This document shows, piece by piece, positions 1-64,000 of a stretch of 64,000 bases of DNA (positions within the stretch are counted from its first letter, which is position 1; every line of letters starts with the position of its first letter). Both the position numbers and the translations under genes were made by a program. This stretch comes from Candidatus Woesebacteria bacterium RBG_16_42_24. Its GTDB lineage: Bacteria; Patescibacteriota; Microgenomatia; UBA8517. The stretch covers positions 304,705 through 368,704 of the forward strand of contig MGFX01000001.1 in the NCBI GenBank assembly GCA_001792115.1, given 5' to 3'. The notes beneath the pieces were generated by a model. It was not told the origin of the DNA. It saw only the letters and a list, made by a program, of their open reading frames with translations, and did not search any database.

Positions 1-7
1 AAATAAT

Positions 8-373
8 ATGGCAGAAAAAAGCAAAGTAAAATTAGGAAAAGTTTATATTTCTGCTTCGTTTAACAACACATTGGTGACGGTTACAGATGAAAAGGGAGAC
101 ACGGTTTCTTGGGGGTCATCTGGTTCGGTTGGGTTTAAAGGGACGAGAAAGTCGACCCCATTCGCGGCGACAACCGCAGTTGAAAAGGTAATCAAGAAGG
201 CAAAAGATGAAGATGGAATTGAGGATGTAGAAATATATGTTAAGGGTCCTGGACCCGGGAGGGACGCTGCCTTAAGGGCAATCCGCGCAAGTGGTGTAAA
301 AATTTCGCTCATTGCAGATGTCACGCCCATGCCCCATAACGGTCCCAGGCCCAAAAAGAAAAGGAGAGTATGA
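8..373 (+). CDS. rpsK: 30S ribosomal protein S11
   Basis: 121 aa. Typical S11 sequence ([17 protein letters not shown]...[17 protein letters not shown]) with a basic C-terminus. Sits upstream of rpsD and rpoA as in the alpha operon. Confidence 0.9.
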
Positions 374-493
374 GAACCAATTTTCCAATTTCCAATCGCC
401 AATTTCCAGTTAATTTTGAATTTAATAATTTTAAATTTGAGAACTCGATAATTATTTGGAATTTGGAAACTGGAGATTGGAGATTTTAGAACC

Positions 494-1093
494 ATGGCAA
501 GATATACAGGACCAAAAGACAGATTATCCCGAAGAGAAGGTTTTGATTTGTATGGAGCTGGAGCAAAACTGACCCGGTTGATGGTACCGCCGGGGATGCA
601 CGGACCCAAGGGAGTTTCCACCCCATCACAATATGGAAGACAGCTTAGGGAGAAACAAAAAGTGAAAAGATTTTACGGGATAATGGAGAGACAATTTAAA
701 AAATATGTTACTCAAGCTCTTAAAACTAGAGGAAACACCGGAGAAAAATTGCTTTCGATTTTGGAAAGAAGACTCGACAATGTCGTTTTTAGATTAGGGT
801 TTGCCCCTTCACGGCCTTCTGCGAGACAGCTGGTTTCTCATGGCCACGTTTTAGTGTCGGGCAAAAGGGTAAATGTGCCTTCATATCAACTCTGCCCTGG
901 AGATACGGTTTCCCTTTCGGGGAAGGCCATAAATATTCCCGGGGTAAAGGCGGTTTTGGAGAAGAAGGATTTCAAGATTCCTTCATGGTTGGAGAAGAAG
1001 GCGGTGGTAGGCAGAATGAATAGGGAGCCAAAAATTGAAGACGTTGCCGAACCCATTTCAGTTACCGACATAGTAGAATTCTACTCTCGCTAG
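494..1093 (+). CDS. rpsD: 30S ribosomal protein S4
   Basis: 199 aa. N-terminal MARYTGPK...RREG S4 signature and an S4 RNA-binding domain. Alpha-operon context. Confidence 0.9.
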   Translation: MARYTGPKDRLSRREGFDLYGAGAKLTRLMVPPGMHGPKGVSTPSQYGRQLREKQKVKRFYGIMERQFKKYVTQALKTRGNTGEKLLSILERRLDNVVFRLGFAPSRPSARQLVSHGHVLVSGKRVNVPSYQLCPGDTVSLSGKAINIPGVKAVLEKKDFKIPSWLEKKAVVGRMNREPKIEDVAEPISVTDIVEFYSR

Positions 1094-1173
1094 CGCGTGA
1101 GTAGAAAATGCCTAATTACTAATTTCTAATGACTAAAATGTATCAAAATATTAAATTTTCAAATTTCAAAATT

Positions 1174-1190
1174 CCCCGCCACAGGCGGGG
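1174..1190 (+). terminator. GC hairpin CCCCGCC-aca-GGCGGGG between rpsD and rpoA, immediately upstream of the rpoA RBS (GGAGGTG); possible attenuator or processing stem
   Basis: A perfect 7-bp GC stem read directly in the sequence. No U tract follows it, so it is not a classical terminator. Confidence 0.3.
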
Positions 1191-1208
1191 CCAGGGAGGT
1201 GACTAAAA

Positions 1209-2132
1209 TTGAACGAACCAATGTTCAGTGTTGAACAAGAAAGTAAGAAAGATAATTATGGACGATTTATTGTTTCCCCTTTGGAACAAGGGTACGGAGC
1301 GACATTGGGGACTTCCCTTAGGCGCGTACTTTTAACTTCTCTTCCGGGGGCTGCCGTAACATCGGTGCGAATTTCGGGAGTGAAACATCAATTCTCTACC
1401 CTTAAGGGAATGAGGGAGGATATTGTTGAGTTTTTGTTAAATCTAAAAAAAGTCAGATTTTCCTATGATGGGGAGGAAGCGGCTCGCGGCACGATTTCGG
1501 TAAAAAGTGCCGGAGAGGTAAAAGCCAAAGATATAAAAGTTCCCGCGACGGTTAAGATAGCAAACCCAGAGTTGGTACTCGCAAATTTGGATAAGGGAGG
1601 GAAGATTGACGCCGAAATAACTATAGAGAAAGGTGCAGGATATTCTCTTGCGGAAGAGCGAGCGACTGGCGAGATTGGACTAATTCCACTTGACGCCTCG
1701 TTCTCGCCCATTACCAGGGTCAATTACAGAGTTGAAGAAACTCGTGTTGGAAGGTTGACCAACTACGACAAATTAATTTTAGAGATAACAACTGATTCTA
1801 CAATAAATCCTAAAGAAGCACTTATTTTGGCTGCGAAAACTCTACTTTCATACTATAACCAAATAGTTAGTCCTAAGAAGGTGGCAAAAACCGAGGAGGC
1901 AAAGGTCGATAATCTAGGAGTGGTTGGAAATCTTTCAGTCGAGGAGATAGGTCTTCCTACAAGAGTTGCCAATGCATTAGTCAGAGCAGGCTACGAGACA
2001 GTCGAGAATCTGGTTAAAGCAAAGAAAGAGGATCTTATCAAAGTCAGAAACTTGGGAGACAAGTCTCTTAAGATTATTGCTCTCGCACTCGCAGATCGCG
2101 AAGTCAAATTTCCCATGGAGGAGGAAAGTTAA
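1209..2132 (+). CDS. rpoA: DNA-directed RNA polymerase subunit alpha
   Basis: 307 aa. N-terminal domain (GYGATLGTSLRRVLLTSLPGAAV) and a C-terminal HhH domain. Apparent TTG start at 1209; ATG at 1221 is an alternative. Confidence 0.9.
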   Translation: MNEPMFSVEQESKKDNYGRFIVSPLEQGYGATLGTSLRRVLLTSLPGAAVTSVRISGVKHQFSTLKGMREDIVEFLLNLKKVRFSYDGEEAARGTISVKSAGEVKAKDIKVPATVKIANPELVLANLDKGGKIDAEITIEKGAGYSLAEERATGEIGLIPLDASFSPITRVNYRVEETRVGRLTNYDKLILEITTDSTINPKEALILAAKTLLSYYNQIVSPKKVAKTEEAKVDNLGVVGNLSVEEIGLPTRVANALVRAGYETVENLVKAKKEDLIKVRNLGDKSLKIIALALADREVKFPMEEES

Positions 2133-2582
2133 GTGAAAAAGAGAGTGTTCGGAAGAAAACTATCCAGAGGGGGTGGGGCAAGGAAGGCGCTGTTTGCTTC
2201 TCTAACTCGCGCTCTAGTAATTAGTGGTAAAATCGAGACCACAAAAGCCAAGGCAAAAGCTTTTGTTCCGGAGGCCGAGAGACTTGTGACTTTGGCTAAA
2301 AATGGAGATTCTACCAGAATTTCAGCTTTTTTTGGCAACGATAGGAAAATAACTCACGATTTCACCAATTTAGTTCGGCAATTTAGTCGAAAATCTGGAT
2401 TTACCAGGATGGTAAATCTCCCGAATAGGGTGGGAGATTTTGCCGAAATGGTTAGAGTCGAGTGGGTGGAAAATATAGTCAAAAGTGAGAAGGATGATAG
2501 TAAAAAGTTAACAAAGAAGCCCAAAGAAGGAAAACCCGAAAAGGTCGCGGTAAAAGAGACGAAAACAAAAAAAGTTAAGTAG
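2133..2582 (+). CDS. rplQ: 50S ribosomal protein L17 with a Lys-rich C-terminal extension
   Basis: GTG start. L17 core (GRKLSRGGGARKALFASL...RLVTLAK) follows rpoA. Lys-rich tail. Confidence 0.85.
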   Translation: MKKRVFGRKLSRGGGARKALFASLTRALVISGKIETTKAKAKAFVPEAERLVTLAKNGDSTRISAFFGNDRKITHDFTNLVRQFSRKSGFTRMVNLPNRVGDFAEMVRVEWVENIVKSEKDDSKKLTKKPKEGKPEKVAVKETKTKKVK

Positions 2583-2586
2583 AAAT

Positions 2587-3024
2587 ATGAAGACTTATCA
2601 ACCAAAAGTTAAAGAAATAAAAAGGTCGTGGCAATTGCTTGATGCCAAAGATGAGATTTTGGGGAGACTTGCAACCAAAGCGGCAACTTTTCTTATGGGG
2701 AAAAATAAAGTAACATACTCTCCACACTTAGATAGCGGTGATTATGTAGTCATAGTTAATGCTGAGAAAATTGAGCTTAGCGGAAGGAAGAAGACCCAAA
2801 AAGTTTATCGAGGACACTCCGGTTATCCTGGGGGATTTAAGGAAGTCGCCTTTGCCAAACTCTCAAAGGAAAACCCAGCCAGGGTGGTTGAGCATGCAAT
2901 TGCCGGAATGCTTCCTGCGAATAGACTTAGAGGACCGAGACTTAAAAGATTAAAAATTATAGTTGGGGATAAAAATCCATACGTAGATAAGTTCAAAACT
3001 CAAAATTCAAAACTCAAAATTTAA
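2587..3024 (+). CDS. rplM: 50S ribosomal protein L13
   Basis: 145 aa. L13 N-terminus (MKTYQPKVKEIKRSW...LGRLATKAA). The C-terminal approximately 10 residues (KFKTQNSKLKI) are encoded by a CTCAAAA-type repeat. Confidence 0.9.
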   Translation: MKTYQPKVKEIKRSWQLLDAKDEILGRLATKAATFLMGKNKVTYSPHLDSGDYVVIVNAEKIELSGRKKTQKVYRGHSGYPGGFKEVAFAKLSKENPARVVEHAIAGMLPANRLRGPRLKRLKIIVGDKNPYVDKFKTQNSKLKI

Positions 3025-3028
3025 TAAT

Positions 3029-3439
3029 ATGCCGAAAACAAAAAAGGAAAATTTTACATACGCGGTAGGAAGGCGCAAAAGCGCCGCTGCCCGCGTCAGA
3101 ATATTTAAAGGTACGGGGGAGACCCAAGTCAACGGAATTCCAATCGCCGAATATTTTCCTGGAGAAGTCTCAAAATCAGTCTGGCAGAAGCCGTTTGAAT
3201 TGACTCAGACTTGGGGGAAATACTACGCAACTGTAAAAGCGGTGGGTGGGGGAAAAGGTGGGCAAGTGGAAGCGGTAGCCAATGCTTTGGCAAAAGCGCT
3301 AGTTCTTATTAATAGGCAAGATTATAAATCACCCTTAAAGAAAGCCGGGCTTTTGACTCGGGATGCAAGGGAAAGGCAAAGGAGAATGGTTGGAACCGGT
3401 GGAAAAGCAAGGCGAGCGAAGCAATCTCCAAAGCGGTGA
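3029..3439 (+). CDS. rpsI: 30S ribosomal protein S9
   Basis: 136 aa. S9 C-terminal signature (LLTRDARERQRRMVGTGGKARRAKQSPKR). Confidence 0.9.
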   Translation: MPKTKKENFTYAVGRRKSAAARVRIFKGTGETQVNGIPIAEYFPGEVSKSVWQKPFELTQTWGKYYATVKAVGGGKGGQVEAVANALAKALVLINRQDYKSPLKKAGLLTRDARERQRRMVGTGGKARRAKQSPKR

Positions 3440-4479
3440 TGACGGCTAACGATTATCTAAAAAAATACTCCAAGGAGGCTGACAGATTTCTCAATAGTTT
3501 TTTTCTAAAAAAAAGAAGACTAGCGGGTAGAATTGATCCTGATTTAGTCAACATACTTCAAGTTTTTCAGGATTACACGAAAGGAGGAAAAAAGGTCCGT
3601 GGGGCTTTAACCGTTCTTGGTTACCAAGCTTGTGGGGGAAAAGATATAAAAGCGATTCTTCCCGTTTCCTGCGGAATTGAGCTTTTTCATAATTTCCTTC
3701 TAATTCATGACGACATAATCGATAGAGACAAAGAAAGACGGGGCAAGCTCACCGTTCACACGCACTTTGCTGCAAAAAGAGGCGAGCACTACGGGAATTC
3801 TAAGGCAATAATAGTGGGTGACGTTGGGGCTTTCTTGGCCTATGAGCTCATTTTATCCTCAGGTTTTTCTAAGGAGAGAACGCTAAGGGCTGTCGCAAAA
3901 CTCAATGAATTTTTATTAAAAACCGGCTACGGACAACTTTTAGACATAGACTACGATTTTAAGAAGAATATAAGTTGGGACGATATACTAAAAGTCCGGA
4001 CATATAAGACTGCTTATTACACAATTACGATGCCTTTAAGCGTCGGCGCGATACTTGCCGGGGCAAAATTAGAAGTGTTAAATAATATAGAGAAATACAG
4101 TATTCCAGTTGGCCTTGCTTTTCAGCTGGCTGACGATATTTTGGGAGTATTCGGTTCAATCGAAAAAACTGGAAAAAGTAACACCTCAGACATTAGTGAA
4201 GGTAAAAAGACATTCCTCTATGCAAAAAGTTTAGAATTGGCAAATGCCGAAGATAAAAATTTTTTACAAAGATGGTATGGGGTGAAAGATGCCAATGAGT
4301 CAAGGGTGAGGCGGATTAGAGAGATAATGGGTTTTTGCGGCGCACAAGAGTATTCACAAAATCTTGCATATGATTTGGTCAAAAAAGGGAAAAAATATGT
4401 GGCTATGATTACGAAAGTAAGGAAATACCAAGAACTCTTGGAAAGTTTGGCAGATTATGTAGTTAATAGGGAAAAGTAG
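3436..4479 (+). CDS. polyprenyl diphosphate synthase (FPP/GGPP synthase family)
   Basis: First DDxxD motif (LIHDDIIDRD) and second DDxxD motif (FQLADDILG). 347 aa. Start overlaps the rpsI stop. Confidence 0.8.
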   Translation: MMTANDYLKKYSKEADRFLNSFFLKKRRLAGRIDPDLVNILQVFQDYTKGGKKVRGALTVLGYQACGGKDIKAILPVSCGIELFHNFLLIHDDIIDRDKERRGKLTVHTHFAAKRGEHYGNSKAIIVGDVGAFLAYELILSSGFSKERTLRAVAKLNEFLLKTGYGQLLDIDYDFKKNISWDDILKVRTYKTAYYTITMPLSVGAILAGAKLEVLNNIEKYSIPVGLAFQLADDILGVFGSIEKTGKSNTSDISEGKKTFLYAKSLELANAEDKNFLQRWYGVKDANESRVRRIREIMGFCGAQEYSQNLAYDLVKKGKKYVAMITKVRKYQELLESLADYVVNREK

Positions 4480-4486
4480 CTGAAGT

Positions 4487-5209
4487 TTAGGGGAAAATTA
4501 GGAATTTCAAACCAATTAAGAGTAAAAACATTGAAATTACCGTTCTGAATTTTGCTTGAGGAATTCTGTTTACTATTTTTTTTGCAATCCAAGCCCCCAA
4601 GAAAGAAGCGGGAATAAAAGCAAGAAGACCCAAGGTAAGAGAGTGATTGATTCTTACTCCCCCCAGAAAATAGGTGCTTATGCGGGAAGCATCAATTGCA
4701 AAACCAGTGAGTCCCGAAATAAAAATATAAGCAGATTTGGGTAGGTTAAAGGCCGTTAAAACAACACTCCTTAAGGCCCCGCCACCTACTCCAGAAATTC
4801 CTCCCAAAAAACCTGATCCGGCTCCCCCGATCCCAGCCGTTAACATATTATCTTTAAGTTTGAAATCTGGCTTGAAAAATAAATAGACAATATAGACCAA
4901 AAGGATTAGTCCGACAAATCTGGAAAGAAGCACTTCGGGAAGGGTAAGTGCCATTCGCGCCCCGATATAAGCCATAATAATCCCGGGAAGGGCAAAGAAG
5001 AAGAGAAGTTTTGCATCAAATCCGTGTTTGAAAAAATACATTTTCCAAATGTCCCCGAACCAGTGAATAACTCCTACAAGAAGAAGCGTCTCTGGCAAGG
5101 GGAGAAAAAGTAGAACCACAGGAACCATGATGGTTGAAATTCCAAACCCGGTAATTGTTCCCACGATTCCGGCAAGGAATGTAAGGACAGTGAGAAATAA
5201 GATTTCCAT
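4487..5209 (-). CDS. TSUP/TauE-SafE family membrane transporter
   Basis: 240 aa, polytopic. Two-repeat architecture with GxGGG-like motifs typical of DUF81/TauE proteins. Confidence 0.65.
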   Translation of the reverse strand: MEILFLTVLTFLAGIVGTITGFGISTIMVPVVLLFLPLPETLLLVGVIHWFGDIWKMYFFKHGFDAKLLFFFALPGIIMAYIGARMALTLPEVLLSRFVGLILLVYIVYLFFKPDFKLKDNMLTAGIGGAGSGFLGGISGVGGGALRSVVLTAFNLPKSAYIFISGLTGFAIDASRISTYFLGGVRINHSLTLGLLAFIPASFLGAWIAKKIVNRIPQAKFRTVISMFLLLIGLKFLIFP

Positions 5210-5325
5210 TTATTAGGGTCTCTTGATGACATCCTCCCCGCGAGGATGACATATCAGCGTTCAATTCATTTCCAGGCCCAGAGCCTGGAGTTTTCTTGAA
5301 TGCTGTTATAAAATATACCAGAATT

Positions 5326-5396
5326 CGGGGTGTAGTTTAACGGCAGAATGCGCGGCTGGGGGTCGTGCGGTCTGGGTTCAATTCCCAGCACCCCGA
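5326..5396 (+). tRNA. tRNA-Pro (anticodon GGG)
   Basis: Hand-folded cloverleaf. Acceptor CGGGGTG/CACCCCG, T arm CTGGG-TTCAATT-CCCAG, anticodon stem CGCGG/TCGTG with loop CTGGGGG (U33, GGG, G37). CCA is not encoded. Confidence 0.7.
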
Positions 5397-5438
5397 CATA
5401 GAAAGAAAGCTAAACCGTAAAAGGTTTGAGGGTGTAGC
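5394..5438 (+). repeat. direct repeat copy 1 (cgacatagaaagaaagctaaaccgtaaaaggtttgagggtgtagc), overlapping the last 3 nt of tRNA-Pro
   Basis: Near-identical copy at 6915-6960, differing by 1 indel and 2 substitutions. Read directly in the sequence. Confidence 0.7.
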
Positions 5439-5674
5439 TTTGAGTAATTACCGCTTCGTAGAGCAAAACTATTACCTCGCATTGCTTGATAATGATTTAC
5501 TCTTCTTTTACGCTCAATCGCTAAGTTACCACAAATTGTATTTATCTGCCCTTTTGTAGATTCTGGAATCCTTGTAGAAGGGTCGCTTGAAACTTTCGGC
5601 TGATTATCTAATTCATTCGGCTGGTCATTATCCATGACCTTAGTATATCAATATCCTGAAAGTCGTTAGGTTAA

Positions 5675-6262
5675 TTACTTTGAAGGAAAAATATCATCTG
5701 AGGTATTGTATTCGCCATCGGGGCCTAAACTTCTAAGTTCATACGATTGTCCATCATCAGAAACCTTGTAGTAAAATGGCTTCATATAGTGGTCTGAGGG
5801 AAACACAGTATATCCATCCTTTGATAGTTCCTCTAGAGTTTGAGGATAAGTCCCATTTTTCTTTTTGTATAGCTCCAAATACCCAGCATTTTGAGTCAAA
5901 ATTTGTTCGCTCGCTTGCTTTTTGGGTGCGTCAAATGGTCCCCCCTTTGCAACAAAACCAAAATAGAATAGTGAACCATACATAACAATGCTAAATAAAA
6001 TACCTAGAACTCCTAAAATTATTCCAGCAATTGCTAATTTTTTACCACCAACACCACCCTTTTTTATTTTTGAAAGTCCAATGGCTCCCAAAATAATAGC
6101 AATTATTCCCGTAAGAACACCCAGTAATGGCATGAATGATACTAGTCCTAGTATAAAACTAGCAATCGCTAATCCAGATTTAGGAAGTTTTTCTGGTTGT
6201 TGGGACACTAATGGTTGATTTTGAGGAGTTACCACTGGTTGAGTACTTGTGTCAATTGTCAT
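5675..6262 (-). CDS. membrane protein with a DUF4190-like N-terminus and a type II secretion GspG/pseudopilin-like C-terminal domain
   Basis: 195 aa. Two TM helices (GLAIASFILGLVSF...GIILGVLGILFSIV), then ...LELYKKKNGTYPQTLEEL...YELRSLGPDGE, which resembles GspG C-domains. Lies between the two direct repeats. Confidence 0.45.
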   Translation of the reverse strand: MTIDTSTQPVVTPQNQPLVSQQPEKLPKSGLAIASFILGLVSFMPLLGVLTGIIAIILGAIGLSKIKKGGVGGKKLAIAGIILGVLGILFSIVMYGSLFYFGFVAKGGPFDAPKKQASEQILTQNAGYLELYKKKNGTYPQTLEELSKDGYTVFPSDHYMKPFYYKVSDDGQSYELRSLGPDGEYNTSDDIFPSK

Positions 6263-6914
6263 ATTTCATTAGGTAAATAATTACTACTATTTTAGTAAAT
6301 CAAATTCATAAACATAATGCAACAGATTTCCATTATTGAAATCAGATCAATCCTGAAATCGTTAAGCTTAAAAAAAGTTAGAGTTTAACTTTTTATCAAT
6401 TGTCTAGAACTTATAGACTTTTTAACTTTAACTTACTAGGTACTTAGACTATTTGGAATTCAAACAGATTTAAGTACCTTTGTGTACTTTCACCCCATAC
6501 TTAATAGGTATTAATATAGCTCAACTACCTACTTCCTTAAATTACTTGGCTTTTTTAATTCCTCGTTTAAGTCAATTCTATTACCTTGATTGTCTGTAAT
6601 ACTGGTTGCGTTTTGCTCGGCTTCTGGGGATTTGGTATCTACCGACTGCAGTTCACTCATGAGTTGAGTTAATGCCTGAACTGTGTTTTGGTCAACATTT
6701 GAAATTACACTTTGTTCGTTTGTGGCGTTTTATTGCTGTTGAGTTACAATTTGCTGATTATCAGTAGACATAATTGATTGTATTATGGCGGATTTGATCT
6801 GGATTTTGTATCGGTTCAGAGGTCAAAAGTCGTGTATCAAAGGTGTCTGGTTGCCAGTGTGTTAAAATTGATTGCACAAGAGGCGATAAATGTTCAAACT
6901 TTGTCGCTTCTTCG

Positions 6915-6960
6915 CGACATAGAAAGAAAGCTAAAGCGGTAAAAGGTTTGAGGGTATAGC
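6915..6960 (+). repeat. direct repeat copy 2
   Basis: See copy 1 at 5394-5438. Immediately upstream of the GC-rich esterase gene. Confidence 0.7.
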
Positions 6961-6985
6961 ATACTGTATAGTGTAATACTAGCTT

Positions 6986-7999
6986 ATGAAAAGAGGATCC
7001 GTGCCTGCCGTTACCGCAATTTTTCTTATTTTTCCTCTCCTTCTAATTGGCTGGTTGGTGCTACGCTCAGGCAGAATGTCTGGTTTCTTGAGGAGGTGGA
7101 GACAGAGGCAAACCCAACCCACACCTGCAATCAGCCCCAAACCCGGCGAGGGTCAATTTGACAAAACGGAAAATATAGAAACATTAAAAGACATTACCTA
7201 TCGCACAGTCGACGGACAAACGCTCACCTTCGACATTTGCCGGCCCAAAGGATTGAGTAGCAAACGGCCTGCCATCATTCTCACCCATGGCGGCGGTTTT
7301 CGCACCGGTTCCAAGTACTCTCTCTACCCCGAATGTCAAGATTTGGCCAAGTTGGGATATATTGCCTTTACCCTTGACTACCGCTTAGCGCCAAAGTACC
7401 CGTATCCTGTTCAAATCGACGACGTTCAGTATGCAGTGCGCTTTATCAAGGCCAATGCCGACAAGTACCTGATAGACTCTTCGCGTCTGGGTTCGCTCGG
7501 CGGCTCAGCCGGAGGGTATTTAGCCAGCATTTTAGGATTGATGGACACGCGTGATCCCAGCCAAGGATTATCCAACTTTAGCAGCAAGGTGCAGGTGGTA
7601 GTTAACCGTTTTGGAGTACCCATGGACATGGCCGATCCAAATTTGGTCAGGAGTGACGCTCAAACCGCCGCGTTCCAGGAGGAGATCCTGGGGGATTGGC
7701 TTAAAGGGTACGAAATAACCGATGCTTTATACAAAGAGATTTCTGCTGTTACCTACGCATCTTACGACGATGCACCAATGTTCGCGCTCTATAGCGTCAA
7801 TGACCAATTGGCGCTGCAGTCGCAAGGTCAACGCATTGTTGATGCCCTTAAAAAAGTGGGGGTAGCGGCAGAATTTGAGCCTTTTAATGGTAAAGGCCGT
7901 GGACACGGCTACGACAACGCCGCTCCGGCTGAAAAAACACGCATCTGGAATCTACAGATGGAATTTTTGCGCCGGTATTTACCCCCTATACAATCTTGA
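6986..7999 (+). CDS. alpha/beta-hydrolase fold esterase/lipase (hormone-sensitive-lipase-like family) with an N-terminal membrane anchor
   Basis: HGGGF oxyanion motif and a GGSAGG (GxSxG) nucleophile elbow. 337 aa. GC content is visibly higher than the surrounding sequence. Confidence 0.75.
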   Translation: MKRGSVPAVTAIFLIFPLLLIGWLVLRSGRMSGFLRRWRQRQTQPTPAISPKPGEGQFDKTENIETLKDITYRTVDGQTLTFDICRPKGLSSKRPAIILTHGGGFRTGSKYSLYPECQDLAKLGYIAFTLDYRLAPKYPYPVQIDDVQYAVRFIKANADKYLIDSSRLGSLGGSAGGYLASILGLMDTRDPSQGLSNFSSKVQVVVNRFGVPMDMADPNLVRSDAQTAAFQEEILGDWLKGYEITDALYKEISAVTYASYDDAPMFALYSVNDQLALQSQGQRIVDALKKVGVAAEFEPFNGKGRGHGYDNAAPAEKTRIWNLQMEFLRRYLPPIQS

Positions 8000-8038
8000 A
8001 GAGGAAATCGTAACTGGGGTTTTCCTCTTGCAATTTTT
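7999..8038 (+). terminator. Rho-independent terminator after the esterase gene
   Basis: 9-bp stem AAGAGGAAA/TTTCCTCTT followed by GCAATTTTT. Confidence 0.5.
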
Positions 8039-8064
8039 CCTCGGAAGTTGTACAAGATAGCGCA

Positions 8065-9156
8065 ATGGCAAAGAGGAAAAAAGTTGAGACCAAAGCTCCG
8101 GTTCAAAAATCCGAAGGATCTTCGCAAAAACTTCAGGCGATAAGGCTCGCTATGGAGCAGATTGAGAAGCAGTATGGTCGGGGTTCAATTATGAGGCTTG
8201 GTGAGCGGGGAGACGCTCGACTCAAAATTGAAGTAATTCCAACCGGATCAATCGCGCTTGATTTGGCACTAGGAGTTGGGGGATTTCCCAGAGGACGCAT
8301 CGTTGAAATATATGGACCAGAAGCCTCAGGGAAAACAACAATTGCTCTTTCCGCTATTGCCGAGGCTCAAAGAAAAGGAGGCCAGGCAGCATTCGTTGAC
8401 GCCGAGCACGCTCTTGACCCGGCTTGGGCGGAGAAAATTGGAGTGAACCTTGACGATCTTTTAATGTCCCAGCCCGATACAGGCGAGCAGGCTTTGGAAA
8501 TTACGGAAACCTTAATCCGCTCGGGGGCTCTTGACGTAATTGTCGTTGACTCGGTTGCCGCCCTTGTCCCCAGGGCGGAGCTTGAGGGGGAGATGGGAGA
8601 CGCGGTGATGGGGATGCAGGCGAGACTTATGAGTCAGGCTTTAAGAAAACTTACGGGGGCAATTTCTAAGTCCAAAACGGTTCTAATATTCACTAACCAA
8701 TTAAGACAAAAAATCGGAGTTATGTTTGGGAATCCGGAAACGACACCGGGTGGATTGGCGTTAAAGTTTTATTCATCCATTAGACTCGATATAAGAAGAA
8801 TTGAAGTACTAAAAGACGGTGAAGCAGCGATTGGCTCGAGACATAGGGTGCGAGTTGTTAAAAATAAGGTAGCACCTCCTCTAAAGATAGCGGAACTTGA
8901 TATTATGGCCGATAAGGGAATTTCTCGCTCCGGCGGACTTTTAGACGTTGCGGTTGAATTGGGCTTGATGAGTAAAAGCGGATCATTCTTTAATTTTGAT
9001 GGGAAACCTTTGGCTCAGGGAAGAGAAGGAGCAAAAGCTTTTATTGAGGAACACACAAAATTTGCGGAAGAGATAGATAAAAAAATCCGCGATATGGTAG
9101 CCTCTGGGATAAAGCTTCCGAAAGAAATCGGCGAAGCCGAGGGTAAAGATTCTTAA
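8065..9156 (+). CDS. recA: recombinase RecA
   Basis: 363 aa. Walker [10 protein letters not shown], and [20 protein letters not shown]. Canonical RecA throughout. Confidence 0.95.
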
Positions 9157-9208
9157 GTAGTTGTCTTTCACTTAATATCTTTATATCTTAATATCGTAGT
9201 ATCAAACG

Positions 9209-9832
9209 ATGCCTTCTATAACCGCTATTAAACCCCAAAAGAACGGCAGGAGAGTCAATATTTATTTGGACGGTAAATTCGGATTCGGGATAGACATTGA
9301 GAATTTTGTAAAACTTGGACTCAAGGTTGAACAAGAGCTTTCTGATACAGAAATTGAGGGAATAGTTAAAAAAGCGGAGTTTCTAAAGACGCTGGATAAG
9401 CTCTTAAGGTTCGGAACCTTAAGGCCAAGAAGCGAGAAAGAGCTAAAAGATTGGCTTAAAAGAAAGAAAGTGCACGAGAGTTTGACCGAGGAGCTCTTTA
9501 ATCGATTGAACCGATTGGATTTGGTGGACGATAAAAAATTTGCCGAGTGGTGGATTGACCAGAGACAGAATTTCCGTCCAAAAGCGAAAAGAATATTGAA
9601 TATGGAATTAAGAATGAAGGGGATTAGAAAGGAAATAGTTAAAGATGTTTTGGATAGGCTTAAAATTGATGAAGAGAAAATTGCGAGAGAGCTTCTTGAG
9701 AAAAAGTTATACCGTTGGAAGAATCTTCCGAAATTAGAGAAAAGACAGAAAATGGGACAGTTTTTGGCGAGAAAAGGATTTGGGTGGGAGATAATTTCTA
9801 AATTGATAAAAGATTTTTCTTTTGAAGAATGA
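9209..9832 (+). CDS. recX: RecA regulator RecX
   Basis: 207 aa helical-repeat protein directly downstream of recA. RecX-like repeats (DD..FAEWW...RGF). Confidence 0.7.
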   Translation: MPSITAIKPQKNGRRVNIYLDGKFGFGIDIENFVKLGLKVEQELSDTEIEGIVKKAEFLKTLDKLLRFGTLRPRSEKELKDWLKRKKVHESLTEELFNRLNRLDLVDDKKFAEWWIDQRQNFRPKAKRILNMELRMKGIRKEIVKDVLDRLKIDEEKIARELLEKKLYRWKNLPKLEKRQKMGQFLARKGFGWEIISKLIKDFSFEE

Positions 9833-10312
9833 ATTCTGCTTGTTTTCTACTTACCCAAAAAGTTATTGTCCATTTCTTACTTGCCTAAGAAATGGACGAA
9901 AGAAGGGCACCCATTTAAATTATCCAGGTTTTCTTCGCTAAAGCTCATACTATACCGCTAAACTTAGCACTCGAGTGCTGCGGACAATAGCGGTATTACA
10001 AAAGAATTCGTTCAACTCATCAAAACTGGAAATTTATGGGGTTAGAATCAAACTTCAAATGCGTTTGACGATGAAAGGCAAAAATAGTAAAATTACCTTT
10101 GGAGTCGAAGAAATCATGGGAAAGAATCCAATTTACGATTCTTCTTTCGCCAACCGCGTTATTTAGCGGTTGAGTATTCTTTGCTCCTATAGAATCAGTT
10201 TATCGGGTTCCCGGTAAATCGGATTTCAGTTAATCAGTTGTTCGGGTTAAATATCCAACAAACCGACAATCCGAGATCTGATAACTGACAAGCTGAAAAA
10301 CTGAATTATATT

Positions 10313-11560
10313 ATGACTACATCTGATGACATCAAAATATTGGTAGAAGATTTAAGAAAACAAAGAGAGGCTCTTGATAAAAAGGAAGAAACCTTGAAAA
10401 AAAGAGAAGCGGAGCTAGTTGAAAGATTAGAAAAGGCTTCAGGAATGACTAAAGACGAAGCCTCAAAAATTCTTCTTGATGAGGTTCAGAAAAACTTAAC
10501 TAGCGAAATAGCCAAAAAGGTCCGCGCGGCGGAGGAAAGAGTTAAAGAAGAAGCTAATGAAAAATCCCGCGAAATTTTGGCAGACGCCATGAAACACGGT
10601 GCAACAAGTTATGTGGCTGAATATACGGTTTCATCGGTTACGGTTCCCAACGAAGATGTAAAAGGAAGAATAATCGGGGCCGGAGGAAGAAACATCAGAG
10701 CCTTTGAAAAGGAGACTGGGGTAGAGATAGAACTTGACGAAACAAATGAGATAAGGCTTTCCTCTTTTGACTCTGTAAGAAGGGAAATTGCCAAGAGGGC
10801 TCTTGAGATTTTAATCAGGGATGCCAGGATTCAGCCTTCGAGGATTGAAGAAGTGGTAAGACAGCTAAAGGGCGAGATGGAAGATGTGCTTTTAACTGAG
10901 GGCCGAAATATTGCCCAAGAATGCGGAGTATTTAATTTACCAGTTGAACTTCTAAGTTTAATTGGACGATATAAATTTAGAACGTCTTATGGGCAAAATT
11001 TGGGGTTACATACAATTGAAGAGACTAAAATCGGTATCGCGATTGCCAATGAACTAGGGGCCAAAGTGGATATCGTTAGACTTGGGTGTCTTCTTCACGA
11101 CATCGGAAAAGTTGTTACCGAAGAAGAGGGTACCCACGTTGAGGTTGGGGTTTCTACACTAAAACGCTTCGGCCTTCCCAAAGAGGTGGTGGCGGCCGTT
11201 GCCGAGCACCATGAGGATAAACCTTTCTCATCGGTTGAGTCGGTAATTGTTTGGACGGCTGATGCGATTTCCGGTTCTCGCCCCGGAGCAAGATACGAGC
11301 CGCACGAAGAATACGTCAAAAGAATGAGCAAGATTGAAGAAATAGTTGGAGGTTTTCCGGGGGTGGAATCTGTCATGGCTTTTCAGGCCGGTCGGGACGT
11401 TCGGGTAATCGTAAAACCAGACGAGGTGGACGATGATAGGTTAACCATCCTAGCTCATGATATTGCCCAAAGGTTGGAGAAAGAAACTCAATATGCAGGA
11501 CAAATAAAGGTTACGGCAATCCGAGAAGTAAGGGCAGTCGATACTACAAAAGCGAAATAA
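10313..11560 (+). CDS. rny: ribonuclease Y lacking the usual N-terminal transmembrane helix
   Basis: Coiled-coil N-terminus, KH domain (GRIIGAGGRNIRAFE), and HD domain (LLHDIGK ... AEHHEDKP). An in-frame TGA 27 nt upstream fixes the start. Confidence 0.85.
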   Translation: MTTSDDIKILVEDLRKQREALDKKEETLKKREAELVERLEKASGMTKDEASKILLDEVQKNLTSEIAKKVRAAEERVKEEANEKSREILADAMKHGATSYVAEYTVSSVTVPNEDVKGRIIGAGGRNIRAFEKETGVEIELDETNEIRLSSFDSVRREIAKRALEILIRDARIQPSRIEEVVRQLKGEMEDVLLTEGRNIAQECGVFNLPVELLSLIGRYKFRTSYGQNLGLHTIEETKIGIAIANELGAKVDIVRLGCLLHDIGKVVTEEEGTHVEVGVSTLKRFGLPKEVVAAVAEHHEDKPFSSVESVIVWTADAISGSRPGARYEPHEEYVKRMSKIEEIVGGFPGVESVMAFQAGRDVRVIVKPDEVDDDRLTILAHDIAQRLEKETQYAGQIKVTAIREVRAVDTTKAK

Positions 11561-11581
11561 ACTTCGAAAAGACCCAAATAC

Positions 11582-11610
11582 TTGACAAATTTTAAGTATT
11601 ACCATAATAT
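11582..11610 (+). promoter_or_regulatory. sigma70-like promoter for hup (-35 TTGACA, 17-nt spacer, -10 TAATAT)
   Basis: Consensus -35 and near-consensus -10 elements about 10 nt upstream of the HU start codon. Confidence 0.45.
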
Positions 11611-11619
11611 CAGCGGGAA

Positions 11620-11895
11620 ATGACGAAGAGGGAATTAATCGAGCAAGTTGCCCGAAAAGCCCATCTCACCAAAAGGGCAGCTGTGGAAGCTGTCGAGGTA
11701 TTTTTGGACGAAGTCGGACGCGTTCTCTCCAAAGGCGAAAAAGTGGTTCTTTCTGGATTCGGAACCTTTAGGGTTATATCAATGAAGGGTAAAACCGTCA
11801 AAATCCCCAAGACGGATAAGCTCGTTACAATCAAATCTCACCGTTCTCCCAGATTTACTCCGGGGAAGAAACTCAAAAGGCAAGTATTAAGATAA
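11620..11895 (+). CDS. hup: DNA-binding protein HU
   Basis: 91 aa. HU/IHF signature (GFGTFRV...R.PRFTPGK). Binding arm present. Confidence 0.85.
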   Translation: MTKRELIEQVARKAHLTKRAAVEAVEVFLDEVGRVLSKGEKVVLSGFGTFRVISMKGKTVKIPKTDKLVTIKSHRSPRFTPGKKLKRQVLR

Positions 11896-11987
11896 TCTCC
11901 AGTCTCCAAATTCCACTTTAGAAACTTGTTAATTAACTGGAATCTGGAAAATGGAAACTGGAAATTTGCCAGAGTATACTTGGCTTA

Positions 11988-12986
11988 ATGGACAAGGCAA
12001 TTTTGGTTGACCACTTAGTCAAAAATTTCGAAGTCACCGAAAAAACGCCGGGACTAATGGGTGCTTTCTCGACGCTTCTCTCGCCGAAAAAGAAAGTTGT
12101 CAGGGCCTTAAAAGACATCTCTTTTAGCGTAAGTAAGGGAGAATTGGTGGGTTTTATCGGCCCAAACGGAGCCGGGAAAACCACGACTTTAAAAGTCTTA
12201 TCCGGACTTTTGTATCCGACAGCCGGAATTACGCAGGTTTTGGGATTTGACCCCTGGGAAAGGCGCCCCGAATATCTCAAACGGATTTCGCTTGTGATGG
12301 GACAGAAGAACCAACTTTGGTGGGACCTTCCTGCAATTGAAACATTTGAACTAAATCGCGCGATTTACGAAATCCCCAAGAAAGTTTATAAAGAGTCTTT
12401 GGATGAGCTAGTAACACTTCTTGAGGTAGAGAAACTTCTCAACATTCAAGTCAGGAGGCTTTCTTTGGGACAAAGGATGAGGTTAGAACTCGTCGCAGCA
12501 CTGCTTCACCAGCCGGAAATTCTTTTTTTGGACGAGCCGACAATTGGGCTTGACCTTGTTGCCCAAGAAAAAATAAGGAATTTCATTTACGATTACAATC
12601 GTAAACACTCTGCCACAATTCTTCTGACTTCCCACAACATGGATGACGTAATTGATTTGGCAAGACGCGTGATTGTAATCGATGACGGTCGAATTATTTT
12701 TGATGGAATACTCGACGAGCTAATTGCACGGTTTGCAAAAGAAAAAATTATCAAATTGACTTTAACTAAAGAAATCGACACCAAAGAGCTTGAAAAAATT
12801 GGAAAGGTCAAAAGCATCCAGTTTCCAGAAGTTATTTTAAGAGTTCCCCGATCCGCAGCTGCAGTTGCCGCTTCCGAACTTTTGCAAAGCTTCCCGGTGG
12901 GAGATTTAACGATAGAAGAGGAAGACATAGAGGACGTCATTCGGGTGGTTTTTCGAGGGGAAGCCAAAAAGCTCTCCCGAAAATGA
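11988..12986 (+). CDS. ABC transporter ATP-binding protein
   Basis: Walker A GPNGAGKTTT, ABC signature LSLGQRMR, and Walker B LFLDEPT. 332 aa with a C-terminal extension. Confidence 0.85.
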   Translation: MDKAILVDHLVKNFEVTEKTPGLMGAFSTLLSPKKKVVRALKDISFSVSKGELVGFIGPNGAGKTTTLKVLSGLLYPTAGITQVLGFDPWERRPEYLKRISLVMGQKNQLWWDLPAIETFELNRAIYEIPKKVYKESLDELVTLLEVEKLLNIQVRRLSLGQRMRLELVAALLHQPEILFLDEPTIGLDLVAQEKIRNFIYDYNRKHSATILLTSHNMDDVIDLARRVIVIDDGRIIFDGILDELIARFAKEKIIKLTLTKEIDTKELEKIGKVKSIQFPEVILRVPRSAAAVAASELLQSFPVGDLTIEEEDIEDVIRVVFRGEAKKLSRK

Positions 12987-13786
12987 AAAAATATTTATCC
13001 GTCTTTAAAATTTCCTTCGCCCAGGAATTCGCCTACCGCTTAAATTTCATTATGTGGAGGGTGAGAAATGTCATGCAGATTATCTTGGTGTTTTTCCTTT
13101 GGGATACAGTTTTTTCAAACCCTGGAAGAGTTCTGTTTGGGTACGACAGGGCAAAAATTCTGACATATGTCTTCGGAATAATGATTGTTAAATCCCTGGT
13201 ATTATCAGCAAGGGCAGCAGACGTGGCTGGAGATATTTACAGAGGCGACATAATGAATCACCTTCTAAAACCCATGAGCTATTTTAAATTTTGGTTTACA
13301 AGAGATATATCCAGTAAAGCGCTAAATCTTCTATTTGCCGTTGGGGAATTTGCATTTCTTTTTATAATCTTAAGGCCACCGTTTTTTTTACAGACCGACC
13401 TATTGGCACTTTTCGGATTTTTCTTATCTATAGCCTTGGCAATTTTTATTTACTTTAACCTTCTTTTTATGACTAGTTCTATCCCGTTTTGGGCGCCAGA
13501 GCTCGGTTGGGGTTCGCACTTTTTGATAACGGCAATAGTTATAGAATTTTTGTCGGGATCATTATTCCCAATCGATATTCTGCCACTCACGATTCAGAAA
13601 ATATTATTCATATCGCCATTTCCGTATCTCATCTTTTTTCCCATACAAGTTTATCTGGGAAGGATTTCGGGGAGCGTCCTATTGGGCGGTTTAGCAATAT
13701 CCCTTTTCTGGGCCATAACTCTCTGGCTAGTTATGAATTTTATTTGGAATAAGGGACTGCGTGCTTATCAGGCATCTGGAAGATGA
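12983..13786 (+). CDS. ABC-2 type transporter permease
   Basis: 267 aa polytopic membrane protein. Start overlaps the stop of the ATPase gene. Confidence 0.6.
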   Translation: MKKYLSVFKISFAQEFAYRLNFIMWRVRNVMQIILVFFLWDTVFSNPGRVLFGYDRAKILTYVFGIMIVKSLVLSARAADVAGDIYRGDIMNHLLKPMSYFKFWFTRDISSKALNLLFAVGEFAFLFIILRPPFFLQTDLLALFGFFLSIALAIFIYFNLLFMTSSIPFWAPELGWGSHFLITAIVIEFLSGSLFPIDILPLTIQKILFISPFPYLIFFPIQVYLGRISGSVLLGGLAISLFWAITLWLVMNFIWNKGLRAYQASGR

Positions 13787-14571
13787 AAAAGATTTTGCGA
13801 TACCTAAATATCTGGTGGATAATGAGCAGGAATTCTTTTTCTATCTTTCTTTCCCTAAAGCTTTCGTTTTTAATCTTTTTAACAGGAAAAATCTTGAGAT
13901 TCATTTTTTTCATTTCATTTCTTTTCTTTATACTTCAGGGAACAAAAACATTAGCGGGTTACACAAGCAACCAAGCAATCTTCTTTTTTCTTACTTTCAA
14001 TTTGGTGGATGTAATGGCGCAGTTTCTCTTTAGGGAAGCTTATAGGTTTAGACCTCTTGTGGTTTCGGGCGATTTCGACTTAATTTTGGTAAAACCGGTG
14101 AACGCACTTTTCAGAGTTTTGATGGGGGGGGCAGATGTTCTGGATTTGATCACAATCCCGCCGATTATTTTCGCGGTCTATTATGTAGGTAGACTTCTTT
14201 CCCCCACAACAGCACACACTGTCCTTTTTCTACTTCTTATCATTAATGGTCTCCTCATCGCCACCGCTTTCCACATAGCAGTTTTGGCGTTGGGAATTAT
14301 TACCCTAGAGGTGGACCACACAATAATGATTTATAGGGATATAACAAACTTGGGTCGTTTCCCTGTAGATATTTATAAGCAGCCTTTGCAGGGAATTCTT
14401 ACCTATTTGATTCCGGTTGGGATTATGGTTACTCTTCCGGCAAAAGCGTTAATGGGATTGGTTACTCCATGGGGTATTGTGTCCTCCTTTGTACTAGGAA
14501 TAGTTGCTATTATTTTATCTTTGCGTTTTTGGAGCTTTGCCCTGACCAAATACTCAAGCGCAAGTAGCTAA
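13783..14571 (+). CDS. ABC-2 type transporter permease (second subunit)
   Basis: 262 aa polytopic membrane protein, translationally coupled to the upstream gene. Confidence 0.6.
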   Translation: MKKILRYLNIWWIMSRNSFSIFLSLKLSFLIFLTGKILRFIFFISFLFFILQGTKTLAGYTSNQAIFFFLTFNLVDVMAQFLFREAYRFRPLVVSGDFDLILVKPVNALFRVLMGGADVLDLITIPPIIFAVYYVGRLLSPTTAHTVLFLLLIINGLLIATAFHIAVLALGIITLEVDHTIMIYRDITNLGRFPVDIYKQPLQGILTYLIPVGIMVTLPAKALMGLVTPWGIVSSFVLGIVAIILSLRFWSFALTKYSSASS

Positions 14572-14572
14572 G

Positions 14573-15583
14573 ATGAAAAAACTTTTAGTTATAGTAGGGC
14601 CGACAGCGATTGGTAAAACCTCATTGGCTATCGCCCTTGCCAAGAAATTTAATGGGGAGGTAATATCCGCCGATTCGAGACAGGTTTATAAAGGGATGGA
14701 CATTGGGACAGGAAAGGACCTGTCCCGAAATTCCAAATTCCAACGAGAAAGTCGGTTACTCTTTCCAAATTCCAAATTAGAATTTAGAAATTTGGGTTTA
14801 GGATTTTACACCGTAAGCGGTGTACGAATTTGGGGTTATGATTTAGTCGAGCCCAAAAAGGATTTCAGCGTTGCCCAGTATATAAAAATTGTTCGAGTAA
14901 TTATTGACGACATTTTTGCAAGGGGAAAGCTCGTTATTCTGACTGGCGGAACCGGGCTTTATATAGAAGCATTAATAGATGGAATTGAAACGGTTTCGAT
15001 CCCGCCAAACCCTAAGCTTAGAAAATCTTTGTCCGAGAAAACTCGCGATGAACTTTTTGATACCTTAGCGCACATTGACCCGATAAAGGCGGCCTCGCTT
15101 AACTCCTCCGATAGAAAGAACCCTAGAAGACTTATCCGTGCAATTGAGATTGCCCTACAAAACTCAACCGCGAAGCGGGTTATTCTAACTCCAAAACTCC
15201 AAAAATCGAAACTTGATGCAAATACGCTTTTTATTGGACTTACTGCACCGAAGGAGTTTCTGTTCAATAATATCGAAAAAAGAGTTGAGGAAAGAGTTAG
15301 GGGAGGCATAAAAAAAGAGATTGAAGAACTTCTTGGCAAAGGTGTTTCATGGAAGGATCAATCGATGAGCTCTCTTGGATATAGAGAATGGAAAAGTTAT
15401 TTTGAGAGTAATGCAGCCGACGCTGAAGCAATTGAAAATTGGAAGAAGGAGGAAAATAAATATGCCAAAAGGCAGCTTACCTGGTTTAAACGTGATAAGA
15501 GGATAGGGTGGTTTGATGTAACAGATGCTGGTTGGCAAAGAAACGTGGAATTTATGGTCGAAAAATGGTACATTTCTAGATAA
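14573..15583 (+). CDS. miaA: tRNA dimethylallyltransferase MiaA with an approximately 30-aa in-frame insertion
   Basis: P-loop GPTAIGKTSLAI and SADSRQVYKGMDIGTGK. The insertion (DLSRNSKFQRESRLLFPNSKLEFRNLGLG) is encoded by CCAAATTCC-type repeat DNA. Confidence 0.85.
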   Translation: MKKLLVIVGPTAIGKTSLAIALAKKFNGEVISADSRQVYKGMDIGTGKDLSRNSKFQRESRLLFPNSKLEFRNLGLGFYTVSGVRIWGYDLVEPKKDFSVAQYIKIVRVIIDDIFARGKLVILTGGTGLYIEALIDGIETVSIPPNPKLRKSLSEKTRDELFDTLAHIDPIKAASLNSSDRKNPRRLIRAIEIALQNSTAKRVILTPKLQKSKLDANTLFIGLTAPKEFLFNNIEKRVEERVRGGIKKEIEELLGKGVSWKDQSMSSLGYREWKSYFESNAADAEAIENWKKEENKYAKRQLTWFKRDKRIGWFDVTDAGWQRNVEFMVEKWYISR

Positions 15584-15585
15584 CC

Positions 15586-16563
15586 ATGCCACGTAAGATT
15601 GAAATTTCTCACAGAACGATAGTTTTCATGGTCCTTTTCTTACTATTCCTGTGGCTTTTATATCTAATCCGAGACATTATTTTGGAATTTTTTGTTGCAC
15701 TTTTAATCATGGCAATATTGGATCCGACAGTTACACGCTTTTCTAGATTTAAAATTCCCCGTGCAATCTCGGTACTAGTTGTTTATATTCTGTCAATTGG
15801 TCTTATTTCACTAACCATTGGGGCCATAATCCCGCCGTTAGTTGAGCAAACAGCGGCATTTGCCGTTGGACTTCCGAAATACCTAGCCAACCTTGGAGTT
15901 TCTCGGTTTGTTAGCGACGAAATTGTGAGGCAACTACTTAACCAAATTGGAATTATTCCGGCACAAGCTCTTAAAATCGGAATTTCTATTTTCTCAAACG
16001 TATTAGGAGTACTAACCGTCTTAATACTTGCTTTTTATCTTCTTTTGACCCGAGATAAATTGGACGAGGCTTTGGGATTCTTTTTTGGAGACGACAGGAG
16101 AAAAGAAGCAATTAAGCTCGTCGACGTTTTGGAACAAAAACTTGGAGGTTGGGCCAGAGGAGAGCTTGCCCTTATGGTACTGGTTGGGGTTTCTACTTAT
16201 TTCGGGTTAATTCTTCTCGGAATTCCATTTGCGCTCCCTTTGGCCCTTCTTGCGGGGCTACTTGAAATTGTTCCTTATGTAGGGCCGATAATTTCTGCAA
16301 TACCCTCTGTTATTATCGGACTCGGCATCTCCCCCATAATAGGCCTTGCGACGGCTGCACTCTATTTTCTGATACAGCAAGTCGAGAATTATGTATTTGT
16401 GCCAAAAGTTATGGAAAAATCGGTTGGGGTTTCCCCGATTATCACTCTTTTAGCCCTTGCGGTTGGATTTAGATTAGCCGGAGTCGTAGGAATTGTAATG
16501 TCTGTTCCTGTTGTAATCTCCATCCAAGTAATAGTTGCGCGATATCTTCTAACGAAAGAGTAA
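15586..16563 (+). CDS. AI-2E family transporter (PerM/YhhT-like)
   Basis: 325 aa, 8 TM segments, with the conserved LLEIVPYVGPII...IGL region. Confidence 0.8.
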   Translation: MPRKIEISHRTIVFMVLFLLFLWLLYLIRDIILEFFVALLIMAILDPTVTRFSRFKIPRAISVLVVYILSIGLISLTIGAIIPPLVEQTAAFAVGLPKYLANLGVSRFVSDEIVRQLLNQIGIIPAQALKIGISIFSNVLGVLTVLILAFYLLLTRDKLDEALGFFFGDDRRKEAIKLVDVLEQKLGGWARGELALMVLVGVSTYFGLILLGIPFALPLALLAGLLEIVPYVGPIISAIPSVIIGLGISPIIGLATAALYFLIQQVENYVFVPKVMEKSVGVSPIITLLALAVGFRLAGVVGIVMSVPVVISIQVIVARYLLTKE

Positions 16564-16592
16564 CATTTCTGGAAAAAAGGCGATCTTTCTGC

Positions 16593-16598
16593 TATAAT
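16593..16598 (+). promoter_or_regulatory. -10 element TATAAT immediately upstream of the rnpB 5' end
   Basis: gcTATAATgc sits 1-7 nt before the start of the P1 stem. Confidence 0.4.
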
Positions 16599-16943
16599 GC
16601 TTTCGCTCTGGAGGAAGGACGACTAGGACGTACACATTTGCTCAAAGCAAATTGTTACGTTCAGGAAAGTCCAGGCAGCAGAAGGCAGGGTGGTCGCCGC
16701 AAGGCGACACCCCGTTAGATAGCCGTAAGCGGCACCTAATGGGGCTAGTTAGAGCCACAGAGACTATGTCGATCTCGCCACTTAAAATGTGGCGGACACG
16801 AGTGAAAAGGGGCAATCCTCCCCGCTGCAACCTCCGAATAGGACGTTATCAGGAGCCTTCCCGAGTCCTGAAGTTTGAGGGCATAGATGGATTGTCGTTT
16901 AAAAACAGAACCTGGCTTACTCTACCCTCCAGAGCACGAAAGC
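16599..16943 (+). ncRNA. rnpB: RNase P RNA (bacterial type A-like)
   Basis: Conserved AGGAAAGTCCAGGC (P4 5' strand) and ACAGAACCTGGCTTA (P4 3' strand). P1 stem GCTTTCGCTCTGGAGG pairs with CCTCCAGAGCACGAAAGC. Length about 345 nt. Confidence 0.75.
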
Positions 16944-16969
16944 GGCTCGCCAAAGGCGAGCCTTTTTCG
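16943..16969 (+). terminator. Rho-independent terminator of rnpB
   Basis: GGCTCGCC-aaa-GGCGAGCC followed by TTTTTCGTTT. Confidence 0.65.
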
Positions 16970-17152
16970 TTTGTGTAAAGACTTGATTCTTCGTGAAAAA
17001 TTGGTCAGAATGGTGGTTAGGGTCTTCTAAATAAAGGGGGCTTGCCCCCCGTAGCCGTATTAGTAATGAGACCCTCCTCCGCCAAGGCTACGGAAGGGTT
17101 CGCCCGTTATTTTTAATAGAATGAGCGGAGGGCGAAGGGGGGTGAGAAACTT

Positions 17153-17836
17153 TTGAACGCATTTTCTTCATGGCAAACAGCACTTCTTATTTCCTGGGGT
17201 GAGGTTTGGACAAGTTTTGTCAGGATTCTACCAAGCCTCTTGGGCGCAATCGTAGTTTTTGCAATAGGCTTAGTCTTGGCCTATTGGGTAAAAAGATTGA
17301 TAGTTCAGGGGCTGAAATTGATTCAATTCGAGAAGCTTTCTGGATTGGTAGGGGTGGATAGGTATCTTGCCAAAGCCGAGATTAGACTATCTTTCACAGA
17401 ACTTTTGGGGACAATTGTTGAATGGATTATAGTTTTGGTATTTTTCTTGGCGGTTGTCGATATTTTGGGTCTTTCGGCGGTATCGATGGTACTTGCACAA
17501 GTCCTTGGCTATATTCCGAACGTATTGGCTGCTGCTCTTATTTTTGCAGCAGGATATTTCGTAGCCGGGCTGGTTGATACTCTCGTTCGGGGGGCTTTGG
17601 TTTCTGTGGATCATGAACTCGCCAAACCGGTTGGAAGATTATCAAGGTGGGTAATATTAATAATTGCCTTTTTTGCCGCGGTCGACCAATTGCAAATTGC
17701 CCGGGGGTTAATCTCGACATTTTTCCAAGGACTTACTTATACAGTTGTTTTGATAGTTGGGCTTTCGGTGGGCCTTGGAGCAAAGGATTTGGTTTCGAAG
17801 ATTTTGACCGATTGGTACGAGAAGATTAGGAAATAG
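17153..17836 (+). CDS. membrane protein with 'conserved TM helix' repeats (MscS-N-terminal-like)
   Basis: 227 aa, 5-6 hydrophobic helices, with duplicated VVFAIGLVLAYWV / IIAFFAAV segments. Confidence 0.5.
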   Translation: MNAFSSWQTALLISWGEVWTSFVRILPSLLGAIVVFAIGLVLAYWVKRLIVQGLKLIQFEKLSGLVGVDRYLAKAEIRLSFTELLGTIVEWIIVLVFFLAVVDILGLSAVSMVLAQVLGYIPNVLAAALIFAAGYFVAGLVDTLVRGALVSVDHELAKPVGRLSRWVILIIAFFAAVDQLQIARGLISTFFQGLTYTVVLIVGLSVGLGAKDLVSKILTDWYEKIRK

Positions 17837-18035
17837 GCTTTTGGATATTTTTTAATATTAAACTCCTTCGACAGGAGCAATGGTACTTTCTTTGCTTGCC
17901 CAAAACAATATATTACTTTCTTGCTCACCCAAGGTTGCACTCGCTCGTCTCGTCGTGGTAGCTGCGTTCAATGGGTTTTATACGAGGTGAATTTAAAAAG
18001 TGCTCCTAACAATTACAAAATCAAGATAAAATGGG

Positions 18036-18041
18036 TATAAT
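18036..18041 (+). promoter_or_regulatory. candidate -10 (TATAAT) for the pilB operon
   Basis: TATAAT located 15 nt upstream of the pilB ATG. Confidence 0.3.
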
Positions 18042-18056
18042 CGATATTAGCTGCCC

Positions 18057-19736
18057 ATGAAATTACCCATCGAAACTCTCAAGCAGATTGTTGTTGGGAG
18101 CGGTTTTGTTACAGAGAGAGATTTTACCGAAGCGGCGACCTCGGCAGTTGATTTAGGAAGACACGTAGAAGACGTCTTAATTTTTAGGGGACTGATAAGT
18201 GAAGACGCGCTTTCAAAGCTTATTGCCGAGCACACAAAGGTTCCCCACGCTGCCATCACCCGTCAGATTATCCCCGACGAGATTCTAGCCCTTATTCCAG
18301 AGAAAATGGCGCGCACGTATCGTATGGTTCCCTTTGGCAAAAAAGAGGGTAGTCTAGCGCTTGCCATGGAAAACCCCGAGGACTTTGAGGCTTTGGAATT
18401 TGCCAAGCGCCACTCGAGACTAAAGGTGACTCCGCACTTTGCTTCGGCAAATGAGATAAGGCAAGCGCTGGGACAATATAAAAGGAATATCAGGGCCGAT
18501 TTTGACAAGATAATTGCCGAGAATGTCAAAAAGGCCTCAGCCGGAGAAAATCTGATTAAAGCGGCTGAGGAGCTTCCGATAATCAAAGTTTTGGATACAA
18601 TTCTAATGTACGCAATCTCCGAGCGTGCTTCCGATATTCACATAGAGACACAGGAAAAAGAAGTGATAGTACGCCTAAGGGTCGACGGGGTATTAAGAGA
18701 TATTTTGAAGCTTCCTAGGGGTATTGAGGATTCTTTGGTTGCTAGAATAAAAATTCTTTCAAACCTCAAAATTGATGAACATAGAATTCCCCAAGACGGC
18801 CGTCACAAATTTACAATCGACGAAGACGTTATTGCCCTAAGAATTTCAATTATTCCTGGTTTTTACGGGGAAAATGTGGTGATGAGACTTCTTCCCGAGT
18901 CGACCCGACCTCAGAGTTTAGAGGAATTGGGAGTGATGGGTAAAAATTTGGAAATTCTTAACGGCAATTTCAAAAAACCTCACGGAATGATACTGGTTAC
19001 AGGGCCTACCGGAAGTGGAAAGACTACAACTCTTTATGCGATTCTAAATATTTTAAACACGGTTAGGGTAAATATTTGTACGATCGAAGATCCGATTGAA
19101 TACGGAATGAATAGAATTACCCAAATCCAAGTTAATACCAAGGCTGGGTTGGATTTTGCAGCGGGCTTGAGAGCTCTTCTAAGGCACGACCCCAACATAA
19201 TTATGGTAGGAGAAATTAGAGACGAAGAAACTGCAAAAATCGCCGTACACTCGGCTCTCACCGGGCATTTGGTTCTTTCCACTCTTCACACAAACGACGC
19301 GGCCGGAGCAATACCCAGGTTTCTTGATATGGGAGTAGAGGGGTATTTGGTTGCCTCAACAGTAAATGCAATTGTTGCCCAAAGACTCATAAGGAAAATT
19401 TGTCCGAACTGCATAGTCGAGTACGCACCCGAAAGGGTAGTTATTACCAGACTTACCGAGGAATTGGGGATCGACCTTAAGAGCCAGAAATTTTATAAAG
19501 GCCAGGGTTGTGAAGAGTGTCATATGAGTGGATTTCTAGGAAGGATTGGGATTTATGAAGTTTTGTCGGTTACCGAGGGTATTAGAGCCTTAACTTCCGA
19601 AAAGTCATCAGCGGATAAAATTCAAAAACTGGCAGTTTCCGAGGGCCTTATCACCATGCTTCACGACGGAATAAATAAGGTTGCCGCGGGATTGACTACA
19701 ATTGAGGAGGTTTTAAAAGCCGTGAAAGAAGATTAA
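18057..19736 (+). CDS. pilB: type IV pilus assembly ATPase PilB (GspE family)
   Basis: 559 aa. T2SSE N-domain, Walker A GPTGSGKTTT, and a tetracysteine motif CPNC...CEEC. Confidence 0.9.
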   Translation: MKLPIETLKQIVVGSGFVTERDFTEAATSAVDLGRHVEDVLIFRGLISEDALSKLIAEHTKVPHAAITRQIIPDEILALIPEKMARTYRMVPFGKKEGSLALAMENPEDFEALEFAKRHSRLKVTPHFASANEIRQALGQYKRNIRADFDKIIAENVKKASAGENLIKAAEELPIIKVLDTILMYAISERASDIHIETQEKEVIVRLRVDGVLRDILKLPRGIEDSLVARIKILSNLKIDEHRIPQDGRHKFTIDEDVIALRISIIPGFYGENVVMRLLPESTRPQSLEELGVMGKNLEILNGNFKKPHGMILVTGPTGSGKTTTLYAILNILNTVRVNICTIEDPIEYGMNRITQIQVNTKAGLDFAAGLRALLRHDPNIIMVGEIRDEETAKIAVHSALTGHLVLSTLHTNDAAGAIPRFLDMGVEGYLVASTVNAIVAQRLIRKICPNCIVEYAPERVVITRLTEELGIDLKSQKFYKGQGCEECHMSGFLGRIGIYEVLSVTEGIRALTSEKSSADKIQKLAVSEGLITMLHDGINKVAAGLTTIEEVLKAVKED

Positions 19737-19737
19737 A

Positions 19738-20946
19738 ATGCCACTTTTTGCTTACAAAGCACTCGATACAAAAGGTAAGATAGTTGAGGATACAATTCAA
19801 GCCACAACTAAAAAAGACGCTGCAACGATTCTTTCCGCCAATAATCTTAAGGTTCTCACTATCCAAAACTTAGAGGGAGGGATAGGCAATATTGTTTTAG
19901 GGGGCATTTCCATCTCCGAAAAGGCAAATTTTTGCAGGTTCATGGCCATAATGTTAAGAGCCGGTTTGCCGCTACCTGAAGCCCTCGAGATAATAAGACG
20001 AGAATCTTCAAACAAAAGGATGCAAAAAATTCTCGCCGATATTTCTTTTCAGACCAGAAAGGGAAGAAATCTTTCAGCGGTTTTATCGCAATACAAAGAA
20101 GACTTTGACCAAGTTTTTCTTACAATTGTAACCGCGGGCGAGCATTCAGGGACACTCGAGAAATCCTTTGACTATCTAGCCAAACAACTTATGGCCTCTT
20201 ATGAGTTTACCCAGAAAGTAAAAGGTTCTTTAATGTATCCTGCTGTAATAATCGCCGCCATGCTGGGGGAGGCCCTTCTTATGCTTCTTTTTGTGCTCCC
20301 CAAACTCTCGACTGTGTTTATGAGTCTTGATATTGAGCTTCCACTCGCAACCAGGTTAATCCTGGATTTTGGCAAATTTGTTGGAGACAATACCGCCCTC
20401 ACCCTAGGAGTATTTTTTGGCTTTATCGCCTTAGTATTATTTTTATTCACAAATAGAAAAACCAGAAGTTATCTATTTTCATTACTCACAAAGGTTCCTG
20501 TTGTTAAAAAGATGATTGTAGAGATAGACGTTTCTCGTTTTGCCAGGACTCTTTCCATTCTTTTAAAAAGTGGGGTACCCATAATTGAAACTCTGGAGGT
20601 TTCAGCAGGAGCCGTGAGTCAGCCAAAGTGGAAGGAAGCCACAAAACGCTTTTCTGCCCAGGTCGCACGGGGTAAAGCTCTCTCCGAGGTAATGCTTGAG
20701 GATGAGTTGTTTCCGGCGGTTTTAGCCCAAGCAGTAAGAACCGGAGAAGAAACAGGAAGTATAGATGTTGTTTTAGAAGACCTCGCCGATTTCTATGAGA
20801 AAGAGGTAGATTATTCTCTAAAAAGAGTCACTTCACTTCTCGAACCAGTTCTCATGCTTATTATAGGCATTGCAGTGGGGGTAATGGTGGTTCTTATAAT
20901 CACCCCGATCTATAGCATAGTGGGAGGGTTGGATAATTCGCTTTAA
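19738..20946 (+). CDS. pilC: type IV pilus platform protein PilC (GspF family)
   Basis: 402 aa. Two T2SSF repeats and 3 TM helices. Follows pilB. Confidence 0.85.
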   Translation: MPLFAYKALDTKGKIVEDTIQATTKKDAATILSANNLKVLTIQNLEGGIGNIVLGGISISEKANFCRFMAIMLRAGLPLPEALEIIRRESSNKRMQKILADISFQTRKGRNLSAVLSQYKEDFDQVFLTIVTAGEHSGTLEKSFDYLAKQLMASYEFTQKVKGSLMYPAVIIAAMLGEALLMLLFVLPKLSTVFMSLDIELPLATRLILDFGKFVGDNTALTLGVFFGFIALVLFLFTNRKTRSYLFSLLTKVPVVKKMIVEIDVSRFARTLSILLKSGVPIIETLEVSAGAVSQPKWKEATKRFSAQVARGKALSEVMLEDELFPAVLAQAVRTGEETGSIDVVLEDLADFYEKEVDYSLKRVTSLLEPVLMLIIGIAVGVMVVLIITPIYSIVGGLDNSL

Positions 20947-20953
20947 ATTTAAT

Positions 20954-21631
20954 ATGGATAGAAGCGGTGTAAATACTTTTTTCAAAGATATATTTAAGGA
21001 TCGCTCAAGCTTACTCCTTCTATTCATCGCATTAATCTTGATTTTGTTGCCAATTTTAATTTTGCGTTCACCAAAAAAAGTGACGGATACAATAAGAGAA
21101 GATCAAATTAAAATACAAAAAGGGGACCGAACTCTAATTGTTAGTGAAGACGGTAGCGTTGAGTATATAACCCCCGATGGAGTCTACTATGAAACCTGGG
21201 ATAGCGAGAGAGTGAGCAACTTTTTCAAGGAAATTAGGGCTTTGGCTAAAAGTAATCTAAACAAACCTCCCCCCAAGGAAGGAGCTCAAGGTTATTGGAT
21301 AACATTATATATTGACGGAGAGCTGGTCAAAATTTTTGTAGAGGGGACCAATGAATATATTGAGGAAATTCTTCAGGAGCTTGAGGAATTGGCTACAGGG
21401 GAAGAAGAACCCACGTTAGAGGACGTTTTTTCTGGCAATACCCCAACTCCCACACCGCAAGCCATCCCGACCTATACTTTTTTCCCCTCTCCCACGCCAA
21501 CTCCGGGTTATTTTGTTGGGGGCGGTAGTGTGGAAGAGGACTGTAGGCTTTGGCTGGAGCAGGGTTTAGGCAGTACAGTCATCTCGAACACGGTTTGCAT
21601 ACTCTCCAGCTCCCCGACTCCTACTCCCTAA
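20954..21631 (+). CDS. hypothetical membrane-anchored protein with a Pro/Thr-rich (TPTPTP) C-terminal region
   Basis: 225 aa. One N-terminal TM helix. Low-complexity PT repeats. Confidence 0.4.
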   Translation: MDRSGVNTFFKDIFKDRSSLLLLFIALILILLPILILRSPKKVTDTIREDQIKIQKGDRTLIVSEDGSVEYITPDGVYYETWDSERVSNFFKEIRALAKSNLNKPPPKEGAQGYWITLYIDGELVKIFVEGTNEYIEEILQELEELATGEEEPTLEDVFSGNTPTPTPQAIPTYTFFPSPTPTPGYFVGGGSVEEDCRLWLEQGLGSTVISNTVCILSSSPTPTP

Positions 21632-23018
21632 CTTCTTCCCAAGAAATAAATCTGTATTCTATTGTATTTGGGAAATATGGAGGCGGGTCAGTTCTCATGC
21701 TGGTGTCATAGTCCAGAGTACTTTTTATAAATCCCGCGGCAGGACTTTGTGGACCCTGGGAAAAATTCCAGTAAGAACTAAAGTTACTTATTAAAGAACC
21801 ATAAAAATTAAATTCATTCTTCATCTTGTCGCTAGAGTGGGAGCATTTAAACCAATTATAGTGGTGGCGGATAATTCGGCCGTTTTGGGCAAGGATTGCT
21901 GCATGTAAATCAAAATACTCTGGGACGTCCCTACCTATAATTATGTCCTTTTGGGCAATTAACCCCAGTCTTGAATTGCCGTCTTTTGCCAAGTATGTAA
22001 GGTCGTTAGTTATCCAAATATTTGTTTCAAAAGAACCAATCGGAAACCTCGCGGCGACCAATGTAATTTCTCCATTGACCACGCCGTCGACCCAAACCGT
22101 ATCTTCGGCAAAAACAATGTTCCTTTGTGAAATCTGATAGGTACCCAAAAGTGTTTCGGAGGTTATGTCCTGATAAAGGTTCTCACACCCTTTTTCTATA
22201 GAGTATCCCTTAAAAGAATTAACCCCGATAACCTTATAGACGGAAAAGTCTCCGTTATCTACGAATACTATGTGATAGCCTTGAGCAGCCGAGGGACCAA
22301 GATACAACCCATTTGTTTGGGAAGCAGCCTTTAATTTGGAGAAGTCCACCTTAATGCTGTCAAAGTCTATGGGCTTTACCGGGAAGCTCCATAGATCGTC
22401 AATCTCCCCGTTACCCCAGATGCCAGGTTTTTCTTCTGGATTGGTGCACCCGGTTTCTAGGCCGCAAATGTAAATTTCTTTTGAGGATTCGACGGTGGAG
22501 TTATTAGTTCCATCTTGTCTTATGCCGCCATTTGAGAATACCGGACCGTTAATTGTAACTCCATTGCCAAACCAAACATTGGAATTGTGTAAGAAAGAGA
22601 AGCTAGTTAGGGAAATGGCACCATAGCGAACTCGGATGGTTCTTCTGACTTTGGGATAACGGTTTGTCCAACCCGTCGAGGTGATTGTTACAATGTTTGA
22701 GGATTCGGCGGGTGGTGTCACCGTGAGATTGAACTGGCCAATCAATCCAACTTCAGGGTCTTCGTAGTCGTGGATACCAGTCCCGGAAGTAAAGTCTGTC
22801 GAATCTTGCAAAAGGTGCCAGCGGTAATAATTTACCCCTGCCTCTGCCATTGCTAAGGCAGAATCAGAGGCGACTTGGCGGTGCGAAAAGTCGAGTTGTT
22901 GCGAGATTGCAAATAGTATCCCGAATATGGCAACTGCAAAAGAAGCTACTATCACAAGAAGCGATGGGGTAATAGAACCTTTGATTAAGGCCGGACGGGA
23001 GAGATAATTCCTAATCAT
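21621..23018 (-). CDS. large pilin-like/pilus-associated secreted protein (start taken at the MIRNYL... Met to avoid a 68-nt overlap)
   Basis: About 465 aa. N-terminal hydrophobic segment (GSITPSLLVIVASFAVAIFGILFAI) followed by a beta-rich domain. Sits in the T4P cluster. Confidence 0.45.
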   Translation of the reverse strand: MIRNYLSRPALIKGSITPSLLVIVASFAVAIFGILFAISQQLDFSHRQVASDSALAMAEAGVNYYRWHLLQDSTDFTSGTGIHDYEDPEVGLIGQFNLTVTPPAESSNIVTITSTGWTNRYPKVRRTIRVRYGAISLTSFSFLHNSNVWFGNGVTINGPVFSNGGIRQDGTNNSTVESSKEIYICGLETGCTNPEEKPGIWGNGEIDDLWSFPVKPIDFDSIKVDFSKLKAASQTNGLYLGPSAAQGYHIVFVDNGDFSVYKVIGVNSFKGYSIEKGCENLYQDITSETLLGTYQISQRNIVFAEDTVWVDGVVNGEITLVAARFPIGSFETNIWITNDLTYLAKDGNSRLGLIAQKDIIIGRDVPEYFDLHAAILAQNGRIIRHHYNWFKCSHSSDKMKNEFNFYGSLISNFSSYWNFSQGPQSPAAGFIKSTLDYDTSMRTDPPPYFPNTIEYRFISWEEVRE

Positions 23019-23631
23019 TTTCTTTAACCATTCTAATTTGTATAAATGATTCGATAGTATAATCTTTGACGGGGTCACTAGCTTTAGTATTAAGAGTCAA
23101 TGCAATCTTTACAAGTTGGGTGTCCGATAGTCTGCTAGCGAGTGCCAGGGGGTTATTGATAGTATCTTGTGGCCAGTCTTTATTGTAATAATAAAAAATT
23201 GGACTCGCCCCATTTCGGACATAATTTGTAATAACTTTTATACTCTCGGAATTTACTGGGTAAGAAATTGGCGGATCGGTAGGTTCTATAGTTGCCTTGG
23301 TTAAGGAAGTCCCAGTTAGCGTATAGCGGATTCGTTCCACTTCTCCGTCAAAATCATAATCTGAATAAAATATTATTTCCTGATCGGAAAGAGTAACTAG
23401 GGGGAAAGAACCGTCGTCGGCTTCCTTCGCGTTTCTAAGTTCGCGGGCAAATATGGAAACAACGCTATTTGAATCCTCAACAGTCAGATAATTTTGAAAA
23501 ACGGAAACTTGGTTTTGGCTGATTATGAATTGGATGCTTAAAACCGCTCCTGCCAAGATAGTAAGTAGGATGACGCTGATAAGAATTTCAATAAGTGTAA
23601 AACCTGATTCTTTTGCCTGGGTTAGTTTCAT
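23011..23631 (-). CDS. prepilin-type minor pilin/pseudopilin
   Basis: Class III signal KESG|FTLIEILISVILLTIL (N-methylation site, Glu at +5). 206 aa. Confidence 0.7.
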   Translation of the reverse strand: MKLTQAKESGFTLIEILISVILLTILAGAVLSIQFIISQNQVSVFQNYLTVEDSNSVVSIFARELRNAKEADDGSFPLVTLSDQEIIFYSDYDFDGEVERIRYTLTGTSLTKATIEPTDPPISYPVNSESIKVITNYVRNGASPIFYYYNKDWPQDTINNPLALASRLSDTQLVKIALTLNTKASDPVKDYTIESFIQIRMVKEND

Positions 23632-23636
23632 TTTTG

Positions 23637-25046
23637 TTATTCCGGCGTCAACACTATTTCGTCTTTGGTATATTCTGTGACAATAACCTCTCCCGTGTAA
23701 TTTAAAAATCCCGAGGCAGTGGCTTCAACTTGATAGGTTTTCTCTTCCAAGCCAGAAAAAAGGGTTTGTCCAAAGTCCGGCGCGGAACTGCCCCCCGTAG
23801 TTTTGGTTTGGTCAAAACTGACCCCGTCGTAGACTTTTACATAGACATTTTCAATTAGGCTTAGGGTTGGGTCTTTGACAAAAGTCAGAAGGCTATGAGT
23901 GGAATGTGCGTAAACGACAAAGGTTAAAACATTTGTAGAGTCTGGGACGATGTTAAGAGGCAGGAGGGGTGTCGCACCTCCGATATCATATGAGGTTCCC
24001 GTATCCATGTATATTTGGTAGACATCCCACTCTAGATCCTGAATAGTGACTTGCCCACTAGCATTAGTCGTAAAGGGATCGTCCAGCTTATATATGGGTT
24101 GAGCATAGGCGTCTGTCCCTAAAATCTTTGAACCTCGGAGCTTAAAGGATACGTCGGGGGCGGGAGAGTAGTTTTGCTCCCTCCCGGTTACGGAAGATAC
24201 GCTAAGAGTCGACGTCTTGTCGATTGCAAAACTTATTTGGGTCACTTGGTCGGCAAATACCCCCTGGTCTTGTTTTAGAGGATTAGTGATTTCAGAAATG
24301 GAGTAGGTTCGCTCTAAACTATAATCAGTTTTTGTAACCGTGATTCTATAACAGGCGACGCATTCGGTTGCGCCCGGAAGAGTAACTTCTCCGTCCTCGT
24401 CGGTTTCGTATGTTACGTCGATTGCCGGGGTGATGCCGCTTGAGACGATATTCACAGAGGCTTGGGGAAGGGGATTTCCATTGGCGTCAAAGACCAATAC
24501 CTTCAAGACCCCGCCCTCAATCTCTGTTGCTATGCCAGATGAAATATCGGTTGATATTGCCACTGGGTTTCGGGAGGATGCGGCAATACCCCCCCAAGTC
24601 ACCTCGACCTTTACCCTTTTGTAATCTGCGGGATCCGTATCGGTGGGGGCAATTGTGTCAAAGGGGTCGTCGATATAAATTATGATAGTTCTTACCATAT
24701 AGTTAATTCCGTTTCTTTGGAGGTTCTCGCCTTGAGCAAGATTTCCAGGAGGAATGCCTCCCAGGGTACCAACGTCGTCGTATGGGAGGTTTCTTATTAC
24801 CTCTATTTTCTCCTGGGCAATGTACTTTGCGGCAATTCTAGCCCGGCTATAAGAGATTATTTCGTAGCTAAGCGAGCTGATCCTGAATAGGGCTAAACCG
24901 AAGATTGAAAGTAGTGCAATTCCCAATAACAAATCGAAGTAACTTTGGCCCTTTAGTAAATTTCTCACACTAGGCAGGAATTTGGGCATATTTTTAGTAT
25001 AGCATTCGACCTGTTTCTCAGGGAGACATTCCTTGTGTATAATCAA
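23637..25046 (-). CDS. pilin-like (PilV-type) protein with C-terminal beta-rich, carboxypeptidase-regulatory-like repeats
   Basis: Possible true start at the MPKFLPS... Met (position 24989). Prepilin-like segment G|QSYFDLLLGIALLSIFG with Asp at +5. 469 aa. Confidence 0.45.
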   Translation of the reverse strand: MIIHKECLPEKQVECYTKNMPKFLPSVRNLLKGQSYFDLLLGIALLSIFGLALFRISSLSYEIISYSRARIAAKYIAQEKIEVIRNLPYDDVGTLGGIPPGNLAQGENLQRNGINYMVRTIIIYIDDPFDTIAPTDTDPADYKRVKVEVTWGGIAASSRNPVAISTDISSGIATEIEGGVLKVLVFDANGNPLPQASVNIVSSGITPAIDVTYETDEDGEVTLPGATECVACYRITVTKTDYSLERTYSISEITNPLKQDQGVFADQVTQISFAIDKTSTLSVSSVTGREQNYSPAPDVSFKLRGSKILGTDAYAQPIYKLDDPFTTNASGQVTIQDLEWDVYQIYMDTGTSYDIGGATPLLPLNIVPDSTNVLTFVVYAHSTHSLLTFVKDPTLSLIENVYVKVYDGVSFDQTKTTGGSSAPDFGQTLFSGLEEKTYQVEATASGFLNYTGEVIVTEYTKDEIVLTPE

Positions 25047-25076
25047 GGATAAGGTAGGGAACTACCTAATCTGCCC

Positions 25077-26525
25077 ATGCAAAGAAAATCTTTTGTTGCA
25101 ATAACCTTCACTCGGCAAAAACTCCAGGTAGTAAAACTCAATTCGGGCAAAACTCGCGTTGAAAAATTTGCCACGGTTGACTTGCCCCAGGGAATAATTT
25201 CTGACAATCAGGTTGTAAATCCGCAAGGGCTCACGCAGGTTATTAAAAATATATGGCGAGAGCTCGGGTTCAGAGAGAAAACTGTGGGGATTGTAATACC
25301 GGAGTTCTCCACCTTTGTGAAACCACTAGAACTTCCTAAATTAGAGGTTTCGGAACTCGACGAAGCTGTTCGTTGGCAGGCTCAGGAGTTTCTTCCCACT
25401 GGGAGTTCCGAGATGGTTATGGATTGGAAAATAGTTGGCGAAAATGGGGAAAAATACCACATTCTGACGCTCGCCATGAAGAAGGCAGTCTTGGCGGGCT
25501 ATGTGGATGCGGTTTCTATGGCAGGACTTTATCCACTATTGGTTAAGACTCCGGCTCTCACACTAAACTCTCTCACGGGCAAAGAACCTTTGGGCAAACT
25601 AATTATCTATTCCAATTTCGGAGAAACAGTACTAGTCGTTGCTTACGGAGAAAAGATATTGGGAAGCTCGGTCTTGAATCTTGATGAAAAAGTGGACGTG
25701 GTTGAGAGTGCAAGCCTAATAGTTAAGCATTATAAAGAAGTCGAAATAAAAAAAGTTTTTGTAGGTGGGGCAGATATAACGCAGGCTTTTGCTGCCCAAG
25801 TCGGTAAGATTTTAGGTAGACCGGTCGAGGTTTTAAAATCGACCGTTCAGGGAATTCCGCCTGGAGAGCTCCAAAAGTATCTAGTTACAATTTCATTGGG
25901 ATTAGCTAAAAGCGTGGGTCCTTCGGACGAGACTACAATCAATTTGCTGCCCGTAACTTGGGTGAAAAGATATGAGGGCAAAAGGCTTAAATCGCAAATC
26001 TGGGGACTATTGAGCTTATCGACCCTGGTCATTCTAGGCTGTTTAATTGTCACCGCAGGAACCTATTTCTATCTGGGGAGAGAAGCCGAAAGAATTGCAG
26101 GGGAAAATAAAACCAAGGTGACAACAGTTCCCGAAGAACTTACGGCGAAGATTTCTGAAATTAATGAAACTAGTGCTCGAATACTTGCGGTTTCTGAAGT
26201 TTCCCAGACCCCGCAAGAGGTGATAAACTCGATTCTCGCCGTAAAACCCCCCGAAGTGACAATTAAGGAGTATAAACTTGACCTCGACAACGGAAAAATA
26301 TTTTTTAAGGGAGTAAGCCCGACTCGAGAAGCTCTGGTTAAATTTAAAGAAGGGCTAGAAGGGAATCCCGAGTTTGCATCCATTTCTATTCCAATTTCTA
26401 GCTTTGAGGCAGAAATAGACTTAGAGTATGAAGTAAATTTGATATTTGTTCCTGCAACTCGGAAAGCGGGGTCGACCCCCAAGCTTCCACAAAATGTTAA
26501 AAACACAAACACCCCAGGTATCTAA
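25077..26525 (+). CDS. pilM: type IV pilus assembly protein PilM with a fused C-terminal PilN-like transmembrane/periplasmic segment
   Basis: N-terminal actin-like PilM domain (IVIPEFSTFVK...AVRWQAQEFLP). TM helix at approximately residue 310, then a PilN-like domain. 482 aa. Confidence 0.7.
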   Translation: MQRKSFVAITFTRQKLQVVKLNSGKTRVEKFATVDLPQGIISDNQVVNPQGLTQVIKNIWRELGFREKTVGIVIPEFSTFVKPLELPKLEVSELDEAVRWQAQEFLPTGSSEMVMDWKIVGENGEKYHILTLAMKKAVLAGYVDAVSMAGLYPLLVKTPALTLNSLTGKEPLGKLIIYSNFGETVLVVAYGEKILGSSVLNLDEKVDVVESASLIVKHYKEVEIKKVFVGGADITQAFAAQVGKILGRPVEVLKSTVQGIPPGELQKYLVTISLGLAKSVGPSDETTINLLPVTWVKRYEGKRLKSQIWGLLSLSTLVILGCLIVTAGTYFYLGREAERIAGENKTKVTTVPEELTAKISEINETSARILAVSEVSQTPQEVINSILAVKPPEVTIKEYKLDLDNGKIFFKGVSPTREALVKFKEGLEGNPEFASISIPISSFEAEIDLEYEVNLIFVPATRKAGSTPKLPQNVKNTNTPGI

Positions 26526-27183
26526 TAAATCGAAGGTGAATCAGGCAACAACCCTTAAGGGAAGTCCGATAGATGTGACTAAACCTCCCAAGAGGGAGGC
26601 CGAAGAGGAAGTTATAGAGGTGTTTGACGAGGCTGGAGGGATTAAAAAAGGAAGTTTTCTAGGGAATTTACTTATAAGGGCAGCGATACTTGCCTTCATC
26701 AATCTGGTAGGCGTTGCGGGTATTATATATTTTGACCGAAGCATTGCCAAGAAAGCTATCGAGGTCAAAAATCTAAGGAGCGAGCAAATAGGCCTAAGCA
26801 ATCAGAATTCAGAAGTAATCAGAAATAGCATTGAGCAATATCAGAAGAAGGGGGAAGTACTTGCACAGGTATTTCCCAATGACGCTGGACTTGTAGATTT
26901 TGCCAACGAACTGGATAGAATTAGGAAAGAGGGAAAAATTGTCGGATTTACTTTTGTGGCAGAAGAGGCAGTAAAAGATAAAACTGGTTCGTTAGGGATC
27001 CCCGTGTTAATTGAAATTAAAGGCACTTGGGCAGAAATTGACACCGACTTACGAAAAATCCAAGCTCTTCCGTTTTTGCTGCGCGCAATCCAGGTAGAAG
27101 CGGGACCGGCCCTCGAAGAGGGACAAATTGACTTTACATTTGGGGGCTTTTTATATGTTGGGAAAGACTTTAGGAAAAATTGA
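26494..27183 (+). CDS. PilO-like pilus assembly protein
   Basis: Basic N-terminus, one TM helix (LLIRAAILAFINLVGVAGIIYF), then a coiled-coil/ferredoxin-like region. The ORF-track start at 26446 is probably upstream of the true start. Confidence 0.45.
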   Translation: MLKTQTPQVSNKSKVNQATTLKGSPIDVTKPPKREAEEEVIEVFDEAGGIKKGSFLGNLLIRAAILAFINLVGVAGIIYFDRSIAKKAIEVKNLRSEQIGLSNQNSEVIRNSIEQYQKKGEVLAQVFPNDAGLVDFANELDRIRKEGKIVGFTFVAEEAVKDKTGSLGIPVLIEIKGTWAEIDTDLRKIQALPFLLRAIQVEAGPALEEGQIDFTFGGFLYVGKDFRKN

Positions 27184-27394
27184 CCGGTTCTATCCGATTT
27201 TGGTAATAGTGCTTATTGCACTTTCTGTCCTTGTGTTTTTTTCATTAAGGAGTGTATTTAATGGGCTTACTAATGCGAGCGAATTTGATCTGGGTGTTGC
27301 ACCTTCAAATACAAAAATTAACGAGAAAAATCTTAACGAGGCATACAAAGAAGTATCTGAAAAGCCAGTATTAAAATTCGACTTGGCCCAATAA
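27128..27394 (+). CDS. small hypothetical membrane protein
   Basis: 88 aa with one TM helix. Overlaps the pilO 3' end in another frame, so it may not be real. Confidence 0.25.
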   Translation: MTLHLGAFYMLGKTLGKIDRFYPILVIVLIALSVLVFFSLRSVFNGLTNASEFDLGVAPSNTKINEKNLNEAYKEVSEKPVLKFDLAQ

Positions 27395-27398
27395 GGAA

Positions 27399-27869
27399 TT
27401 GGGCGATATAATGAAACAAGTGAGAAAAGGATTTACACTTATCGAACTTCTTGTGACGATTGCCATAATAGGCATTTTAGCTACAGTCTCGATAAGCGCC
27501 TTAAATCCCCAGAGGCAGTTGGCTAAAGCTCGTGATACCCAAAGGAAAACCGATATTTATTCTATCGCCTCAGCCATATATCAGTTCGCATCTGAACACT
27601 CAGGAGATTTGCCCGATACAGACGGAAATCCTCTGACGAGTAACTTTCCAACGAGCCCAACTTGTGTTGGGACCGGTGGCGGTTGTTTCAATCTGGGTGC
27701 AGCAGGGGATACAGAACCCGTTGTCCCGACTTATATGGCAGCAATGCCCAAGGATCCGAAAACAGGAACGGACGCCAATACAGGCTACCTTGTAAATAAA
27801 GATGCTAACGGAAGAATAGTCTTAACCGCAACCGGCGAAGTCGATAACCCCATAACGGTAACGAAATAG
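27399..27869 (+). CDS. pilA: type IV major pilin (prepilin)
   Basis: Leader ...KQVRKG|FTLIELLVTIAIIGILA. Alternative start at 27411 gives a 7-aa leader. Cys pair (CVGTGGGC) in the C-terminal domain. Confidence 0.85.
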   Translation: MGDIMKQVRKGFTLIELLVTIAIIGILATVSISALNPQRQLAKARDTQRKTDIYSIASAIYQFASEHSGDLPDTDGNPLTSNFPTSPTCVGTGGGCFNLGAAGDTEPVVPTYMAAMPKDPKTGTDANTGYLVNKDANGRIVLTATGEVDNPITVTK

Positions 27870-27955
27870 GCTTTGCTTTCAATATTTATAACAGCATTCA
27901 AGAAAACCCCGATTAAATCGGGGATGAATTGAACGCTGATATGCCATCATGATTT

Positions 27956-29044
27956 ATGAGAGCTGAACAGATTAACGAAACTATCCCTAGGTTATTAGTT
28001 AGTAATGAATTTGCCGGCTTCGTTTCTACAGGAAATTTTAATTATGAGCAGACGCAAAAATTGATTCTTCTTCATGTTGGTTTAATTGGCGAACATAATT
28101 TAAATACTCCCTATACAGCCTTTACCGATAAAGGTAGAGGTCTATCTTTCCAGCCCATAAGACTTGGTGAAGATTTAGTTTTAAAAACTGGACCGATAGG
28201 AGCATTTAGCGCTGAGGAGATAGCCGTTTTTATTCAAGAGCAATCCAGAAATTATGTGGATAGAACAACCATGGGTAGGGGTTTTCCGAGGGGCGATATG
28301 GGGGCAGAGCAGGAACTATTGGCGGTGTTTATAGACGGATTTAGTAGCAGTGACGTTTTTATAGTAATAGAAAAAGAGTTGCCGGAGGGAATTTCAACTA
28401 TCGGTGGGGCAAGAATTGTAAGGGGTATTTCCCAAAGAACCCTGAAAGAAACAGCCTCTTATGAAGAATATTTAAAAAAGGGGCCCCTATCTTCTCTTCC
28501 GACATTTTCTGCAGTTAAGCTGAAGGGAGAAGATGTTTTTTCCTCAGACCTTTTAAGTGTGCCAGAGAAAGATTGCACTTGTATAACGAGATACTGGAGG
28601 GAGGATGATTATACCCTGGCGGCACTGCAAGTAAATAATTCGCAGATACCGGTGGACATAATAGCTGCAATGCCCATTGCCTATTCAGTCTACTTTGCTA
28701 AGGAAGCGGGGGTGAGGAATGTTCCGAGGGTCGCGGTTTATGACATTCATATGCGCGCAATTGCAGAATTTGCCAGAGATAATTTTGCATCTCAAATAAT
28801 TGCGGATGGCGAGGGGGTAGTTCCGACTAGAGAGGTTTTAGATTCAGTTCTTAAATACCATTATGGCGGCCAGGAGTTAGAAGGTTATCGGGGAAAGATT
28901 GTGGTTGGCGGATTCCACACCTCAAGTTTCCTAAGTAGATCCCTCAAATACCTAGAGGGGAGGGTAGAATTAGACGATTCAGTTTTACAGATAGCAAAAG
29001 ATGTGATAAAAAGTAGTGTAAATTTCCCGCCCGAATTGGCATGA
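27956..29044 (+). CDS. hypothetical protein (362 aa) with no recognisable motif, translationally coupled to the downstream E1-like gene
   Basis: Long ORF with good coding character. Its stop overlaps the next ATG (ATGA at 29041-29044). Confidence 0.5.
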   Translation: MRAEQINETIPRLLVSNEFAGFVSTGNFNYEQTQKLILLHVGLIGEHNLNTPYTAFTDKGRGLSFQPIRLGEDLVLKTGPIGAFSAEEIAVFIQEQSRNYVDRTTMGRGFPRGDMGAEQELLAVFIDGFSSSDVFIVIEKELPEGISTIGGARIVRGISQRTLKETASYEEYLKKGPLSSLPTFSAVKLKGEDVFSSDLLSVPEKDCTCITRYWREDDYTLAALQVNNSQIPVDIIAAMPIAYSVYFAKEAGVRNVPRVAVYDIHMRAIAEFARDNFASQIIADGEGVVPTREVLDSVLKYHYGGQELEGYRGKIVVGGFHTSSFLSRSLKYLEGRVELDDSVLQIAKDVIKSSVNFPPELA

Positions 29045-30414
29045 TTTATTCCACACGTCCCGAGTTTAAACATTTTTCTTGCGAGTCAGAAAAAGTTGAT
29101 TCCGACCCCCTTTTTTGGAAGTTTAAAGTGATTGATCCTCATATAGACTCAGGTTTAGGTGAATTATTAAATTTAATAGGGGAGTACGCCATCCAAGAGA
29201 GAGATATCTCAAACAGGTCGTATATTTCCGGGTCCTCGGAAATAACAAATCTGGCAAACTTCTTCGAAAGCTCCTCTTTGCCAAGCGATAAGGAGCATCT
29301 GGCCTCTTTGGTTGTACAAAAAGTTAGGGAGCGTACCACTTATTTATCCGAAGAGGATATTAGAGAAACCGTAGAACATGGGCCACTGCTTGAGGACTAT
29401 GCGTTTCTTATCGGAAGATTAAAAGCTTACAAGCAAAACCCCGCCCTTTTAGAACAGAATTCCAGATTTATCTTCGACCCGATAAAAAGGAGATTGGATT
29501 TATATTTAGGTCCCGATGAGCATAGGCTCCTTGCTATGTCAAGAGTGCTCGGACTGATCCCCTTTAGTGCGATCGAAAGATTAAGAGAAACGAAAATTAG
29601 AGTCATGGGGGCTTCGGTTGCGGCATCTACAATAGAAACCCTGGTTGCCTTGGGTGCAGAAAATATTGTTTTTTATGACTACGGATTTTTGGATCCTGCC
29701 AAAATGCCACAGATGCCCGGTGGAATGGGAGACTTCAGGAATTCAGGGGAGCCAAAAGTTAAGGCACTGATGGAACTTGTACAGGGCCGTAATCCCTATG
29801 GCATTTTCCTTGGTATTCCGGGAAAAGTTCTAATTCCAGGAGAGGCAAAGCAAAGTGAATTTGACGTTTACTTGGACGAGATTATAGATGATGCGGATTT
29901 ATTGATAGAGGTGGTCGACCAATACCATATCAAAGCGGGCACGAGGGCGCATAGCGATAAACCAATAGTCTTTGTAGCAGACTTGGGCAGCGACCCGATT
30001 GCAGGTATCGAGGATCCAAAGTTAAATCTTTGGTTCAATCGGGAAATATCTGATGAAGATAAGGCAAGAATGTCTAAAATTCCGGCTTCCCGAGAAGAGG
30101 CAATAAGAGAAGGCCCCAGGGCAATTTATCTTATGGTGAATAAAGATTTGAATGATGATCATCGTCTGCAATTTTTATTAGCTAGCTTAGGCCTTATCCC
30201 TTTTTGGTCACAAACACCAACATCAACCAGAGAATCGGCCGCTTTGGCATCAAAACTCATTATTGAATGGACACAAAATAGCCCGGTAATGGGAAAAAAT
30301 ATCCATCCGAATGAGTCTCCAAAAACCTTAATCGAGATGTTTAATGCTAAAACATCTCTTAATTTAAGAAGGATTTGTGCGGAACTACTCGATATTCCTC
30401 CCTCGATTATTTAA
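29041..30414 (+). CDS. ThiF/MoeB/E1-like fold protein with a degenerate nucleotide-binding loop
   Basis: KIRVMGASVAASTIETLVALGAENIVFYDYGFLD matches the E1 Rossmann pattern hhhhGxGxxGxxhaxxLaxxGhxxhxhhDxDxV, but GxGxxG is replaced by GASVAAS. GEPKVKALMELVQGRNP matches d.GkpKv.aa...l...NP. DLLIEVVDQYHIKAGT...KPIVFVAD matches DlVvDctDn.etR...kPlv. Confidence 0.5.
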   Translation: MIYSTRPEFKHFSCESEKVDSDPLFWKFKVIDPHIDSGLGELLNLIGEYAIQERDISNRSYISGSSEITNLANFFESSSLPSDKEHLASLVVQKVRERTTYLSEEDIRETVEHGPLLEDYAFLIGRLKAYKQNPALLEQNSRFIFDPIKRRLDLYLGPDEHRLLAMSRVLGLIPFSAIERLRETKIRVMGASVAASTIETLVALGAENIVFYDYGFLDPAKMPQMPGGMGDFRNSGEPKVKALMELVQGRNPYGIFLGIPGKVLIPGEAKQSEFDVYLDEIIDDADLLIEVVDQYHIKAGTRAHSDKPIVFVADLGSDPIAGIEDPKLNLWFNREISDEDKARMSKIPASREEAIREGPRAIYLMVNKDLNDDHRLQFLLASLGLIPFWSQTPTSTRESAALASKLIIEWTQNSPVMGKNIHPNESPKTLIEMFNAKTSLNLRRICAELLDIPPSII

Positions 30415-30475
30415 GCAGGTTTTTAAATATTTACTACTTTAGTCAGCCGTTTAATGTTATATTTTTATTAATAGA

Positions 30476-32077
30476 GTGTTTAATACCTTAGGTCTTCTAA
30501 CGGTTTCGCTGACAGTACTGGCGACATTTTTCATAACGGTAATAGTATTTATTCGAAATCCTAGGTCGGCCAGTCATATCCTTCTTAGTCTTATGGCTAT
30601 TTTATTAATAGCTTGGGCGGCTACAAACTATCTCGCCCTTTCTCCTGGGAGTGAAGAAACCCGGCTTTTTTGGGTTAGAATAGTTATGTTTGTTACCACA
30701 CCCCTCGCGCCATTAATTTTCTTATTGGCTAGCGTCTTTCCGGAAGCCAACTTCAATATTAAGAAAAGTTTATTTCTTGTAATTTTGTTTTCAACATTAT
30801 TTACGGCCGCGATAGCCTTATCTCCTTATACATTTACAAAGTTGGTTAATTTACCCGATGGGAGTTTCCGACTATACCCGGGTTGGGGAATAATCGCATA
30901 TGCCATAAATTTGATGGTTCTTTTGTCCTGGGGACTAGCTAAACTAGTTCAAAAATATAAGAAAAGTAATGGGTTATTGAGAAAACAGCTGGGGATATTT
31001 GTATATAGCATAGTAATTTCGTTTTCTTTAATGACCCTCACCAATTTCATCGCGGTGGTTGTATTTAAAACTATCAGTCTTACCATGTTAGGCCCCACTT
31101 TTACCTTGCTAATCGTTGCCGGAATTTCTTATGCAATTATCAGGCACGGCCTTCTAGATATTAAAATTTTGGCCACTGAGCTGTTTGTAGTCTTTCTACT
31201 TCTAATTCTTTTTGCCAAGATTGTAATTTTTACCTCTATTGGCGAATTAATAGTTGACGTAGTTATTTTTGTTTCGGTCCTATTTTTCGGCATTCTTCTA
31301 ATTCGAAGTGTTATAAGGGAAGTTATGCAAAGGGAGAAATTACAGGTGTTGACGGAAAGACTGAAGGCTGTCGATAAACAGAAGGACGAATTCGTTTCCA
31401 TGGCCGCTCATGAACTTAGGGCACCCATGACAGCGATAAAAGGCTACCTTTCAATGGTGGTTGAAGGAGACGCGGGAGATATTCCTGAAAAGGCAAGAGG
31501 TTTTCTGGCCGACACCGCCGCAATTAATGAAAGGCTAATTAGATTGGTAAACAACATGCTTAATGTTTCAAGGATTGAAGAAGGTAGGATGGTATATCAA
31601 ATCGAGCAGGAGAATCTTTCGTCGGTTGTGAGAGCCGCTTTTGCACAGTTTAGGTCCGAAACGGAGAGAAAGGGTCTTAAATTTGAGTTAATAATTCCGC
31701 CTGAAATTAAGGACAGGATCGAAGTAGACATGGACAGAATTCATGAGGTCGTTGCCAATTTATTAAGTAATGCCATAAAATATACCGAAAAAGGTAAGAT
31801 TACTGTCAGATTATCGCAACCCAACCCCGGGAATGTACGCTTCGAAGTTGAGGACACTGGTCCTGGAATATCTAAAGAGGAACAGGGTAAGCTCTTCCAA
31901 AAATTTGTGAGAGCTGAGTCTAGTATAGGTAAAACCACCGGGACAGGACTTGGACTTTATATTTGTAGATTACTTATCGAGAAATTTTACGGAAGGATTG
32001 GTCTAATCTCTGAAGAGAAGAAAGGAAGCATCTTTTGGTTCGAGATACCCCTAGTTAACAAAAAAGTGACAGCTTAG
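30476..32077 (+). CDS. sensor histidine kinase (multi-TM sensor, HisKA, HATPase_c)
   Basis: H-box MAAHELRAPMTAIKGY, N-box LLSNAIKYT, G-boxes DTGPGI and GTGLGL. 533 aa with about 8 TM helices. Confidence 0.85.
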   Translation: MFNTLGLLTVSLTVLATFFITVIVFIRNPRSASHILLSLMAILLIAWAATNYLALSPGSEETRLFWVRIVMFVTTPLAPLIFLLASVFPEANFNIKKSLFLVILFSTLFTAAIALSPYTFTKLVNLPDGSFRLYPGWGIIAYAINLMVLLSWGLAKLVQKYKKSNGLLRKQLGIFVYSIVISFSLMTLTNFIAVVVFKTISLTMLGPTFTLLIVAGISYAIIRHGLLDIKILATELFVVFLLLILFAKIVIFTSIGELIVDVVIFVSVLFFGILLIRSVIREVMQREKLQVLTERLKAVDKQKDEFVSMAAHELRAPMTAIKGYLSMVVEGDAGDIPEKARGFLADTAAINERLIRLVNNMLNVSRIEEGRMVYQIEQENLSSVVRAAFAQFRSETERKGLKFELIIPPEIKDRIEVDMDRIHEVVANLLSNAIKYTEKGKITVRLSQPNPGNVRFEVEDTGPGISKEEQGKLFQKFVRAESSIGKTTGTGLGLYICRLLIEKFYGRIGLISEEKKGSIFWFEIPLVNKKVTA

Positions 32078-32087
32078 AGATTCGAGC

Positions 32088-32567
32088 TTGAAAATTGCCG
32101 CCATTACGAGTTATAGTTTAAGGACAGTGGCGCAAGATAAAGTACAACAGACAACTTCATTCCAACCCCAGGCTGTAAAAGAAGAGGAAACACAAAAAGG
32201 GCCAACGGTGCTTTTTATAGAAGACGATACCCTGCTATTAAAAATGTACAAGACTAAATTTGAGAACGAAGGCTTTAGGGTACTTACCGCTCAAGATGGA
32301 GAAGAAGGCCTTTCCATGGCGAAAGATCAGAATATCGATCTTGTCATATTGGACATAATGATGCCTATCCTCTCGGGCCTTGACATGCTTGCCCAGTACC
32401 GACAGGATCCAAAAGGCAAGAGTGTTCCTGTGATAATTCTTACCAATCTTACTCGTGAAGATGAGATGAAAAGAGCCAGGGAATTGGGCGTTAAAGAATT
32501 TATAGTCAAAGCGGATTACACTCCGAGTGAGGTTGTCAGAAAAATTAAAGATTACTTAGGGAAGTAA
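32088..32567 (+). CDS. single-domain response regulator (receiver only)
   Basis: REC domain (LFIEDD...LDIMMP...K). No output domain. About 40 aa N-terminal extension. Confidence 0.75.
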   Translation: MKIAAITSYSLRTVAQDKVQQTTSFQPQAVKEEETQKGPTVLFIEDDTLLLKMYKTKFENEGFRVLTAQDGEEGLSMAKDQNIDLVILDIMMPILSGLDMLAQYRQDPKGKSVPVIILTNLTREDEMKRARELGVKEFIVKADYTPSEVVRKIKDYLGK

Positions 32568-32573
32568 ATTCAA

Positions 32574-32789
32574 ATGGAACAACCCCAAGCGATTCAAGAA
32601 ACTCTTCGCGCAGTCGCTTTGGGGGGATTTTTGACGGCCTCAACGCTAATTATCGGTATTAACTTTAAAGTTTTTAACAATATTTTTAAAGAGAATGCGC
32701 ATAAATATTGGTGGTTATTTTTAGTTTCGGCTGTAATTCCCGTCGCAGTGGTTCTTTTCATTTTTTCCTTCTTTTTTGAGCGAACGTAA
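32574..32789 (+). CDS. small hypothetical membrane protein
   Basis: 71 aa with two hydrophobic helices. Confidence 0.3.
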   Translation: MEQPQAIQETLRAVALGGFLTASTLIIGINFKVFNNIFKENAHKYWWLFLVSAVIPVAVVLFIFSFFFERT

Positions 32790-32794
32790 CACTT

Positions 32795-34168
32795 TTAGTA
32801 TGCCCCTTTTCCTAAGAGCACTAAGGGAACGGTTTTGACAATTATAGTCATATCAAGAAAGAACGACTGATTATTTATATAATAAAAATCGTATTCCAGA
32901 TTTTCCTCCAAGGGTAAGTCCTTTCTTCCCAGAATTTGCCAGAGTCCGGTTAAGCCAGGTTTTACCTCGAGTCTTTTTTTCTGCCACTTACTGTATTTTG
33001 CGACCTTTTGTGGCATTTCTGGTCTGGGGCCGACCATGCTCATGCTTCCGGCAATTACATTAATAAGTTGGGGAAGCTCGTCGAGACTAGTTTTTCTTAA
33101 GAATTTTCCAATTGCCGTAATTCTTTCATCGTTAAGACTGCCGGGAGGATCTGCATACTTAGGCGTATTTTTTTTCATTGTCCTAAATTTCAACATATTA
33201 AACACTTTCCCTCCTCGCCCCACCCTTTTTTGCTTAAGTACAGCTGGCGAGCCGTCGCTAATAATAATTGCGCAACTTATGAATAACCAAAGAGGGGAGA
33301 TTGCCACATAAAGTATTGATGCAAAGATTAAGTCGAAAATTCTTTTAGGATAACCCGGCCAGAAACCTTGTTGACTTCGCCAAAGCTCAAGTGAGGGAAT
33401 ACTTTCAAGTCTTGCCACATCGACAGTGCCACTAACCAAATCAAATATTGAAGAAACTACTCGAAAGCGTAAATTTTTCTTGGATACTTTGGTCATAAGG
33501 TCAAGGACTTTGGAGTGGGCTAGGGTAGGGTCGGTAATGTAGACTTCATCTACAGCGTACTTGTTTATGACCCTCGCGATGTCTTTGACCTTTCCAATAA
33601 CAGGAAAATGTTTGCGGGATTGGGCTCTATCGTCTAAAAATCCTACCAGGCGATATCCTATCTGCGAGAAATCCCCAAGCTTTCTTGCAAGCTGCCTTCC
33701 GGGCGGCCCCGCTCCTATTATTAATATCTTTACCAGGGAGTAGCCCTGGCGATAGTATTTTTGCTCGATAATCCTAAAAAGATTTCTTCCTAAACTTATG
33801 AAAAGAAGGGTAAACAGATAGAATACAATAACTATGATTCTTGAGTAATCGTACTTATAAAGGTATGAGCCTACCATTATTAGAAGTACCCAGAAGGAAG
33901 TTGCTTTAATTACCAGAAAAGATTCTGGGAATACCTTGCTTCTTTTGGTCTGATCGTATAAACCGAAAATGTTATAAACCAAAAGTAGAAGAAGAATTGC
34001 AAAGGGTAGGGCTGCAAGATAAACTTTTAGGGGCTGGATAGATTCTAAAAAAAGCCTAAAAGGACCGTAGTTACGAAGATAGTAAGCCGTAAAAAAGGCA
34101 ACTGCGGCCATGAGGGAATCGGTAGCTTTAAGGGACAGCGCGATTTTGGAAGCCCCGTTAACCCTCAT
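32795..34168 (-). CDS. undecaprenyl-phosphate sugar phosphotransferase (WbaP/exopolysaccharide polyprenyl glycosylphosphotransferase family)
   Basis: 4 N-terminal TM helices, a CoA-binding-like Rossmann segment (ILIIGAGPPGRQLARKL), and a C-terminal bacterial sugar transferase domain (KRVGRGGKVFNMLKFRTM...PGLTGLWQI). Confidence 0.85.
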   Translation of the reverse strand: MRVNGASKIALSLKATDSLMAAVAFFTAYYLRNYGPFRLFLESIQPLKVYLAALPFAILLLLLVYNIFGLYDQTKRSKVFPESFLVIKATSFWVLLIMVGSYLYKYDYSRIIVIVFYLFTLLFISLGRNLFRIIEQKYYRQGYSLVKILIIGAGPPGRQLARKLGDFSQIGYRLVGFLDDRAQSRKHFPVIGKVKDIARVINKYAVDEVYITDPTLAHSKVLDLMTKVSKKNLRFRVVSSIFDLVSGTVDVARLESIPSLELWRSQQGFWPGYPKRIFDLIFASILYVAISPLWLFISCAIIISDGSPAVLKQKRVGRGGKVFNMLKFRTMKKNTPKYADPPGSLNDERITAIGKFLRKTSLDELPQLINVIAGSMSMVGPRPEMPQKVAKYSKWQKKRLEVKPGLTGLWQILGRKDLPLEENLEYDFYYINNQSFFLDMTIIVKTVPLVLLGKGAY

Positions 34169-34309
34169 TGTTTTGGAAAATAGACCCTTTTGAAAATATT
34201 GCCGAGATATAACGTAATGGGGAATCGCCAGGGGGGAATCATAAATTTATCTCTAATATACTTCTCTTGTCTTGCTTTAGCAAAAGTTTGAGTTAGAATA
34301 CGTTCACGA

Positions 34310-35839
34310 ATGCTAGCCAAGATAGTTTCCGGAGCGACAGTTGGGCTTGATGCCGTTTTGGTCGATGTGGAGGTAGATATTGCCGAGCAAGGACTTCCGA
34401 GTTTTACCATCGTCGGTCTTCCGGATAAGGCGGTAGAGGAGTCAAAAGAAAGAGTGCGTGCAGCCATTAAAAATTCTGGCGGGGATTTTCCCACATCCCG
34501 CATTACTGTTAATTTGGCCCCAGCAGATTTACCGAAAGCAGGACCTGCGTATGACCTTCCGATTGCACTGGGGATTCTTATTGCCTCAGGTCAGATAAAT
34601 CCGAGAGTTTCTGATGCGTTATTTTTCGGCGAGCTATCACTTGACGGAGGGTTAAGGCACACAAACGGAGTCCTTCCGATGGCCTATCTTGCAAGGCAGA
34701 TGAAGGTAGCAAAAGTATTTGTGCCGAAAGTAAATGAAAAAGAAGCTTCGGTCGTCTCGAAGATAGAGGTTTATCCGATTGAGTCTCTCTTGGAATTGGT
34801 ACGTTTCTTTGCCGATACTATCCAAATTACTCCTGCCAAAAGGCTAAATTTAAAAACATTGCTAATTCGCGGTGGAGCAGAGTTTGACTTTAACGAAATC
34901 ATTGGTCAAGAACACGCGAAGCGCGCAGCCGAGATAGCGGGAGCCGGCGGACACAATATTTTTATGAAAGGAACTCCCGGGAGTGGAAAAACAATGTTGG
35001 CCCGCGCCCTCCCCGGGATTTTGCCGACTTTAACGGAAAGCGAGGCACTGGAGGTGACCAAGATTTACTCCATAACCGGAAATTTGCCGCTTGGTGAGGC
35101 AATCGTTACGACGCACCCCTTTCGAAGTCCGCACCACACAACGAGTAGAATAGGACTCATTGGAGGGGGCTCAAATCCCTCACCAGGCGAAATATCTTTG
35201 GCACACCGAGGAGTTCTATTTTTGGACGAGTTCCCGGAATTTCCCAGACACGTCTTAGAAGCCCTTAGGCAGCCGATGGAAGATGGGGTAGTATCCATCT
35301 CGCGGGCAAAAGGATCGGTAACTTATCCAGCCCAATTTCTTTTGGTGGCTGCTTCAAACCCTTGTCCGTGTGGATATTTCGGAGATCTAAAGCGTGCCTG
35401 TACTTGTCTTCCGGGGGCAATTGCCCGTTATCAAAAAAGAATTTCTGGGCCGATACTTGATAGAATTGATATTCATATAGATGTTCCGTCTGTTGAGACG
35501 CAGAAGTTAGTAGGGAAGGCCGTTAAAGCCGAGAGCTCAAAAGAAATTCAGAAAAGGGTACAAAAAGCGAGAGACATACAGCTAAAGAGGTTTAAAGGAG
35601 CCAATCTAAAATCAAATAGCGAAATGGCCACGAGTGATGTCAAAAGATTCTGTAAATTGTCTGAAGAATGTCGCACAATGTTAACGACCGCCGTCGCGGC
35701 GATGAATCTTACAGCCAGAAGTTATTTCAAAGTCATAAAAATTGCCCGAACTATTGCGGATTTATCAGGCGAAGCTAGCATTTCGACTCTACATATAGCC
35801 GAAGCACTTCAATACCGCCCAAAAGAGACCGAGTTTTGA
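34310..35839 (+). CDS. comM: YifB/ComM family Mg-chelatase-like AAA+ ATPase
   Basis: N-terminal Lon-like domain, Walker A GTPGSGKTMLA, and a C-terminal Mg-chelatase domain. 509 aa. Confidence 0.85.
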   Translation: MLAKIVSGATVGLDAVLVDVEVDIAEQGLPSFTIVGLPDKAVEESKERVRAAIKNSGGDFPTSRITVNLAPADLPKAGPAYDLPIALGILIASGQINPRVSDALFFGELSLDGGLRHTNGVLPMAYLARQMKVAKVFVPKVNEKEASVVSKIEVYPIESLLELVRFFADTIQITPAKRLNLKTLLIRGGAEFDFNEIIGQEHAKRAAEIAGAGGHNIFMKGTPGSGKTMLARALPGILPTLTESEALEVTKIYSITGNLPLGEAIVTTHPFRSPHHTTSRIGLIGGGSNPSPGEISLAHRGVLFLDEFPEFPRHVLEALRQPMEDGVVSISRAKGSVTYPAQFLLVAASNPCPCGYFGDLKRACTCLPGAIARYQKRISGPILDRIDIHIDVPSVETQKLVGKAVKAESSKEIQKRVQKARDIQLKRFKGANLKSNSEMATSDVKRFCKLSEECRTMLTTAVAAMNLTARSYFKVIKIARTIADLSGEASISTLHIAEALQYRPKETEF

Positions 35840-36119
35840 CCCCAAAAATCAAACACGAGCGGCCAAGAGTCAAAACGAAGAAGGCCAAGGGCCAACCTCT
35901 CCTCTTTCGAGAGACTCCTCTCCCTTTCGAGTACAAAGGCGCCGAGACTGATCAGTTGGTGTTGCGATGTACAGAGTCGATCTGTGAGACCTTGTGGGCC
36001 ATCATCGCACGCTCCTCGGCGAGATGGATGATATAGCAGTATTCAAGAAAACTTCCCACCAGCAACTGCGTAGCTTTGGGCGGGGAGAAAAATTGTCAAG
36101 ATATTGCTAAAATGCCAGT

Positions 36120-36551
36120 ATGCGGTTAGTTGTTCAGAGGGTTACACAAGCTTCGGTTAAGGTGAAAAAGCAAGTTGTCGGCCAAATTGGTAAAGGCCTT
36201 TTTATTCTGGTAGGGATTAAAAAGGGTGATTCTCTCAAAGATGCCGAGACGCTCGCCGCCAAGCTGTCAAAGCTTCGCGTCATGGCGGATAAAGAAGGGA
36301 AAATGAATCTATCTATCGTGGAAGTTGGAGCCGAGGTATTAGTTGTATCCCAATTCACCCTTTATGCAGATACTTCGGGCGGGAATAGACCTTCTTTTAT
36401 AAATGCAGCCTTACCCGATGAAGCAAGAAAGATTTACGAACACTTTGTCGCTGAACTGCGTCGGCTTGGGGTTAAGCTCCAAACCGGTAGTTTTGGAGAC
36501 TATATGGAAATCGAGGCCAAGCTAGATGGTCCAGTTACAATACTATATTGA
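36120..36551 (+). CDS. dtd: D-aminoacyl-tRNA deacylase
   Basis: 143 aa. MRLVVQRV...SQFTLYAD...GPVT signature. Confidence 0.9.
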   Translation: MRLVVQRVTQASVKVKKQVVGQIGKGLFILVGIKKGDSLKDAETLAAKLSKLRVMADKEGKMNLSIVEVGAEVLVVSQFTLYADTSGGNRPSFINAALPDEARKIYEHFVAELRRLGVKLQTGSFGDYMEIEAKLDGPVTILY

Positions 36552-36572
36552 TATGTATCAATATAGTGAGGG

Positions 36573-37175
36573 TTAATGGATTAAGTGATTTTTCTCAAGA
36601 AACTTGGTAAGCTTCTTGCCGCGATATTGTTGGCCGATAGAGACGAATAGGCGGTTGACCTTGGACCAATATTTTTTAGGTAAGATACTTTCGAGAGCCT
36701 TTTCAGTTTGTTCAGGGGTTTTTGTTTTTACCCAGCCTAAAATGTTGGTAATTGCGTGAACGTGAGTATCCACCGCTATTGCCGGTTTTCCAAAAGCCCG
36801 ATTTAAAACCAGATTAGCTGTTTTTCTGCCGACTCCTGGGAGCTTTATTAAGTTTTCTCTCGTTTCTGGAATTTGACCTCCAAATTCGGAAATTATCATT
36901 TCTGCAAGTTTTTTAAGCTGCCTCGCCTTTGTATTATAAAAACCAACTGGATAAATAAGTTTACGTAGTATCTTTATATCTAATTCACTTAATGTCTTCG
37001 CATTTGGCGCTTTTGCGAATAACCTTTCGGTTGCTTTGTGGGTGGTTGTATCGAGAGTGCGAGAAGAAAGAAGAACGGAGATTAAAATTTTGTAAGGGTC
37101 TTTGCCAAAAATCTCAAGCGGGATAGGTTTGTAATTCTTCTTAAAGGTAGTGAAGACCCTTGCGAAGTTTTTCAC
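36573..37175 (-). CDS. HhH-GPD superfamily DNA glycosylase (endonuclease III-like, no Fe-S cluster)
   Basis: Helix-hairpin-helix motif LPGVGRKTANLVL with the catalytic Asp (VDTHV). 200 aa. No C-terminal Cys cluster. Confidence 0.75.
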   Translation of the reverse strand: MKNFARVFTTFKKNYKPIPLEIFGKDPYKILISVLLSSRTLDTTTHKATERLFAKAPNAKTLSELDIKILRKLIYPVGFYNTKARQLKKLAEMIISEFGGQIPETRENLIKLPGVGRKTANLVLNRAFGKPAIAVDTHVHAITNILGWVKTKTPEQTEKALESILPKKYWSKVNRLFVSIGQQYRGKKLTKFLEKNHLIH

Positions 37176-37247
37176 TTAAGTTATAACCAAAAGGGAACCC
37201 CCTGTAAAGAGGAACCCTTTTGATAGTTAACGTTCAAAGAAGGAAGA

Positions 37248-37382
37248 TTACCCTCCAATTTTAAACATTGTTGTGCCGCAAACTTCACAGACGGCCTTAG
37301 TTGCCTTCTTGCCGTTCTTCATTGTGACACCTTGGGCATTCTTGCCCTCTCTTTTGGCGCGACACTTTACACAGTACATCAT
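37248..37382 (-). CDS. small Lys-rich zinc-ribbon protein (DUF5679-like), 44 aa
   Basis: Not in the ORF track because it is under 60 aa. Minus-strand translation: MMYCVKCRAKREGKNAQGVTMKNGKKATKAVCEVCGTTMFKIGG, with CxxC...CxxC. A GGAGG RBS lies 6-10 nt upstream. Confidence 0.6.
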   Translation of the reverse strand: MMYCVKCRAKREGKNAQGVTMKNGKKATKAVCEVCGTTMFKIGG

Positions 37383-37416
37383 TTATAGTCACCTCCCTCC
37401 GTAGAGCAGATCGAAC

Positions 37417-37743
37417 CTAAAACCAAGCTAAGTATATCACCAGTTCTGCCCCTAAAATGAGGCTAGCTATTATAAGACTCTTTCCAATATCTCGCTTCAC
37501 CGAGGCTAAGCCATAAACTTGAGCCTGATTCACGGCCATTTTTAAGGTTCGAGGCACTTCGTTTTTAGCTTTAATGGGATTTTCCAATTGCCTCTTGACA
37601 TTAGCCTTGGGACGAGCTTTTTTAGGTTCATTAGCCCAAGTATATATAAATTGGTGTTGGGCCCTTTGTTTGTCTTTTTTAGTGCGTCTCTTACCCATTT
37701 TTAGGTAGTTATAGAACTTAGCTCCTTGACACCCCTTTTTCAA
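37417..37743 (-). CDS. hypothetical Lys-rich protein with a C-terminal TM anchor
   Basis: 108 aa. Basic N-terminal half and a C-terminal hydrophobic helix (LIIASLILGAELVIYLAWF). Confidence 0.35.
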   Translation of the reverse strand: MKKGCQGAKFYNYLKMGKRRTKKDKQRAQHQFIYTWANEPKKARPKANVKRQLENPIKAKNEVPRTLKMAVNQAQVYGLASVKRDIGKSLIIASLILGAELVIYLAWF

Positions 37744-37797
37744 GATGCAAAAATGTTTGAGTTAAATACTTACTCACAACTGCCCTAGGAATTAGAA

Positions 37798-38256
37798 GTG
37801 CAAGTTCAAATATTAGTATTGATAGCTATCGGGGCTTGGCTTATCGGTTTAACAGCCGCCCTTTTTTGGATTTTAAGAATCTTTAATAACCTTACTAAAG
37901 AGGCTAAAGGAGAATCTCTTATAAAAGTTCTAGAGAAGATTTTATTACGCCTGAGAACCGACTCTGAGGCCATAAAATTAATAAAGAAAGAGATTGCCGG
38001 CATTCGGGAAATTGACAAGTTTCATATACAAAAAGTCGGGATGGTGAGGTTTAATCCCTTCAGGGAAACTGGAGGAGATCATAGTTTTTCGATCGCGCTT
38101 TTGGATGCAAACGACACGGGACTGGTTTTAACCGGAATTCACACCAGGGAAAGAACAAGGATTTATACCAAAACAGTGAAGCTTGGGAAAGGAGAGTTCG
38201 AACTTTCGGAAGAGGAGAAAAAGGCCTTAAGTAAGGCCCAAAGGGTTAAGGACTAA
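37798..38256 (+). CDS. DUF4446-like protein with an N-terminal TM helix
   Basis: 152 aa. TM helix, then a conserved VRFNPF...GGDHSF segment. Confidence 0.45.
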   Translation: MQVQILVLIAIGAWLIGLTAALFWILRIFNNLTKEAKGESLIKVLEKILLRLRTDSEAIKLIKKEIAGIREIDKFHIQKVGMVRFNPFRETGGDHSFSIALLDANDTGLVLTGIHTRERTRIYTKTVKLGKGEFELSEEEKKALSKAQRVKD

Positions 38257-38257
38257 T

Positions 38258-39475
38258 ATGAAGGAGTTTCTAGAAAAAATAAAGAAATTTATGAGCACGA
38301 AGGCATTTATGATCGGGGCCTCTTTTTTGGGCTTGTATTTGCTGTCAACCGGTGTCTCTCTTGCCCTCTTTTCGTATTTAGGAGGTGAACCGGGAGTTAA
38401 TGTTGACCTTGGAGATGGACTTTCTGGTTCACGTTCAAAGATTAAGGACTTACCAAAGACAGAGGAGTGTCCAATAAACGGCGGCAAGTTTACTAAAATT
38501 GAAAAAGGAATTTGGGAAACACGCCGCCCCCTTGCAGTAATGATTGAAAACCATGCGGATTCACGCCCCGCTTCCGGAATCTCTAAAGCGGACGTAGTTT
38601 ATGAGGCAGTTGCCGAGGGTGGAATAACTCGATTTTTGGCCATTTTCTATTGTGGAGCCTCTAGCCAGGAGGTTAAAATCGCCCCCGTCAGGAGTGCACG
38701 TATCTACTTTATTCACTGGGCCCAAGAATATGGCGGGAGCCCAATATTTATGCACGTTGGGGGTGCTAATGATTTTGCCGGCTACGGAGATACGGCGAGG
38801 GATGCAAGGGCACTTGAATATTTGGAATCGATCGGCTGGAGGATTCCGAAAGGAAACGATTTTGATACAACCTACGACTCGGGCTTCCCGGTTTTTTGGA
38901 GAAACTATGAAAGACTGGGGAAAGAGGTGGCCACAGAGCATACGATGATGGCCTCATTGGATGAGGCCTACGCCCAGGCCGAGAAAAGGGGCTATGACGC
39001 TAAGGACTCGGAGGGAGATTCCTGGGATGAAAAATATGTTCCTTGGAGGTTTGCTGACGATGCCAAGAAAGACCCCGCCGAAGCGACGAAAATTTCATTC
39101 GAATTTTGGAGTAATAAGCCCGACTATAATGTGATTTGGACGTTCGATAGCTCCCAAAACGGCTACCTTAGAGAAAACGATGGTCAGAAATTTACAGATT
39201 TTGAGGATAAATCCCAAGTCTTTGCAAAGAATGTAGTTGTTATGTTCGTAAGGGAGAGGGGGCCTGTTGACAAAAACTTGCATATGCTTTATACCACAAC
39301 CGGAACGGGCGAAGCGCTCATATTTCAAAACGGAAGAGTGATAAAGGGGAGTTGGAGAAAGGATACTAAGGAAGCGAGAACTAAGTTTTTGGACGACAAG
39401 GGAGCTGAAATAAGTTTTGTTAGGGGAACAATTTGGATAGAAGCCGTTCCGGCGGGAAATGAAGTAGAGTATTAA
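38258..39475 (+). CDS. DUF3048-family secreted/lipoprotein-like protein
   Basis: 405 aa. Signal/TM, then PLAVMIENHADSRPASGISKADVVYEAVAEGGITRFLAIF, typical of DUF3048 N- and C-domains. Confidence 0.55.
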   Translation: MKEFLEKIKKFMSTKAFMIGASFLGLYLLSTGVSLALFSYLGGEPGVNVDLGDGLSGSRSKIKDLPKTEECPINGGKFTKIEKGIWETRRPLAVMIENHADSRPASGISKADVVYEAVAEGGITRFLAIFYCGASSQEVKIAPVRSARIYFIHWAQEYGGSPIFMHVGGANDFAGYGDTARDARALEYLESIGWRIPKGNDFDTTYDSGFPVFWRNYERLGKEVATEHTMMASLDEAYAQAEKRGYDAKDSEGDSWDEKYVPWRFADDAKKDPAEATKISFEFWSNKPDYNVIWTFDSSQNGYLRENDGQKFTDFEDKSQVFAKNVVVMFVRERGPVDKNLHMLYTTTGTGEALIFQNGRVIKGSWRKDTKEARTKFLDDKGAEISFVRGTIWIEAVPAGNEVEY

Positions 39476-39495
39476 TAACTGCCTGCCCCTTAATC

Positions 39496-40080
39496 ATGGC
39501 AGATCTAGGCGACATTATAACTTCAAAAGTACGGGTCAAGGTTTTGGAACTTTTTCTTTCCAACCTCAAAGAGATGTATCACGTTCGGGGAATTGTGCGC
39601 GAAATTAAAGAGGAAATTAATGCGGTTAGACGAGAGCTGGAAAGACTTGAGGGGGTTGGATTTCTTAAAAAAGAGGCCAGGGGTAATAGACTCTATTACT
39701 GGGTAAGGGACGACTATCCATTCTATGGAGATATGGTTGCGATGATCGCAAAATGTACGGGATTGGGAGTAGCGATTATTGAGAACAGAAATAAGCTAGG
39801 AAAGGTGAATTTCGTTATGTTTTCGGGAAGATTTGCAAGACGCAAGGAAAGAAGAAATGAAGACGACGTCGACGTTTTAGTTGTGGGTGAAATAATATTG
39901 CCCGAACTCGCGGCGCTGATTCGGGCGGAAGAGTCAAAGAGGAACAAAGAAATAAACTATACAGTTATGAGTAGAGAAGAATATGAGTTTAGAAAAAAGA
40001 GGCGCGATCCATTTCTTCTTAATATTCTTTCGGGGAGTAGAACGATGGTAATTGGGGATGAAGAAGAACTCATCGGCTAA
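39496..40080 (+). CDS. winged-helix transcriptional regulator fused to a small C-terminal domain
   Basis: 194 aa. wHTH-like N-terminus (VRGIVREIKEEINAVRRELERLEGVGFL), then a DVDVLVVG-containing module. Confidence 0.4.
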   Translation: MADLGDIITSKVRVKVLELFLSNLKEMYHVRGIVREIKEEINAVRRELERLEGVGFLKKEARGNRLYYWVRDDYPFYGDMVAMIAKCTGLGVAIIENRNKLGKVNFVMFSGRFARRKERRNEDDVDVLVVGEIILPELAALIRAEESKRNKEINYTVMSREEYEFRKKRRDPFLLNILSGSRTMVIGDEEELIG

Positions 40081-40091
40081 CCTCTTTTCAA

Positions 40092-41402
40092 ATGACGCCA
40101 GCCAAAAAACTACTTTTTATTTTCTTGCTTTTTTTCGCCGCCTTATTTGTCAGTCTTCCCAATAAGTTTTCCCTTTTCGGGCGGGAATTTACTCGTCCGA
40201 ATTTAGATTTCAAGGCCGGGAAGTTTGAATTAAAGAAAAATTTCGACCTCATCTACGGATTAGATTTAGCCGGGGGAAGCCACCTGGTTTTTGAGGCAGA
40301 AAGTTCTCAAATCGCCGAGGAGAAAAGGAAAACTGCCATTGAGGGTGTAAGAGACGTGATTGAGAGAAGGGTAAATCTTTTTGGAATTTCGGAGCCAAAT
40401 GTTCAAGCCTCCTCATTCGAAGGTAAAGATAGGATTATTGTTGAGCTTCCAGGAATAAAAGATACGAAAGAGGCGGCTAAGTTAATCGGGAAAACCGCCC
40501 AGCTTGTTTTTGCCGAAATCCAGGGAGAAGGAGAAAATGCAAAGCTGATGTTGGCAGATTTGACCGGTGCCGATTTAAAAAGTGCTAAGGAAATTTTTGA
40601 TAATACCACGGGTAAACCAGCAGTTTCGTTAGAATTTACCCAAGAGGGTGGAAAAAAATTCGCTACTCTGACCGAGAGAAATGTGGGCAAACAACTCCCG
40701 ATAATATTAGATAGTCAACCGTTAACGAGCCCTGTTGTTCAAGAGACAATTACCCAGGGAACTGCTCAAATTACGGGAAATTTTACTACCGACGAGGCCA
40801 AGAAACTGGCAATCCAATTAAATGCTGGAGCTCTCCCTGTTCCTATTTCTTTGGTCGAGGAGAGAACGGTTGGAGCAACACTTGGGGCAGAATCGGTTAG
40901 CCGAAGCATTAAAGCTGGCTTGGTCGGACTTTTAATGGTTCTAGTTTTTATGGTTGCCGCCTATGGAAGACTTGGACTAGTTGCCGACTTGGGACTTATT
41001 ATTTTTGGAGTCTTGACGCTAGCTCTTTATAAATTAATTCCGGTTGTACTGACTCTTCCTGGAATCGCCGGATTTTTGCTTTCAGTTGGGATGGCGGTGG
41101 ACTCCAACATCCTAATTTTTGAAAGGTTCAAAGAAGAGCGGGGTAAAAGACCCCTGGCGGATGCTTTAGAGGTTTCATTCGGTCGAGCCTGGGATTCTAT
41201 AAGGGACGCTAATATTGCGACTTTGGTTACCACCTTTATTTTAGCAAACCCTTTTGATTGGTCGTTTCTTCACACCTCGGGTCCTGTAAGGGGTTTTGCA
41301 ATTACACTTGCACTGGGAATTGGAATAAGTTTATTTACAGGAATTGTGGTTTCGAGGAATTTATTGAGGGTATTTGTTAGAGAAAATCCCAAATTTAATT
41401 AG
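40092..41402 (+). CDS. secD: protein translocase subunit SecD
   Basis: 436 aa. Periplasmic domain plus a C-terminal 6-TM bundle with the AGIAGFLLSVGMAVDSNILIFER motif. Confidence 0.9.
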   Translation: MTPAKKLLFIFLLFFAALFVSLPNKFSLFGREFTRPNLDFKAGKFELKKNFDLIYGLDLAGGSHLVFEAESSQIAEEKRKTAIEGVRDVIERRVNLFGISEPNVQASSFEGKDRIIVELPGIKDTKEAAKLIGKTAQLVFAEIQGEGENAKLMLADLTGADLKSAKEIFDNTTGKPAVSLEFTQEGGKKFATLTERNVGKQLPIILDSQPLTSPVVQETITQGTAQITGNFTTDEAKKLAIQLNAGALPVPISLVEERTVGATLGAESVSRSIKAGLVGLLMVLVFMVAAYGRLGLVADLGLIIFGVLTLALYKLIPVVLTLPGIAGFLLSVGMAVDSNILIFERFKEERGKRPLADALEVSFGRAWDSIRDANIATLVTTFILANPFDWSFLHTSGPVRGFAITLALGIGISLFTGIVVSRNLLRVFVRENPKFN

Positions 41403-41431
41403 AGTTTAGTGTTTAGAGTTTTGAATTTATT

Positions 41432-42304
41432 ATGATCGACTGGATGAAATATCGGCTAGTTTACTTTTTGATCTCGGGGATAATCATCGCCGCGGGAGTT
41501 TATGGGCTTATTGTCTGGGGATTACCCCTCGGCCTAGATTTTAAGGGAGGTGCACTCCTTGAATATAAAATTGAAAGGGAAATTTCAACAGAAGAAGCAA
41601 CACAAAAAATAGAAGAAAAAGGTATCGAGGTAACATCGGTTCAGAGGATTGGAGCGGATTCTTATCTATTTCGGTTGGGAGGCATAGATGCCGATAAAAG
41701 GGAAAGTATCAAAAATGTCCTGGGAGAGATCGGCGGGAGTGTTGAGGAGTTGAGATTTGAGAGCGTGGGCCCATCAATTGGTCCGGAACTTGTCAAAAAG
41801 ACAATCTATGCTTTGGCAATTGCCGCGATAGCTATACTTGTCTGGATAACGATTCAATTTAAGAGTTTTAAGTTCGGCGTTTCAGCGGTACTCGCCATGC
41901 TTCACGACAGTTTGGTTCTCATCGGCGTTTACGGTTTATTTGGGCATTTTTTGGGGGCGGAGGTAGACTTTCTTTTTGTAACGGCAATGTTAACAATTCT
42001 GTCTTTTTCGGTTCACGATACTATTGTTGTTTACGATAGGATCCGAGAGTCGCAAAAGAAGTTTGGCGGAAGTCTTTATGATTTGGCCAACAAGGCAGTA
42101 ACAGAGACCATGGTGAGGTCTTTAAATAATTCCTTTACTATAATATTTATGTTGATTGCACTGGTACTTCTTGGGGGAACGACAATCAAGTGGTTCGCAA
42201 TTGCCCTTCTTATCGGTACAATCTCAGGAACTTACTCCTCACCGTTTGTAGCCGTCCCGCTTCTTGTTACTTGGGATGAATTACAGAAAAGACTTAAGAG
42301 GTGA
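41432..42304 (+). CDS. secF: protein translocase subunit SecF
   Basis: 290 aa. SecF motifs (LDFKGG..., HDSLV..., DTIVVYDRIRE). Confidence 0.9.
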   Translation: MIDWMKYRLVYFLISGIIIAAGVYGLIVWGLPLGLDFKGGALLEYKIEREISTEEATQKIEEKGIEVTSVQRIGADSYLFRLGGIDADKRESIKNVLGEIGGSVEELRFESVGPSIGPELVKKTIYALAIAAIAILVWITIQFKSFKFGVSAVLAMLHDSLVLIGVYGLFGHFLGAEVDFLFVTAMLTILSFSVHDTIVVYDRIRESQKKFGGSLYDLANKAVTETMVRSLNNSFTIIFMLIALVLLGGTTIKWFAIALLIGTISGTYSSPFVAVPLLVTWDELQKRLKR

Positions 42305-42382
42305 GATTCTGTATGATAAGATGATATATCATACACAGCCTAAGTCATTATATTATTGAGATGCAGGTTTTTAGGATTAGGA

Positions 42383-43801
42383 TCAGAATTCTTTTAGGCG
42401 AGCAAGAAGTACACTTTTTTCGTTAGGAATTTTTTTCTCAACGACTTCTTCGAACAAAGTATTTAATATTTCGCCTACCTTGGGTCCGGGTTTAAGTTTT
42501 AGAGCTTTCATTACTTCATTTCCGTCTATTTTAAGGTCGACTACACTAAATGGTTGTTTTTGAACTTCGATTAGGCGCTTTTTAAACTCTTCGAGTCGCC
42601 AACTTGTTTCGGTTGCTCCACCTCCTAATCTATCCCCAACTCGAAGTTCCAGCATATCAGGAACATTTTCAATTCCCACATTTCTAATAAAACGTCTCAA
42701 TGCAGAATCAGTTTGGTCTTCACCCACGCTAAATTGATGCCAGCGAACAAGCCTTACAAATTTATCCTTTTCTTTAGTTGAAAACCTCAAGCGCTCAGCT
42801 ATATTTTCGGCGATTTTAGCCGACACCATTTCGTGGTTATAAAAGGTAATTAGACCCTCCTCACTTTTCTTATACGTTCGGGGTTTACCCACATCGTGCA
42901 TAAAAGTTGCAAAGCGAACAAGAGGATCTTCTGACTTACAAGATTTCAAAGACATTAGGGAGTGTGTGCCCACATCATAAATGTGGTGTCTTCCAGGAGA
43001 CTTTTGCTCAACCCCAAAAGTTTTTTCCATCTCGGGTAATATTTGAGCCATCAGGCTTGTTTCTCTAAAAACGAGCATCCCGTGGTATGGGTCGGGGGAA
43101 GCAAAGGTTTTAAAAAGTTCCTGCTTTACTCTCTCTTTGGCAATTTTATTAATTAAACCAGCATTTGCCTGAATCGCTTCAAGAGTTTTATCTTCGATGG
43201 AAAATCCGAGTTCAGCGGCGATTCTTATGGCTCTCATCATGCGTAATGCGTCTTCTCCAAATCTTTCATTAGGGTCGCCAACTGCGCGAATAAGTTTTGC
43301 CTCTAAATCCTTTTGTCCGTCGTAAGGATCAATTAGATCAAATTGAGAGGGCTTGCCTCTTCGAGCCTGAGCCTCAGAGCCGAAGGCCTGAGCGGAGCGA
43401 AGGGCCATTGCATTTATGGTAAAGTCCCGACGCGAAAGGTCTTCCTCAAGGCTTTTGCCCCATTCAACTCTGTCTGGTCTTCGGGAGTCGGAATAACCAA
43501 ATTCCTTCCTGAAAGTAGTTATCTCGTATGGTTTTTCGCTCGATGGGTGGGAAATACCGACTGTGCCAAAAATATTGTCGTAATAGCCTTCGGGGAAGAT
43601 TTTTAGAATTTCTTCGGGGATGGCATTGGTTGTAAAATCCCAATCTGACACAATTCGGCTGGTTAGAATATCCCGAACAGAACCTCCGACAATGTAGATT
43701 TCATATCCGGCCCCCGCAAATTTAGTAAGTATTTCGACAACAAATTCGTTGGTTTCAATTTTCATCTCGATACCATTATACTTCAGGTTGAAGGCCGACA
43801 T
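42383..43801 (-). CDS. cca: CCA-adding tRNA nucleotidyltransferase with an HD domain
   Basis: Pol-beta head (VGGSVRDILTSRIVSDWDFTT), and an HD domain (HHIYDVGTHS...HDVGK). 472 aa. Confidence 0.85.
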   Translation of the reverse strand: MSAFNLKYNGIEMKIETNEFVVEILTKFAGAGYEIYIVGGSVRDILTSRIVSDWDFTTNAIPEEILKIFPEGYYDNIFGTVGISHPSSEKPYEITTFRKEFGYSDSRRPDRVEWGKSLEEDLSRRDFTINAMALRSAQAFGSEAQARRGKPSQFDLIDPYDGQKDLEAKLIRAVGDPNERFGEDALRMMRAIRIAAELGFSIEDKTLEAIQANAGLINKIAKERVKQELFKTFASPDPYHGMLVFRETSLMAQILPEMEKTFGVEQKSPGRHHIYDVGTHSLMSLKSCKSEDPLVRFATFMHDVGKPRTYKKSEEGLITFYNHEMVSAKIAENIAERLRFSTKEKDKFVRLVRWHQFSVGEDQTDSALRRFIRNVGIENVPDMLELRVGDRLGGGATETSWRLEEFKKRLIEVQKQPFSVVDLKIDGNEVMKALKLKPGPKVGEILNTLFEEVVEKKIPNEKSVLLARLKEF

Positions 43802-45509
43802 GAATAATCAAAGGAAATGGGAGATATTAAGTAAACTCGGAAGGCCTGCCTTGCCGGCAGGCAGGCAAAAGTCAAAAGTCAAAACTGAAGAAATAATTGA
43901 TGCACTCCTCAAAAACCGCGGAATAAAAAGTTCTAAAGAGAGAAAAGAATTTTTTAATCCCCGACATCCGAAAGACCTTACTTTAAGGGAACTCGGAATA
44001 AGTAAATCCCAAGTTGTGAAGGCGATTCAAAGAATCAGGGAAGCGATTAAAAAAGAGCAAATAATTATCATTTACGGAGACTACGATGTAGATGGAATTT
44101 GCGGGACAGGTATTCTTTTTGAAACGCTCTACCTACTCCACAAAAATGTTCGTCCGCACTTGCCAGATAGGTTTTCGGAAGGCTACGGATTAAATCCGGA
44201 TTCCGTGGTCAAGCTCAAAGATAACCATTCTAAGCTTGGTGTCATAATTTGCGTTGACAACGGAATTTCAGCTTTTACTGGTGTTGCGAAGGCCAAAGAA
44301 TTAGGGATTGATGTAATTATCGTTGACCACCACTATCGAAAAAAAGGGACATTGAAAAGTTTTGCGACAGTTTATACCAAGAAAATAACTGGAGCCGAAA
44401 TTGCTTGGATATTTGCGAGGGAAGTCAGGAAAAAACTTAATATTAAGGATTCCCAGTTAACAAAAGGGAATGGATTAGAACTGGCAGCTTTGGGGACTAT
44501 TGCCGACATGCTTCCTCTTCTTGGCCCAAATCGTTCGTTTGCTTGGCATGGAATGAAGGCTTTAAGACAAACATCAAGGCTCGGCCTTTTGGCACTTTTT
44601 GAAGAGGCGAGGATTGTAAAAGAGAAAATTGTATCGTACGAAGTCAACTATATTATTTCCCCGAGATTAAATGCGGCTGGAAGACTCGAGAATGCAACCG
44701 ATTCTCTAAGACTCATTTGTACGGGCAGTAGAGAGCGTGCAAATGAGTTATCCCAGCACCTTGGGAGGGTCAACACGAGGCGCCAAGGGATACAAGAAGA
44801 TATCGTTCTTCACGCAAAAAATTTAGTTGCGGCTTCTTCGGCTGGCAAAGTCTTAGTCTTGGCGGATGAAAGTTATCACGAGGGGGTGGTTGGACTTGCG
44901 GCCGCAAAGTTGGTCGAGGAGTTTGGTAGGCCGGCGATAGTTTTCGCAAAAGGAGCGGAAATTTCAAAAGGTTCTGGCCGGTCGGTAAGCGGATTCGACC
45001 TTGTTTCTGCACTTTCAAAAGTTGGGAAGCATCTAATAAGTTGGGGAGGACACAAGGCGGCTGCAGGACTTACCATATCTACCAAGAAGATTGAAGTTTT
45101 TGCAAAGGAATTTGCAAAAGTTGCCGACCCCCTTTTAACAGATGAAGTTTTAGAAAGGAAGCTAAAAATTGACTTGGAGCTTGAATTCGCGGGTCTTACG
45201 AGGGAGTTTTTAAATATTATTAAGCAATTTGAACCAACCGGGGCGGGAAATCCTGCTCCCGATTTTGCAACTAACGGCGTAACGGTTCTTACCGCAAGAG
45301 CGGTAGGAGTTGACGGAAAACATTTGAAATTGAAACTCGAAAAAGGAGGTTTTAGTTTTGACGCAATTGCTTTTTCCCGAGGGGATCTATATCCTTTCCT
45401 TTCTCCCGACAAAAAGATTGATATTGCCTACAGCTTAGCCGAAAATACGTGGAACGGACAGACAAAAATACAATTAAAAATTAGGGATATTAAAATACCA
45501 TCTAAATGA
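43800..45509 (+). CDS. recJ: single-stranded-DNA-specific exonuclease RecJ
   Basis: DHH motif (IIIYGDYDVDGICG...DHH) and a DHHA1 domain (GGHKAAAG). Start placed at MNNQRKW to avoid overlapping cca. Confidence 0.85.
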   Translation: MNNQRKWEILSKLGRPALPAGRQKSKVKTEEIIDALLKNRGIKSSKERKEFFNPRHPKDLTLRELGISKSQVVKAIQRIREAIKKEQIIIIYGDYDVDGICGTGILFETLYLLHKNVRPHLPDRFSEGYGLNPDSVVKLKDNHSKLGVIICVDNGISAFTGVAKAKELGIDVIIVDHHYRKKGTLKSFATVYTKKITGAEIAWIFAREVRKKLNIKDSQLTKGNGLELAALGTIADMLPLLGPNRSFAWHGMKALRQTSRLGLLALFEEARIVKEKIVSYEVNYIISPRLNAAGRLENATDSLRLICTGSRERANELSQHLGRVNTRRQGIQEDIVLHAKNLVAASSAGKVLVLADESYHEGVVGLAAAKLVEEFGRPAIVFAKGAEISKGSGRSVSGFDLVSALSKVGKHLISWGGHKAAAGLTISTKKIEVFAKEFAKVADPLLTDEVLERKLKIDLELEFAGLTREFLNIIKQFEPTGAGNPAPDFATNGVTVLTARAVGVDGKHLKLKLEKGGFSFDAIAFSRGDLYPFLSPDKKIDIAYSLAENTWNGQTKIQLKIRDIKIPSK

Positions 45510-47002
45510 AAAAAATAACTGCTAGGCAGAAATTTACTAAGTTACTAACCAAGATTTTGGAAGCAAATAAAAACGTCGATACTGAGTATATTAAGAAAGC
45601 TTGGGCGTTTTGTAAGTTAGCTCACACAGGCCAAAAAAGAATGACTGGAGAGGCATTCGCTAACCATCCTTTAGAGGTTGCCTTAAGACTCGCGGATTGG
45701 AATCTGGATACGGCAACCATAATTGCCGCTCTTCTTCATGACACAATCGAAGACGGGGGTGCGACAAAAGAAGATATCATCAAGCAATTTGGCAAAGACG
45801 TTTATTTTTTAGTAAATGGCGTAACAAAAATCACCAACCTCCGCCTCAAAGGAAGCAGGGAAGCGGAATTCACCGAGAACTTGAGAGGAATGCTCCTGGT
45901 TATGGCAAAGGACCTAAGAGTTGTTCTTTTAAAACTGGCCGACAGACTCCATAATATGCAGACTCTTCATGCACTTCCCCCCGAAAAGCAGATAGAAAAC
46001 GCTCAAGAAACCTTGGAAATATATGCTCCCTTGGCCGAAAGACTGGGAATGGGAAGGATTAAGGGGGAACTTGAAGATTTGGCTTTTCCTTATGTTTACC
46101 CCGATGAATTTAAGAAAGTATCCCTCGAATCAATAAAATATTACAAAGAGGTGGAGGTACACATAGAAAAGATGAGGCGGAAAATTCTTAAAGAGTTGGC
46201 CAAGGAAAATATCAAAGCCGAAATTCATGGCAGAAAAAAACATCTGTATTCTCTTTGGCGTAAATTGACACGTCCAGAAGTTGACGGCGATTTCGAAGAA
46301 ATTCACGATATAGTTGCTCTTAGAATATTGGTTGGTACGGTTTCGCAGTGCTATAGCGCTTTGGGAATTGTTCATAGCTTCTTTAAGCCGGTTCCCCACA
46401 TCGGGATTTCGGATTTTATTGCACAACCTAAACCCAATGGTTATCGTTGCCTCCACACAAAAGTTTTCGGACCTGGCGGGAGAATTGTGGAAGTTCAGAT
46501 TAGAACCTTCCTAATGCATGAAGAAGCCGAATTTGGAGTCGCCGCCCACTGGGCCTACTCGGAACAGAAAGAAGAGTTGGCCGAAGAGGTTAGAGAAAAG
46601 GCGGGGGGTTTTGCACCTAAAGATAAACTTTCTTGGATGCGGCAGTTAGTTACTTGGCAAAAAGAGATGAGCGACTCCGAAGAATTTTTGAGGGCAGTAA
46701 AATTTGACGCCCTTAGGCACAGAAACTTTGTCTTCTCTCCCATGGGAGACGTTTATGATTTGCCGGCTGGAGCTACCCCGGTTGATTTTGCTTACGCGGT
46801 TCATACCGGGCTAGGGAATAATGCAATGGGCGCCAAAGTCGACGGGAAGATGGTGTCACTTGAATATAAATTAAAAAGCGGACAAGTCGTCGAAATTCTT
46901 AAATCCAAAAATCCCAAAGGACCCAGTCCTGACTGGCTCGTCTTTGTTACAACTCAACTTGCCAGGCGAGAAATCAACAAATATTTGAGAAGGAAAGCCT
47001 AA
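45506..47002 (+). CDS. rel: bifunctional (p)ppGpp synthetase/hydrolase Rel (HD + synthetase + TGS, no ACT domain)
   Basis: HD domain (HPLEVAL...LLHDTIEDG), synthetase domain (YRCLHTKVFGPGGRIVEVQIRTFLMHEEAEFGVAAHWAY), and a TGS segment. 498 aa. Confidence 0.85.
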   Translation: MKKITARQKFTKLLTKILEANKNVDTEYIKKAWAFCKLAHTGQKRMTGEAFANHPLEVALRLADWNLDTATIIAALLHDTIEDGGATKEDIIKQFGKDVYFLVNGVTKITNLRLKGSREAEFTENLRGMLLVMAKDLRVVLLKLADRLHNMQTLHALPPEKQIENAQETLEIYAPLAERLGMGRIKGELEDLAFPYVYPDEFKKVSLESIKYYKEVEVHIEKMRRKILKELAKENIKAEIHGRKKHLYSLWRKLTRPEVDGDFEEIHDIVALRILVGTVSQCYSALGIVHSFFKPVPHIGISDFIAQPKPNGYRCLHTKVFGPGGRIVEVQIRTFLMHEEAEFGVAAHWAYSEQKEELAEEVREKAGGFAPKDKLSWMRQLVTWQKEMSDSEEFLRAVKFDALRHRNFVFSPMGDVYDLPAGATPVDFAYAVHTGLGNNAMGAKVDGKMVSLEYKLKSGQVVEILKSKNPKGPSPDWLVFVTTQLARREINKYLRRKA

Positions 47003-47021
47003 GAGGTTAGAATTAAATTCA

Positions 47022-48413
47022 ATGGAAAGAACACTAAGCAGTGAAACACTCGAAAAAATTGACCAGAAAGTAAAACTCCTTGGTTGGGCGGCTACGATTC
47101 GCGACCACGGTAAAATTACCTTTATTGATTTAAGAGATAGAAAGGGAATCGTCCAATGCGTGGGTCAAAATTTCCCCAAAGTTACTCCCGAATCGGTAAT
47201 TGAAGTTGAAGGGACGATAGTAAAAAGGCCGGAAAATTTGGTCAATAAAAATATTCCGACAGGTGAGGTCGAAGTAAAGGTCGAAAAAATAACAGTTCTT
47301 ACTAAAAGTACTGAACTCCCAATTCCTATCGATGGTGATGGTTTGGAAATAGAAGAGCCAGCAAGGCTAAAATATCGATATTTGGATTTGAGGCGCCCGA
47401 GAATGTCTAGGAATTTAAGACTAAGGTCTAGGGCAACAATGTTTATCCGAAATTGGTTAACCGAGCGAGATTTTGTCGAAGTTGAAACTCCAATTCTTAC
47501 CAAAACCACACCCGAGGGAGCGCGAGATTTTATTGTGCCTTCCCGACTTCAGCCGGGAAAATTTTACGCCCTTCCACAATCTCCCCAACAATATAAGCAG
47601 CTATTAATGGTTGCAGGATTTGAAAGATATTTCCAAGTTGCCCGCTGTTTCAGGGATGAGGATCCTCGTGCCGATAGAGCTTATGGAGAATTTACCCAAC
47701 TCGACCTTGAAATGTCGTTTGTTACACAGGATGACATACTTAAATTGACCGAAGAGCTTTTTACCTCCCTTGTCAAAGAAGTATTTCCAGAGAAAAAAGT
47801 AAGTACATCCCCCTGGCCAAGAATTTCCCATAAAGAGGCAGAAGAAAAATACGGAAACGACAAACCGGATTTAAGGAAAGACAAAAATGACAAAAACGAA
47901 CTTGCCTTTGTCTGGATAGTAGACTTTCCGCTCTTTACCGAGCAAACAAAGGAAGATTTTTTCCATGGAGCGGGGAATGCCAAATGGGTACCATCCCACC
48001 ACATGTTTACGGCTCCCCACATAGACGACATTTCCTTACTCGATAAAGACCCGAGCAAAGTCAGGGGATTGCAGCACGATTTGGTACTTAACGGCTATGA
48101 AGTGGGCGGCGGAAGTATAAGAATTCACGATCCCGAAATTCAAAAGAAAATTTTTGACCTGATTGGTTTTACAAGCGAACAAAAGCGTGAATTTGAGCAC
48201 ATGTTGACAGCTTTCTCCTTCGGGGTCCCGCCGCATGGAGGAATCGCTCCGGGAATTGATAGACTATTAATGGTTATTTTAGGAGAGCCTAACTTAAGAG
48301 AAGTCATGGCTTTCCCGATGACTGCTGGGGGTACTACCGCGGTGATGGATGCTCCAAGCCAGCCACAAGATGCGCAACTCAAAGAACTAAATATTAAAGT
48401 AACTTCAAAATGA
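47022..48413 (+). CDS. aspS: aspartyl-tRNA synthetase, short form lacking the bacterial GAD insertion
   Basis: OB-fold N-terminus, class II motif 2 (FRDEDPRADRAYGEFTQLDLEMSF), and motif 3 (GGGSIRIHD). 463 aa. Confidence 0.9.
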   Translation: MERTLSSETLEKIDQKVKLLGWAATIRDHGKITFIDLRDRKGIVQCVGQNFPKVTPESVIEVEGTIVKRPENLVNKNIPTGEVEVKVEKITVLTKSTELPIPIDGDGLEIEEPARLKYRYLDLRRPRMSRNLRLRSRATMFIRNWLTERDFVEVETPILTKTTPEGARDFIVPSRLQPGKFYALPQSPQQYKQLLMVAGFERYFQVARCFRDEDPRADRAYGEFTQLDLEMSFVTQDDILKLTEELFTSLVKEVFPEKKVSTSPWPRISHKEAEEKYGNDKPDLRKDKNDKNELAFVWIVDFPLFTEQTKEDFFHGAGNAKWVPSHHMFTAPHIDDISLLDKDPSKVRGLQHDLVLNGYEVGGGSIRIHDPEIQKKIFDLIGFTSEQKREFEHMLTAFSFGVPPHGGIAPGIDRLLMVILGEPNLREVMAFPMTAGGTTAVMDAPSQPQDAQLKELNIKVTSK

Positions 48414-49336
48414 AGCTGACCCAGAGAGAATTTCTTTACGGCCTTATCGTTTCATTCTTTTTGATAGCAAGTTCGGCCCTCGCATTGTCCAAAAAAGAGA
48501 TTAATGTAGCCCCTTTACCCCAAAAGCCCTTAACCACCGTCTATTCCTCCCTTCCGGTGCTCGCCGAAAAAGGGGAGTTTCCAATACTTTCCGCACAGTC
48601 AGCCCTAGCGGTTGATTTGGCCTCGGGAGTAGTCCTATATGAGAAAAATCCTGATACGCCTTACTTACCGGCTTCAACCACTAAGATTATTACGGCTTTA
48701 GTTGCGATGGATTATTACCCGATGGATGCAGTTCTTACGGTTGACAGAATCGGAGTTGCTGGTCAAAAAATGGGATTGGTTGCTGGTGAGCAGATTAGTG
48801 TAGCAAGTCTTCTTGACGGCCTTCTTATTTTTTCTGCTAACGACGCGGCCGAAGTTTTGGCAGATAACTTTCCCGGTGGGAGGGAAGAGTTTGTTGAGGC
48901 CATGAATATTAAAGCCGAGAGGTTTAATTTGGATAATTCCTATTTCACAAACCCTACTGGTTTGGATGGAGACTCTCAAGTGGCAACAGCAAGAGACTTA
49001 ATAAGAATTGCTGAAATTGCAATGAGAAATGTCAAATTCGCAAGAATTGTCGGTACTAAGGCAAAAATTGTAACCAGTGTGGACGGGAGAATTGTCCACA
49101 AGCTGACAAATATTAACGAGCTTATAGGTGAGGTTCCGGGAGTTTTTGGGGTTAAAACCGGCTGGACGGAAAATGCCCGTGAGAATCTAGTTACTTATAT
49201 CGAACGCGACAAAAGGCGCGTAATGATTACAATAATGGGTAGCCAAGATAGATTTGGGGAAACAAAGGAACTCATTAGTTGGATTTTTGAAAATTATAAG
49301 TGGGAGGAAGTAAAGTACCCCACTCACTCTCCGTAA
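48410..49336 (+). CDS. D-alanyl-D-alanine carboxypeptidase (PBP5/6-like serine peptidase)
   Basis: Signal peptide, SxxK (ASTTK), SxN (SAND) and KTG motifs. 308 aa. Confidence 0.8.
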   Translation: MKLTQREFLYGLIVSFFLIASSALALSKKEINVAPLPQKPLTTVYSSLPVLAEKGEFPILSAQSALAVDLASGVVLYEKNPDTPYLPASTTKIITALVAMDYYPMDAVLTVDRIGVAGQKMGLVAGEQISVASLLDGLLIFSANDAAEVLADNFPGGREEFVEAMNIKAERFNLDNSYFTNPTGLDGDSQVATARDLIRIAEIAMRNVKFARIVGTKAKIVTSVDGRIVHKLTNINELIGEVPGVFGVKTGWTENARENLVTYIERDKRRVMITIMGSQDRFGETKELISWIFENYKWEEVKYPTHSP

Positions 49337-50370
49337 TAATCCGAAGTAACCGCGGGGACGTAAGCGACAAATCCATTGTCTCCCTCAAAAACTACGATTG
49401 GTTGATAGAAGTCAGAGGCAACCGGCGGGTCGTAGTAGGCAAGGTAAATGCGTCTTATGACTATATTCCCACTCTCGTTTTGACCGAGTTTGGCGACATA
49501 ACCAGCCTTGGCCTTTAGTTCATCAAGCGCCTGCTGCCCGGTTTTTATCGGGTAGGTTGCAAATTTCGTCGGGTCAACTTTGAAGTAATGATATTCTCCA
49601 CCCACCATATTTTGTCCGGCGCCGCTTACTATAAACCAGACATTTGCCTCGTCGGGGGTTAAAGTAAGTGCCGGAAGTTCATCGTAGTCTTTTCTGAAGA
49701 GATTAACCTTGATGAGATTTGCATCAGAGAGAGATAGGGCTGAGATAAATTTTCCGCCCTCGATTCTTAAAAATTCGTGTTTGGTGGGGCCACCAAGATC
49801 CTCTGTTAAAAGTCCTCCGCGAGAGATGAAATTCCGGACTTGGGAGACGGCAATTTCAGGTACGGGGGGTCTCTTCTCAAGAATGGTTGGATCAGCTGCG
49901 ATGTCATAACTTAGCGAAAAAACGCCTGTAATGATGTTTATTTCAAGGCTTGACGGCGCGCTTCTATGGGGAAAGCGATAAAGTGTTTCTGAAGCTGGCT
50001 GCCCCTCCGGATTAAATCCCAGGCCAGAAACGGTCCTCTTGGTTTCCTCTAGATTTAGTTGAGTTTGTGAAGAACGGGGCATAAAGTAGACTTTTGCCTG
50101 ATTTGCGAGATCTTTGAAAGTTGGAACTTTGCCATCCGGAGTTTCGACGCCGTAGGTTAATTCCGGCAACCCCTGATTTTCTGGTAGAGAAAGCTTGGGG
50201 AGTTTCCCGAAAGCGACTGTAGCAGGAGGCGGAGGGGGAGGAAAAACTCTTTTATAAATATTTATAGCCAGGTCGAAAACTATCTTGCCAACTATCAAAA
50301 AAACCATGAAATAAAGGCCATAGCGGATAACTTTTCTGGCGATAATTGCGGTCTGGGTCAGGGAAGCCAC
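49324..50370 (-). CDS. hypothetical membrane-anchored extracytoplasmic protein with a poly-Pro linker
   Basis: 348 aa. One N-terminal TM helix, a PPPPPP linker, and beta-rich domains. Confidence 0.4.
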   Translation of the reverse strand: MASLTQTAIIARKVIRYGLYFMVFLIVGKIVFDLAINIYKRVFPPPPPPATVAFGKLPKLSLPENQGLPELTYGVETPDGKVPTFKDLANQAKVYFMPRSSQTQLNLEETKRTVSGLGFNPEGQPASETLYRFPHRSAPSSLEINIITGVFSLSYDIAADPTILEKRPPVPEIAVSQVRNFISRGGLLTEDLGGPTKHEFLRIEGGKFISALSLSDANLIKVNLFRKDYDELPALTLTPDEANVWFIVSGAGQNMVGGEYHYFKVDPTKFATYPIKTGQQALDELKAKAGYVAKLGQNESGNIVIRRIYLAYYDPPVASDFYQPIVVFEGDNGFVAYVPAVTSDYYGE

Positions 50371-50410
50371 GCTTTGAGTATAGCCTCGGGGGTGCTAAAA
50401 TTCAATCAGG

Positions 50411-51769
50411 ATGGATGATATTCGAACCCGTTTTGCCCCAAGCCCAACAGGCCCACTTCATATTGGGGGACTTCGTACCGCGCTTTATTCTTACGCCCTA
50501 GCGAAACACGACTCCGGCGATTTTCTGTTAAGGATTGAGGATACTGATAAAAAACGTGAGGTTCCGGGAGCTAAGGAGAAAATTCAAGAACTCCTTAGAG
50601 AGTTCGGTCTTATATGGGACGGGGAAGTAGTTATCCAATCAAAAAGAGTCGAAGAAGGGGTTTATAAGAAGCTGGCCGAGAAATTGGTTAGCGAAGGACA
50701 CGCCTTTTACTGCGATTGTAAAGCCAGAAACGCCAAAGAAGAGGGATATTCAAAAGACCTTCGCGACCCGTGCCGTGATAAAGGGAAAGCTAGCGGCGCA
50801 ATTAAACTGAAAGTTCCCGATGGAGAAAAAATCGCATTTACCGATTTTGTTTTGGAGAAGGAGGTTTTTTGGGACTCATCGACAGTTTCCGATACAACCC
50901 TTCTTAAATCCGACGGATTTCCCACCTATCACCTGGCGGTTGTAATTGATGATAATGACATGGGAATTACCCACGCCCTAAGGGGGCACGACTGGATGCC
51001 GTCAACCCCCATACACCTTTTAGTCTATAAATATTTGGGTTATAAATTACCCGAAATCGGGCACTTGACCGATATTTTAGATCCCGAGGGAGGAAAGTTA
51101 TCTAAAAGGAAAGGGAGTACCTCGGTTGAGGCACTCCTTAATGAAGGATATCTGCCCGAATCCATACTAAACTTTGTAATGCTCCTTGGCTGGGCGCCGA
51201 AAGACAATCGTGAACTTTTTAGCCTGCAAGAGTTTGTCAAAGCATTTGACCCCAAAGGTTTCCAAAAATCAAACCCGGTCTTTAACCGAGATAAACTTGA
51301 TTGGTTCAACGGACATTATATTCGTCAACTTGCAGCTGACGAATTAAACTCAAAACTCAAAGCTCAAAACTCAAAATTTGCAGGTTTGGACAAAGAAAAG
51401 CAATTCGCAATTTCAAATCTTGTTCGGGAAAGGATAAATAAGCTTTCGGATTTTGACGAGCTGGCTGGGTTTTTCTTTGAGGAAAGGAAACCTGACATTA
51501 AACTATTCGGACCTAAACATAGGGAGCACCTGCAATCCGCCAACGAAGTTTTAGAAAAAGTTGAGAATTGGGAAAAGGAAGAGATTGACCAGAAGCTTTT
51601 GACTCTAATTAAGGATAAAGAATTCAAAACAGGGGATTTTTTTATGGATTTAAGAGTTGCAATTTGCTCAAGTAAGATTACTCCACCAATAAACGATTCA
51701 GTTGTAATTTTAGGAAAAGAAGAAACAATAAGGAGAATAAGAAAAGTTTTATCTAGCTTGACGAACTGA
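50411..51769 (+). CDS. gltX: glutamyl-tRNA synthetase
   Basis: HIGH motif (PTGPLHIGG) and KMSKS motif (KLSKRKG). 452 aa. Contains an in-frame CTCAAAA repeat stretch (NSKLKAQNSKF). Confidence 0.9.
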   Translation: MDDIRTRFAPSPTGPLHIGGLRTALYSYALAKHDSGDFLLRIEDTDKKREVPGAKEKIQELLREFGLIWDGEVVIQSKRVEEGVYKKLAEKLVSEGHAFYCDCKARNAKEEGYSKDLRDPCRDKGKASGAIKLKVPDGEKIAFTDFVLEKEVFWDSSTVSDTTLLKSDGFPTYHLAVVIDDNDMGITHALRGHDWMPSTPIHLLVYKYLGYKLPEIGHLTDILDPEGGKLSKRKGSTSVEALLNEGYLPESILNFVMLLGWAPKDNRELFSLQEFVKAFDPKGFQKSNPVFNRDKLDWFNGHYIRQLAADELNSKLKAQNSKFAGLDKEKQFAISNLVRERINKLSDFDELAGFFFEERKPDIKLFGPKHREHLQSANEVLEKVENWEKEEIDQKLLTLIKDKEFKTGDFFMDLRVAICSSKITPPINDSVVILGKEETIRRIRKVLSSLTN

Positions 51770-51798
51770 CCAAGTAACGAATTAACGAATAACGATTT

Positions 51799-52767
51799 AT
51801 GGGAAAGCTGCCTACACAAACATATCACGAGATAGATGAGGAGAGAATTGATTTTGAGTTTCTTCGGAATAAATTAAAACTCAAGCAAATCGAAGCCAAA
51901 AGGGCTTTTTCAGAGAAATATCCCCACGCTATCAATTTTCTTCTAGAGAAAGGGGTTCAGCTTGAAAAAATTCGCGAACATTCGGCCAGGATTTTGGGTG
52001 CTGGGGCAATGGCTGGAAGCCTTCTTTTAACTCCTCCCTCTGGTACCAAAGCCCTTCCTCCCCCCCACGAGATAATAGAGAAAATTAAAGCAGCCCAAGC
52101 TGCGCCAATTACACCACCGCAAGAGATGCTGGTGGCTACACTTACAGAACATTTACCAGAAAAAACCCGACCCTTGAGCCGCGAAGAAGAAAAATATTTA
52201 GAGCGGATTTTTAATGAGGTTGTGGGAGTTTCGGCTAGGGCAACTCTCGAGGGGGAACACCTTAATACCACTTACGGACTAATTGGGGCGGAGCAGCACC
52301 TAAGGCTCTTTCCCGGGGACACAATAGCTAACCACAAGCCATATCTGAAAGAAGGAATAGCCCCGGGTCGCGGAGCTTGGGGTTTCTTTGCCCCATCGAA
52401 AACCGAGTTAACAGCCGATTTAGAAGAGAAAGAAAGATGGTATGCAGTAGTGCAGACTCTTTATTTGCCCGATTGGAATAAGCGTCAACCCTACTTAAAA
52501 AACTGGTATAAATATCGAAAGGTCCTAATGGTTAATAGTAAAAATGGTAACGCTGTGGTCGCGGCAGTTGCCGATTCGGGTCCGGCCGCTTGGACGGGCA
52601 AGCACTTTGGGGGAAGTCCGGAGGTTATGGAATATTTGGGAGGGCCAAGATATAAAAAGGGCCCGGTAATTGTATTTTTTGTGGATGACCCTGAAAATAA
52701 AATTCCCTTGGGGCCGGTGGAATATAATAAGATAAATATCGCAGGATTACCTGTAATGGAAATTTAA
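51799..52767 (+). CDS. RlpA-like double-psi beta-barrel (DPBB) domain protein
   Basis: C-terminal segment KVLMVNSKNGNAVVAAVADSGPAAWTGKHFGGSPEVMEYLG fits the RlpA/DPBB pattern (vNl.NGksvvvrvnDRGP...aa..LG). 322 aa. Confidence 0.45.
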   Translation: MGKLPTQTYHEIDEERIDFEFLRNKLKLKQIEAKRAFSEKYPHAINFLLEKGVQLEKIREHSARILGAGAMAGSLLLTPPSGTKALPPPHEIIEKIKAAQAAPITPPQEMLVATLTEHLPEKTRPLSREEEKYLERIFNEVVGVSARATLEGEHLNTTYGLIGAEQHLRLFPGDTIANHKPYLKEGIAPGRGAWGFFAPSKTELTADLEEKERWYAVVQTLYLPDWNKRQPYLKNWYKYRKVLMVNSKNGNAVVAAVADSGPAAWTGKHFGGSPEVMEYLGGPRYKKGPVIVFFVDDPENKIPLGPVEYNKINIAGLPVMEI

Positions 52768-52783
52768 TAATGACTAATTTCTA

Positions 52784-53110
52784 ATGTCAAAACTATACTA
52801 CGACCATTTAGTAGTTTTGGATGAGGTCGAAGCTGAGATTAAAAAATCTACCAAAACTTTGGAGGAAAAAGAGGAACTTTGGAAAGTGGTGGATGAAACT
52901 ATCCACCACAGGGTAATGGGATGTGTTCTTGATAAACTCCCCAGAGAGCACCACGAGGAATTTTTGCATAAATTTCATAAAGCACCCCACGATGAAAGTC
53001 TTATAGATTACCTAAAAGAAAAAGCCGGGGAAAATATAGAGGAGCTAATTCGCCAAGAAATAGGAAACCTCGCATTTGAGCTACTCCAGGAGATTCGAGG
53101 TAAGAAATAA
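52784..53110 (+). CDS. hypothetical protein, possible antitoxin partner of the downstream DUF4258 gene
   Basis: 108 aa, acidic. Its stop overlaps the downstream start (TAATG). Confidence 0.35.
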   Translation: MSKLYYDHLVVLDEVEAEIKKSTKTLEEKEELWKVVDETIHHRVMGCVLDKLPREHHEEFLHKFHKAPHDESLIDYLKEKAGENIEELIRQEIGNLAFELLQEIRGKK

Positions 53111-53463
53111 TGGACAAAAACTTCGGCGGAGTAATTTGGACAAACCACGCACTTGATAAACTTAGCGAGCGCGGAATTAAACAAGGGGACGCATGGGCGA
53201 CATTCAATCGGCCTGAACAATCGCGAGCAGGTAGCGCCAAAGGCTCATGGATATATTACAGAACATACCCCATTTCGTCGAGACTTCGAGGGGCAGGTGG
53301 AAATGAAAGGATAGAGGTTGTTGCGACCAAAAATGAAAAAGGGGAATGGGTTATTCTTTCCGTTTGGAGTCGGCCGGTATATGGAAGCCGGGGAGAGAGA
53401 GCAAAGTCAGAAAAGAGAGAACCTATTTGGAAAATGATGGTAAGGCAAATTTTGGGAAGATGA
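53110..53463 (+). CDS. DUF4258-like (putative toxin-family) protein
   Basis: 117 aa. WTNHALDKLSERGIKQ...IEVVATKNEKGEWVILSVW matches the DUF4258 pattern. Confidence 0.4.
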   Translation: MDKNFGGVIWTNHALDKLSERGIKQGDAWATFNRPEQSRAGSAKGSWIYYRTYPISSRLRGAGGNERIEVVATKNEKGEWVILSVWSRPVYGSRGERAKSEKREPIWKMMVRQILGR

Positions 53464-53576
53464 GCGAAGAATTTGAGGATTCATGTATGATAAGATGATA
53501 TATCATCATATCATCATCTTCGAATTAGTTAATTAAACTATATTTCTTCTAGTAAAACTAATAAAAAAAAGAGCTA

Positions 53577-53689
53577 GCGCCTGAGGGAAAAGATGAGTTT
53601 GGGAGTTGAATGTGGTTGCGACCACGGCTTAGTGTTGCTGGTCGCAAACACTTCAACTCTTCACTCGCCCTCAGGCGCCCTTTTCTTAT
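53577..53689. repeat. long imperfect inverted repeat (about 45-bp arms) forming a large hairpin at the low-GC/high-GC boundary
   Basis: Arm GCGCCTGAGGG...GAGTTGAATGTGGTTGCGACCAC pairs with GTGCTGGTCGCAAACACTTCAACTC...CCCTCAGGCGCC. The hairpin is followed by CTTTTCTT. Confidence 0.5.
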
Positions 53690-53729
53690 ACAGATTTGGC
53701 TTAGAGCCCTTTTGCGGAAGTTTTCTCTG

Positions 53730-54077
53730 CTAGACCAGGCGGTTCAGGAGTTCCACGATACCGAGGATCAGACCGACAAAGAACAATAGCCCACCGAGGG
53801 CCATTACGATCATTGCTCCGATATGGCCTCGAAAGAACGCAGAGAACCCCGAATTCCTGGAGGTGGAAAACACCCTCATCATGTTGAAGCCGGCGAAAAC
53901 GAAGGCACCAAAGCCGATGACGAATCCGCCTATGACAAGAACGAGCCAAGTGGACCTCGCGATCCTCCTCTTTCTGGGTTCGTGCTGAATCGGACAAGTC
54001 CGACCGATAACGGGGTCGGCGGTTAACCAGGGTTTGGTAACTTCCCGGTCAGCCTTGCGCGCATCAGTGCGACGCAA
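53730..54077 (-). CDS. hypothetical GC-rich small membrane protein
   Basis: 115 aa. Two C-terminal TM helices. Visibly higher GC than the neighbouring genes. Confidence 0.3.
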   Translation of the reverse strand: MRRTDARKADREVTKPWLTADPVIGRTCPIQHEPRKRRIARSTWLVLVIGGFVIGFGAFVFAGFNMMRVFSTSRNSGFSAFFRGHIGAMIVMALGGLLFFVGLILGIVELLNRLV

Positions 54078-54329
54078 GCCTGATATGAAGCCGAGGATCC
54101 TCCATAACCTCCGGTCTGACTGATGACAAAGTATCTGTCAAGTTCTTTGTTTGAAATCGTGTTGTCTCTGACAGCGGGCCAGAACACACCTGGATTATCC
54201 AGGTTTCGTACCAAGATCGGGTATTCCTTTTTGAAGTACTCCTGGACCGAGCTGTACATGTCAACCTCCCTGGTCGATAACGGGGTCCTTGTCAGCTTTC
54301 GCTGCCTATTGCAAGTGCTCAGCTCAAGA

Positions 54330-54551
54330 CTAGGGTAGAGCTGGGAATGCCGGCAAAGCACCAATCAGGAAAATGAAAGTACCTAACAGAAAGGTGATCA
54401 TTACCAAGATAGTGATTTTCGATTCCATGAAATGGAATGGTCTATCGAAAAATACTCTGCCCAAACCATAAATCAGGTAGGGTATGAACACGAAGACCGC
54501 TCCCATAACGAGTACCCCTCCAACATAAAACAAAATCTCAGAGATAGACAT
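54330..54551 (-). CDS. hypothetical small membrane protein
   Basis: 73 aa with two TM helices. Confidence 0.3.
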   Translation of the reverse strand: MSISEILFYVGGVLVMGAVFVFIPYLIYGLGRVFFDRPFHFMESKITILVMITFLLGTFIFLIGALPAFPALP

Positions 54552-54735
54552 TTCCCACCTCCATGGGATTGAGCAGGCATAGGTTGCCTTCGAATGGATA
54601 GCGCGCTGGACACTAAAAAAATGTCCACGGTGCTACCCACTCGAAACATATTTCCGCAACTTGTCAAAGTACAAGAAGCCCAAGTCTATCAAAAATCTTA
54701 TCCAAATTCAAGCTATGGGGTATTCTGACTCACCT

Positions 54736-55531
54736 AATGTACTTTGCAAGGCGAGGCCTTGCGAAGCTAAAACTAGTCGATTGCGAGTTCCGTAATAGAA
54801 GAATTTTTCGTAATAGAGCCCAATACGAATTTTTCGTAAGACAGATTCTTATTAGTTTTCGAAAAGAAAGTTAAAATATTTTTGGTATATAGCCATTTTG
54901 TAGTTCTTAATCTCAAGTATTCTGGTAAAGAAGACGGACAACTATTTAGAGTCCACAAGGCCTCGCCTTGATGAACATGGAGAGTTTGTCGTTTTGCTCC
55001 AATGGGATTTCTATGTATATAGGCCGAAAGATGTAGAAGTTGTTCATCGTTATCAACAAGTACAGCCTTATACACACCTTGGTAAAGTGGTCCCACTCGT
55101 TGATATTTACGATTAAAATACATAACATATCTTGTGTTGATTGAATTCATGAATTCATCGATTGCACCGCGCGATTTTTGCGATAAAAGTAGATGGAAGT
55201 GGTTAGGCATCAAACAGTAACAATGAAGCGTTATCTCTTGATAAAAATTATTGAGACGAAGTTCTTTAATTAATCTATCCTTTTCTCTCCATGTTGTAGA
55301 TAGTGCTGCTATCTTTTGTTGTATTGACTTTTCGTTTTTGGGTAAAAGGTAAGTTTTTAAATAAGACAGGAAAACCCCACTATCTTGTGTGTCGCAGAAA
55401 ATAACTCTTTTTTCTACACCGCGGTTATAGATATGGTAATAGCTATTTGAAACGTAATTCTTACGAGTGTTTTTTCCAGGCATATCGGTATAATATATTG
55501 AGTATTTTAATTTCGCAAGGCGAGGCCTTGT
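54736..55531 (-). mobile_element. IS200/RAYT-like element with flanking REP-like hairpins
   Basis: Hairpin GCAAGGCGAGGCCTTGC appears at 54745-54766 and again at 55513-55531. The complementary-loop variant CAAGGCCTCGCCTTG occurs inside the gene (about 54959-54973). Confidence 0.5.
54773..55483 (-). CDS. IS200/IS605-family / REP-associated tyrosine transposase (RAYT)-like Y1 HUH transposase
   Basis: HUH motif in HCYCLMPNHFHLLL and tyrosine motif AYIHRNPIGA (compare YIxNQ/YIHxNP). 236 aa. Confidence 0.75.
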   Translation of the reverse strand: MPGKNTRKNYVSNSYYHIYNRGVEKRVIFCDTQDSGVFLSYLKTYLLPKNEKSIQQKIAALSTTWREKDRLIKELRLNNFYQEITLHCYCLMPNHFHLLLSQKSRGAIDEFMNSINTRYVMYFNRKYQRVGPLYQGVYKAVLVDNDEQLLHLSAYIHRNPIGAKRQTLHVHQGEALWTLNSCPSSLPEYLRLRTTKWLYTKNILTFFSKTNKNLSYEKFVLGSITKNSSITELAID

Positions 55532-55563
55532 GATACTCGAGGCTTCAAGACGAGAGAGTATAA

Positions 55564-55953
55564 TTGGATGGAGATAAGGATATGAAAGGATTTAGCGGAA
55601 ATATCGAAGAATTAACCGAAAAGAACGAGTTTTTTCGCCAAGTTATTTTTACCGCTCCCCACAGTCAGCTTGTTTTGATGAGTCTAAAACCCAAGGAAGA
55701 AATTGGGGAAGAGGTCCACGACGTTGACCAGTTTTTTAGATTTGAAGAAGGGGAGGGAAAGGTGATTATAGACGGGGTGGAATCGGTGGTTAAAGACGGC
55801 TGGGCGGTAGTCGTTCCTGCGGGAGCCAGACACAATGTCATTAATACTTCCGAAACCCAGAGCCTAAAACTTTATACGATTTACTCTCCAGCTCAGCATC
55901 CGGAAGGTACGATTCATAAAACCAAAGAAGAGGCGCTTGCCGCGGAAGAATAG
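55564..55953 (+). CDS. cupin domain protein
   Basis: 129 aa. Cupin motifs (H...E...G and PAGARHNV). Confidence 0.65.
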   Translation: MDGDKDMKGFSGNIEELTEKNEFFRQVIFTAPHSQLVLMSLKPKEEIGEEVHDVDQFFRFEEGEGKVIIDGVESVVKDGWAVVVPAGARHNVINTSETQSLKLYTIYSPAQHPEGTIHKTKEEALAAEE

Positions 55954-55961
55954 GAGCATCG

Positions 55962-56240
55962 CTATCGGCCGAAGGCTTTTCTAAGTTCAACCTTGGCATC
56001 CTCAAGAATTTTTTTCTGTTTGGGCCCAAGTTTATTCCCAGCACGGTTAATGTAGAAATTAAGCATACTCATTGCCGAAGCATACGGCTCGGCCTTTCTT
56101 CTTAGGGAATTTTCTGCGGAGTTCTTAAGAGATTCGGCTATTTTTTTGGGGTTATCCCAAGTAAAAACTCCTTCTTCAAGGTCCAGGGCAATAGAGGTTT
56201 TGGTTACTTCTCCCGACCAGTTCTTTTTGCCGACTGTCAT
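55962..56240 (-). CDS. DUF3175-like protein
   Basis: 92 aa. SAMSMLNFYINRAGNKL motif. Confidence 0.45.
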   Translation of the reverse strand: MTVGKKNWSGEVTKTSIALDLEEGVFTWDNPKKIAESLKNSAENSLRRKAEPYASAMSMLNFYINRAGNKLGPKQKKILEDAKVELRKAFGR

Positions 56241-56308
56241 TCTTTAACTGCGAACCGTGGATTTATGGTGAGTTTTATCGAACCACAAGTTCGAACCTAT
56301 TTTATAAG

Positions 56309-56686
56309 TTATACTCCTCTTTCTAGCCGAACGTTTATAATCCTCGATCTAACAATAGGTTTATCATTCTTATCTACAAGAACAGCATAAATTTGATGAT
56401 CAACACCACCAAGGGTACAGCCTGTAAAGTTCCACTTACCGTCTTTTAGCGCTTTTCCTAAAGCCTGGGGGTAGTCTCTATCGGTTCTAATAACAATTAA
56501 AATTTTCCCCCTCCTGCTATCCTCAACTACTCCTGACACTATAATTTCTTTTTTGCTTTTTCCTAAATCTGTAAAGAAAGATTGATTATTAACTGGAGAA
56601 TCAATTTTAACTTCAGCGCTTTCTTTAACAGATTCCAACCACCCTTTATAACTTAAGTCAGGTGAGCGAAAATCTCCAATTGTCAT
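56309..56686 (-). CDS. hypothetical protein
   Basis: 125 aa ORF with no motif recognised. Confidence 0.35.
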   Translation of the reverse strand: MTIGDFRSPDLSYKGWLESVKESAEVKIDSPVNNQSFFTDLGKSKKEIIVSGVVEDSRRGKILIVIRTDRDYPQALGKALKDGKWNFTGCTLGGVDHQIYAVLVDKNDKPIVRSRIINVRLERGV

Positions 56687-56815
56687 TGTTCCTATTTTAC
56701 CAAATTAATGAGTCCTTAAGAAAGCTTATCTTCGCTACGGGCTATAGCACTGAGGGAGCGAAGCGAATCGAGGTGCTGGGTAGGTTGGCCTAGAACCGTT
56801 TGTGCCCATAAGCGC

Positions 56816-57652
56816 TTATATTATTCTGTTGCCGCCGCCAACGAAAAACCTCTGACCCGTAAGCCATCTTGCTTGTTCAGACGCCAGAAAAACCGCAACG
56901 TCAGCAATATCTTCCGGATGGCCAATTCTTCTTAAGGGATTATTTTGTGCGTTCGCTTCCTCCACTTTTTTTGACATCCATCCGGTCTGTATTGGACCAG
57001 GCCCAATAATATTTACTGTAATACCGTATTTCCCCAATTCTACAGCTGCTGCTCTACTAAAGGCTTCGGTCGCGGCCTTACTGGCACCATAGGAGATTTC
57101 TGTTGGAAAACAATCGGCCCAGTCTGTACTGATATTTATAATCCGACCCCAATTTGCTTTTCTTGAAACATGACGGCTAACAAACTCCTCCATCAAAAAC
57201 ACCGGAGCCGTCGTATTAACCGCAAAATGGCGCTCATATTCTTTCAGTGTAATGGGATCTGAAGTAGCACCTGTCTTTTTCTCGACAAAATTTCGTGGTT
57301 CAAAAGTGTCTGGATTACAATAAGCGGCATTATTTATCAAAATTTCTACCGGTCCAAAAACTTTCTCTGTTTTATCAAAGAGCTTTTTAATTACAGAAAA
57401 ATCAGTTAAATCTGCCTCCATTGCCTCAGCCTCTCTACCACTTTTACGAATTTCACTGACAACTCTGTCCGCGGATTGACTCTGATTTTTTATATAGGCA
57501 GATTCTCTCCACTTATCAATATTAGATGACCTTAAATAAGTGATGAAAACCTTAGCGCCTTGTTTGGCAAGAGCTTTAGCAATTGCCGCACCAATTCCAT
57601 GGTTGGCACCTGTAACCAAGACTACTTTATTTTTGAGAAGAGGATCTATCAT
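56816..57652 (-). CDS. short-chain dehydrogenase/reductase (SDR) family oxidoreductase
   Basis: TGANHGIGAAIA cofactor-binding motif and a YGASKAA catalytic Tyr/Lys pair. 278 aa. Confidence 0.85.
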   Translation of the reverse strand: MIDPLLKNKVVLVTGANHGIGAAIAKALAKQGAKVFITYLRSSNIDKWRESAYIKNQSQSADRVVSEIRKSGREAEAMEADLTDFSVIKKLFDKTEKVFGPVEILINNAAYCNPDTFEPRNFVEKKTGATSDPITLKEYERHFAVNTTAPVFLMEEFVSRHVSRKANWGRIINISTDWADCFPTEISYGASKAATEAFSRAAAVELGKYGITVNIIGPGPIQTGWMSKKVEEANAQNNPLRRIGHPEDIADVAVFLASEQARWLTGQRFFVGGGNRII

Positions 57653-57837
57653 ATTACTATTTTAACAGTTTTAATTATACAGTTTGCGCGAGAGCTGCGG
57701 GAATAAGTCTACTTTGACTTTTGTATGTTCCCTCGTGCTGCTACACTCGGGATCTCGGCAACGCCTTGCCTCGAGCTGAGCGGGCTATAGCCCCGAGCCC
57801 GGTCGAGGGGCCGGTCTAGGACCTATTGGGATCATGA

Positions 57838-58347
57838 CTATTTGGGTTCACTAAAGTAAAGAATTGTCAGTTCCCTACCGCAATAAATCGGAATATCTAA
57901 TGGTGAATGTTCGCACAGCATTCCTCCTAAGCCCCATCTAGACCGAATCCTACCATTTTCAGTTATCCTACCAAGATGAACCGTCGATCTGCTTCTGGTA
58001 TTGAAATAAATTGCTACATCACCTATTTTAGGGGAGTTTCTAATCTCCCAAGAGGAGATTACTTTTGTAAGAATATCTCTTGGATATATTGATGGTGGAA
58101 AAGCGGTTTCATAACAGCTCTCACCCACAGCGCTTTCTTTCTCAACAACTTCAATGCCCATTTTCCAAAGACCGGTGTAGTTATGAGCTGTAACAAGTTC
58201 ACTAATTGCATTTCTACGCGAATCTAGTTCTAAATCTGAAAATGCTTGTGTTTCTGTCATTTGCTGTGGGACTTGGATTCCCCATATAACTTTTACTTCT
58301 CGCCACGAACTTAGTTTGTGCGCTCGAAGAGCAAGCATACGGGGCAA
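57838..58347 (-). CDS. hypothetical protein
   Basis: 169 aa ORF adjacent to tRNA-Gln. Confidence 0.35.
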   Translation of the reverse strand: MPRMLALRAHKLSSWREVKVIWGIQVPQQMTETQAFSDLELDSRRNAISELVTAHNYTGLWKMGIEVVEKESAVGESCYETAFPPSIYPRDILTKVISSWEIRNSPKIGDVAIYFNTRSRSTVHLGRITENGRIRSRWGLGGMLCEHSPLDIPIYCGRELTILYFSEPK

Positions 58348-58388
58348 GCGAACCAGGATTAACAGGTTCTTGCCCGCTAGGGCCTGAG

Positions 58389-58459
58389 CTGGGAGGCTTG
58401 GATTCGAACCAGGATTCTACGCTCCAGAGGCGTATGTCCTACCGTTAGACGACCTCCCA
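58389..58459 (-). tRNA. tRNA-Gln (anticodon CUG)
   Basis: Hand-folded on the minus strand. Acceptor UGGGAGG/CCUCCCA (U1:A72, G73 as in bacterial tRNA-Gln), D stem GUCU/GGAC, anticodon stem UACGC/GCGUA with loop CUCUGGA, T arm CCUGG-UUCGAAU-CCAAG (one C-A mismatch). Confidence 0.65.
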
Positions 58460-58648
58460 GCTCAAGTCCCAGCGATGGCCGGCGGGCCCGCAATGACAGT
58501 GAAATTATACCAGAAAATGAGGCTATTTGCTTACAAACAAAATCACCCGCCCACCAGAATTGCTACGCAATACGATGCGGGACTTCTCCGCTCATGGTGA
58601 GTGTAAACGAACCATTGACATTTAAATTTAATATCCTAAAATCTGGCC

Positions 58649-59203
58649 ATGCTAGCTGAAATACGAAATGGGGATTTGACTGGCTTATTGCAGCGAAGGG
58701 CTGAGTCGCAAAGTCAAGCAGCCAGAGAGAAAGACTTTAGACAACAAGTATACGAAAGAATTAAGGGCGTTTTAAGCAAGGCAGAGAAAATATTGAATAA
58801 CTTTTCTGTTGTTCCCCCCGAGAGGGGAGGCGACCCCGGTCGTGTTTCACAGCCGCACCGTTTAAGCCCCCCAGTTTCTTTTACAAATGAAAATCAAGTA
58901 GTACAAGTGAGACTTAGGGAGTTGGTGCAAGGCCACGGTTACAAAACCAGACGCTACTTGATGGACCCCGATCATGCCGAAGAGGCTCGTTCGAGGTATG
59001 GCGTACGTGTTGAGCTGGTTGATGATTCTCTTCCCCAAGGAGATAGAATCCTTTTTGATCTACACCCCCACATGATTAAGACTTGGGATGGCAGACAACT
59101 GCAATGGAGGAAAGGCGAAGCTCCCGACCTTCATGAGATTGAAGTAGTAGAGATGCTTGTTGAACAGATAGGGAAGAAACTTCCTACACCTCAAAGGGTT
59201 TGA
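58649..59203 (+). CDS. hypothetical protein
   Basis: 184 aa. Moderately GC-rich. No motif recognised. Confidence 0.35.
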   Translation: MLAEIRNGDLTGLLQRRAESQSQAAREKDFRQQVYERIKGVLSKAEKILNNFSVVPPERGGDPGRVSQPHRLSPPVSFTNENQVVQVRLRELVQGHGYKTRRYLMDPDHAEEARSRYGVRVELVDDSLPQGDRILFDLHPHMIKTWDGRQLQWRKGEAPDLHEIEVVEMLVEQIGKKLPTPQRV

Positions 59204-59210
59204 TTCTCTT

Positions 59211-60416
59211 TTACTTCCCCACAAAAAGAATTACATTCGGTAAGTCTCTTCCGGGGCCGACTTTATAACCCCCGCTCCATAATGCCGTCGAGCCGCCGTC
59301 GTCCAGATTCAGTGCGTTTTCCATACCCAAGGTTTTCATAACTCGGGCCGATTCTGCGACTGTTGCGGAGTGGACAACTCCTATATAGATAGTGTTTCCT
59401 TTATTGGCCACAAAACTTCTATTTCCTTTGCTCCCTTTTTTGGGGTCGTCGTCCCCGCCGAAGGATATATTTCCGCCTGAAACCAAAAGCGGGTAATTGG
59501 AAAGCATGCTGTCGATTCCCGTATCCCTGCCCCATTGTGAAGCTGCACCAACAAAACGAATATAACCGCTTCCAAAAATTACGGCCGGATTATTTGAATA
59601 GACATTGTTGTCCGAATTAAAGTAAGTTTTATTTTTGTTCATGACAAGAAGGTCAAAAGAGTTGGTTTTACCGGCACAAGAGGGATAGGTGGCCGGACAA
59701 AAATAGGATCCGTTGACTCCAGCATAAGCACCACTTCTTGAAACATAAGTGGCCAAGGGGAGAACGGGGCAATTATCAGTGCAGGTTCCATCCGATGCCG
59801 TATCGACAATTACTTTCGTCGAACCTAAGTCAGCGGCGATGAGGGAAACCATAAAGACTCCTGCGTCGGAGGAAACTTGCTGTCGGGAATAGCCTGAGCC
59901 CGGTGGCGCATTAGATGTCGGAATATTTTGCGGGACTACCACAACTACGGCCGCAAGTTTTGCCTCTTCTTCGTCGATTTGTTTATTTAAACTGGCTAAA
60001 GTGGTTGATGCCTCGGGGTAATTTTGTTTGGAAAGAAGGACCAAGCTTTTGGTAAAAAGCTCATCTAAATCTTCTGTATCGTCGGTCGATTCCTTTAGTT
60101 TCAGAAGTTCCTCATAAGTAGAAACCGCAGAGGAATAGGTAGTTTCAATATTTTTAATATTATCTTTAAGCTCGAGATTGATTTTTACTTGGTCTTGATT
60201 TTTTATCTCATTGAGCTCCGAGGAGGTTTTTGAGAGTTCTTCCGTTAGGGTAGCTTTTTCTTTTTGGAGGTTCGCCAGGGAATTTCCTAAAGTTACGGTT
60301 TTATAGCCCAAAAAACCTATTGTGGCTAGAACAGCAACCCCCAAAATCTTCAATGGGATTTTGGGAAAAGGAGGTGTAGGAAGCGTGATATTCGGCAGCT
60401 TGAAATTTAACTTCAC
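59211..60416 (-). CDS. membrane-anchored phosphodiester glycosidase family protein (NAGPA/DUF2233-like)
   Basis: N-terminal TM helix, a coiled coil, and a C-terminal domain with the LNLDGGGSTALW motif. Confidence 0.65.
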   Translation of the reverse strand: MKLNFKLPNITLPTPPFPKIPLKILGVAVLATIGFLGYKTVTLGNSLANLQKEKATLTEELSKTSSELNEIKNQDQVKINLELKDNIKNIETTYSSAVSTYEELLKLKESTDDTEDLDELFTKSLVLLSKQNYPEASTTLASLNKQIDEEEAKLAAVVVVVPQNIPTSNAPPGSGYSRQQVSSDAGVFMVSLIAADLGSTKVIVDTASDGTCTDNCPVLPLATYVSRSGAYAGVNGSYFCPATYPSCAGKTNSFDLLVMNKNKTYFNSDNNVYSNNPAVIFGSGYIRFVGAASQWGRDTGIDSMLSNYPLLVSGGNISFGGDDDPKKGSKGNRSFVANKGNTIYIGVVHSATVAESARVMKTLGMENALNLDDGGSTALWSGGYKVGPGRDLPNVILFVGK

Positions 60417-60496
60417 ACTCTAAATCTTACACAAAAAATATGAAAGTGGAAAGATTGATTATTATGGGGTGAAAGAGTATACTTTCCGAGCCTAGA

Positions 60497-61308
60497 TTGG
60501 GTGGGCGACCCGGTTTGGGTGAACATTTACACAGCTTCGAAATACAAATCCTTGATAAGGGAAAGGGAGATACAGCCGTGACAGCACAATCGGGTCGTTT
60601 CTCGAATGTCAGAACGAGGGCCGTACAGCTCTGGAAGGCTATCAAGATCGCAGGGGTTGTCGTGTTGGCTGGCTTTGCTCTTTTTGGGGCAGGGACGGCC
60701 TACGCCGAGACCCGACCTAAGGAACCCGTCGACCCGTATGCCCAGATCCGGCAGGTTTCAGGACTTGCCGTCGACATTGGGCAAGAGGGGAAACCCCTCG
60801 ATGGTGTGCCAGATCTTCTGGTTGTGGTCACCAGGGTGACAGGAGTTCTCGAGAACATCGATGACGGGACCTTCACTCTGCAAGTGGAAGCGGTGACCAT
60901 ACCCCCTTTACCATAGCACCGCCCGAACCGGTTGCTGAGTCCATCTCTGCCGCTGGCTCAACAGCTCAATCTGGAAATTACGTCCAGGTTCGGGTCTCGC
61001 ACTACTGGCCTCCATGGGGTCGGCGCAACTGCCTGATCTACATAGGGGATCCACCAAACGGTACTTGCGTGAGCAAGGTTTGGGAAGGAACCCAGGAGTG
61101 GGAGCAATGGGCGTTAGTTGGAATTGCCTGCCCAATGGAGTGGGAGCTTGGGACACGGCTTGTAATTGCCGGCCGTGAATGGACCTGCATGGACCATGGA
61201 GGAGCAACTGTCTACCAAGACGATATCCCGTGGATCGACATGCTGACCCCCGAGCTTCTATTTCCCCACGGAACAATCGTGGAAGCAACTATCTATCCGC
61301 CTAACTAA
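60497..61308 (+). pseudogene. 3D-domain (MltA-like) secreted protein gene apparently split by a frameshift
   Basis: ORF 60497-60916 (frame 2; TM helix/possible signal peptide IAGVVVLAGFALFGAGTAYA) ends at 60916. Frame 1 is open from 60865 with no ATG/GTG until GTG 61069. Frame 1 encodes ...VSHYWPPWGRRN...MDHGGATVYQDDIPWIDML, a 3D domain. GC-rich patch. Confidence 0.4.
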
Positions 61309-61393
61309 CGAAGCTGTCTCGCCCGGGGGCGAAATTGACCCAATACAGGTTGAAAGTAGCCCCCATCACGTTTCTTGTATACTTAAGTAGGTT

Positions 61394-62554
61394 GTGAGAA
61401 GTTTAATTATCTTCCTAATAATTTTATTGGTGGTTCTTACCGCAGGCTATTTTTTTGTAAAGAACAAGTTAGGCATTAACCCCCAGGTCGCTGTCTCCCT
61501 TATTAATCCTCCCAAAACTGAATATATAAAATTGGGTCCTCAAGGGGAGGATTTGCCGTTCCCGCTAACAGTTCCCGAAGGCTATCAAATTGGTGTTTTT
61601 GCAAAACTTGAAGGAGCCCTTCCTAGGGTTCTAGCTATTGATCCTGCCGGAGTACTATTTGCCTCGGTTCCGGCAAGAGGAAGAATACTGGTATTACCTG
61701 ATAAAGATAAAAACGGGATTGCAGATAACGTAATGGTAATTCTCTCCGGACTTAATAGTCCCCATGGAATAGCATTTGCCGACAATAGTTTGTACGTAGC
61801 CGAGACAGACAAGGTAGTAAGATACGAATACGACCAACAGAACTTTCTAACGGGAAGGCAAGAAACCCTTTTTACATTGCCAACAGGCGGAAGACATTTC
61901 ACCCGGACAATACGAATAATCGGTGGAAAGCTCTACACTTCAGTTGGGTCCCCTTGTGATACATGTCGCGAGAACGACGAGAAACGCGCTGCGATGCTTG
62001 TTTCCGATTTGGACGGCAAAAATTTAAGAGTGTATGCTCGGGGTTTAAGAAACACTGTTTTTTTTGTGGAGGGGGCGGGCGGGATTATCTGGGGGACAGA
62101 TATGGGAAGGGACTTTTTGGGTGATAATCTCCCCCCCGACGACATAAACATTATCGAGGATGGGAAAGATTACGGATGGCCATTCTGTTATGGAGATAAA
62201 ATTAGGGATTCTAAGTTTGAGCCGGGACAAAATGCCGATTACTGCTTAGGAACTACCCCTCCTGTATTTGCTCTCCCAGCCCACGTTGCCCCTTTGGGAC
62301 TAACTTTCATGGACGGGGACCTATTGGTTTCCCTGCACGGGTCTTGGAATTCGTCTGTTCCCGTCGGCTATAAGGTTGTGAGGTTGAATGTTGAGGGACG
62401 AAAAGTTTCAAATATGGAGGATTTTATAACCGGGTTTATTAAAGGGAGCAGCGTATCGGGAAGACCGGTAGACTTGATTGTTGACGGTGACGGGAGGCTT
62501 TTTGTTTCAGACGATAAAGCAGGCTTAATCTACGTGATAACCAAAACCGAATAA
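61394..62554 (+). CDS. PQQ-dependent/soluble aldose sugar dehydrogenase family (GSDH beta-propeller, YliI-like)
   Basis: N-terminal TM helix, then a propeller with LNSPHGIAFADNSLYVAETD, GGRHFTRTI, DGKDYGWPFCYGD and LHGSWN motifs. Confidence 0.7.
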   Translation: MRSLIIFLIILLVVLTAGYFFVKNKLGINPQVAVSLINPPKTEYIKLGPQGEDLPFPLTVPEGYQIGVFAKLEGALPRVLAIDPAGVLFASVPARGRILVLPDKDKNGIADNVMVILSGLNSPHGIAFADNSLYVAETDKVVRYEYDQQNFLTGRQETLFTLPTGGRHFTRTIRIIGGKLYTSVGSPCDTCRENDEKRAAMLVSDLDGKNLRVYARGLRNTVFFVEGAGGIIWGTDMGRDFLGDNLPPDDINIIEDGKDYGWPFCYGDKIRDSKFEPGQNADYCLGTTPPVFALPAHVAPLGLTFMDGDLLVSLHGSWNSSVPVGYKVVRLNVEGRKVSNMEDFITGFIKGSSVSGRPVDLIVDGDGRLFVSDDKAGLIYVITKTE

Positions 62555-63291
62555 TGGACATCCTCTCCGCGGCACTTTTGGGACTTATCCAGGGCTTAAC
62601 CGAATTTCTTCCGGTTTCCTCCTCGGGGCACTTGGTTTTAGCCCAAAGCTTGATTCCCGGATTCACCCAGCCGGGGGTACTTTTCGACGTGGTTTTACAC
62701 TTCGGAACGACTTTTGCCGTTTTATATTATTTTGCAAAAAAGATTCTTGCCTTAGACAGGAAATATTTGATTCTTCTTGCGATAGGAACAATACCCGCAG
62801 GACTTATCGGATACTTTTTTCAATCTCAACTCGAGGCAATGTTTGGAAACGTTAGTTGGGTGGCAATTGAACTTATCATTACCGGAATTCTAAACCTAAT
62901 AATTGATAAACTTCCGAGTAGGAAAGCCGTTATTTCAATTAAAAATTCTTTTCTAATAGGTGTCGCCCAGGCAGTTGCCATAATTCCGGGAATTTCCCGC
63001 TCGGGAGCAACCATTTTTACCGGAGTCAGTTTAGGAATAAGCAAAAGAGAGGCGGCAGAGTTTTCTTTCCTCCTGTCCGTCCCTGCAATTTTGGGCGCAA
63101 ACCTTCTTCAAATTATGACTCATGGATTTGATAACGGCATTGCCGTGAACTCCTATATGGTAGGACTTATCGTTTCTTTTATCGTAGGGCTAGCTTCAAT
63201 ATCGCTCGTTTTTAAATTTCTAGAGGAAGGCAAATTCAAGGTATTCGGAATTTACAGTATTCTTTTGGGAGCCTTGGTTTTGATTATTTAA
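62554..63291 (+). CDS. uppP: undecaprenyl-diphosphate phosphatase
   Basis: LIQGLTEFLPVSSSGHL motif and the PGISRSGATI motif. 245 aa with 8 TM helices. Confidence 0.9.
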   Translation: MDILSAALLGLIQGLTEFLPVSSSGHLVLAQSLIPGFTQPGVLFDVVLHFGTTFAVLYYFAKKILALDRKYLILLAIGTIPAGLIGYFFQSQLEAMFGNVSWVAIELIITGILNLIIDKLPSRKAVISIKNSFLIGVAQAVAIIPGISRSGATIFTGVSLGISKREAAEFSFLLSVPAILGANLLQIMTHGFDNGIAVNSYMVGLIVSFIVGLASISLVFKFLEEGKFKVFGIYSILLGALVLII

Positions 63292-63652
63292 GGAGACTAA
63301 TTAACTTGGGCAGAAAAAGAGCGACTCCGACGGCAACAGAGGTTATGGCTGAGACAAGTACCCCCGCTGCCATTACGTCTTTTGCCTTTTTAGCTAGTGG
63401 ATGAATCTCCGGATTTATTAGATTGAGGGTGTCCTCCAAAGAGGTATTAATAAGCTCAACCACCAAAACGAAGGAGATTGTAAAGAGAAGAAGTAGCCAC
63501 TCGGTAGCCGAAAATCCCAGAAACATGGCAAAAAGTAGAGTAAGTATTGCAATCCCCGAGTGGATTTTGAAATTTGGCTCATCGCGAAATGCGGTTTTAA
63601 TTCCCTCGAAAGCGTAGTAAAAACTCTTAAAAAATGAAGTTTGGGGTCTCAT
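63284..63652 (-). CDS. dgkA: diacylglycerol/undecaprenol kinase (DgkA family)
   Basis: 122 aa with 3 TM helices. Prokaryotic DAGK motif (ELINTSLE). Confidence 0.75.
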   Translation of the reverse strand: MRPQTSFFKSFYYAFEGIKTAFRDEPNFKIHSGIAILTLLFAMFLGFSATEWLLLLFTISFVLVVELINTSLEDTLNLINPEIHPLAKKAKDVMAAGVLVSAITSVAVGVALFLPKLISLLK

Positions 63653-63709
63653 ATCTAAAGTATAAGAGAGAGTTCATAGGAAGGCAAAAGTTGTGGTACG
63701 ATTAGCTAA

Positions 63710-64000
63710 TGGCCAAGCGAAAGCTCTTTGCTCCCTTTTTAATATTACTTTTGGCGGCGGTACTTTTTGCGATAAGTATTCTAGTTGGATCCGCCAGAAA
63801 AACTGCGAGGACTGCCATGGCTTGTACAACCTCTGATTTTTCAGGAAATTTCGAAACAACCGATTCTTTGGCGATTTTTGAAGGGAAACGATTTGGAGTT
63901 CCGAAAGATTTCGCGTCTTCCGAAACCGAACCTATCTTGGGAGTAACAGCCAATGGTGAGCGCTATATTGAGGTCGACCTTTCAGAACAAAAGTTACGTG
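63710..64000 (+). CDS. hypothetical membrane-anchored protein (5' part only; runs off the window)
   Basis: ATG at 63710, then a TM/signal segment (LFAPFLILLLAAVLFAISILVG). Open to the window end, so it is absent from the ORF track. Confidence 0.35.

Follow-up and report, generated by a model that had tools for sequence, protein, structure and literature searches.

The window analysed here, a stretch of 64,000 nt from Candidatus Woesebacteria bacterium RBG_16_42_24 (contig MGFX01000001.1, positions 304,705 to 368,704), carries short tandem arrays in the spacers between several housekeeping genes and within the reading frames of miaA, gltX, rplM and recJ (Table 1). The arrays are made of head-to-tail copies of a unit that is predominantly 7 nt long, as found both with Tandem Repeats Finder and with our own period scan, and they are short, with 2-5 units and at most 4.7. 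The units returned by Tandem Repeats Finder include CCAATTT, TCCAAAT, CTCAAAA, GTCAAAA, CTAATTT and CTGGAAA. The repeat sites listed in a preliminary description of this DNA are all present as described. Misassembly, for which that description had proposed a check, is not their origin, because as many as six conspecific assemblies, made independently, have identical arrays.

Table 1. Repeat arrays in the window, with the intervals reported by Tandem Repeats Finder (TRF; period in nt in brackets)
Feature	Position	Strand	TRF interval (period)	Units and context
rpsK-rpsD (S11-S4) spacer, inverted array, 5' arm	377..408	+	377-408 (7)	~4.4 copies of CCAATTT
rpsK-rpsD spacer, between the arms	412..438		412-438 (7)	
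rpsK-rpsD spacer, inverted array, 3' arm	454..485	+	454-485 (7)	ATTTGGA/TTGGAGA units
rpsD-rpoA spacer, direct arrays	1112..1174	+	1112-1136 (7)	CTAATTA x3.6 (1112-1136), TTCAAAT x3 (1154-1174); followed by GC hairpin CCCCGCCACAGGCGGGG
rplM 3' end	2992..3021	+	2992-3021 (7)	(TTCAAAACTCAAAA) x2.1; last ~10 codons, KFKTQNSKLKI*
recA-recX spacer	9171..9203	+	9171-9203 (8)	8-nt array CTTAATAT x4
RNase Y leader, inverted arrays	10195..10305	+	10253-10305 (8)	7-8 nt units; end 8 nt before the RNase Y start codon
HU-ABC transporter spacer, inverted arrays	11896..11966	+	11935-11964 (7)	TCTCCAG/TCTCCAA/ATTCCAC, then CTGGAAT/CTGGAAA
miaA, repeat-derived insertion	14726..14807	+	14728-14743, 14763-14778 (7)	codons ~50-78; AAATTCC x2.3, TTCCAAA x2.3, then complementary-type units (TTAGAAT/TTAGAAA/TTTGGGT/TTAGGAT)
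miaA, second variable loop	15187..15204	+	15187-15204 (8)	8-nt array AACTCCAA x2.2; codons ~205-211, variable alignment columns
secD-secF spacer	41399..41429	+	41399-41429 (7)	TTAGAGT x4.4; overlaps the secD stop codon and fills the spacer
recJ	43838..43889	+	43866-43884 (7)	GC-rich palindrome GGCCTGCCTTGCCGGCAGGCAGGC plus (GTCAAAA) x3; in frame, codons 13-30 (LGRPALPAGRQKSKVKTE)
gltX	51346..51378	+	51346-51376 (7)	(AACTCAA) x4.7; in frame, codons 312-323, NSKLKAQNSKF
Spacer downstream of gltX	51775..51799	+	51775-51799 (8)	TAACGAAT-type 7-8 nt array x3.2; fills the spacer
16-nt spacer plus start of the next gene	52768..52795	+		TAATnnC-type units x3; 14-mer in common with 1118-1131

The tandem arrangement, rather than any particular word, is what is enriched. 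Our period scan of the window found eight period-7 arrays where dinucleotide shuffles give 0.45 +/- 0.59, and four period-8 arrays against 0.25 expected, with 0-1 arrays at each of the other periods. In 1.9 Mb of related, mostly CPR, loci there are 126 period-7 arrays against 15 expected, which is the largest excess among periods 4-12, and among the short tandem repeats of these sampled loci heptamer arrays predominate; the suggestion that such repeats are unusual for streamlined genomes is therefore not borne out. A census of 7-mers against a 3rd-order Markov model shows array words to be at most ~2-fold enriched, and a high-copy dispersed word or REP-like family was rejected on that count, so that, over the DNA covered here, the frequency comparison proposed in the preliminary description comes out far above expectation for tandem arrays but not for single words. 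The 14-mer ACTAATTTCTAATG, reported earlier as shared between two spacers, does occur at both sites (1118-1131 and 52773-52786; 0.07 expected). The arrays were said to fill many intergenic regions, which is right as to their place and generous as to their number, since only ~8 of the 44 spacers of at least 20 nt in the window carry one, all of them between co-directional genes. Across loci, 47% of the arrays fall between genes and a further 13% at gene edges, compared with an intergenic share of only ~13% of the DNA; the in-CDS fraction is inflated by the crude ORF calls that served as gene calls for most loci. Among the matches listed in the contig scans that supplied relatives, the closest had 52% identity in MiaA and 71% in S4; closer relatives were obtained by exact-protein look-ups.

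Several of the spacer arrays are inverted pairs, as had been claimed, and fold as long hairpins with z-scores from -3 to -4.9. The hairpin between rpsK and rpsD spans ~382-483 (RNA fold -34.9 kcal/mol, z -4.9), that of the RNase Y leader folds at -35.4 kcal/mol (z -4.2) and that of the HU-ABC transporter spacer at -24.9 kcal/mol (z -3.0). Array hairpins of relatives reach z-scores of -7.8, -3.5, -3.4 and -2.5, and for two further arrays of relatives the fold does not surpass that of shuffled sequence (z -1.1 and -1.4). The idea that these structures are intrinsic terminators was rejected, as a terminator/promoter scan of positions 1-17000 placed no terminator-like site at any array and its counts did not exceed those of shuffles. 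It is possible, if doubtful, that the inverted arrays are instead selected intercistronic RNA structures, acting as coupling bridges, as RNase III or RNase Y sites, or as mRNA stabilisers in the manner of REP/BIME, the heptamer periodicity being merely how such hairpins are built and renewed; this proposal is partly compatible with the slippage origin favoured below. Consistent with it, a given operon junction can carry hairpins in several lineages although their sequences are unrelated; the secD-secF spacer of two relatives (L161 and L163), for instance, has inverted arrays built of other units. The distance from the upstream stop codon to the stem is 3-9 nt, and that from the stem to the start codon of the next gene is 5-25 nt. 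The sense RNA is the more stable in five of six hairpins because of G-U pairs (-34.9 against -28.4 kcal/mol for the antisense strand at rpsK-rpsD), the antisense in the sixth, and the window contains an RNase Y gene with such a hairpin in its own leader. The 3' arm of the rpsK-rpsD pair supplies a GGAG 11 nt before the rpsD ATG, as it does upstream of rpsD in L082 and L083; in L092, however, the 3' arm lacks a Shine-Dalgarno sequence. Moreover, the corresponding junctions of many close relatives lack a spacer altogether, which indicates that the structure is dispensable: the S11-S4 spacer carries arrays in the window, L082, L083 and L092 and is missing from L084-L086 and L090-L091. The HU-ABC transporter spacer measures only 18-20 nt in L171 and L172. 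Direct arrays without structure (z near 0) are common, no terminator-like tail was seen, and in an Rfam scan of the window, where only two tRNAs reach the gathering score, the arrays match no structured RNA family.

The same kind of array occurs in frame inside genes, and the peptides earlier read from miaA, gltX and rplM are as quoted. In MiaA the repeat-derived loop is ~27 aa longer than in solved MiaA structures, close to the ~30 aa first estimated, with residues 50-85 aligning to 9 residues in PDB 2qgn; its RNA fold is not significant (z -0.7). The only two low-confidence stretches of the MiaA AlphaFold model are its repeat-derived segments, with a pLDDT dip at 61-70 and values below 50 at 203-210. 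The rplM array adds ~8 C-terminal residues to L13, whose Pfam domain stops at residue 130 of 145, and in most relatives the protein stops at, or a few residues from, DKFK; the claim that the last ~10 codons derive from repeat DNA is upheld, and the tail is lineage-specific. In recJ, annotated as encoding 569 aa from a start at 43800, the array accounts for ~14 extra residues near the N-terminus which are absent from the relatives L161-L163. The gltX array had also been taken for an insertion; it is in frame, but the segment that it encodes, where the catalytic domain meets the anticodon-binding domain, is of native length and makes the protein essentially no longer. In-frame arrays demonstrably occupy structurally tolerant sites, namely disordered loops, a domain linker and N- and C-termini, and the view that repeat DNA is tolerated in coding sequence is supported as a DNA-level simple-sequence phenomenon. 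Within genes the sense strand of the arrays is mostly the A-rich one (50 to 10), and the coding units of the window are free of stop codons on the sense strand, whereas the intergenic-only units TTAGAGT and CTAATTT are not. A global test of stop-free units gave the same result as random heptamers of equal composition, with no genome-wide bias to coding-compatible units. Full-length variants among the cluster members of MiaA, GltX, L13 and RecJ are equal in length, with no 7-aa length polymorphism.

The tetrapeptide NSK[FL] is found five times in the ~19,700 residues translated, where 0.5 would be expected, and in no proteins other than MiaA, GltX and L13. It could be asked whether NSKF/NSKL is a functional motif conserved at the protein level, with the DNA periodicity as a by-product. 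LNSKFxxxNSKF is found in many GltX homologues at 65-79% identity and NSKF/NSKL recurs in the MiaA loop of many orthologues, yet this explanation is scarcely credible: the same peptide appears in three unrelated proteins and only at loops, a linker or a tail, in segments of low pLDDT, and the DNA is heptamer-periodic even at synonymous positions. Moreover, the units of the MiaA loop in five lineages are AATTCCA, AATTCGA, AACTCTA, AATTCGC and GGAAAGT, and arrays of other lineages at this position encode quite different peptides, such as NSQFAIRNSQF and GKWNLACRQAGVESGKL. The GltX peptide itself changes between lineages (NSKLKAQNSKF, SSKFKIQSSKF, SSKFEIRNSKF), with all units changing together. 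The alignment of orthologues, which had been proposed to decide whether the extra residues are lineage-specific, confirmed this for the L13 tail and the RecJ segment but not for GltX, whose orthologues share similar residues (NSKF...NSKF); this is due to an orthologous array that evolves in concert with lineage-specific units, not to conservation of the peptide.

Across lineages the gltX array is composed of AACTCAA, AATTCAA, AATTCGA or degenerate units, always within 33 nt, and its units are 0.5-1.0 positions apart within an array, against ~2.25 between the orthologous units of the window and L161. Arrays of equal length with lineage-specific units indicate concerted evolution. Within the species, the conspecific contig L164 carries an exact 14-nt (two-unit) deletion in this array, one of only four indel events in ~81 kb of conspecific comparison, and by the shift of frame gltX is split in two: one ORF covers the catalytic part, and a second, which begins with a TTG immediately past the array, covers the anticodon domain. 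Since an essential gene is frameshifted in this way, the deletion may not be an allele of living cells and may instead stem from an error of sequencing or assembly. The arrays are not hypervariable, which speaks against slippage: the six other conspecific contigs (L165-L170) show no indel at any array, and the ~10 arrays other than that of gltX are invariant among conspecific contigs at 99.6-99.98% identity. The split gene, together with a unit length that is not a multiple of three, would be expected of contingency loci, at which changes in unit number switch genes on and off by phase variation. Phase-variable loci show frequent unit-number polymorphism within populations and switch surface or accessory genes; here a single variant was seen, the affected genes are housekeeping or essential ones, the arrays do not exceed 4.7 units, and full-length GltX is present in several other assemblies, all of which makes this explanation very unlikely.

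Units are more alike within than between genomes (within-genome distance 2.18 against 2.61 +/- 0.06 in GC-stratified permutations), and the arrays of the window form significant unit subfamilies (z 6-13). One related locus (L115) contains three copies of one composite array pair. In another (L010), a 21-nt GC palindrome is nested within a perfect (GGAAAGT)4 array. These observations would suit a miniature mobile element (MITE, REPIN or SDR-like) of which the arrays are copies, and so would the shared 14-mer and the fact that entire inverted arrays have been gained by particular lineages, both in recJ and at junctions that are otherwise tight; such an element might be moved in trans by, for instance, the product of the Y1 transposase gene at 54773-55483. 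Like REP, BIME and REPIN sequences, the arrays are intergenic, form hairpins and lie between co-directional operon genes, with a Y1 (RAYT/IS200-like) transposase in the window. REPs have a conserved sequence of 20-40 nt in hundreds of copies; the window arrays, in contrast, have no conserved sequence, and heptamer arrays make up their arms. Neither a conserved full-length element nor terminal inverted repeats or target-site duplications came to light, and occupied and empty sites revealed no consistent ends or duplications, in site pairs not closely related enough for a base-precise comparison. A window-wide inverted-repeat scan, which is uninformative for imperfect arrays such as these, detected no dispersed palindrome family, and the hairpin that flanks the Y1_Tnp gene, GCAAGGCGAGGCCTTGC, is found only there and is unrelated to the heptamers. 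With heptamer words only ~2-fold enriched, and with orthologous arrays of equal length but different units arguing for turnover in situ, a mobile element is quite unlikely to be the source. The phrase "expanding simple-repeat or miniature element" used in the preliminary description is thus supported in its first half, with simple-sequence arrays and a two-unit change, but not in its second, as no discrete element with fixed ends or sequence was found.

Comparable repeats are known from other bacteria. In the account of Mrazek, Guo and Shah (2007) given in PMC4692102 and PMC4679880, many bacteria have more heptanucleotide repeats than any other class of long SSR, polymerase slippage is proposed as their origin, and LSSR are mostly intergenic and sporadic across the phylogeny. 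The window arrays resemble LSSR, which are head-to-tail repeats of 5-11 nt units with 7 nt the commonest, in their 7-nt tandem units and in exceeding the expectation from composition; they differ in their CPR host with a genome of ~1 Mb, in having several unit flavours per genome, in being short (2-5 units) and often arranged as inverted pairs, and in the location of several within essential genes. Heptamer arrays of Xanthomonas (GGGAATC) and Nostoc (GGGGA(C/T)T) are intergenic and keep their position between related species while length and sequence vary (Rehm et al. 2015, PMC4692102), and some are convergent inverted pairs able to form stem-loops, such pairs being reported in Xanthomonas (PMC4692102). 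Those repeats are G-rich, form G-quadruplexes and comprise essentially one motif per genus, whereas the window arrays consist of many motifs, which are A/T-rich with C or G and free of G-tracts. TAACTGA repeats of Beggiatoaceae, Cyanobacteria and Bacteroidetes occur in ribosomal-protein operons, including upstream of rpsD, and immediately ahead of start codons; rare copies within ORFs lie only at protein peripheries, and a post-transcriptional role has been proposed (MacGregor 2015, PMC4679880). Their unit is always the same, is repeated directly and is strongly biased in orientation, in contrast to the variable units, lack of intergenic bias (19 to 19) and frequent inverted pairs of the window arrays, in which TAACTGA itself appears once, in a mixed array near 10283. 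The cyanobacterial STRR, which are reportedly heptamer tandem arrays dispersed through the genome (Mazel 1990), comprise STRR1 CCCCAGT, STRR2 TTGGTCA and STRR3 CAACAGT in heterocystous cyanobacteria, and the small dispersed repeats of Nostoc (Elhai 2008, cited in PMC3116915) are said to be small palindromic elements nested in other repeats and occasionally in frame in genes. The window differs from both in taxon and units, its host being a member of the Woesebacteria, and its copy numbers look much lower. No published link between CPR and heptamer or simple-sequence repeats was found in the literature searched, so that this is apparently a known kind of bacterial repeat not yet described in Woesebacteria.

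Taken together, the arrays are probably slippage-driven simple-sequence arrays of 7 nt, sometimes 8 nt, units, the CPR counterpart of LSSR, STRR and TAACTGA repeats, filtered by selection; that they are neither a discrete mobile element nor a functional peptide motif is likewise probable. Slipped-strand mispairing during replication would lengthen, shorten and homogenise the arrays, while intrastrand template switching, selection for pairing or the two together may maintain the complementarity of the arms in inverted pairs. Selection would purge all but the arrays in spacers and those permissively placed in genes, the latter being expected to survive where they are stop-free on the sense strand, keep the frame and fall in permissive segments. 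Slippage alone explains poorly the whole inverted arrays of 92-120 nt at junctions that measure 0-20 nt in relatives, and equally poorly the likeness of units at dispersed loci of one genome, and both features suggest that sequence is copied to some extent from site to site; if arrays now and then exchange or copy units, genome-specific unit flavours might result. Chances are about even that the spacer hairpins act mostly at the RNA level. Their stem would join the upstream stop codon to the downstream start codon or Shine-Dalgarno sequence, so that translation could remain coupled despite an insertion of ~90-120 nt in a tight operon junction; processing or stabilisation may be a further role of the hairpin. 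A bolder proposal, and an unlikely one, is that the inverted arrays form a selected class of CPR intercistronic hairpins with conserved structure and free sequence, which bridge the stop codon to the start codon or Shine-Dalgarno sequence in the service of translational coupling or RNase processing, whose arms are kept complementary by concerted evolution, and whose genome-specific unit flavours stem from active copying between loci. If so, they would define a new type of miniature regulatory or mobile element, recognised by periodicity and not by sequence, that can colonise the loops of essential proteins.

CPR/Patescibacteria genomes are regarded as streamlined, yet they keep dynamic 7-nt arrays in tight operon junctions and in essential genes (miaA, gltX, rplM, recJ). 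Should the hairpins affect translation or mRNA processing, they would amount to a widespread and so far unannotated layer of expression control in unculturable organisms. The orthologous gltX and miaA arrays offer a clean natural case of concerted evolution of tandem repeats under constraint of both frame and length. At a more practical level, CPR protein alignments and annotations are cluttered with lineage-specific insertions and odd peptides of low complexity (NSKF..., PAGRQ...), some of which the arrays explain. The GC-rich palindrome of recJ, a single copy in the window, recurs in three unrelated CPR loci.

An exact-sequence match assigns the DNA to Candidatus Woesebacteria bacterium RBG_16_42_24, a member of the Microgenomates (CPR/Patescibacteria), on a source contig of 393,967 nt; the window has a GC content of about 42-43%, Pfam agrees with the gene names previously given (S11, S4, RpoA, L17, L13, S9, HU, MiaA, SecD/SecF, CCA-adding enzyme, RecJ and GltX), and an Rfam scan of the window returned two tRNAs and no other family. 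The repeat sites listed in the preliminary description all read as stated. Tandem Repeats Finder gave 26 rows in the window, mostly of period 7 and some of period 8, and a simple period scan set against dinucleotide shuffles found eight arrays of period 7 (0.45 expected), four of period 8 (0.25 expected) and 0-1 at any other period. The 14-mer said to be shared by two sites is present at both (0.07 expected), and translation of the window genes gives five copies of the repeat peptide NSK[FL] (0.5 expected), all of them in L13, MiaA or GltX. Enrichment of any single heptamer word in the window is at most about twofold; it is the tandem arrangement, not a particular word, that is unusual. Arrays do lie in spacers, but the claim that many intergenic regions consist of them was too broad, only about 8 of 44 carrying one, every one between co-directional genes. 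Since they are unchanged in up to six independent same-species assemblies, the arrays are not assembly artefacts. In 1.9 Mb of related, mostly CPR, loci no other period is in such excess as period 7 (126 arrays, 15 expected). By crude gene calls, 47% of arrays fall between genes and another 13% at gene edges, while intergenic DNA makes up about 13% of the sequence. In these loci the sense strand of coding arrays is mostly the A-rich one (50 to 10), an orientation bias absent from intergenic arrays. Coding arrays are also concentrated near protein termini, the N-terminal share being partly an artefact of ORF extension. Sense-strand stops are absent from the window's coding units but present in TTAGAGT and CTAATTT, the units confined to intergenic DNA.

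Orthologous arrays give clean evidence that units in essential genes undergo concerted evolution, as in gltX. The gltX array does sit in coding sequence, between the catalytic (Pfam, residues 4-298) and anticodon-binding (324-447) domains, but it is no insertion, bringing no meaningful length change relative to 119 homologues and solved GluRS structures. A large subgroup of these homologues carries LNSKFxxxNSKF at this position, and the site measures 33 nt in six of six lineages, with differing units. Unit differences are 0.5-1.0 inside arrays, lower than the approximately 2.25 that separates the window's units from their orthologues in the related locus L161; units alike within an array and divergent between orthologues are the signature of concerted evolution, here with length and frame fixed. 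GltX orthologues do share similar residues, which had been named as a ground against a repeat insertion, but the reason is a DNA array that they have in common and that is being homogenised, not conservation of the peptide. Conspecific contigs, 99.6-99.98% identical to the window, differ from it by only four indel events over approximately 81 kb compared pairwise; one is an exact 14-nt deletion that takes two units out of the gltX array in contig L164. It frameshifts gltX into a 338-aa catalytic ORF and a 127-aa anticodon-domain ORF, the latter starting at TTG 10 nt past the array; the split falls exactly at the domain boundary. This may be a real split GluRS allele or else an error; in either case it shows whole-unit instability. 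All other arrays are invariant among these contigs, which rules out hypermutable contingency loci on the conspecific time-scale.

The insertion reported in MiaA is borne out by alignment to solved structures, residues 50-85 facing nine residues of PDB 2qgn (about 27 extra amino acids). Among 27 Woesebacteria-type orthologues the length of the loop ranges between about 0 and 40 residues, and NSKF or NSKL is present in many of them, because the loop DNA is a lineage-specific heptamer array with its own unit. In an alignment-based AlphaFold2 model (mean pLDDT 87.9), low confidence is predicted only at residues 61-70, in the loop of heptamer origin, and 203-210, in another loop that an 8-nt array encodes. 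L13 ends in most relatives at or a few residues from ...DKFK; as described for its C-terminus, the array supplies the extra TQNSKLKI in the window, and repeat-encoded tails of independent origin occur in three relatives (L115, L112 and L126). RecJ has about 14 extra residues (LGRPALPAGRQKSKVK), specified by a GC palindrome plus (GTCAAAA)3 and missing from three syntenic relatives. In practice, these cases affect how insertions in CPR proteins are read. The recJ palindrome, read in frame as PALPAGRQ, recurs as a nearly identical 20-21 nt sequence in three unrelated CPR genomes, one copy nested within a miaA array. Small palindromes of this type may be an element spread throughout CPR and recall the small dispersed repeats of Nostoc. 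The cca gene (CCA-adding enzyme) holds a GC-rich repetitive stretch whose length in the window and in L164 differs by 30 nt, in frame.

Coordinates, units and predicted folds of arrays and neighbouring features (L numbers, related loci; L164, conspecific contig)
Feature	Source	Position	Unit or sequence	kcal/mol	z
Shared 14-mer	window	1118-1131; 52773-52786
rpsK-rpsD spacer hairpin	window			-34.9	-4.9
HU-ABC spacer hairpin	window			-24.9	-3.0
rny leader hairpin	window			-35.4	-4.2
GC hairpin near rpoA	window	1176-1192	CCCCGCC-ACA-GGCGGGG
Non-coding spacer, 723 nt	window	6263-6985
Indels in this spacer	window	6397 (29 nt); 6594 (6 nt)
Non-coding spacer, 480 nt	window	9833-10312
miaA loop array	window		AATTCCA/TTCCAAA, then complementary-type arm
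miaA loop array	L171		(AATTCGA) x4.5
miaA loop array	L172		(AACTCTA) x4, then inverted (ATTTAGR) x4		-3.4
miaA loop array	L005		perfect (AATTCGC) x4
miaA loop array	L010		perfect (GGAAAGT)4 broken by 21-nt GC palindrome
8-nt array, second MiaA loop	window	15187-15204
cca GC-rich stretch, minus strand	window	43358-43397	GAGCCTGAGCCTCAGAGCCGAAGGCCTGAGCGGAGCGAAGG
recJ GC palindrome	window	43838-43866	CCTGCC(T)TGCCGGCAGGCAGG
Related palindrome	L004	2935-2960
Related palindrome, in miaA	L010	2550-2575
Related palindrome	L047	9140-9160
gltX array	window		AACTCAA x4.7
gltX array	L173		AATTCAA-type
gltX array	L161		AATTCGA, nearly perfect
gltX array	L174, L162, L163		degenerate
gltX split	L164	9880-10010 (window ~51349)
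Y1 transposase gene, minus strand	window	54773-55483
Flanking GC hairpins	window	54746-54762; 55515-55531	GCAAGGCGAGGCCTTGC
Third copy, inverted	window	54955-54971
Substitution cluster vs L164	window	54883-54955
Composite array pairs	L115	141-1260	(AATTGAG)n then (AACTTTC)n

Inverted complementary arrays in three window spacers fold as long imperfect hairpins; the remaining spacer arrays are direct and without structure, and in a scan of positions 1-17000 none of the arrays resembles an intrinsic terminator. The rpsK-rpsD stem starts 9 nt past the stop codon and carries in its 3' arm a GGAG located 11 nt upstream of the ATG; in spacer-free relatives the S11 stop is directly followed by the S4 start, and in several the GGAG lies in the final S11 codons. 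Inverted arrays of unrelated units also occupy the S11-S4 junction in L082, L083 and L092 (fold z -7.8 in the last), the secD-secF junction in L161 and L163 and the S4-rpoA junction in L082. Such junctions lack a spacer altogether in several relatives, and in L171 and L172 no more than 18-20 nt separate HU from the ABC transporter gene. Because junctions are filled or empty across relatives, the arrays are gained and lost, those present tending to self-complementarity; hairpins without fixed sequence recur at conserved operon junctions. Sense RNA is more stable than antisense in five of six cases, owing to G-U pairs, which only hints at an RNA-level role. Directly after the heptamer arrays and just 5' of the rpoA Shine-Dalgarno (GGGAGG) there is a perfect GC hairpin, and GC hairpins of different sequence hold the same position in L083, L084 and L088. 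Two long non-coding spacers are unusual in so compact a genome; neither matched an Rfam family, and the longer one contains two indel polymorphisms between conspecific contigs.

Within the window, arrays group into three unit subfamilies: S11-S4, HU-ABC and miaA (z 6-12.5); rplM, gltX, recJ and secDF (z 6-13); and S4-rpoA with the array at 52768 (z 6.8). More generally, units are closer among loci of one genome than across genomes (distance 2.18 vs 2.61 +/- 0.06; p < 1/3000, GC-stratified permutation). Periodicity, enrichment, location, a whole-unit change and concerted evolution are established. The most economical reading takes the arrays as heptanucleotide simple sequence of a kind already known in bacteria. 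In many bacteria no other class of long SSR is as common as heptanucleotides, and polymerase slippage has been put forward as their cause (Mrazek 2007, as cited in PMC4692102 and PMC4679880). Close parallels are the G-rich heptamers of Xanthomonas and Nostoc, inverted pairs included (PMC4692102), and the TAACTGA repeats that in Beggiatoaceae precede rpsD and occur at the edges of ORFs (PMC4679880); no paper linking CPR with heptamer or simple-sequence repeats was found in the literature searched. Slippage would generate the arrays, together with template switching or with exchange from one array to another, and a selective filter would act on them. Slippage alone poorly explains entire inverted arrays arising in formerly tight junctions, or the genome-specific unit flavours. 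Both features would suit a selected RNA structure, compatible with the simple-sequence explanation and a tentative possibility, any function of the hairpins being putative; they would also suit a copying or mobile component, which we consider improbable. On L115, a Microgenomates-like metagenome contig whose L13 tail is also heptamer-encoded, a composite array pair occurs in three copies within 1.2 kb, as if the entire pair had been duplicated or dispersed locally. Elsewhere in the window, one GC hairpin stands on either side of a gene for a Y1 transposase (PF01797, IS200/IS605- or RAYT-like) and is found a third time, inverted, within that gene, where substitutions relative to L164 are also clustered.

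Follow-up and report, generated by a model that had tools for sequence, protein, structure and literature searches.

A stretch of 64,000 nucleotides (the window) carries two long, overlapping open reading frames, flanked by genes for a type IV pilin and for a histidine kinase, and the question is which function this pair serves. The first frame (27956..29044, plus strand, ATG start) encodes 362 amino acids and the second (29041..30414, plus strand, ATG start) encodes 457. They share an ATGA stop/start overlap at 29041-29044 (plus strand), read from the sequence, which confirms the coupling given in a preliminary description of this DNA. The location named there is equally correct: the upstream gene (27399..27869, plus strand) has the Pfam N_methyl motif of type IV pilins, and the downstream gene (30476..32077, plus strand) has the HisKA_7TM, HisKA and HATPase_c domains of a histidine kinase. 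The kinase gene is followed by one for a receiver-only response regulator of 159 aa (32088..32567, plus strand; Pfam Response_reg only). Both frames are real genes, with homologues at E-values of 1e-40 to 1e-183, and the window matches Candidatus Woesebacteria bacterium RBG_19FT_COMBO_42_9, where both products are annotated as 'hypothetical protein'. The intergenic gaps of the module measure 86, 61, 10 and 6 nt. Since all are at most 86 nt, there is no room for a precursor or ubiquitin-like (Ubl) ORF inside it, and we agree with the earlier remark that none is apparent.

The 457-aa protein had been described as ThiF/E1-like on the basis of the peptides KIRVMGASVAASTIETLVALGAENIVFYDYGFLD, GEPKVKALMELVQGRNP and DLLIEVVDQYHIKAGT...KPIVFVAD, all of which are present in the translation. 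Profile and structure searches bear this out: the protein has the E1-type Rossmann-like fold, with an additional helical domain ahead of it at the N-terminus (about residues 20-165). Searches of Pfam, NCBIfam, PADLOC and PDB with the single sequences of both proteins gave weak ThiF hints at most. The window protein does not match Pfam ThiF even at E<=10; of its relatives, 13 out of 16 do so at E<=0.01 (best 3.2e-18), and the family profile matches E1 members of the PDB at 8.5e-8. Top PDB matches include TcdA/Tcd1, which dehydrates tRNA to ct6A, and the TcdA domain of TsaN; the structural neighbours also include PaaA, MccB and Cap2. In NCBIfam the top model is NF005901, the 'Rv1355c family', which describes the ATP-dependent oxazolone cyclase TrzS. 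It ranks ahead of every ThiF, MoeB and TcdA model and matches 9 of the 16 members (best E 6.4e-17). The window protein alone likewise finds it first (1.2e-4). All these scores stay far under the cut-off of 476 bits, which applies to the full length with the oxidase domain included.

The preliminary description regarded the nucleotide loop as dead and the protein as a non-catalytic scaffold. Its reading of the loop itself is confirmed by profile alignment to ThiF with hhalign: GASVAAS (residues G190 to S196, 29608..29628, plus strand) stands in place of GxGxxG, with S192 on G37, the second glycine, and A195 on G40, the third. The idea of decay, however, is contradicted by the family. Among 27 separate and fused members the loop starts with G-A-S in 26 (GTS in the other one), the consensus is G-A-S-[VA]-x-x and the canonical GxGxxG is absent. 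Residues G190, S192, D213, K239, E290, D293, K298 and D314 are found in all 27, A191 in 26 and R168 in 25. According to hhalign, G190 and S192 correspond to ThiF G35 and G37. Within 29677..29934 (plus strand), D213 (29677-29679), K239 (29755-29757), D293 (29917-29919) and K298 (29932-29934) correspond to D59, K83, D127 and R132, of which the first three are ATP/Mg ligands of ThiF and the last positions the substrate (review PMC12596934). Such a pattern is the opposite of a decayed site and, judged from these alignments, the loop is a strictly conserved variant. The 457-aa protein is predicted to be an ATP-dependent, carboxylate-activating enzyme (cyclase). TrzS no longer cyclises its substrate once the conserved Asp of the adenylation motif is exchanged (D217A; PMC12856293). 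Because the second glycine of the loop is a serine in every member, ATP binding is a prediction, and the ligand could be a different nucleotide. A ThiF lineage with a universal Ser at this glycine and an otherwise intact adenylation site is of interest for E1/ThiF enzymology.

It might still be argued that the protein is an E1-like scaffold with a dead loop, working in a RiPP/TOMM-like, Ubl-conjugation or anti-phage system. The non-canonical loop would fit, as would the failure of the window protein to match Pfam ThiF, its A/K/Q at the S66/N67/R70 equivalents (the R70 equivalent is kept in about 20 of the 27 members) and the presence of PaaA, MccB and Cap2 among its structural neighbours. We nonetheless hold this to be very improbable, given the conservation of the loop and the four ligand positions (26-27 of 27 members) and the acyltransferase fold of the 362-aa partner. 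A conserved Cys column is absent (the best one reaches 9 of 27 members, near the C-terminus). Neighbourhood domains were annotated with Pfam for six related loci and for the window's own neighbours, and the six show no YcaO, E2, JAB, Ubl or precursor ORF. Neither a PADLOC match nor a relative on a plasmid or viral contig was found. The defence, Ubl and RiPP readings proposed earlier were therefore rejected for want of supporting evidence.

For the 362-aa partner, the preliminary description reported no recognisable motif. This is right as far as sequence profiles are concerned: a profile of 72 partner sequences matches nothing in PDB, Pfam or NCBIfam, no sequence relation to any Pfam acyltransferase was found, and Autoind_synth (PF00765) is matched by 1 of the 72 family members (E 0.023) and not by the window partner. 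An hhalign comparison of the family with LasI gives a probability of 0.3. What was missed is the fold. The partner is a GNAT-fold, acyltransferase-like protein of the acyl-homoserine-lactone (AHL) synthase type from a family that is an orphan by sequence, and the solved structures closest to it are those of AHL synthases and of FeeM, which makes N-acyl amino acids. The neighbours include FeeM and BjaI, those that have been reported for TyzA.

The pair is conserved as neighbours, as the earlier description had asked. The partner adjoins an E1-like gene in Woesebacteria, Daviesbacteria and UBA1449; outside the window the two genes lie 3-38 nt apart or form one fused ORF. Natural partner-to-E1 fusions make up about 11 of 97 family representatives (for the fusion P0034, hhalign gives a probability of 100 and E 6e-52). 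Taken together, the ATGA overlap, the adjacency and the fusions suggest that the two proteins work together. The pair occurs in bacteria of the Microgenomates group of the CPR, and the family is small and patchy with its 97 representatives; a genome scan for related loci gave four and a metagenome scan two. Related loci from all searches are designated by L numbers below. Some E1-like relatives are solo, without partner or kinase, and one family member carries a fused cNMP-binding domain and precedes a Ser/Thr kinase gene. Three other proteins proved unrelated to the partner and the E1-like family, namely a 657-aa HTH_8 protein whose gene precedes that of a solo relative (L010), a 395-aa TPR protein after P0063 (L020) and a 289-aa protein near solo loci (L005).

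The kinase, a candidate sensor, is the most constant neighbour. Wherever a locus with the partner extends further downstream (nine of nine), the gene that follows encodes the same HisKA_7TM kinase, while the other genes flanking the module vary. The 7TM region of the window kinase is 40-55% identical to that of the kinase adjacent to the pair or fusion in L001, L003, L012, L018, L019, L021 and L022, and is thereby better conserved than either enzyme. The module-kinase HMM also matches L017, and unrelated kinases of the same loci show no N-terminal match to the module kinase. A receiver-only regulator is present in all seven loci that reach past the kinase; those flanking the module in L001, L003, L012, L018, L019 and L022 measure 121-139 aa at 32-51% identity. 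The pilin is a facultative neighbour. In L016, L017 and L021 an orthologue is encoded immediately before the partner or fusion gene, which makes four loci with the window, and in L001 one is located 4.6 kb upstream (53-87% identity throughout); none was found within about 7 kb in L003, L012, L018, L019 and L022. The genes comEA/comEC are directly upstream in L022, and a ComM-like gene is located downstream in the window and in L001.

These neighbourhoods bear on two further explanations. To a divergent TcdA-type tRNA t6A dehydratase, or another RNA-modification enzyme, with an RNA or protein acetyltransferase as partner, we give hardly any credence: of 16 E1-like members only one is matched by the NCBIfam model for TcdA, neither fusion to a GNAT of AHL-synthase-like fold nor an obligatory link with a kinase and regulator would be expected for tRNA modification, and a housekeeping role would call for a far commoner family. 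The other explanation, a type IV pilus (T4P) accessory pair, had been raised in the preliminary description and fares unevenly, with a pilin orthologue adjacent in four loci, nearby in a fifth and absent in five others. Here the ThiF-fold protein would adenylate a protein carboxylate and the GNAT protein would transfer a group to the pilin or to a T4P/competence component, alongside a PilS-like kinase. PilS sets a precedent as a sensor kinase for membrane pilin, and high 7TM conservation would fit sensing of the conserved N-terminal helix of the pilin. The comEA/comEC and ComM-like neighbours point the same way, as does the unusually high conservation of the pilin orthologues, and most characterised ThiF enzymes act on the C-termini of proteins or peptides (PMC12596934).

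Nonetheless, we consider the T4P explanation improbable. The pilin is missing within about 7 kb in five of ten loci, in contrast to the constant kinase and regulator. No Gly-Gly tail or other terminus of known E1 substrates is present, and among sequence models a cyclase acting on small molecules comes nearest. The globular domain and C-terminus of a pilin face outside the cytoplasm, whereas signal peptides and TM segments are absent from the models of both enzymes. In addition, the pilin is set apart by a hairpin. In L021 the spacer between pilin and fusion gene contains a canonical terminator-type hairpin with a U-run (z -6.3); in the window the spacer holds a stable hairpin, CCCCGAT-TAA-ATCGGGG (27907..27923, plus strand; -23.9 kcal/mol and z -3.4 for the fold of 27867-27958), with no U-tract on the plus strand. 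No Rfam element was found in 26500-33000, and a promoter/terminator consensus scan stayed at background level.

The reading that we prefer, tentatively and at a little under an even chance, is a two-enzyme synthase whose product, a small molecule derived from an N-acyl amino acid, would be linked with its own two-component system in the manner of an autoinducer. The 362-aa protein, as a GNAT N-acyltransferase of the AHL- or N-acyl-amino-acid-synthase structural type, would acylate the amino group of an amino acid. The 457-aa protein would belong with the ThiF-fold enzymes that act on small molecules, TrzS/Rv1355c being the closest, and would then use a nucleotide triphosphate to activate the carboxylate of this product; activation may be followed by intramolecular ring closure, giving an oxazolone- or azlactone-type ring, as in TcdA, OxzB, TyzB and TrzS. 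In some genomes both steps would be carried out by one fused bifunctional protein. Since no nitroreductase-family oxidase lies beside the pair (such a domain was found neither in the six Pfam-annotated neighbourhoods nor in the genes around the pair in the window), we would expect a saturated ring as product, or some other activated derivative of an N-acyl amino acid. This presumably lipophilic product would be sensed in the membrane by the 7TM kinase, with the receiver-only regulator alongside; an autoinducer-like circuit seems the most likely logic, and in some lineages it could plausibly act on type IV pili or DNA uptake.

Several observations weigh against this synthase-and-sensor reading. 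The serine in the loop is universal, the window protein carries the A/K/Q substitutions, the NF005901 scores are low in relation to the cut-off, and the partner has no sequence-level relation to LuxI or to Pfam acyltransferases. Flavin oxidases, which accompany nearly all known oxazolone clusters, are lacking, and some E1-like relatives do without partner and kinase. Signal/receptor pairs normally co-diverge, so that a 7TM sensor more conserved than the enzymes is unusual and would fit a kinase sensing something else, for instance membrane pilin.

A different use of the same chemistry would be remodelling of the envelope, in which the GNAT protein makes an N-acyl amino acid lipid (compare the ornithine and glycine lipid N-acyltransferases), the ThiF-fold enzyme activates it for attachment and the kinase monitors the membrane. 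The kinase is an all-membrane sensor, and N-acyl amino acid synthases of the FeeM type come nearest to the partner in fold; moreover, tyrazolones and tryptazolones are mostly found in cell fractions, and N-acyl amino acids serve also as membrane lipids and precursors (PMC12856293). Known aminolipid pathways, however, require an O-acyltransferase and not a ThiF enzyme, and none is encoded nearby. The small, patchy family is unlike a core envelope function, and the close association with a receiver-only regulator speaks rather for signalling. We therefore attach only a small probability to it.

The synthase reading can be narrowed to a CPR-specific autoinducer circuit, in which a saturated N-acyl oxazolone (azlactone)-type or related signal is made without oxygen or flavin oxidase, sensed by the 7TM kinase and relayed by the regulator to type IV pili or DNA uptake. 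In this specific form we judge it unlikely, though worth stating. CPR bacteria have a minimal metabolism and depend on host contact, and to our knowledge almost no communication systems have been described in them; the module is a candidate for one. If true, the circuit would provide the first receptor for the oxazolone lipid class and a private quorum- or host-sensing system for ultra-small episymbiotic bacteria.

Comparison with known systems places the module as follows. From canonical, Ubl-type and defence E1s (Cap2, BilD, Bub) it differs by the lack of a conserved catalytic Cys and of Ubl, E2 and JAB genes nearby. MccB, PaaA and the TOMM 'C' proteins differ in that here there is no precursor peptide and no YcaO, and the active site is conserved, not degenerate. 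TcdA/Tcd1 and the TcdA domain of TsaN combine the ThiF fold with ATP-dependent intramolecular cyclodehydration and thus offer a model for the predicted step; TcdA nonetheless acts on tRNA, has a canonical GxGGxG loop and lacks a GNAT partner. LuxI-type AHL synthases (LasI, TofI, EsaI, BjaI, RpaI, MesI) and FeeM show no detectable sequence relation to the 362-aa partner, which is about 160 aa longer and is paired with a ThiF-fold protein; use of SAM and lactonisation are not implied.

Gene pairs of an autoinducer synthase and a membrane sensor kinase are known as LuxM-LuxN, AinS-AinR and CqsA-CqsS. Bernard et al. (2020) list 18 CPR pairs of a 'LuxI homolog next to sensory kinase' (PMC7567580). 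Both kinds share with the present module a synthase gene beside a polytopic-membrane histidine kinase without a large extracytoplasmic domain; for the module, a ligand-receptor relation is a hypothesis. The pairs of Bernard et al. match LuxI models and come from other CPR phyla (Giovannoni-, Kerfeld- and Tagabacteria and WWE3); no ThiF gene is mentioned, and the accessions and lineages of the window are absent from the portions of its tables checked (PMC7567580).

The N-acyl oxazolone pathways come closest. These compounds were discovered in 2020-2021 and later found in M. tuberculosis, and tyrazolones and tryptazolones occur mainly in cell fractions. In OxzA-OxzB (Pseudoalteromonas rubra), TyzA-TyzB(-TyzC) and TrzA-TrzS (Mycobacterium tuberculosis) and in the NasY+ThiF+nitroreductase (NTR) clusters of Stieleria, Massilia and Thalassotalea, an N-acyltransferase is encoded immediately upstream of a ThiF-like, ATP-dependent small-molecule cyclase. 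The differences are clear: an adjacent or fused flavin oxidase of the nitroreductase family there and neither arrangement here; ThiF-oxidase fusions there and GNAT-ThiF fusions here; a GxG loop there and GAS here, where the ThiF domain also carries a further helical domain of about 165 aa at its N-terminus. The present module also has Microgenomates-group CPR hosts, a HisKA_7TM kinase always next, a receiver-only regulator wherever the locus is long enough and often a pilin gene upstream. The likeness of the partner to OxzA, TyzA and TrzA is one of fold and gene order. What is shared is an AHL-synthase/FeeM-like GNAT gene directly upstream of, and often translationally coupled to, a gene for a small-molecule ThiF-fold enzyme, together with the conserved Asp and Lys of the adenylation motif and a suspected role in signalling, which the discoverers of the oxazolones suspect as well. 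The top curated model of the E1-like family is Rv1355c (TrzS), at scores far under its full-length cut-off. The module thus appears to be a distant version of the same two-enzyme logic, genetically locked to one membrane kinase and a receiver-only regulator, and provides a testable synthase-receptor hypothesis for this lipid class.

The 362-aa partner ORF (27956-29044, forward strand) and the 457-aa E1-like ORF (29041-30414, forward) share an ATGA overlap at 29041-29044, so that the coupling stated in the preliminary description is seen directly in the sequence. The pair follows a type IV pilus cluster that contains T2SSF/PilC, PilM, minor pilins and a pilin with an N_methyl motif (27399-27869, forward). 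Downstream we find a HisKA_7TM/HisKA/HATPase_c kinase (30476-32077, forward) and then a receiver-only response regulator (32088-32567, forward), which agrees with the earlier placement of the pair between a type IV pilin gene and a histidine kinase. Both proteins are annotated as 'hypothetical protein' in the identical sequence of Candidatus Woesebacteria bacterium RBG_19FT_COMBO_42_9. The intergenic gaps of the module (86, 61, 10 and 6 nt) are too short for a hidden precursor ORF, in line with the earlier remark that none is obvious nearby. A 71-aa ORF (32574-32789) that begins 6 nt past the response regulator is predicted to encode a small membrane protein; Pfam gives no match to it, and the other loci showed no counterpart.

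The partner had been described as lacking any recognised motif, and indeed neither the single sequence nor profiles built from 8 or 72 sequences give a match in Pfam, NCBIfam, PADLOC or the PDB sequences. An exhaustive profile search of 1.84 billion proteins yields 97 partner representatives in all. The structure check proposed earlier (AF2 and Foldseek) was run and gave a confident model (pLDDT 88.5, pTM 0.88) of an elaborated GNAT domain, for which Foldseek independently ranks BjaI, LasI, MesI and RpaI at the top (E 2-3e-4). Since by sequence the partner does not qualify as a LuxI family member, we limit the claim to the fold: according to the model the partner has an AHL-synthase / N-acyl-amino-acid-synthase-like fold, and is not called 'a LuxI'.

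The peptide strings quoted earlier for the 457-aa product are all present. Alone, this protein does not match Pfam ThiF and finds only weak NCBIfam matches (best 'Rv1355c family', 1.2e-4). Aligned with 15 homologues, 13 of the 16 members match PF00899, and the profile retrieves the TsaN TcdA-like domain (8.5e-8), Atg7 and Uba5 from the PDB; on these matches the ThiF/E1 fold assigned earlier is right. For the family as a whole the best curated NCBIfam model is 'Rv1355c family' (9/16 members, best 6.4e-17), ahead of all ThiF, MoeB and TcdA models. A TcdA-like role in RNA modification is considered very unlikely.

The loop GASVAAS had been taken for a 'dead' nucleotide site, a reading that the wider family contradicts. 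Among 27 sequences (16 separate E1-like proteins and 11 natural fusions, the latter represented by their C-terminal halves) the loop reads G-A-S in 26 and GTS in one; all 27 share G190, S192, D213, K239, E290, D293, K298 and D314, and 25 conserve R168. Aligning the family profile with E. coli ThiF (E 4.8e-5; the ThiF numbering matches all six ligand residues named in PMC12596934) pairs S192 with G37, A195 with G40, D213 with D59, K239 with K83, D293 with D127 and K298 with R132. In ThiF, K83 and D127 act as the phosphate ligands, and R132 serves to position the substrate (PMC12596934). Since decay would have lost such positions, conservation argues that the GAS loop is a fixed variant and not a decayed site. 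Ser at the second Gly of the loop could still impede phosphate binding, and both the window protein and its nearest relatives have substitutions (A/K/Q) at the equivalents of ThiF S66/N67/R70.

No conserved Cys occurs among the family members, which rules out thioester or persulfide E1 chemistry. With no such Cys, and no space for a precursor within the module, the RiPP, Ubl or defence system built on a dead scaffold that was first suggested is judged wrong and keeps a very small probability; of that overall interpretation the fold and the coupling stand, whereas the 'dead' loop and the system type do not. Residues 313-334 (window 29977-30042), comprising the stretch ADLGSDPIAGIEDP...FN, are well conserved in the family (D314 in 27/27), yet have the lowest model confidence (pLDDT 34-42). 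As they lie at the crossover-loop position of E1 enzymes, they may form a mobile substrate lid.

Gene order and gene fusion show that the partner and the E1-like protein are functionally coupled. A check of neighbour conservation, as advised earlier, places a partner homologue directly 5' of an E1-like gene in another Woesebacterium (40% identity), a Daviesbacterium (34%) and UBA1449. Moreover, the 97 partner representatives include about 11 fusions of 717-882 aa in which the partner domain is N-terminal. A ThiF match is found in the C-terminal half of 8 of the 9 fusions tested; the ninth, P0034, matches the E1-like family with probability 100 (E 6e-52), and the most divergent fusion, P0096, with probability 94.5. 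The fusions are deep in a rough NJ tree and the separate pairs form a derived clade.

The same HisKA_7TM kinase comes next in all partner-bearing loci for which downstream sequence is available (the window and L001, L003, L012, L017, L018, L019, L021 and L022, our handles for related loci in other genomes). In its 7TM region the window kinase is 55% identical to those of L001, L003 and L012 and 40-45% identical to those of L018, L019, L021 and L022. Both the partner (26-40%) and the E1-like protein (roughly 30-49%) are less conserved. Kinases other than this one in the same loci have no N-terminal match to it. Every locus extending far enough also has a receiver-only regulator (121-159 aa) beside the module. 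The outer flanks differ (EF-P, Lgt and a toxin-antitoxin pair in L003, an S1 protein in L012, TyrRS and ABC-F in L018, comEA/comEC in L022), which indicates that the four genes move as a unit and constitute a conserved module.

Adjacency to the major pilin, stressed in the preliminary description, is more than a local accident, yet not universal: pilin orthologues (53-87% identical) immediately precede the partner or fusion gene in L016 (1161-1613), L017 (2-448) and L021 (2157-2645) and lie 4.6 kb upstream in L001 (1852-2316), but five further loci have none within about 7 kb. The window spacer between pilin and partner contains a stable hairpin (z -3.4) and that between pilin and fusion in L021 a canonical hairpin with a U-run (z -6.3), so that the pilin is probably a separate or attenuated transcription unit. 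A pair modifying pilin or another protein, with a PilS-like kinase, would suit the adjacent loci; set beside the five without such a pilin nearby, we regard it as quite unlikely. The pilin is unusually conserved across lineages for a pilin (53-87% against 26-49% for the neighbouring enzymes), with the motif EHSG.LPDTDG...TC.G...CF.L and the C-terminus ...ATGE[VI][DE]xPITV[TSD][KR]. In L001 the region between pilin and pair (2381-6377) holds an insertion with a 918-aa M23 peptidase, a 175-aa unknown protein and a PhdYeFM/PIN toxin-antitoxin pair, all missing from the window.

Some neighbours concern competence. In L022 (Blackburnbacteria; 4128-6941) comEA and a split comEC (Competence and Lactamase_B) stand directly 5' of the fusion gene, and a ComM-like gene of the Mg-chelatase family lies a few kb 3' of the module in the window (34310-35839) and in L001. 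The com genes may link the module to DNA uptake.

Either gene also occurs in other settings. P0063 (L020, 4411-9304) is a fusion of a cNMP-binding domain to the partner domain, with a weak GNAT-like match N-terminal to the former; a TPR protein and a Ser/Thr protein kinase come next, and L020 has no accompanying E1-like gene. This is still a signalling context, and it suggests that the partner domain can be wired to other signalling hardware. Solo E1-like genes in six loci (L005-L009 and L015; about 8001-9461 in L005) lie between an RluA-type pseudouridine synthase gene, from which they are divergent, and secA, with which they are convergent, in a fixed housekeeping setting of ProRS, SerRS, AspRS and PRPP synthase genes. 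This clade keeps the GASVAAS loop; neither partner nor module kinase is found within 8 kb, and a nearby 289-aa unknown protein is not partner-like. L015 (CAZMXT010000013.1), labelled 'uncultured Pseudomonadales bacterium', has the gene order of the CPR loci L005/L006 and is probably a mis-binned contig. L010 (4664-15044) has a solo E1-like gene, P0012, that overlaps the stop codon of the gene for a 657-aa regulator with AAA-lid/HTH_8 domains (Fis-type). A ketoacyl synthase lies upstream, and downstream there are a protein with Response_reg and STAS domains (Response_reg-STAS), a CHASE3-PAS hybrid kinase and two further regulators; this is a signalling context too, but with unrelated kinases.

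The two folds, the functional coupling, the retained adenylation-site residues and the conserved four-gene module are established here; the mechanism we propose goes beyond them. The GNAT partner would N-acylate an amino acid, the ThiF-like enzyme would activate the carboxylate with nucleotide triphosphate, and attack by the amide oxygen would close a ring; with no oxidase, the product would remain saturated or act as an activated intermediate. We give this enzymatic scheme, with the module, somewhat less than an even chance. One step further, a lipophilic product might be the ligand of the all-membrane kinase, which might signal via the receiver-only regulator, with pili or DNA uptake as the target in some lineages; the full autoinducer-receptor circuit is rather unlikely. 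Aminolipid or envelope remodelling, which would also suit an N-acyl-amino-acid-synthase-like fold, has little probability. For the oxazolone/N-acyl amino acid lipid class the module provides a receptor and a function that can be tested, and it is a candidate signalling system in CPR bacteria.

The proposal resembles the N-acyl oxazolone pathways, where the N-acyltransferases OxzA, TyzA and TrzA convert acyl-CoA to N-acyl-Tyr, -Phe or -Trp, and the ThiF-like enzymes OxzB, TyzB and TrzS (which is Rv1355c) cyclise the product in an ATP-dependent manner. Desaturation is performed by a nitroreductase-family flavin oxidase (as TyzC, or within OxzB and TrzS as a fused domain), and similar NasY, ThiF and nitroreductase clusters exist in Planctomycetota and Proteobacteria. 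In TrzS, D217A in the adenylation motif abolishes cyclisation (PMC12856293); our invariant D293 would correspond to this residue. An analogous pairing of ThiF with a flavoenzyme may be present in L011 (821-3619), where a solo E1-like gene (P0008) lies directly 3' of an FAD_binding_4/FAD-oxidase_C gene, though this oxidase is from a different family. Bernard et al. (PMC7567580) report 18 'LuxI homolog / sensory kinase' neighbours from other CPR phyla; unlike our partner these match LuxI models and directly adjoin the kinase, and in the tables consulted they do not include the window lineage or accessions. Whereas the oxazolone clusters carry a flavin oxidase, none occurs in any neighbourhood of the present module, which differs furthermore in its GNAT-ThiF fusion polarity, the GAS loop, an extra helical N-terminal domain of ~165 aa on the ThiF domain, its constant linkage to a kinase and regulator, and its occurrence in CPR bacteria.

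Follow-up and report, generated by a model that had tools for sequence, protein, structure and literature searches.

The stretch between a DUF4258-like gene and tRNA-Gln (53464-58459 of the window, which here means the whole 64-kb stretch of DNA that was analysed) raises the question of why a small transposase-like gene lies there between matching palindromes. The initial annotation regarded the entire 5 kb as a single, horizontally acquired island targeted to the tRNA. The reading favoured in the present study, to which a probability of about 0.6 may be given, separates two things: a REPtron-like locus (~54746-55531), in which a single-copy RAYT-like gene (class-2 TnpA-Y1) of a Candidatus Woesebacteria (CPR) genome is accompanied by three hairpins cognate to it, and the surrounding 5 kb, which would not be one island. 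The features, in window coordinates, are as follows; U, I and D denote the upstream, internal and downstream hairpins.

53110-53463, plus: DUF4258-like gene (Pfam 23.5 bits, just below the cut-off of 25)
53487-53514: AT-rich palindrome (repeat search; 15-nt overlapping arms, 93% complementary)
53577-53689: 113-nt near-perfect hairpin (-65 kcal/mol, z -7.8)
53730-53948, minus: gene for a small hydrophobic protein of ~72 aa, the C-terminal part of a 115-aa ORF (53730-54077); GC-rich block
54023-54259, minus: gene for a 78-aa protein, called on public contigs; GC-rich block
54330-54551, minus: gene for a 73-aa hydrophobic protein (ORF list and public gene calls)
54746-54762: hairpin D, GCAAGGC-GAG-GCCTTGC, an exact copy 10 nt beyond the stop codon of the Y1 gene
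54773-55483, minus: RAYT-like Y1/HUH gene (236 aa; PF01797)
54883-54955, minus: allelic patch in the Y1 gene (variant on contig L011; 13 substitutions in 73 nt)
54955-54971: hairpin I, 2 mismatches, in frame as CAA GGC GAG GCC TTG (Q172-L176, QGEAL)
55490-55518, minus: predicted sigma-70-type promoter, TTGCGA-17-TATTAT (consensus scan, 9/12)
55515-55531: hairpin U, GCAAGGC-GAG-GCCTTGT, 1 mismatch, 31 nt ahead of the ATG of the Y1 gene
55582-55953, plus: Cupin_2 gene (ATG at 55582; Pfam E 4e-15)
55962-56240, minus: DUF3175 gene (Pfam E 2e-40)
56309-56686, minus: hypothetical 125-aa gene, called on public contigs; no family match
56816-57652, minus: short-chain dehydrogenase/reductase (SDR) gene (Pfam adh_short_C2, E 9e-49)
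57838-58347, minus: hypothetical gene (140-166 aa in public-contig calls); no family match
58388-58459, minus: tRNA-Gln(CTG) (ARAGORN and Rfam), 3' end toward the variable interval

The Y1/HUH enzyme

The product of the Y1 gene matches PF01797 (E 5e-10, above the gathering score), in agreement with its first description as a Y1 HUH transposase. It carries the motif YYHIYNRG, an HUH motif of the form NHFH, a catalytic tyrosine (Tyr155) within YIHRNP and a C-terminal PSSLPEY tail, and both the HUH motif and the catalytic Tyr were invariant across the 30 homologues compared. We know of no family member with known biochemical activity. The AF2 model (pLDDT 85) finds its best PDB fold match in 4ER8, the structure of the E. 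coli RAYT in complex with a REP hairpin (E 5e-5; TM 0.61, on the target), followed by the ISDra2 and IS608 TnpA proteins. A match to 4ER8 at the sequence level was sought and none was found, the sole PDB match of that kind being ISDra2 TnpA, and in NCBIfam the top match is REP_Tyr_transpos (44 bits, below the cut-off of 80 for this RAYT equivalog). Both the identity of the gene and the fold of its product can be regarded as established. The earlier suggestion of a RAYT (TnpA-REP)-type enzyme, as opposed to an ordinary IS200 transposase, gains support from the 4ER8 fold match and from the Y motif, YIHRNP fitting the class-2 signature Y---NP of Quentin et al. 2018 (PMC6006769).

Likenesses to TnpA-Y1 subclass 2.1 (TIRYT; PMC6006769) include its median length of 238 aa, an HuH motif of NH[YF]H, FQ/YQ replacing WQ, the motif Y[IV]H.NP and an SS motif in a proximal tail. 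That subclass is reported to have a distal HTH domain and no REP-like structures (PMC6006769), whereas the defining feature here is the presence of cognate hairpins, and Pfam detected no HTH domain.

Three cognate hairpins

A palindrome on both flanks of the gene, and a complementary-loop copy within it, had been described at coordinates that needed only slight shifting, and all three are present. Sites matching CAAGGC-GAG/CTC-GCCTTG number three in the 64 kb, against 0.12 expected by chance. On the sense strand of the gene, hairpin D is preceded by the family 'foot' TTAGCTTCG; as ssDNA it folds with -7.9 (sense) and -10.1 kcal/mol (antisense), the corresponding values for U being -5.4 and -7.2 kcal/mol. 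Hairpin I sits in the linker that joins Tyr155 to the PSS motif and has a loop complementary to those of U and D; in the AF2 model the protein loop just ahead of it (residues 166-170) has low pLDDT. The canonical 5' GT[AG]G guide tetranucleotide is absent. No further copies of the hairpin were found in the rest of the window or in the ~19 kb of host DNA next to it (~83 kb in total), so that this genome is not shown to have the REP population that is the hallmark of RAYT systems. The multi-copy family anticipated in the initial annotation was thus not recovered in this DNA, while its reading of the flanking hairpins as REP-like is supported, with the hairpins cognate to the Y1 gene.

The allelic patch carried by L011, a population variant, begins at the first base past the core of hairpin I, and outside it this contig differs by one SNP and one 14-nt indel across 17.6 kb. 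It is a single event; 10 other protein clusters show no general hot spot at this position.

Hairpin layout across the gene family

The family is large: homologues of ~230 aa number >7800, and species-representative genomes contain at least 577 loci, at 1-3 diverged copies per genome. Almost all of these carry the label Microgenomates/Patescibacteria. Intact ORFs were present in 78 of 80 fetched loci. When hairpin layout was counted over 78 loci, at least 10 nt were common to U and D in 63, to U and I in 51 and to all three copies in 34. The internal copy had a median common word of 15 nt with its own flanks and of 8 nt with the flanks of other loci, and at least 12 nt were shared in 46 of 78 own comparisons versus 5.5% of non-self pairs. 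At all 44 loci with an internal copy, that copy falls after the catalytic Tyr and before the PSS motif, and four loci have a second in-frame copy at aa ~50-62. Paralogues within one genome (L026/L050/L085 and L042/L045/L054) bear different hairpins, each being only ~50-57% identical to the query protein. The foot TTAGCYTCG is common to many copies. Loop orientation among U, I and D varies from locus to locus, which is awkward for a strictly strand-specific recognition of ssDNA. The layout is a trait of this Microgenomates/CPR gene family as a whole: the hairpin is the same within a locus and different between loci and paralogues, and the copies at a locus evolve in concert.

It might be asked if the internal palindrome is simply a by-product of coding for a conserved Q-G-x-A-L peptide, its likeness to the flanks being coincidental, given how often [QK]G.AL appears in the family alignment and that GGC...GCC is palindromic in itself. 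This is scarcely credible. Where the hairpin differs, so does the peptide that it encodes (for example, L A L P S Q A W in L058 and K G - T F in L078), and this comparison across loci, the far better match of I to its own flanks, and the second in-frame copies at the four loci all contradict it.

Beyond the three positions, 23 extra cognate copies were found in 531 kb of flanks of family loci, among them a 5-unit tandem array of inverted hairpin pairs (L068). Solo hairpins sharing the foot lie on CPR-like contigs where the surrounding 5-10 kb contain no Y1 gene; one contig, of 858 kb, has two. The context of the Y1 locus is identical in 22 contigs from many samples, indicating stability at the species level, and family members are found in unrelated contexts in different genomes (e.g., L012). 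Near-identical gene copies were not seen in any genome among the 80 loci.

These data bear upon the alternative of an autonomous IS200-like insertion sequence, in which U and D would serve as the subterminal hairpins at the left and right ends of a ~790-bp unit that transposed whole into the DUF4258-cupin interval, and the family would spread by transposition and horizontal transfer. Like TnpA of IS200/IS605 elements (IS608, ISDra2), the enzyme has the Y1 HUH fold and presumably ssDNA chemistry, and ISDra2 TnpA is its only PDB relative by sequence. As in IS200 and IS608, matching hairpins bracket the gene within 10-60 nt; the unit lies inside DNA missing from one relative (L097, see below), several genomes have 2-3 copies, and contexts differ between genomes. 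However, IS200 transposases have a Y---Q motif and ~150 aa, against Y---NP and 236 aa with a conserved C-terminal tail here, and IS200 elements are multi-copy, near-identical and often accompanied by tnpB, none of which was seen. The divergence of paralogues and their hairpins, the constant context in 22 contigs, the solo hairpins and tandem array lacking the gene, and the best fold match to a RAYT also speak against transposition of a whole unit, which seems unlikely.

Overlap with a predicted promoter and possible function

The 3' arm of U provides the predicted -35 box, and the predicted -10 box ends 6 nt ahead of the ATG, which implies a leaderless mRNA. The count of such consensus sites in the region is not above chance; the same geometry, with a -10 box ending 5-6 nt before the ATG and a -35 box in or adjoining a hairpin arm, recurs in 35 of 72 family loci scored. 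The palindromes could be ordinary gene-local regulatory elements and not Y1 substrates, acting as operators of a dimeric dsDNA-binding regulator or as RNA stem-loops for attenuation, mRNA stability or termination. Near-perfect palindromic cores with unconserved loop orientation are what dsDNA operators would be expected to show, U overlaps the -35 box, D is at a terminator-like position, and extra copies are lacking in ~83 kb of this genome. Nevertheless, the transcript is apparently leaderless, so that U, in or upstream of its promoter, is not part of the mRNA, and D has no T-run. There are solo copies and tandem arrays with no Y1 gene anywhere near, each paralogue has its own hairpin type as in RAYT-REP pairs, and the closest structural relative of the protein binds exactly such hairpins. 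A purely regulatory role appears quite improbable.

For the preferred REPtron-like reading, the E. coli TnpA-REP/RAYT system (subclass 2.2, Quentin et al. 2018; 4ER8) offers, besides the best structural match, an enzyme with HUH and a single catalytic Tyr in Y---NP, a C-terminal tail with an SS motif, and a low-copy gene flanked by its own cognate palindromes, with a palindrome type for each paralogue. It differs in having a GTAG guide where the recurrent foot TAGCYTCG is found here, in its length (165 versus 236 aa, with no detectable sequence-level similarity to 4ER8), in the hundreds of REPs in E. coli versus few or no dispersed copies in this genome, and in its host, here a ~1-Mb CPR genome; the in-frame hairpin within the gene is a further difference. 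In-gene REP insertions are already known from TnpA-REP subclass 2.4 (Bertels group 4; Cyanobacteria, Bacteroidetes), where 'double-foot' REPs are inserted in frame inside tnpA-REP (PMC6006769). By its published description, that subclass also shares a cognate palindrome within the gene that leaves the reading frame intact, palindromes often with symmetrical ('double-foot') extensions, and an HuH motif of NH[IFV]H, but the main in-gene site here comes after the Y motif (Tyr-PSS), with the rare second site at aa ~50-62, and the protein is longer (236 versus ~194 aa), has an SS tail and belongs to different phyla.

By analogy with E. coli TnpA-REP and the IS608 and ISDra2 TnpA proteins, the protein may bind the hairpin in single-stranded DNA, and nick and rejoin DNA adjoining it. 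Such activity would seed copies of the hairpin and homogenise them, chiefly in cis (within the gene and on its flanks), and occasional seeding elsewhere would give rise to solo copies and tandem arrays. If the protein also bound the copy that overlaps the promoter, autoregulation could follow, as far as can be judged from consensus promoter matches that are no more frequent in the region than chance.

The interval between DUF4258 and tRNA-Gln

The DUF4258-like gene, which falls short of the Pfam cut-off and whose orthologues in relatives are annotated as DUF4258, closes a conserved block (SecDF ... RecJ-RelA/SpoT-AspRS-S11 peptidase-GluRS-322aa-~110aa-DUF4258), and synteny breaks directly 3' of it in the three relatives compared (L095-L097). 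The distance from DUF4258 to tRNA-Gln is 63 nt in L096, 4.4 kb with unrelated genes in L095 and 4.9 kb here; in both of these relatives tRNA-Gln is also near DUF4258 but on the other strand. In L097, a cupin gene, 62% identical to the one here, starts 14 nt after DUF4258, so that this gene is resident and not cargo, and the extra DNA relative to L097 is limited to 53464-55565 (~2.1 kb), containing a terminator-like hairpin, the three small genes with their GC-rich block, and the Y1 unit. This apparent insertion is judged from one rather distant relative, its GluRS being 69% identical, and a deletion in L097 would explain the difference equally well. The interval does vary among relatives, but its supposed cargo includes a syntenic gene.

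GC content in 400-nt windows (mean for the window 0.428, sd 0.041) goes beyond 2 sd within the interval only at 53601-54300 (up to 0.55) and in the transposase gene at 55101-55500 (0.33). The sharp change in composition reported initially is confined to these two blocks, the 55.5-58.4 kb 'cargo' stretch being ordinary (tetranucleotide z -1.1 to +0.4), and composition deviates most strongly in other parts of the window, at 5-9 kb and 60.5-62.5 kb. Downstream of the tRNA, the proposed GC-rich patch at 58649-59203 does not rise above noise, and a supposed frameshifted 3D-domain gene gave no Pfam match at E<=0.1 for ORFs in 60.5-61.3 kb.

A horizontally acquired island of ~5 kb, integrated at the tRNA-Gln 3' end and loaded with the Y1, cupin, DUF3175 and SDR genes, would account for the orientation of the tRNA (which had been read correctly), for an interval that differs in every relative examined, and for the two deviant GC blocks; a variable interval adjoining a tRNA 3' end is also what tRNA-linked integrative islands show. 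Unlike those islands, the interval contains no integrase, and no recombinase besides the Y1 gene. No direct repeat of the tRNA 3' end was found, a 25-mer with up to 3 mismatches matching only the tRNA itself, composition is mostly native, and at least one 'cargo' gene, the cupin, is syntenic in a relative. The strand of the tRNA in relatives points to rearrangement rather than simple integration, and the Y1 family shows no preference for tRNAs, any tRNA being within 4 kb at only 15 of 79 loci. The single island proposed at first is therefore rather improbable; the 5 kb is a stretch, variable among relatives, that separates the conserved DUF4258 block from tRNA-Gln.

Other elements of the interval were largely described correctly. 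The cupin, DUF3175 and SDR assignments agree with Pfam. A supposed 23-nt repeat (53483-53505) does mark a repeat, which is really the AT-rich palindrome. The 113-nt inverted-repeat hairpin is real, with a T8 run after it on the minus strand and CCCTTTTCTT after it on the plus strand; it is probably a bidirectional intrinsic terminator between convergent transcription units, and not the left border of an island. It has no Rfam match and is missing from the other 80 family loci; a related hairpin followed by T8 occurs in L012 (7803-7905). The three small minus-strand ORFs are probably genuine genes, and inspection of their hydrophobic sequences suggests membrane proteins. The 73-aa product has no family match, 49 proteins of ~75 aa match residues 44-115 of the 115-aa ORF (phmmer), and the 78-aa protein has a 77-aa homologue, 67% identical, in an unrelated context (L216).

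A RAYT-like gene family in the Microgenomates

Most of the sequence items named in the initial annotation are present in the region, namely tRNA-Gln, the Y1/HUH gene, the cupin, DUF3175 and SDR genes, three palindrome sites and a large hairpin. The main features are:

53487–53514: AT-rich palindrome, part of a 2.1-kb segment (53464–55565)
53577–53689: large hairpin
53730–54551, minus strand: GC-rich block with three small genes
54746–54762 and 55515–55531: palindrome CAAGGC-GAG-GCCTTG, on either side of the Y1 gene
54955–54971: complementary-loop copy of this palindrome, inside the Y1 gene
54773–55483, minus strand: Y1/HUH gene (236 aa, PF01797 match, NHFH and YIHRNP motifs)
Beyond the Y1 gene: Cupin_2, DUF3175 and SDR genes (Pfam)
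58388–58459, minus strand: tRNA-Gln(ctg)

The Y1 gene belongs to the Y1 HUH endonuclease/transposase superfamily, with a match to PF01797 (Y1_Tnp) of 40 bits against a gathering cut-off of 23 (E 5e-10, Pfam). The HUH motif is NHFH (H95, H97) and the catalytic tyrosine, Y155, lies within YIHRNP, both being invariant across 30 aligned homologues. The AlphaFold (AF2) model of the protein (pLDDT 85) has as its top Foldseek match 4ER8, the E. coli REP-associated tyrosine transposase with a bound REP hairpin (E 5e-5), followed by the transposases of ISDra2, IS608 and IS200, the top matches having probabilities of ~1.0. The sole NCBIfam match was the RAYT equivalog NF047646, at 44.3 bits and below its cut-off of 80, and a profile search against PDB sequences gave a weak match to ISDra2 TnpA and nothing else. 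The motif YIHRNP is of the Y---NP form, the signature of class 2 (TnpA-REP-like) TnpA-Y1 proteins in the scheme of Quentin et al. 2018 (PMC6006769), and the protein therefore falls in that class. By analogy, it is a putative enzyme for binding and cleaving its cognate hairpin as ssDNA.

The family is large: searches gave over 7800 homologues with a length of ~230 aa, and there are at least 577 loci in species-representative genomes. Almost all of these loci are labelled Microgenomates/Patescibacteria, with one to three diverged copies per genome, and the ORF is intact in 78 of 80 fetched loci. Paralogues are each 48–57% identical to the query protein and have different hairpins; near-identical pairs are absent. 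The window belongs to a genome of Candidatus Woesebacteria (Microgenomates, CPR), and entries with the identical Y1 protein exist under Woesebacteria RBG MAG accessions. In the window's genome there is a single copy in ~83 kb, and its protein is encoded on 22 contigs from metagenomes or MAGs, among which gene order does not differ. The contigs of this species are all >99.6% identical. Among the family loci (L015–L094), many GTDB representative MAGs with a Microgenomates-type Y1 gene have 'uncultured Gammaproteobacteria' or 'Dehalococcoidia' in their titles, which are probably placeholder or mis-binned labels.

The Y---NP motif of the protein studied here, together with the family's low copy number, diverged paralogues and own cognate flanking palindromes, resembles RAYT/TnpA-REP. 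Elements of the IS200/IS605 type, in contrast, have several near-identical copies per genome, a Y---Q motif, a transposase of ~150 aa and often tnpB, whereas the Y1 family lacks such copies and the gene studied here specifies YIHRNP and 236 aa, with no tnpB nearby.

Cognate hairpins at up to three positions per locus

The cognate palindrome occurs at three sites in the 64-kb window, against 0.12 expected by chance, and all three are at the Y1 gene. These upstream (U), internal (I) and downstream (D) hairpins have predicted folds of -5 to -10 kcal/mol as ssDNA. The layout is a trait of the family. Across the 78 loci with enough flank, U lies 10–100 nt before the ATG, D lies 0–30 nt past the stop codon, and I is often found in the gene. 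Hairpin words of at least 10 nt are common to U and D in 63 of these loci, to U and I in 51, and to all three in 34. The likeness is specific to each locus: U and D share at least 12 nt in 61/78 own-locus comparisons and in 5% of non-self pairs, the corresponding values for I and the flanks being 46/78 and 5.5%, and the median word shared by I with its own flanks is 15 nt, compared with 8 nt for the flanks of other loci. Paralogues within one genome have different hairpins (L026, L050 and L085; L042, L045 and L054). Flanking cognate palindromes, paralogue-specific types and low copy number make up the REPtron/RAYT pattern (PMC6006769, PMC5581495), and the locus-specific palindromes seen here, of a type particular to each gene copy, have the REPtron arrangement.

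The internal hairpin sits between the catalytic tyrosine (aa ~155) and the PSS motif in all 44 of 44 cases, in a region where the AF2 model has a loop of low confidence and then a short helix. It remains in frame (e.g., TTA GCC TCG CAA GGN, specifying L-A-S-Q-G), and since the encoded peptide varies along with the hairpin sequence, the palindrome is not explained by protein constraint. Four loci (L084, L088, L092 and L093) have an extra in-frame cognate hairpin at aa ~50–62, in a different protein loop, which suggests that permissive loops have been colonised repeatedly and does not suggest one ancient insertion. In-frame REP insertions within tnpA-REP genes are already known for subclass 2.4 (PMC6006769), and I of the Y1 family is similar to these.

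The canonical REP guide, 5' GT[AG]G, is absent from the hairpin foot, which, where present, is TAGCYTCG; this foot is found in ~30–45% of hairpin copies, many of which also have a symmetrical extension. Atypical REPs without GTAG have been described for subclasses 2.6 and 3 (Quentin et al., PMC6006769). U, I and D do not keep a constant loop orientation from locus to locus.

Overlap of the upstream hairpin with the promoter

A consensus scan of the window gave a promoter match, TTGCGA-17-TATTAT, whose -35 box falls within the 3' arm of U and whose -10 box ends 6 nt before the ATG, the number of such matches in the region being not above chance. Across the family, the -10 box ends 5–6 nt before the ATG in 35 of 72 scored loci (roughly half), and a TTGCAA, TTGCGA or TTGACA box is made by the hairpin arm or lies just after it. 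With the -10 box so close to the start codon, we infer that the Y1 mRNA would be leaderless and that U would act as DNA, possibly in autoregulation of the Y1 gene.

Allelic variation next to the internal hairpin

A population variant, contig L011 of the same species, matches the window throughout 17.6 kb apart from a single SNP, an indel of 14 nt and 13 clustered substitutions. The indel is a deletion in L011 (window 51349–51362) that breaks the GluRS gene into two calls (338 and 127 aa), and is due either to misassembly or to strain variation. The 13 substitutions all lie within 73 nt of the Y1 gene, from 54955 to 54883 (L011 7457–7529), beginning with the first base past the I core; five of the nucleotide changes belong to codon changes that are synonymous, and eight to codon changes that are not. 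A third allele of the Y1 gene has a single change, within the same 73-nt stretch. From its position and extent, the patch in L011 looks like a short replacement (gene-conversion) tract bounded by the I hairpin. General hypervariability downstream of I was considered and rejected, since ten other 90%-identity protein clusters have scattered variation with no such concentration, and the L011 patch represents a single suggestive event.

It could be speculated that the in-frame hairpin is a working site where the enzyme acts in its own gene, by hairpin-primed templated strand exchange, that is, gene conversion or switching that a domesticated HUH enzyme directs at its own gene; related to this is the idea that RAYT-type enzymes of ~1-Mb CPR genomes work with almost no REP population. 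We regard this as unlikely, but it would fit with the three copies staying identical per locus, with the copies occupying two permissive protein loops, and with the patch of 13 substitutions beginning exactly at the edge of I. If RAYTs do run with almost no REPs, their cellular role would be separable from REPIN propagation.

Dispersal of the cognate hairpins

In this genome, no cognate hairpin was found away from the Y1 gene in the 64 kb of the window together with ~19 kb of DNA next to it, although the initial annotation had looked to additional copies as the mark of a REP family. Its RAYT/REP-like reading was right in kind, as judged by the fold match to 4ER8, the Y---NP motif and the cognate flanking hairpins, but the hairpin is not dispersed within the ~83 kb covered. 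Other genomes of the family have 23 extra cognate copies in 531 kb of flanks. At one locus (L068, 5580–5951), ~0.9 kb downstream of the Y1 gene, a 68-nt unit is repeated five times in tandem, each time with an inverted pair of the cognate hairpin of L068 inside it, in a REPIN/BIME-like array; a hairpin pair of another type is found at ~6040–6090 of the same locus. Among the matches listed in a 17-mer scan of metagenomes, 43 of 80 loci, about half, have a GC of at least 0.50, so many of these matches are probably due to chance. The matches listed also include solo hairpins that bear the same foot and lie on CPR-like contigs, with no Y1 gene within 5–10 kb, as well as two copies, on a single 858-kb contig, that have 40 nt of context in common.

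Relation to known RAYT systems

RAYTs have so far been studied chiefly in Proteobacteria and in other phyla with complete genomes; CPR genomes lay outside the survey of Quentin et al. 2018 (PMC6006769), and none of the papers searched links CPR/Patescibacteria to RAYT or TnpA-REP. What is new here is the presence of RAYT-like genes in the CPR lineage, the conserved in-frame hairpin site past the catalytic tyrosine, the non-GTAG foot, the overlap of hairpin and promoter with a predicted leaderless start, and the apparent near absence of dispersed hairpins in at least this genome. The Y1 genes thus make up a very large, previously unremarked RAYT-like family of ultra-small CPR genomes, with a compact, very regular layout, in which the first hairpin lies at the promoter, the second in frame past the catalytic tyrosine and the third after the stop codon, and with very few dispersed copies. 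For the question of what RAYTs do in the cell (PMC5581495, PMC6006769), the family offers a minimal natural system in which to ask whether these enzymes are autoregulated through their hairpins, whether the gene that encodes them is itself their target in cis, and whether their function calls for a large REP population.

The interval between DUF4258 and tRNA-Gln

The initial annotation placed the Y1 gene in an acquired island of ~5 kb (53464–58459) targeted to tRNA-Gln. An island integrated at a tRNA gene has an integrase and a direct repeat of the tRNA 3' end, and neither was found at tRNA-Gln. No integrase was detected by Pfam and NCBIfam searches of all ORFs between 53.1 and 59.2 kb, and the 25-mer of the tRNA-Gln 3' end, with up to three mismatches, matches solely the tRNA itself; the one partial repeat (15/18) is 125 nt away. 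Targeting of tRNA genes by the Y1 family was also rejected, a tRNA lying within 4 kb in 15 of 79 loci, about the background rate. The case for tRNA-Gln as an integration target is weak.

Base composition gave a divided answer. In 400-nt windows (window mean GC 0.428, sd 0.041), the only parts of the claimed island beyond 2 sd are 53601–54300 (GC up to 0.55) and 55101–55500 (0.33, in the Y1 gene), whereas the proposed cargo stretch has ordinary GC and a tetranucleotide distance of z -1.1 to +0.4. The strongest outliers of the window are elsewhere, at 5–9 kb and 60.5–62.5 kb, and with just two sub-blocks deviating the claimed island is not a compositional unit.

Synteny upheld the variability of the interval but not the acquired status of all its genes. 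Three relatives (L095–L097), with GluRS 69–72% identical to that of the window, all keep the order SecDF, CCA, RecJ, RelA/SpoT, AspRS, S11 peptidase, a 348-aa protein, GluRS, proteins of ~322 and ~110 aa, and DUF4258, and all lose it directly after DUF4258. In L096, DUF4258 is followed after 63 nt by tRNA-Gln(ctg) on the plus strand; in L095, 4.4 kb of unrelated genes precede tRNA-Gln(ctg), also on the plus strand; and in L097, a cupin gene 62% identical to the window's begins 14 nt past DUF4258. The cupin is therefore a resident neighbour, and only the ~2.1 kb from 53464 to 55565 is extra relative to L097. This segment comprises the AT-rich palindrome, the large hairpin, the GC-rich block with its small genes, and the Y1 unit. 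The stretch is best described as a rearrangement-prone gap adjoining tRNA-Gln. The observation behind the initial annotation is largely real, and what was read as a tRNA-targeted island consists for the most part of ordinary resident DNA within this interval.

The large hairpin at 53577–53689 is 113 nt long and near-perfect (-65 kcal/mol, z -7.8). On the minus strand it is followed by a T8 run, on the plus strand by a less pronounced T-rich run. It is probably a bidirectional terminator, given these T-runs on both sides and its location where the DUF4258 operon and the minus-strand unit converge. As a component of the Y1 system it was rejected, since BLAST detected no copy at the other 80 family loci. 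L012, which comes from another Microgenomates genome of the window's aquifer, has a hairpin at 7803–7905, ~100 nt upstream of a Y1 homologue, that resembles it in part (matches of 22 and 15 nt).

The small ORFs of the GC-rich block were considered as conserved partners of the Y1 gene and rejected, no homologues being present in ~200 loci. Two of the proteins are hydrophobic, of ~73–75 aa. The only homologue found for the 78-aa protein (67%, in L216) lies in an unrelated context, its neighbours being YfhO glycosyltransferase genes. A 115-aa ORF matches, over its last 72 residues, a family of ~75-aa hydrophobic proteins with 49 detectable members.

Rfam gave no family match for the hairpins, the GC-rich block or the patch at 60.5–61.4 kb. 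This last patch (60501–61400) has the highest GC of the window (0.58) and overlapping ORFs on both strands, with no Pfam match, and the frameshifted 3D-domain gene proposed at 60.5–61.3 kb is without Pfam support. Two regions are the strongest compositional outliers: 60.5–62.5 kb, where the tetranucleotide z reaches 3.7, and 5000–10000, where it is 2.1–3.3 and GC ranges from 0.29 to 0.53. The latter adjoins tRNA-Pro(ggg) (5326–5397) and is, by composition, a better candidate for a tRNA-associated island than the one reported at tRNA-Gln.
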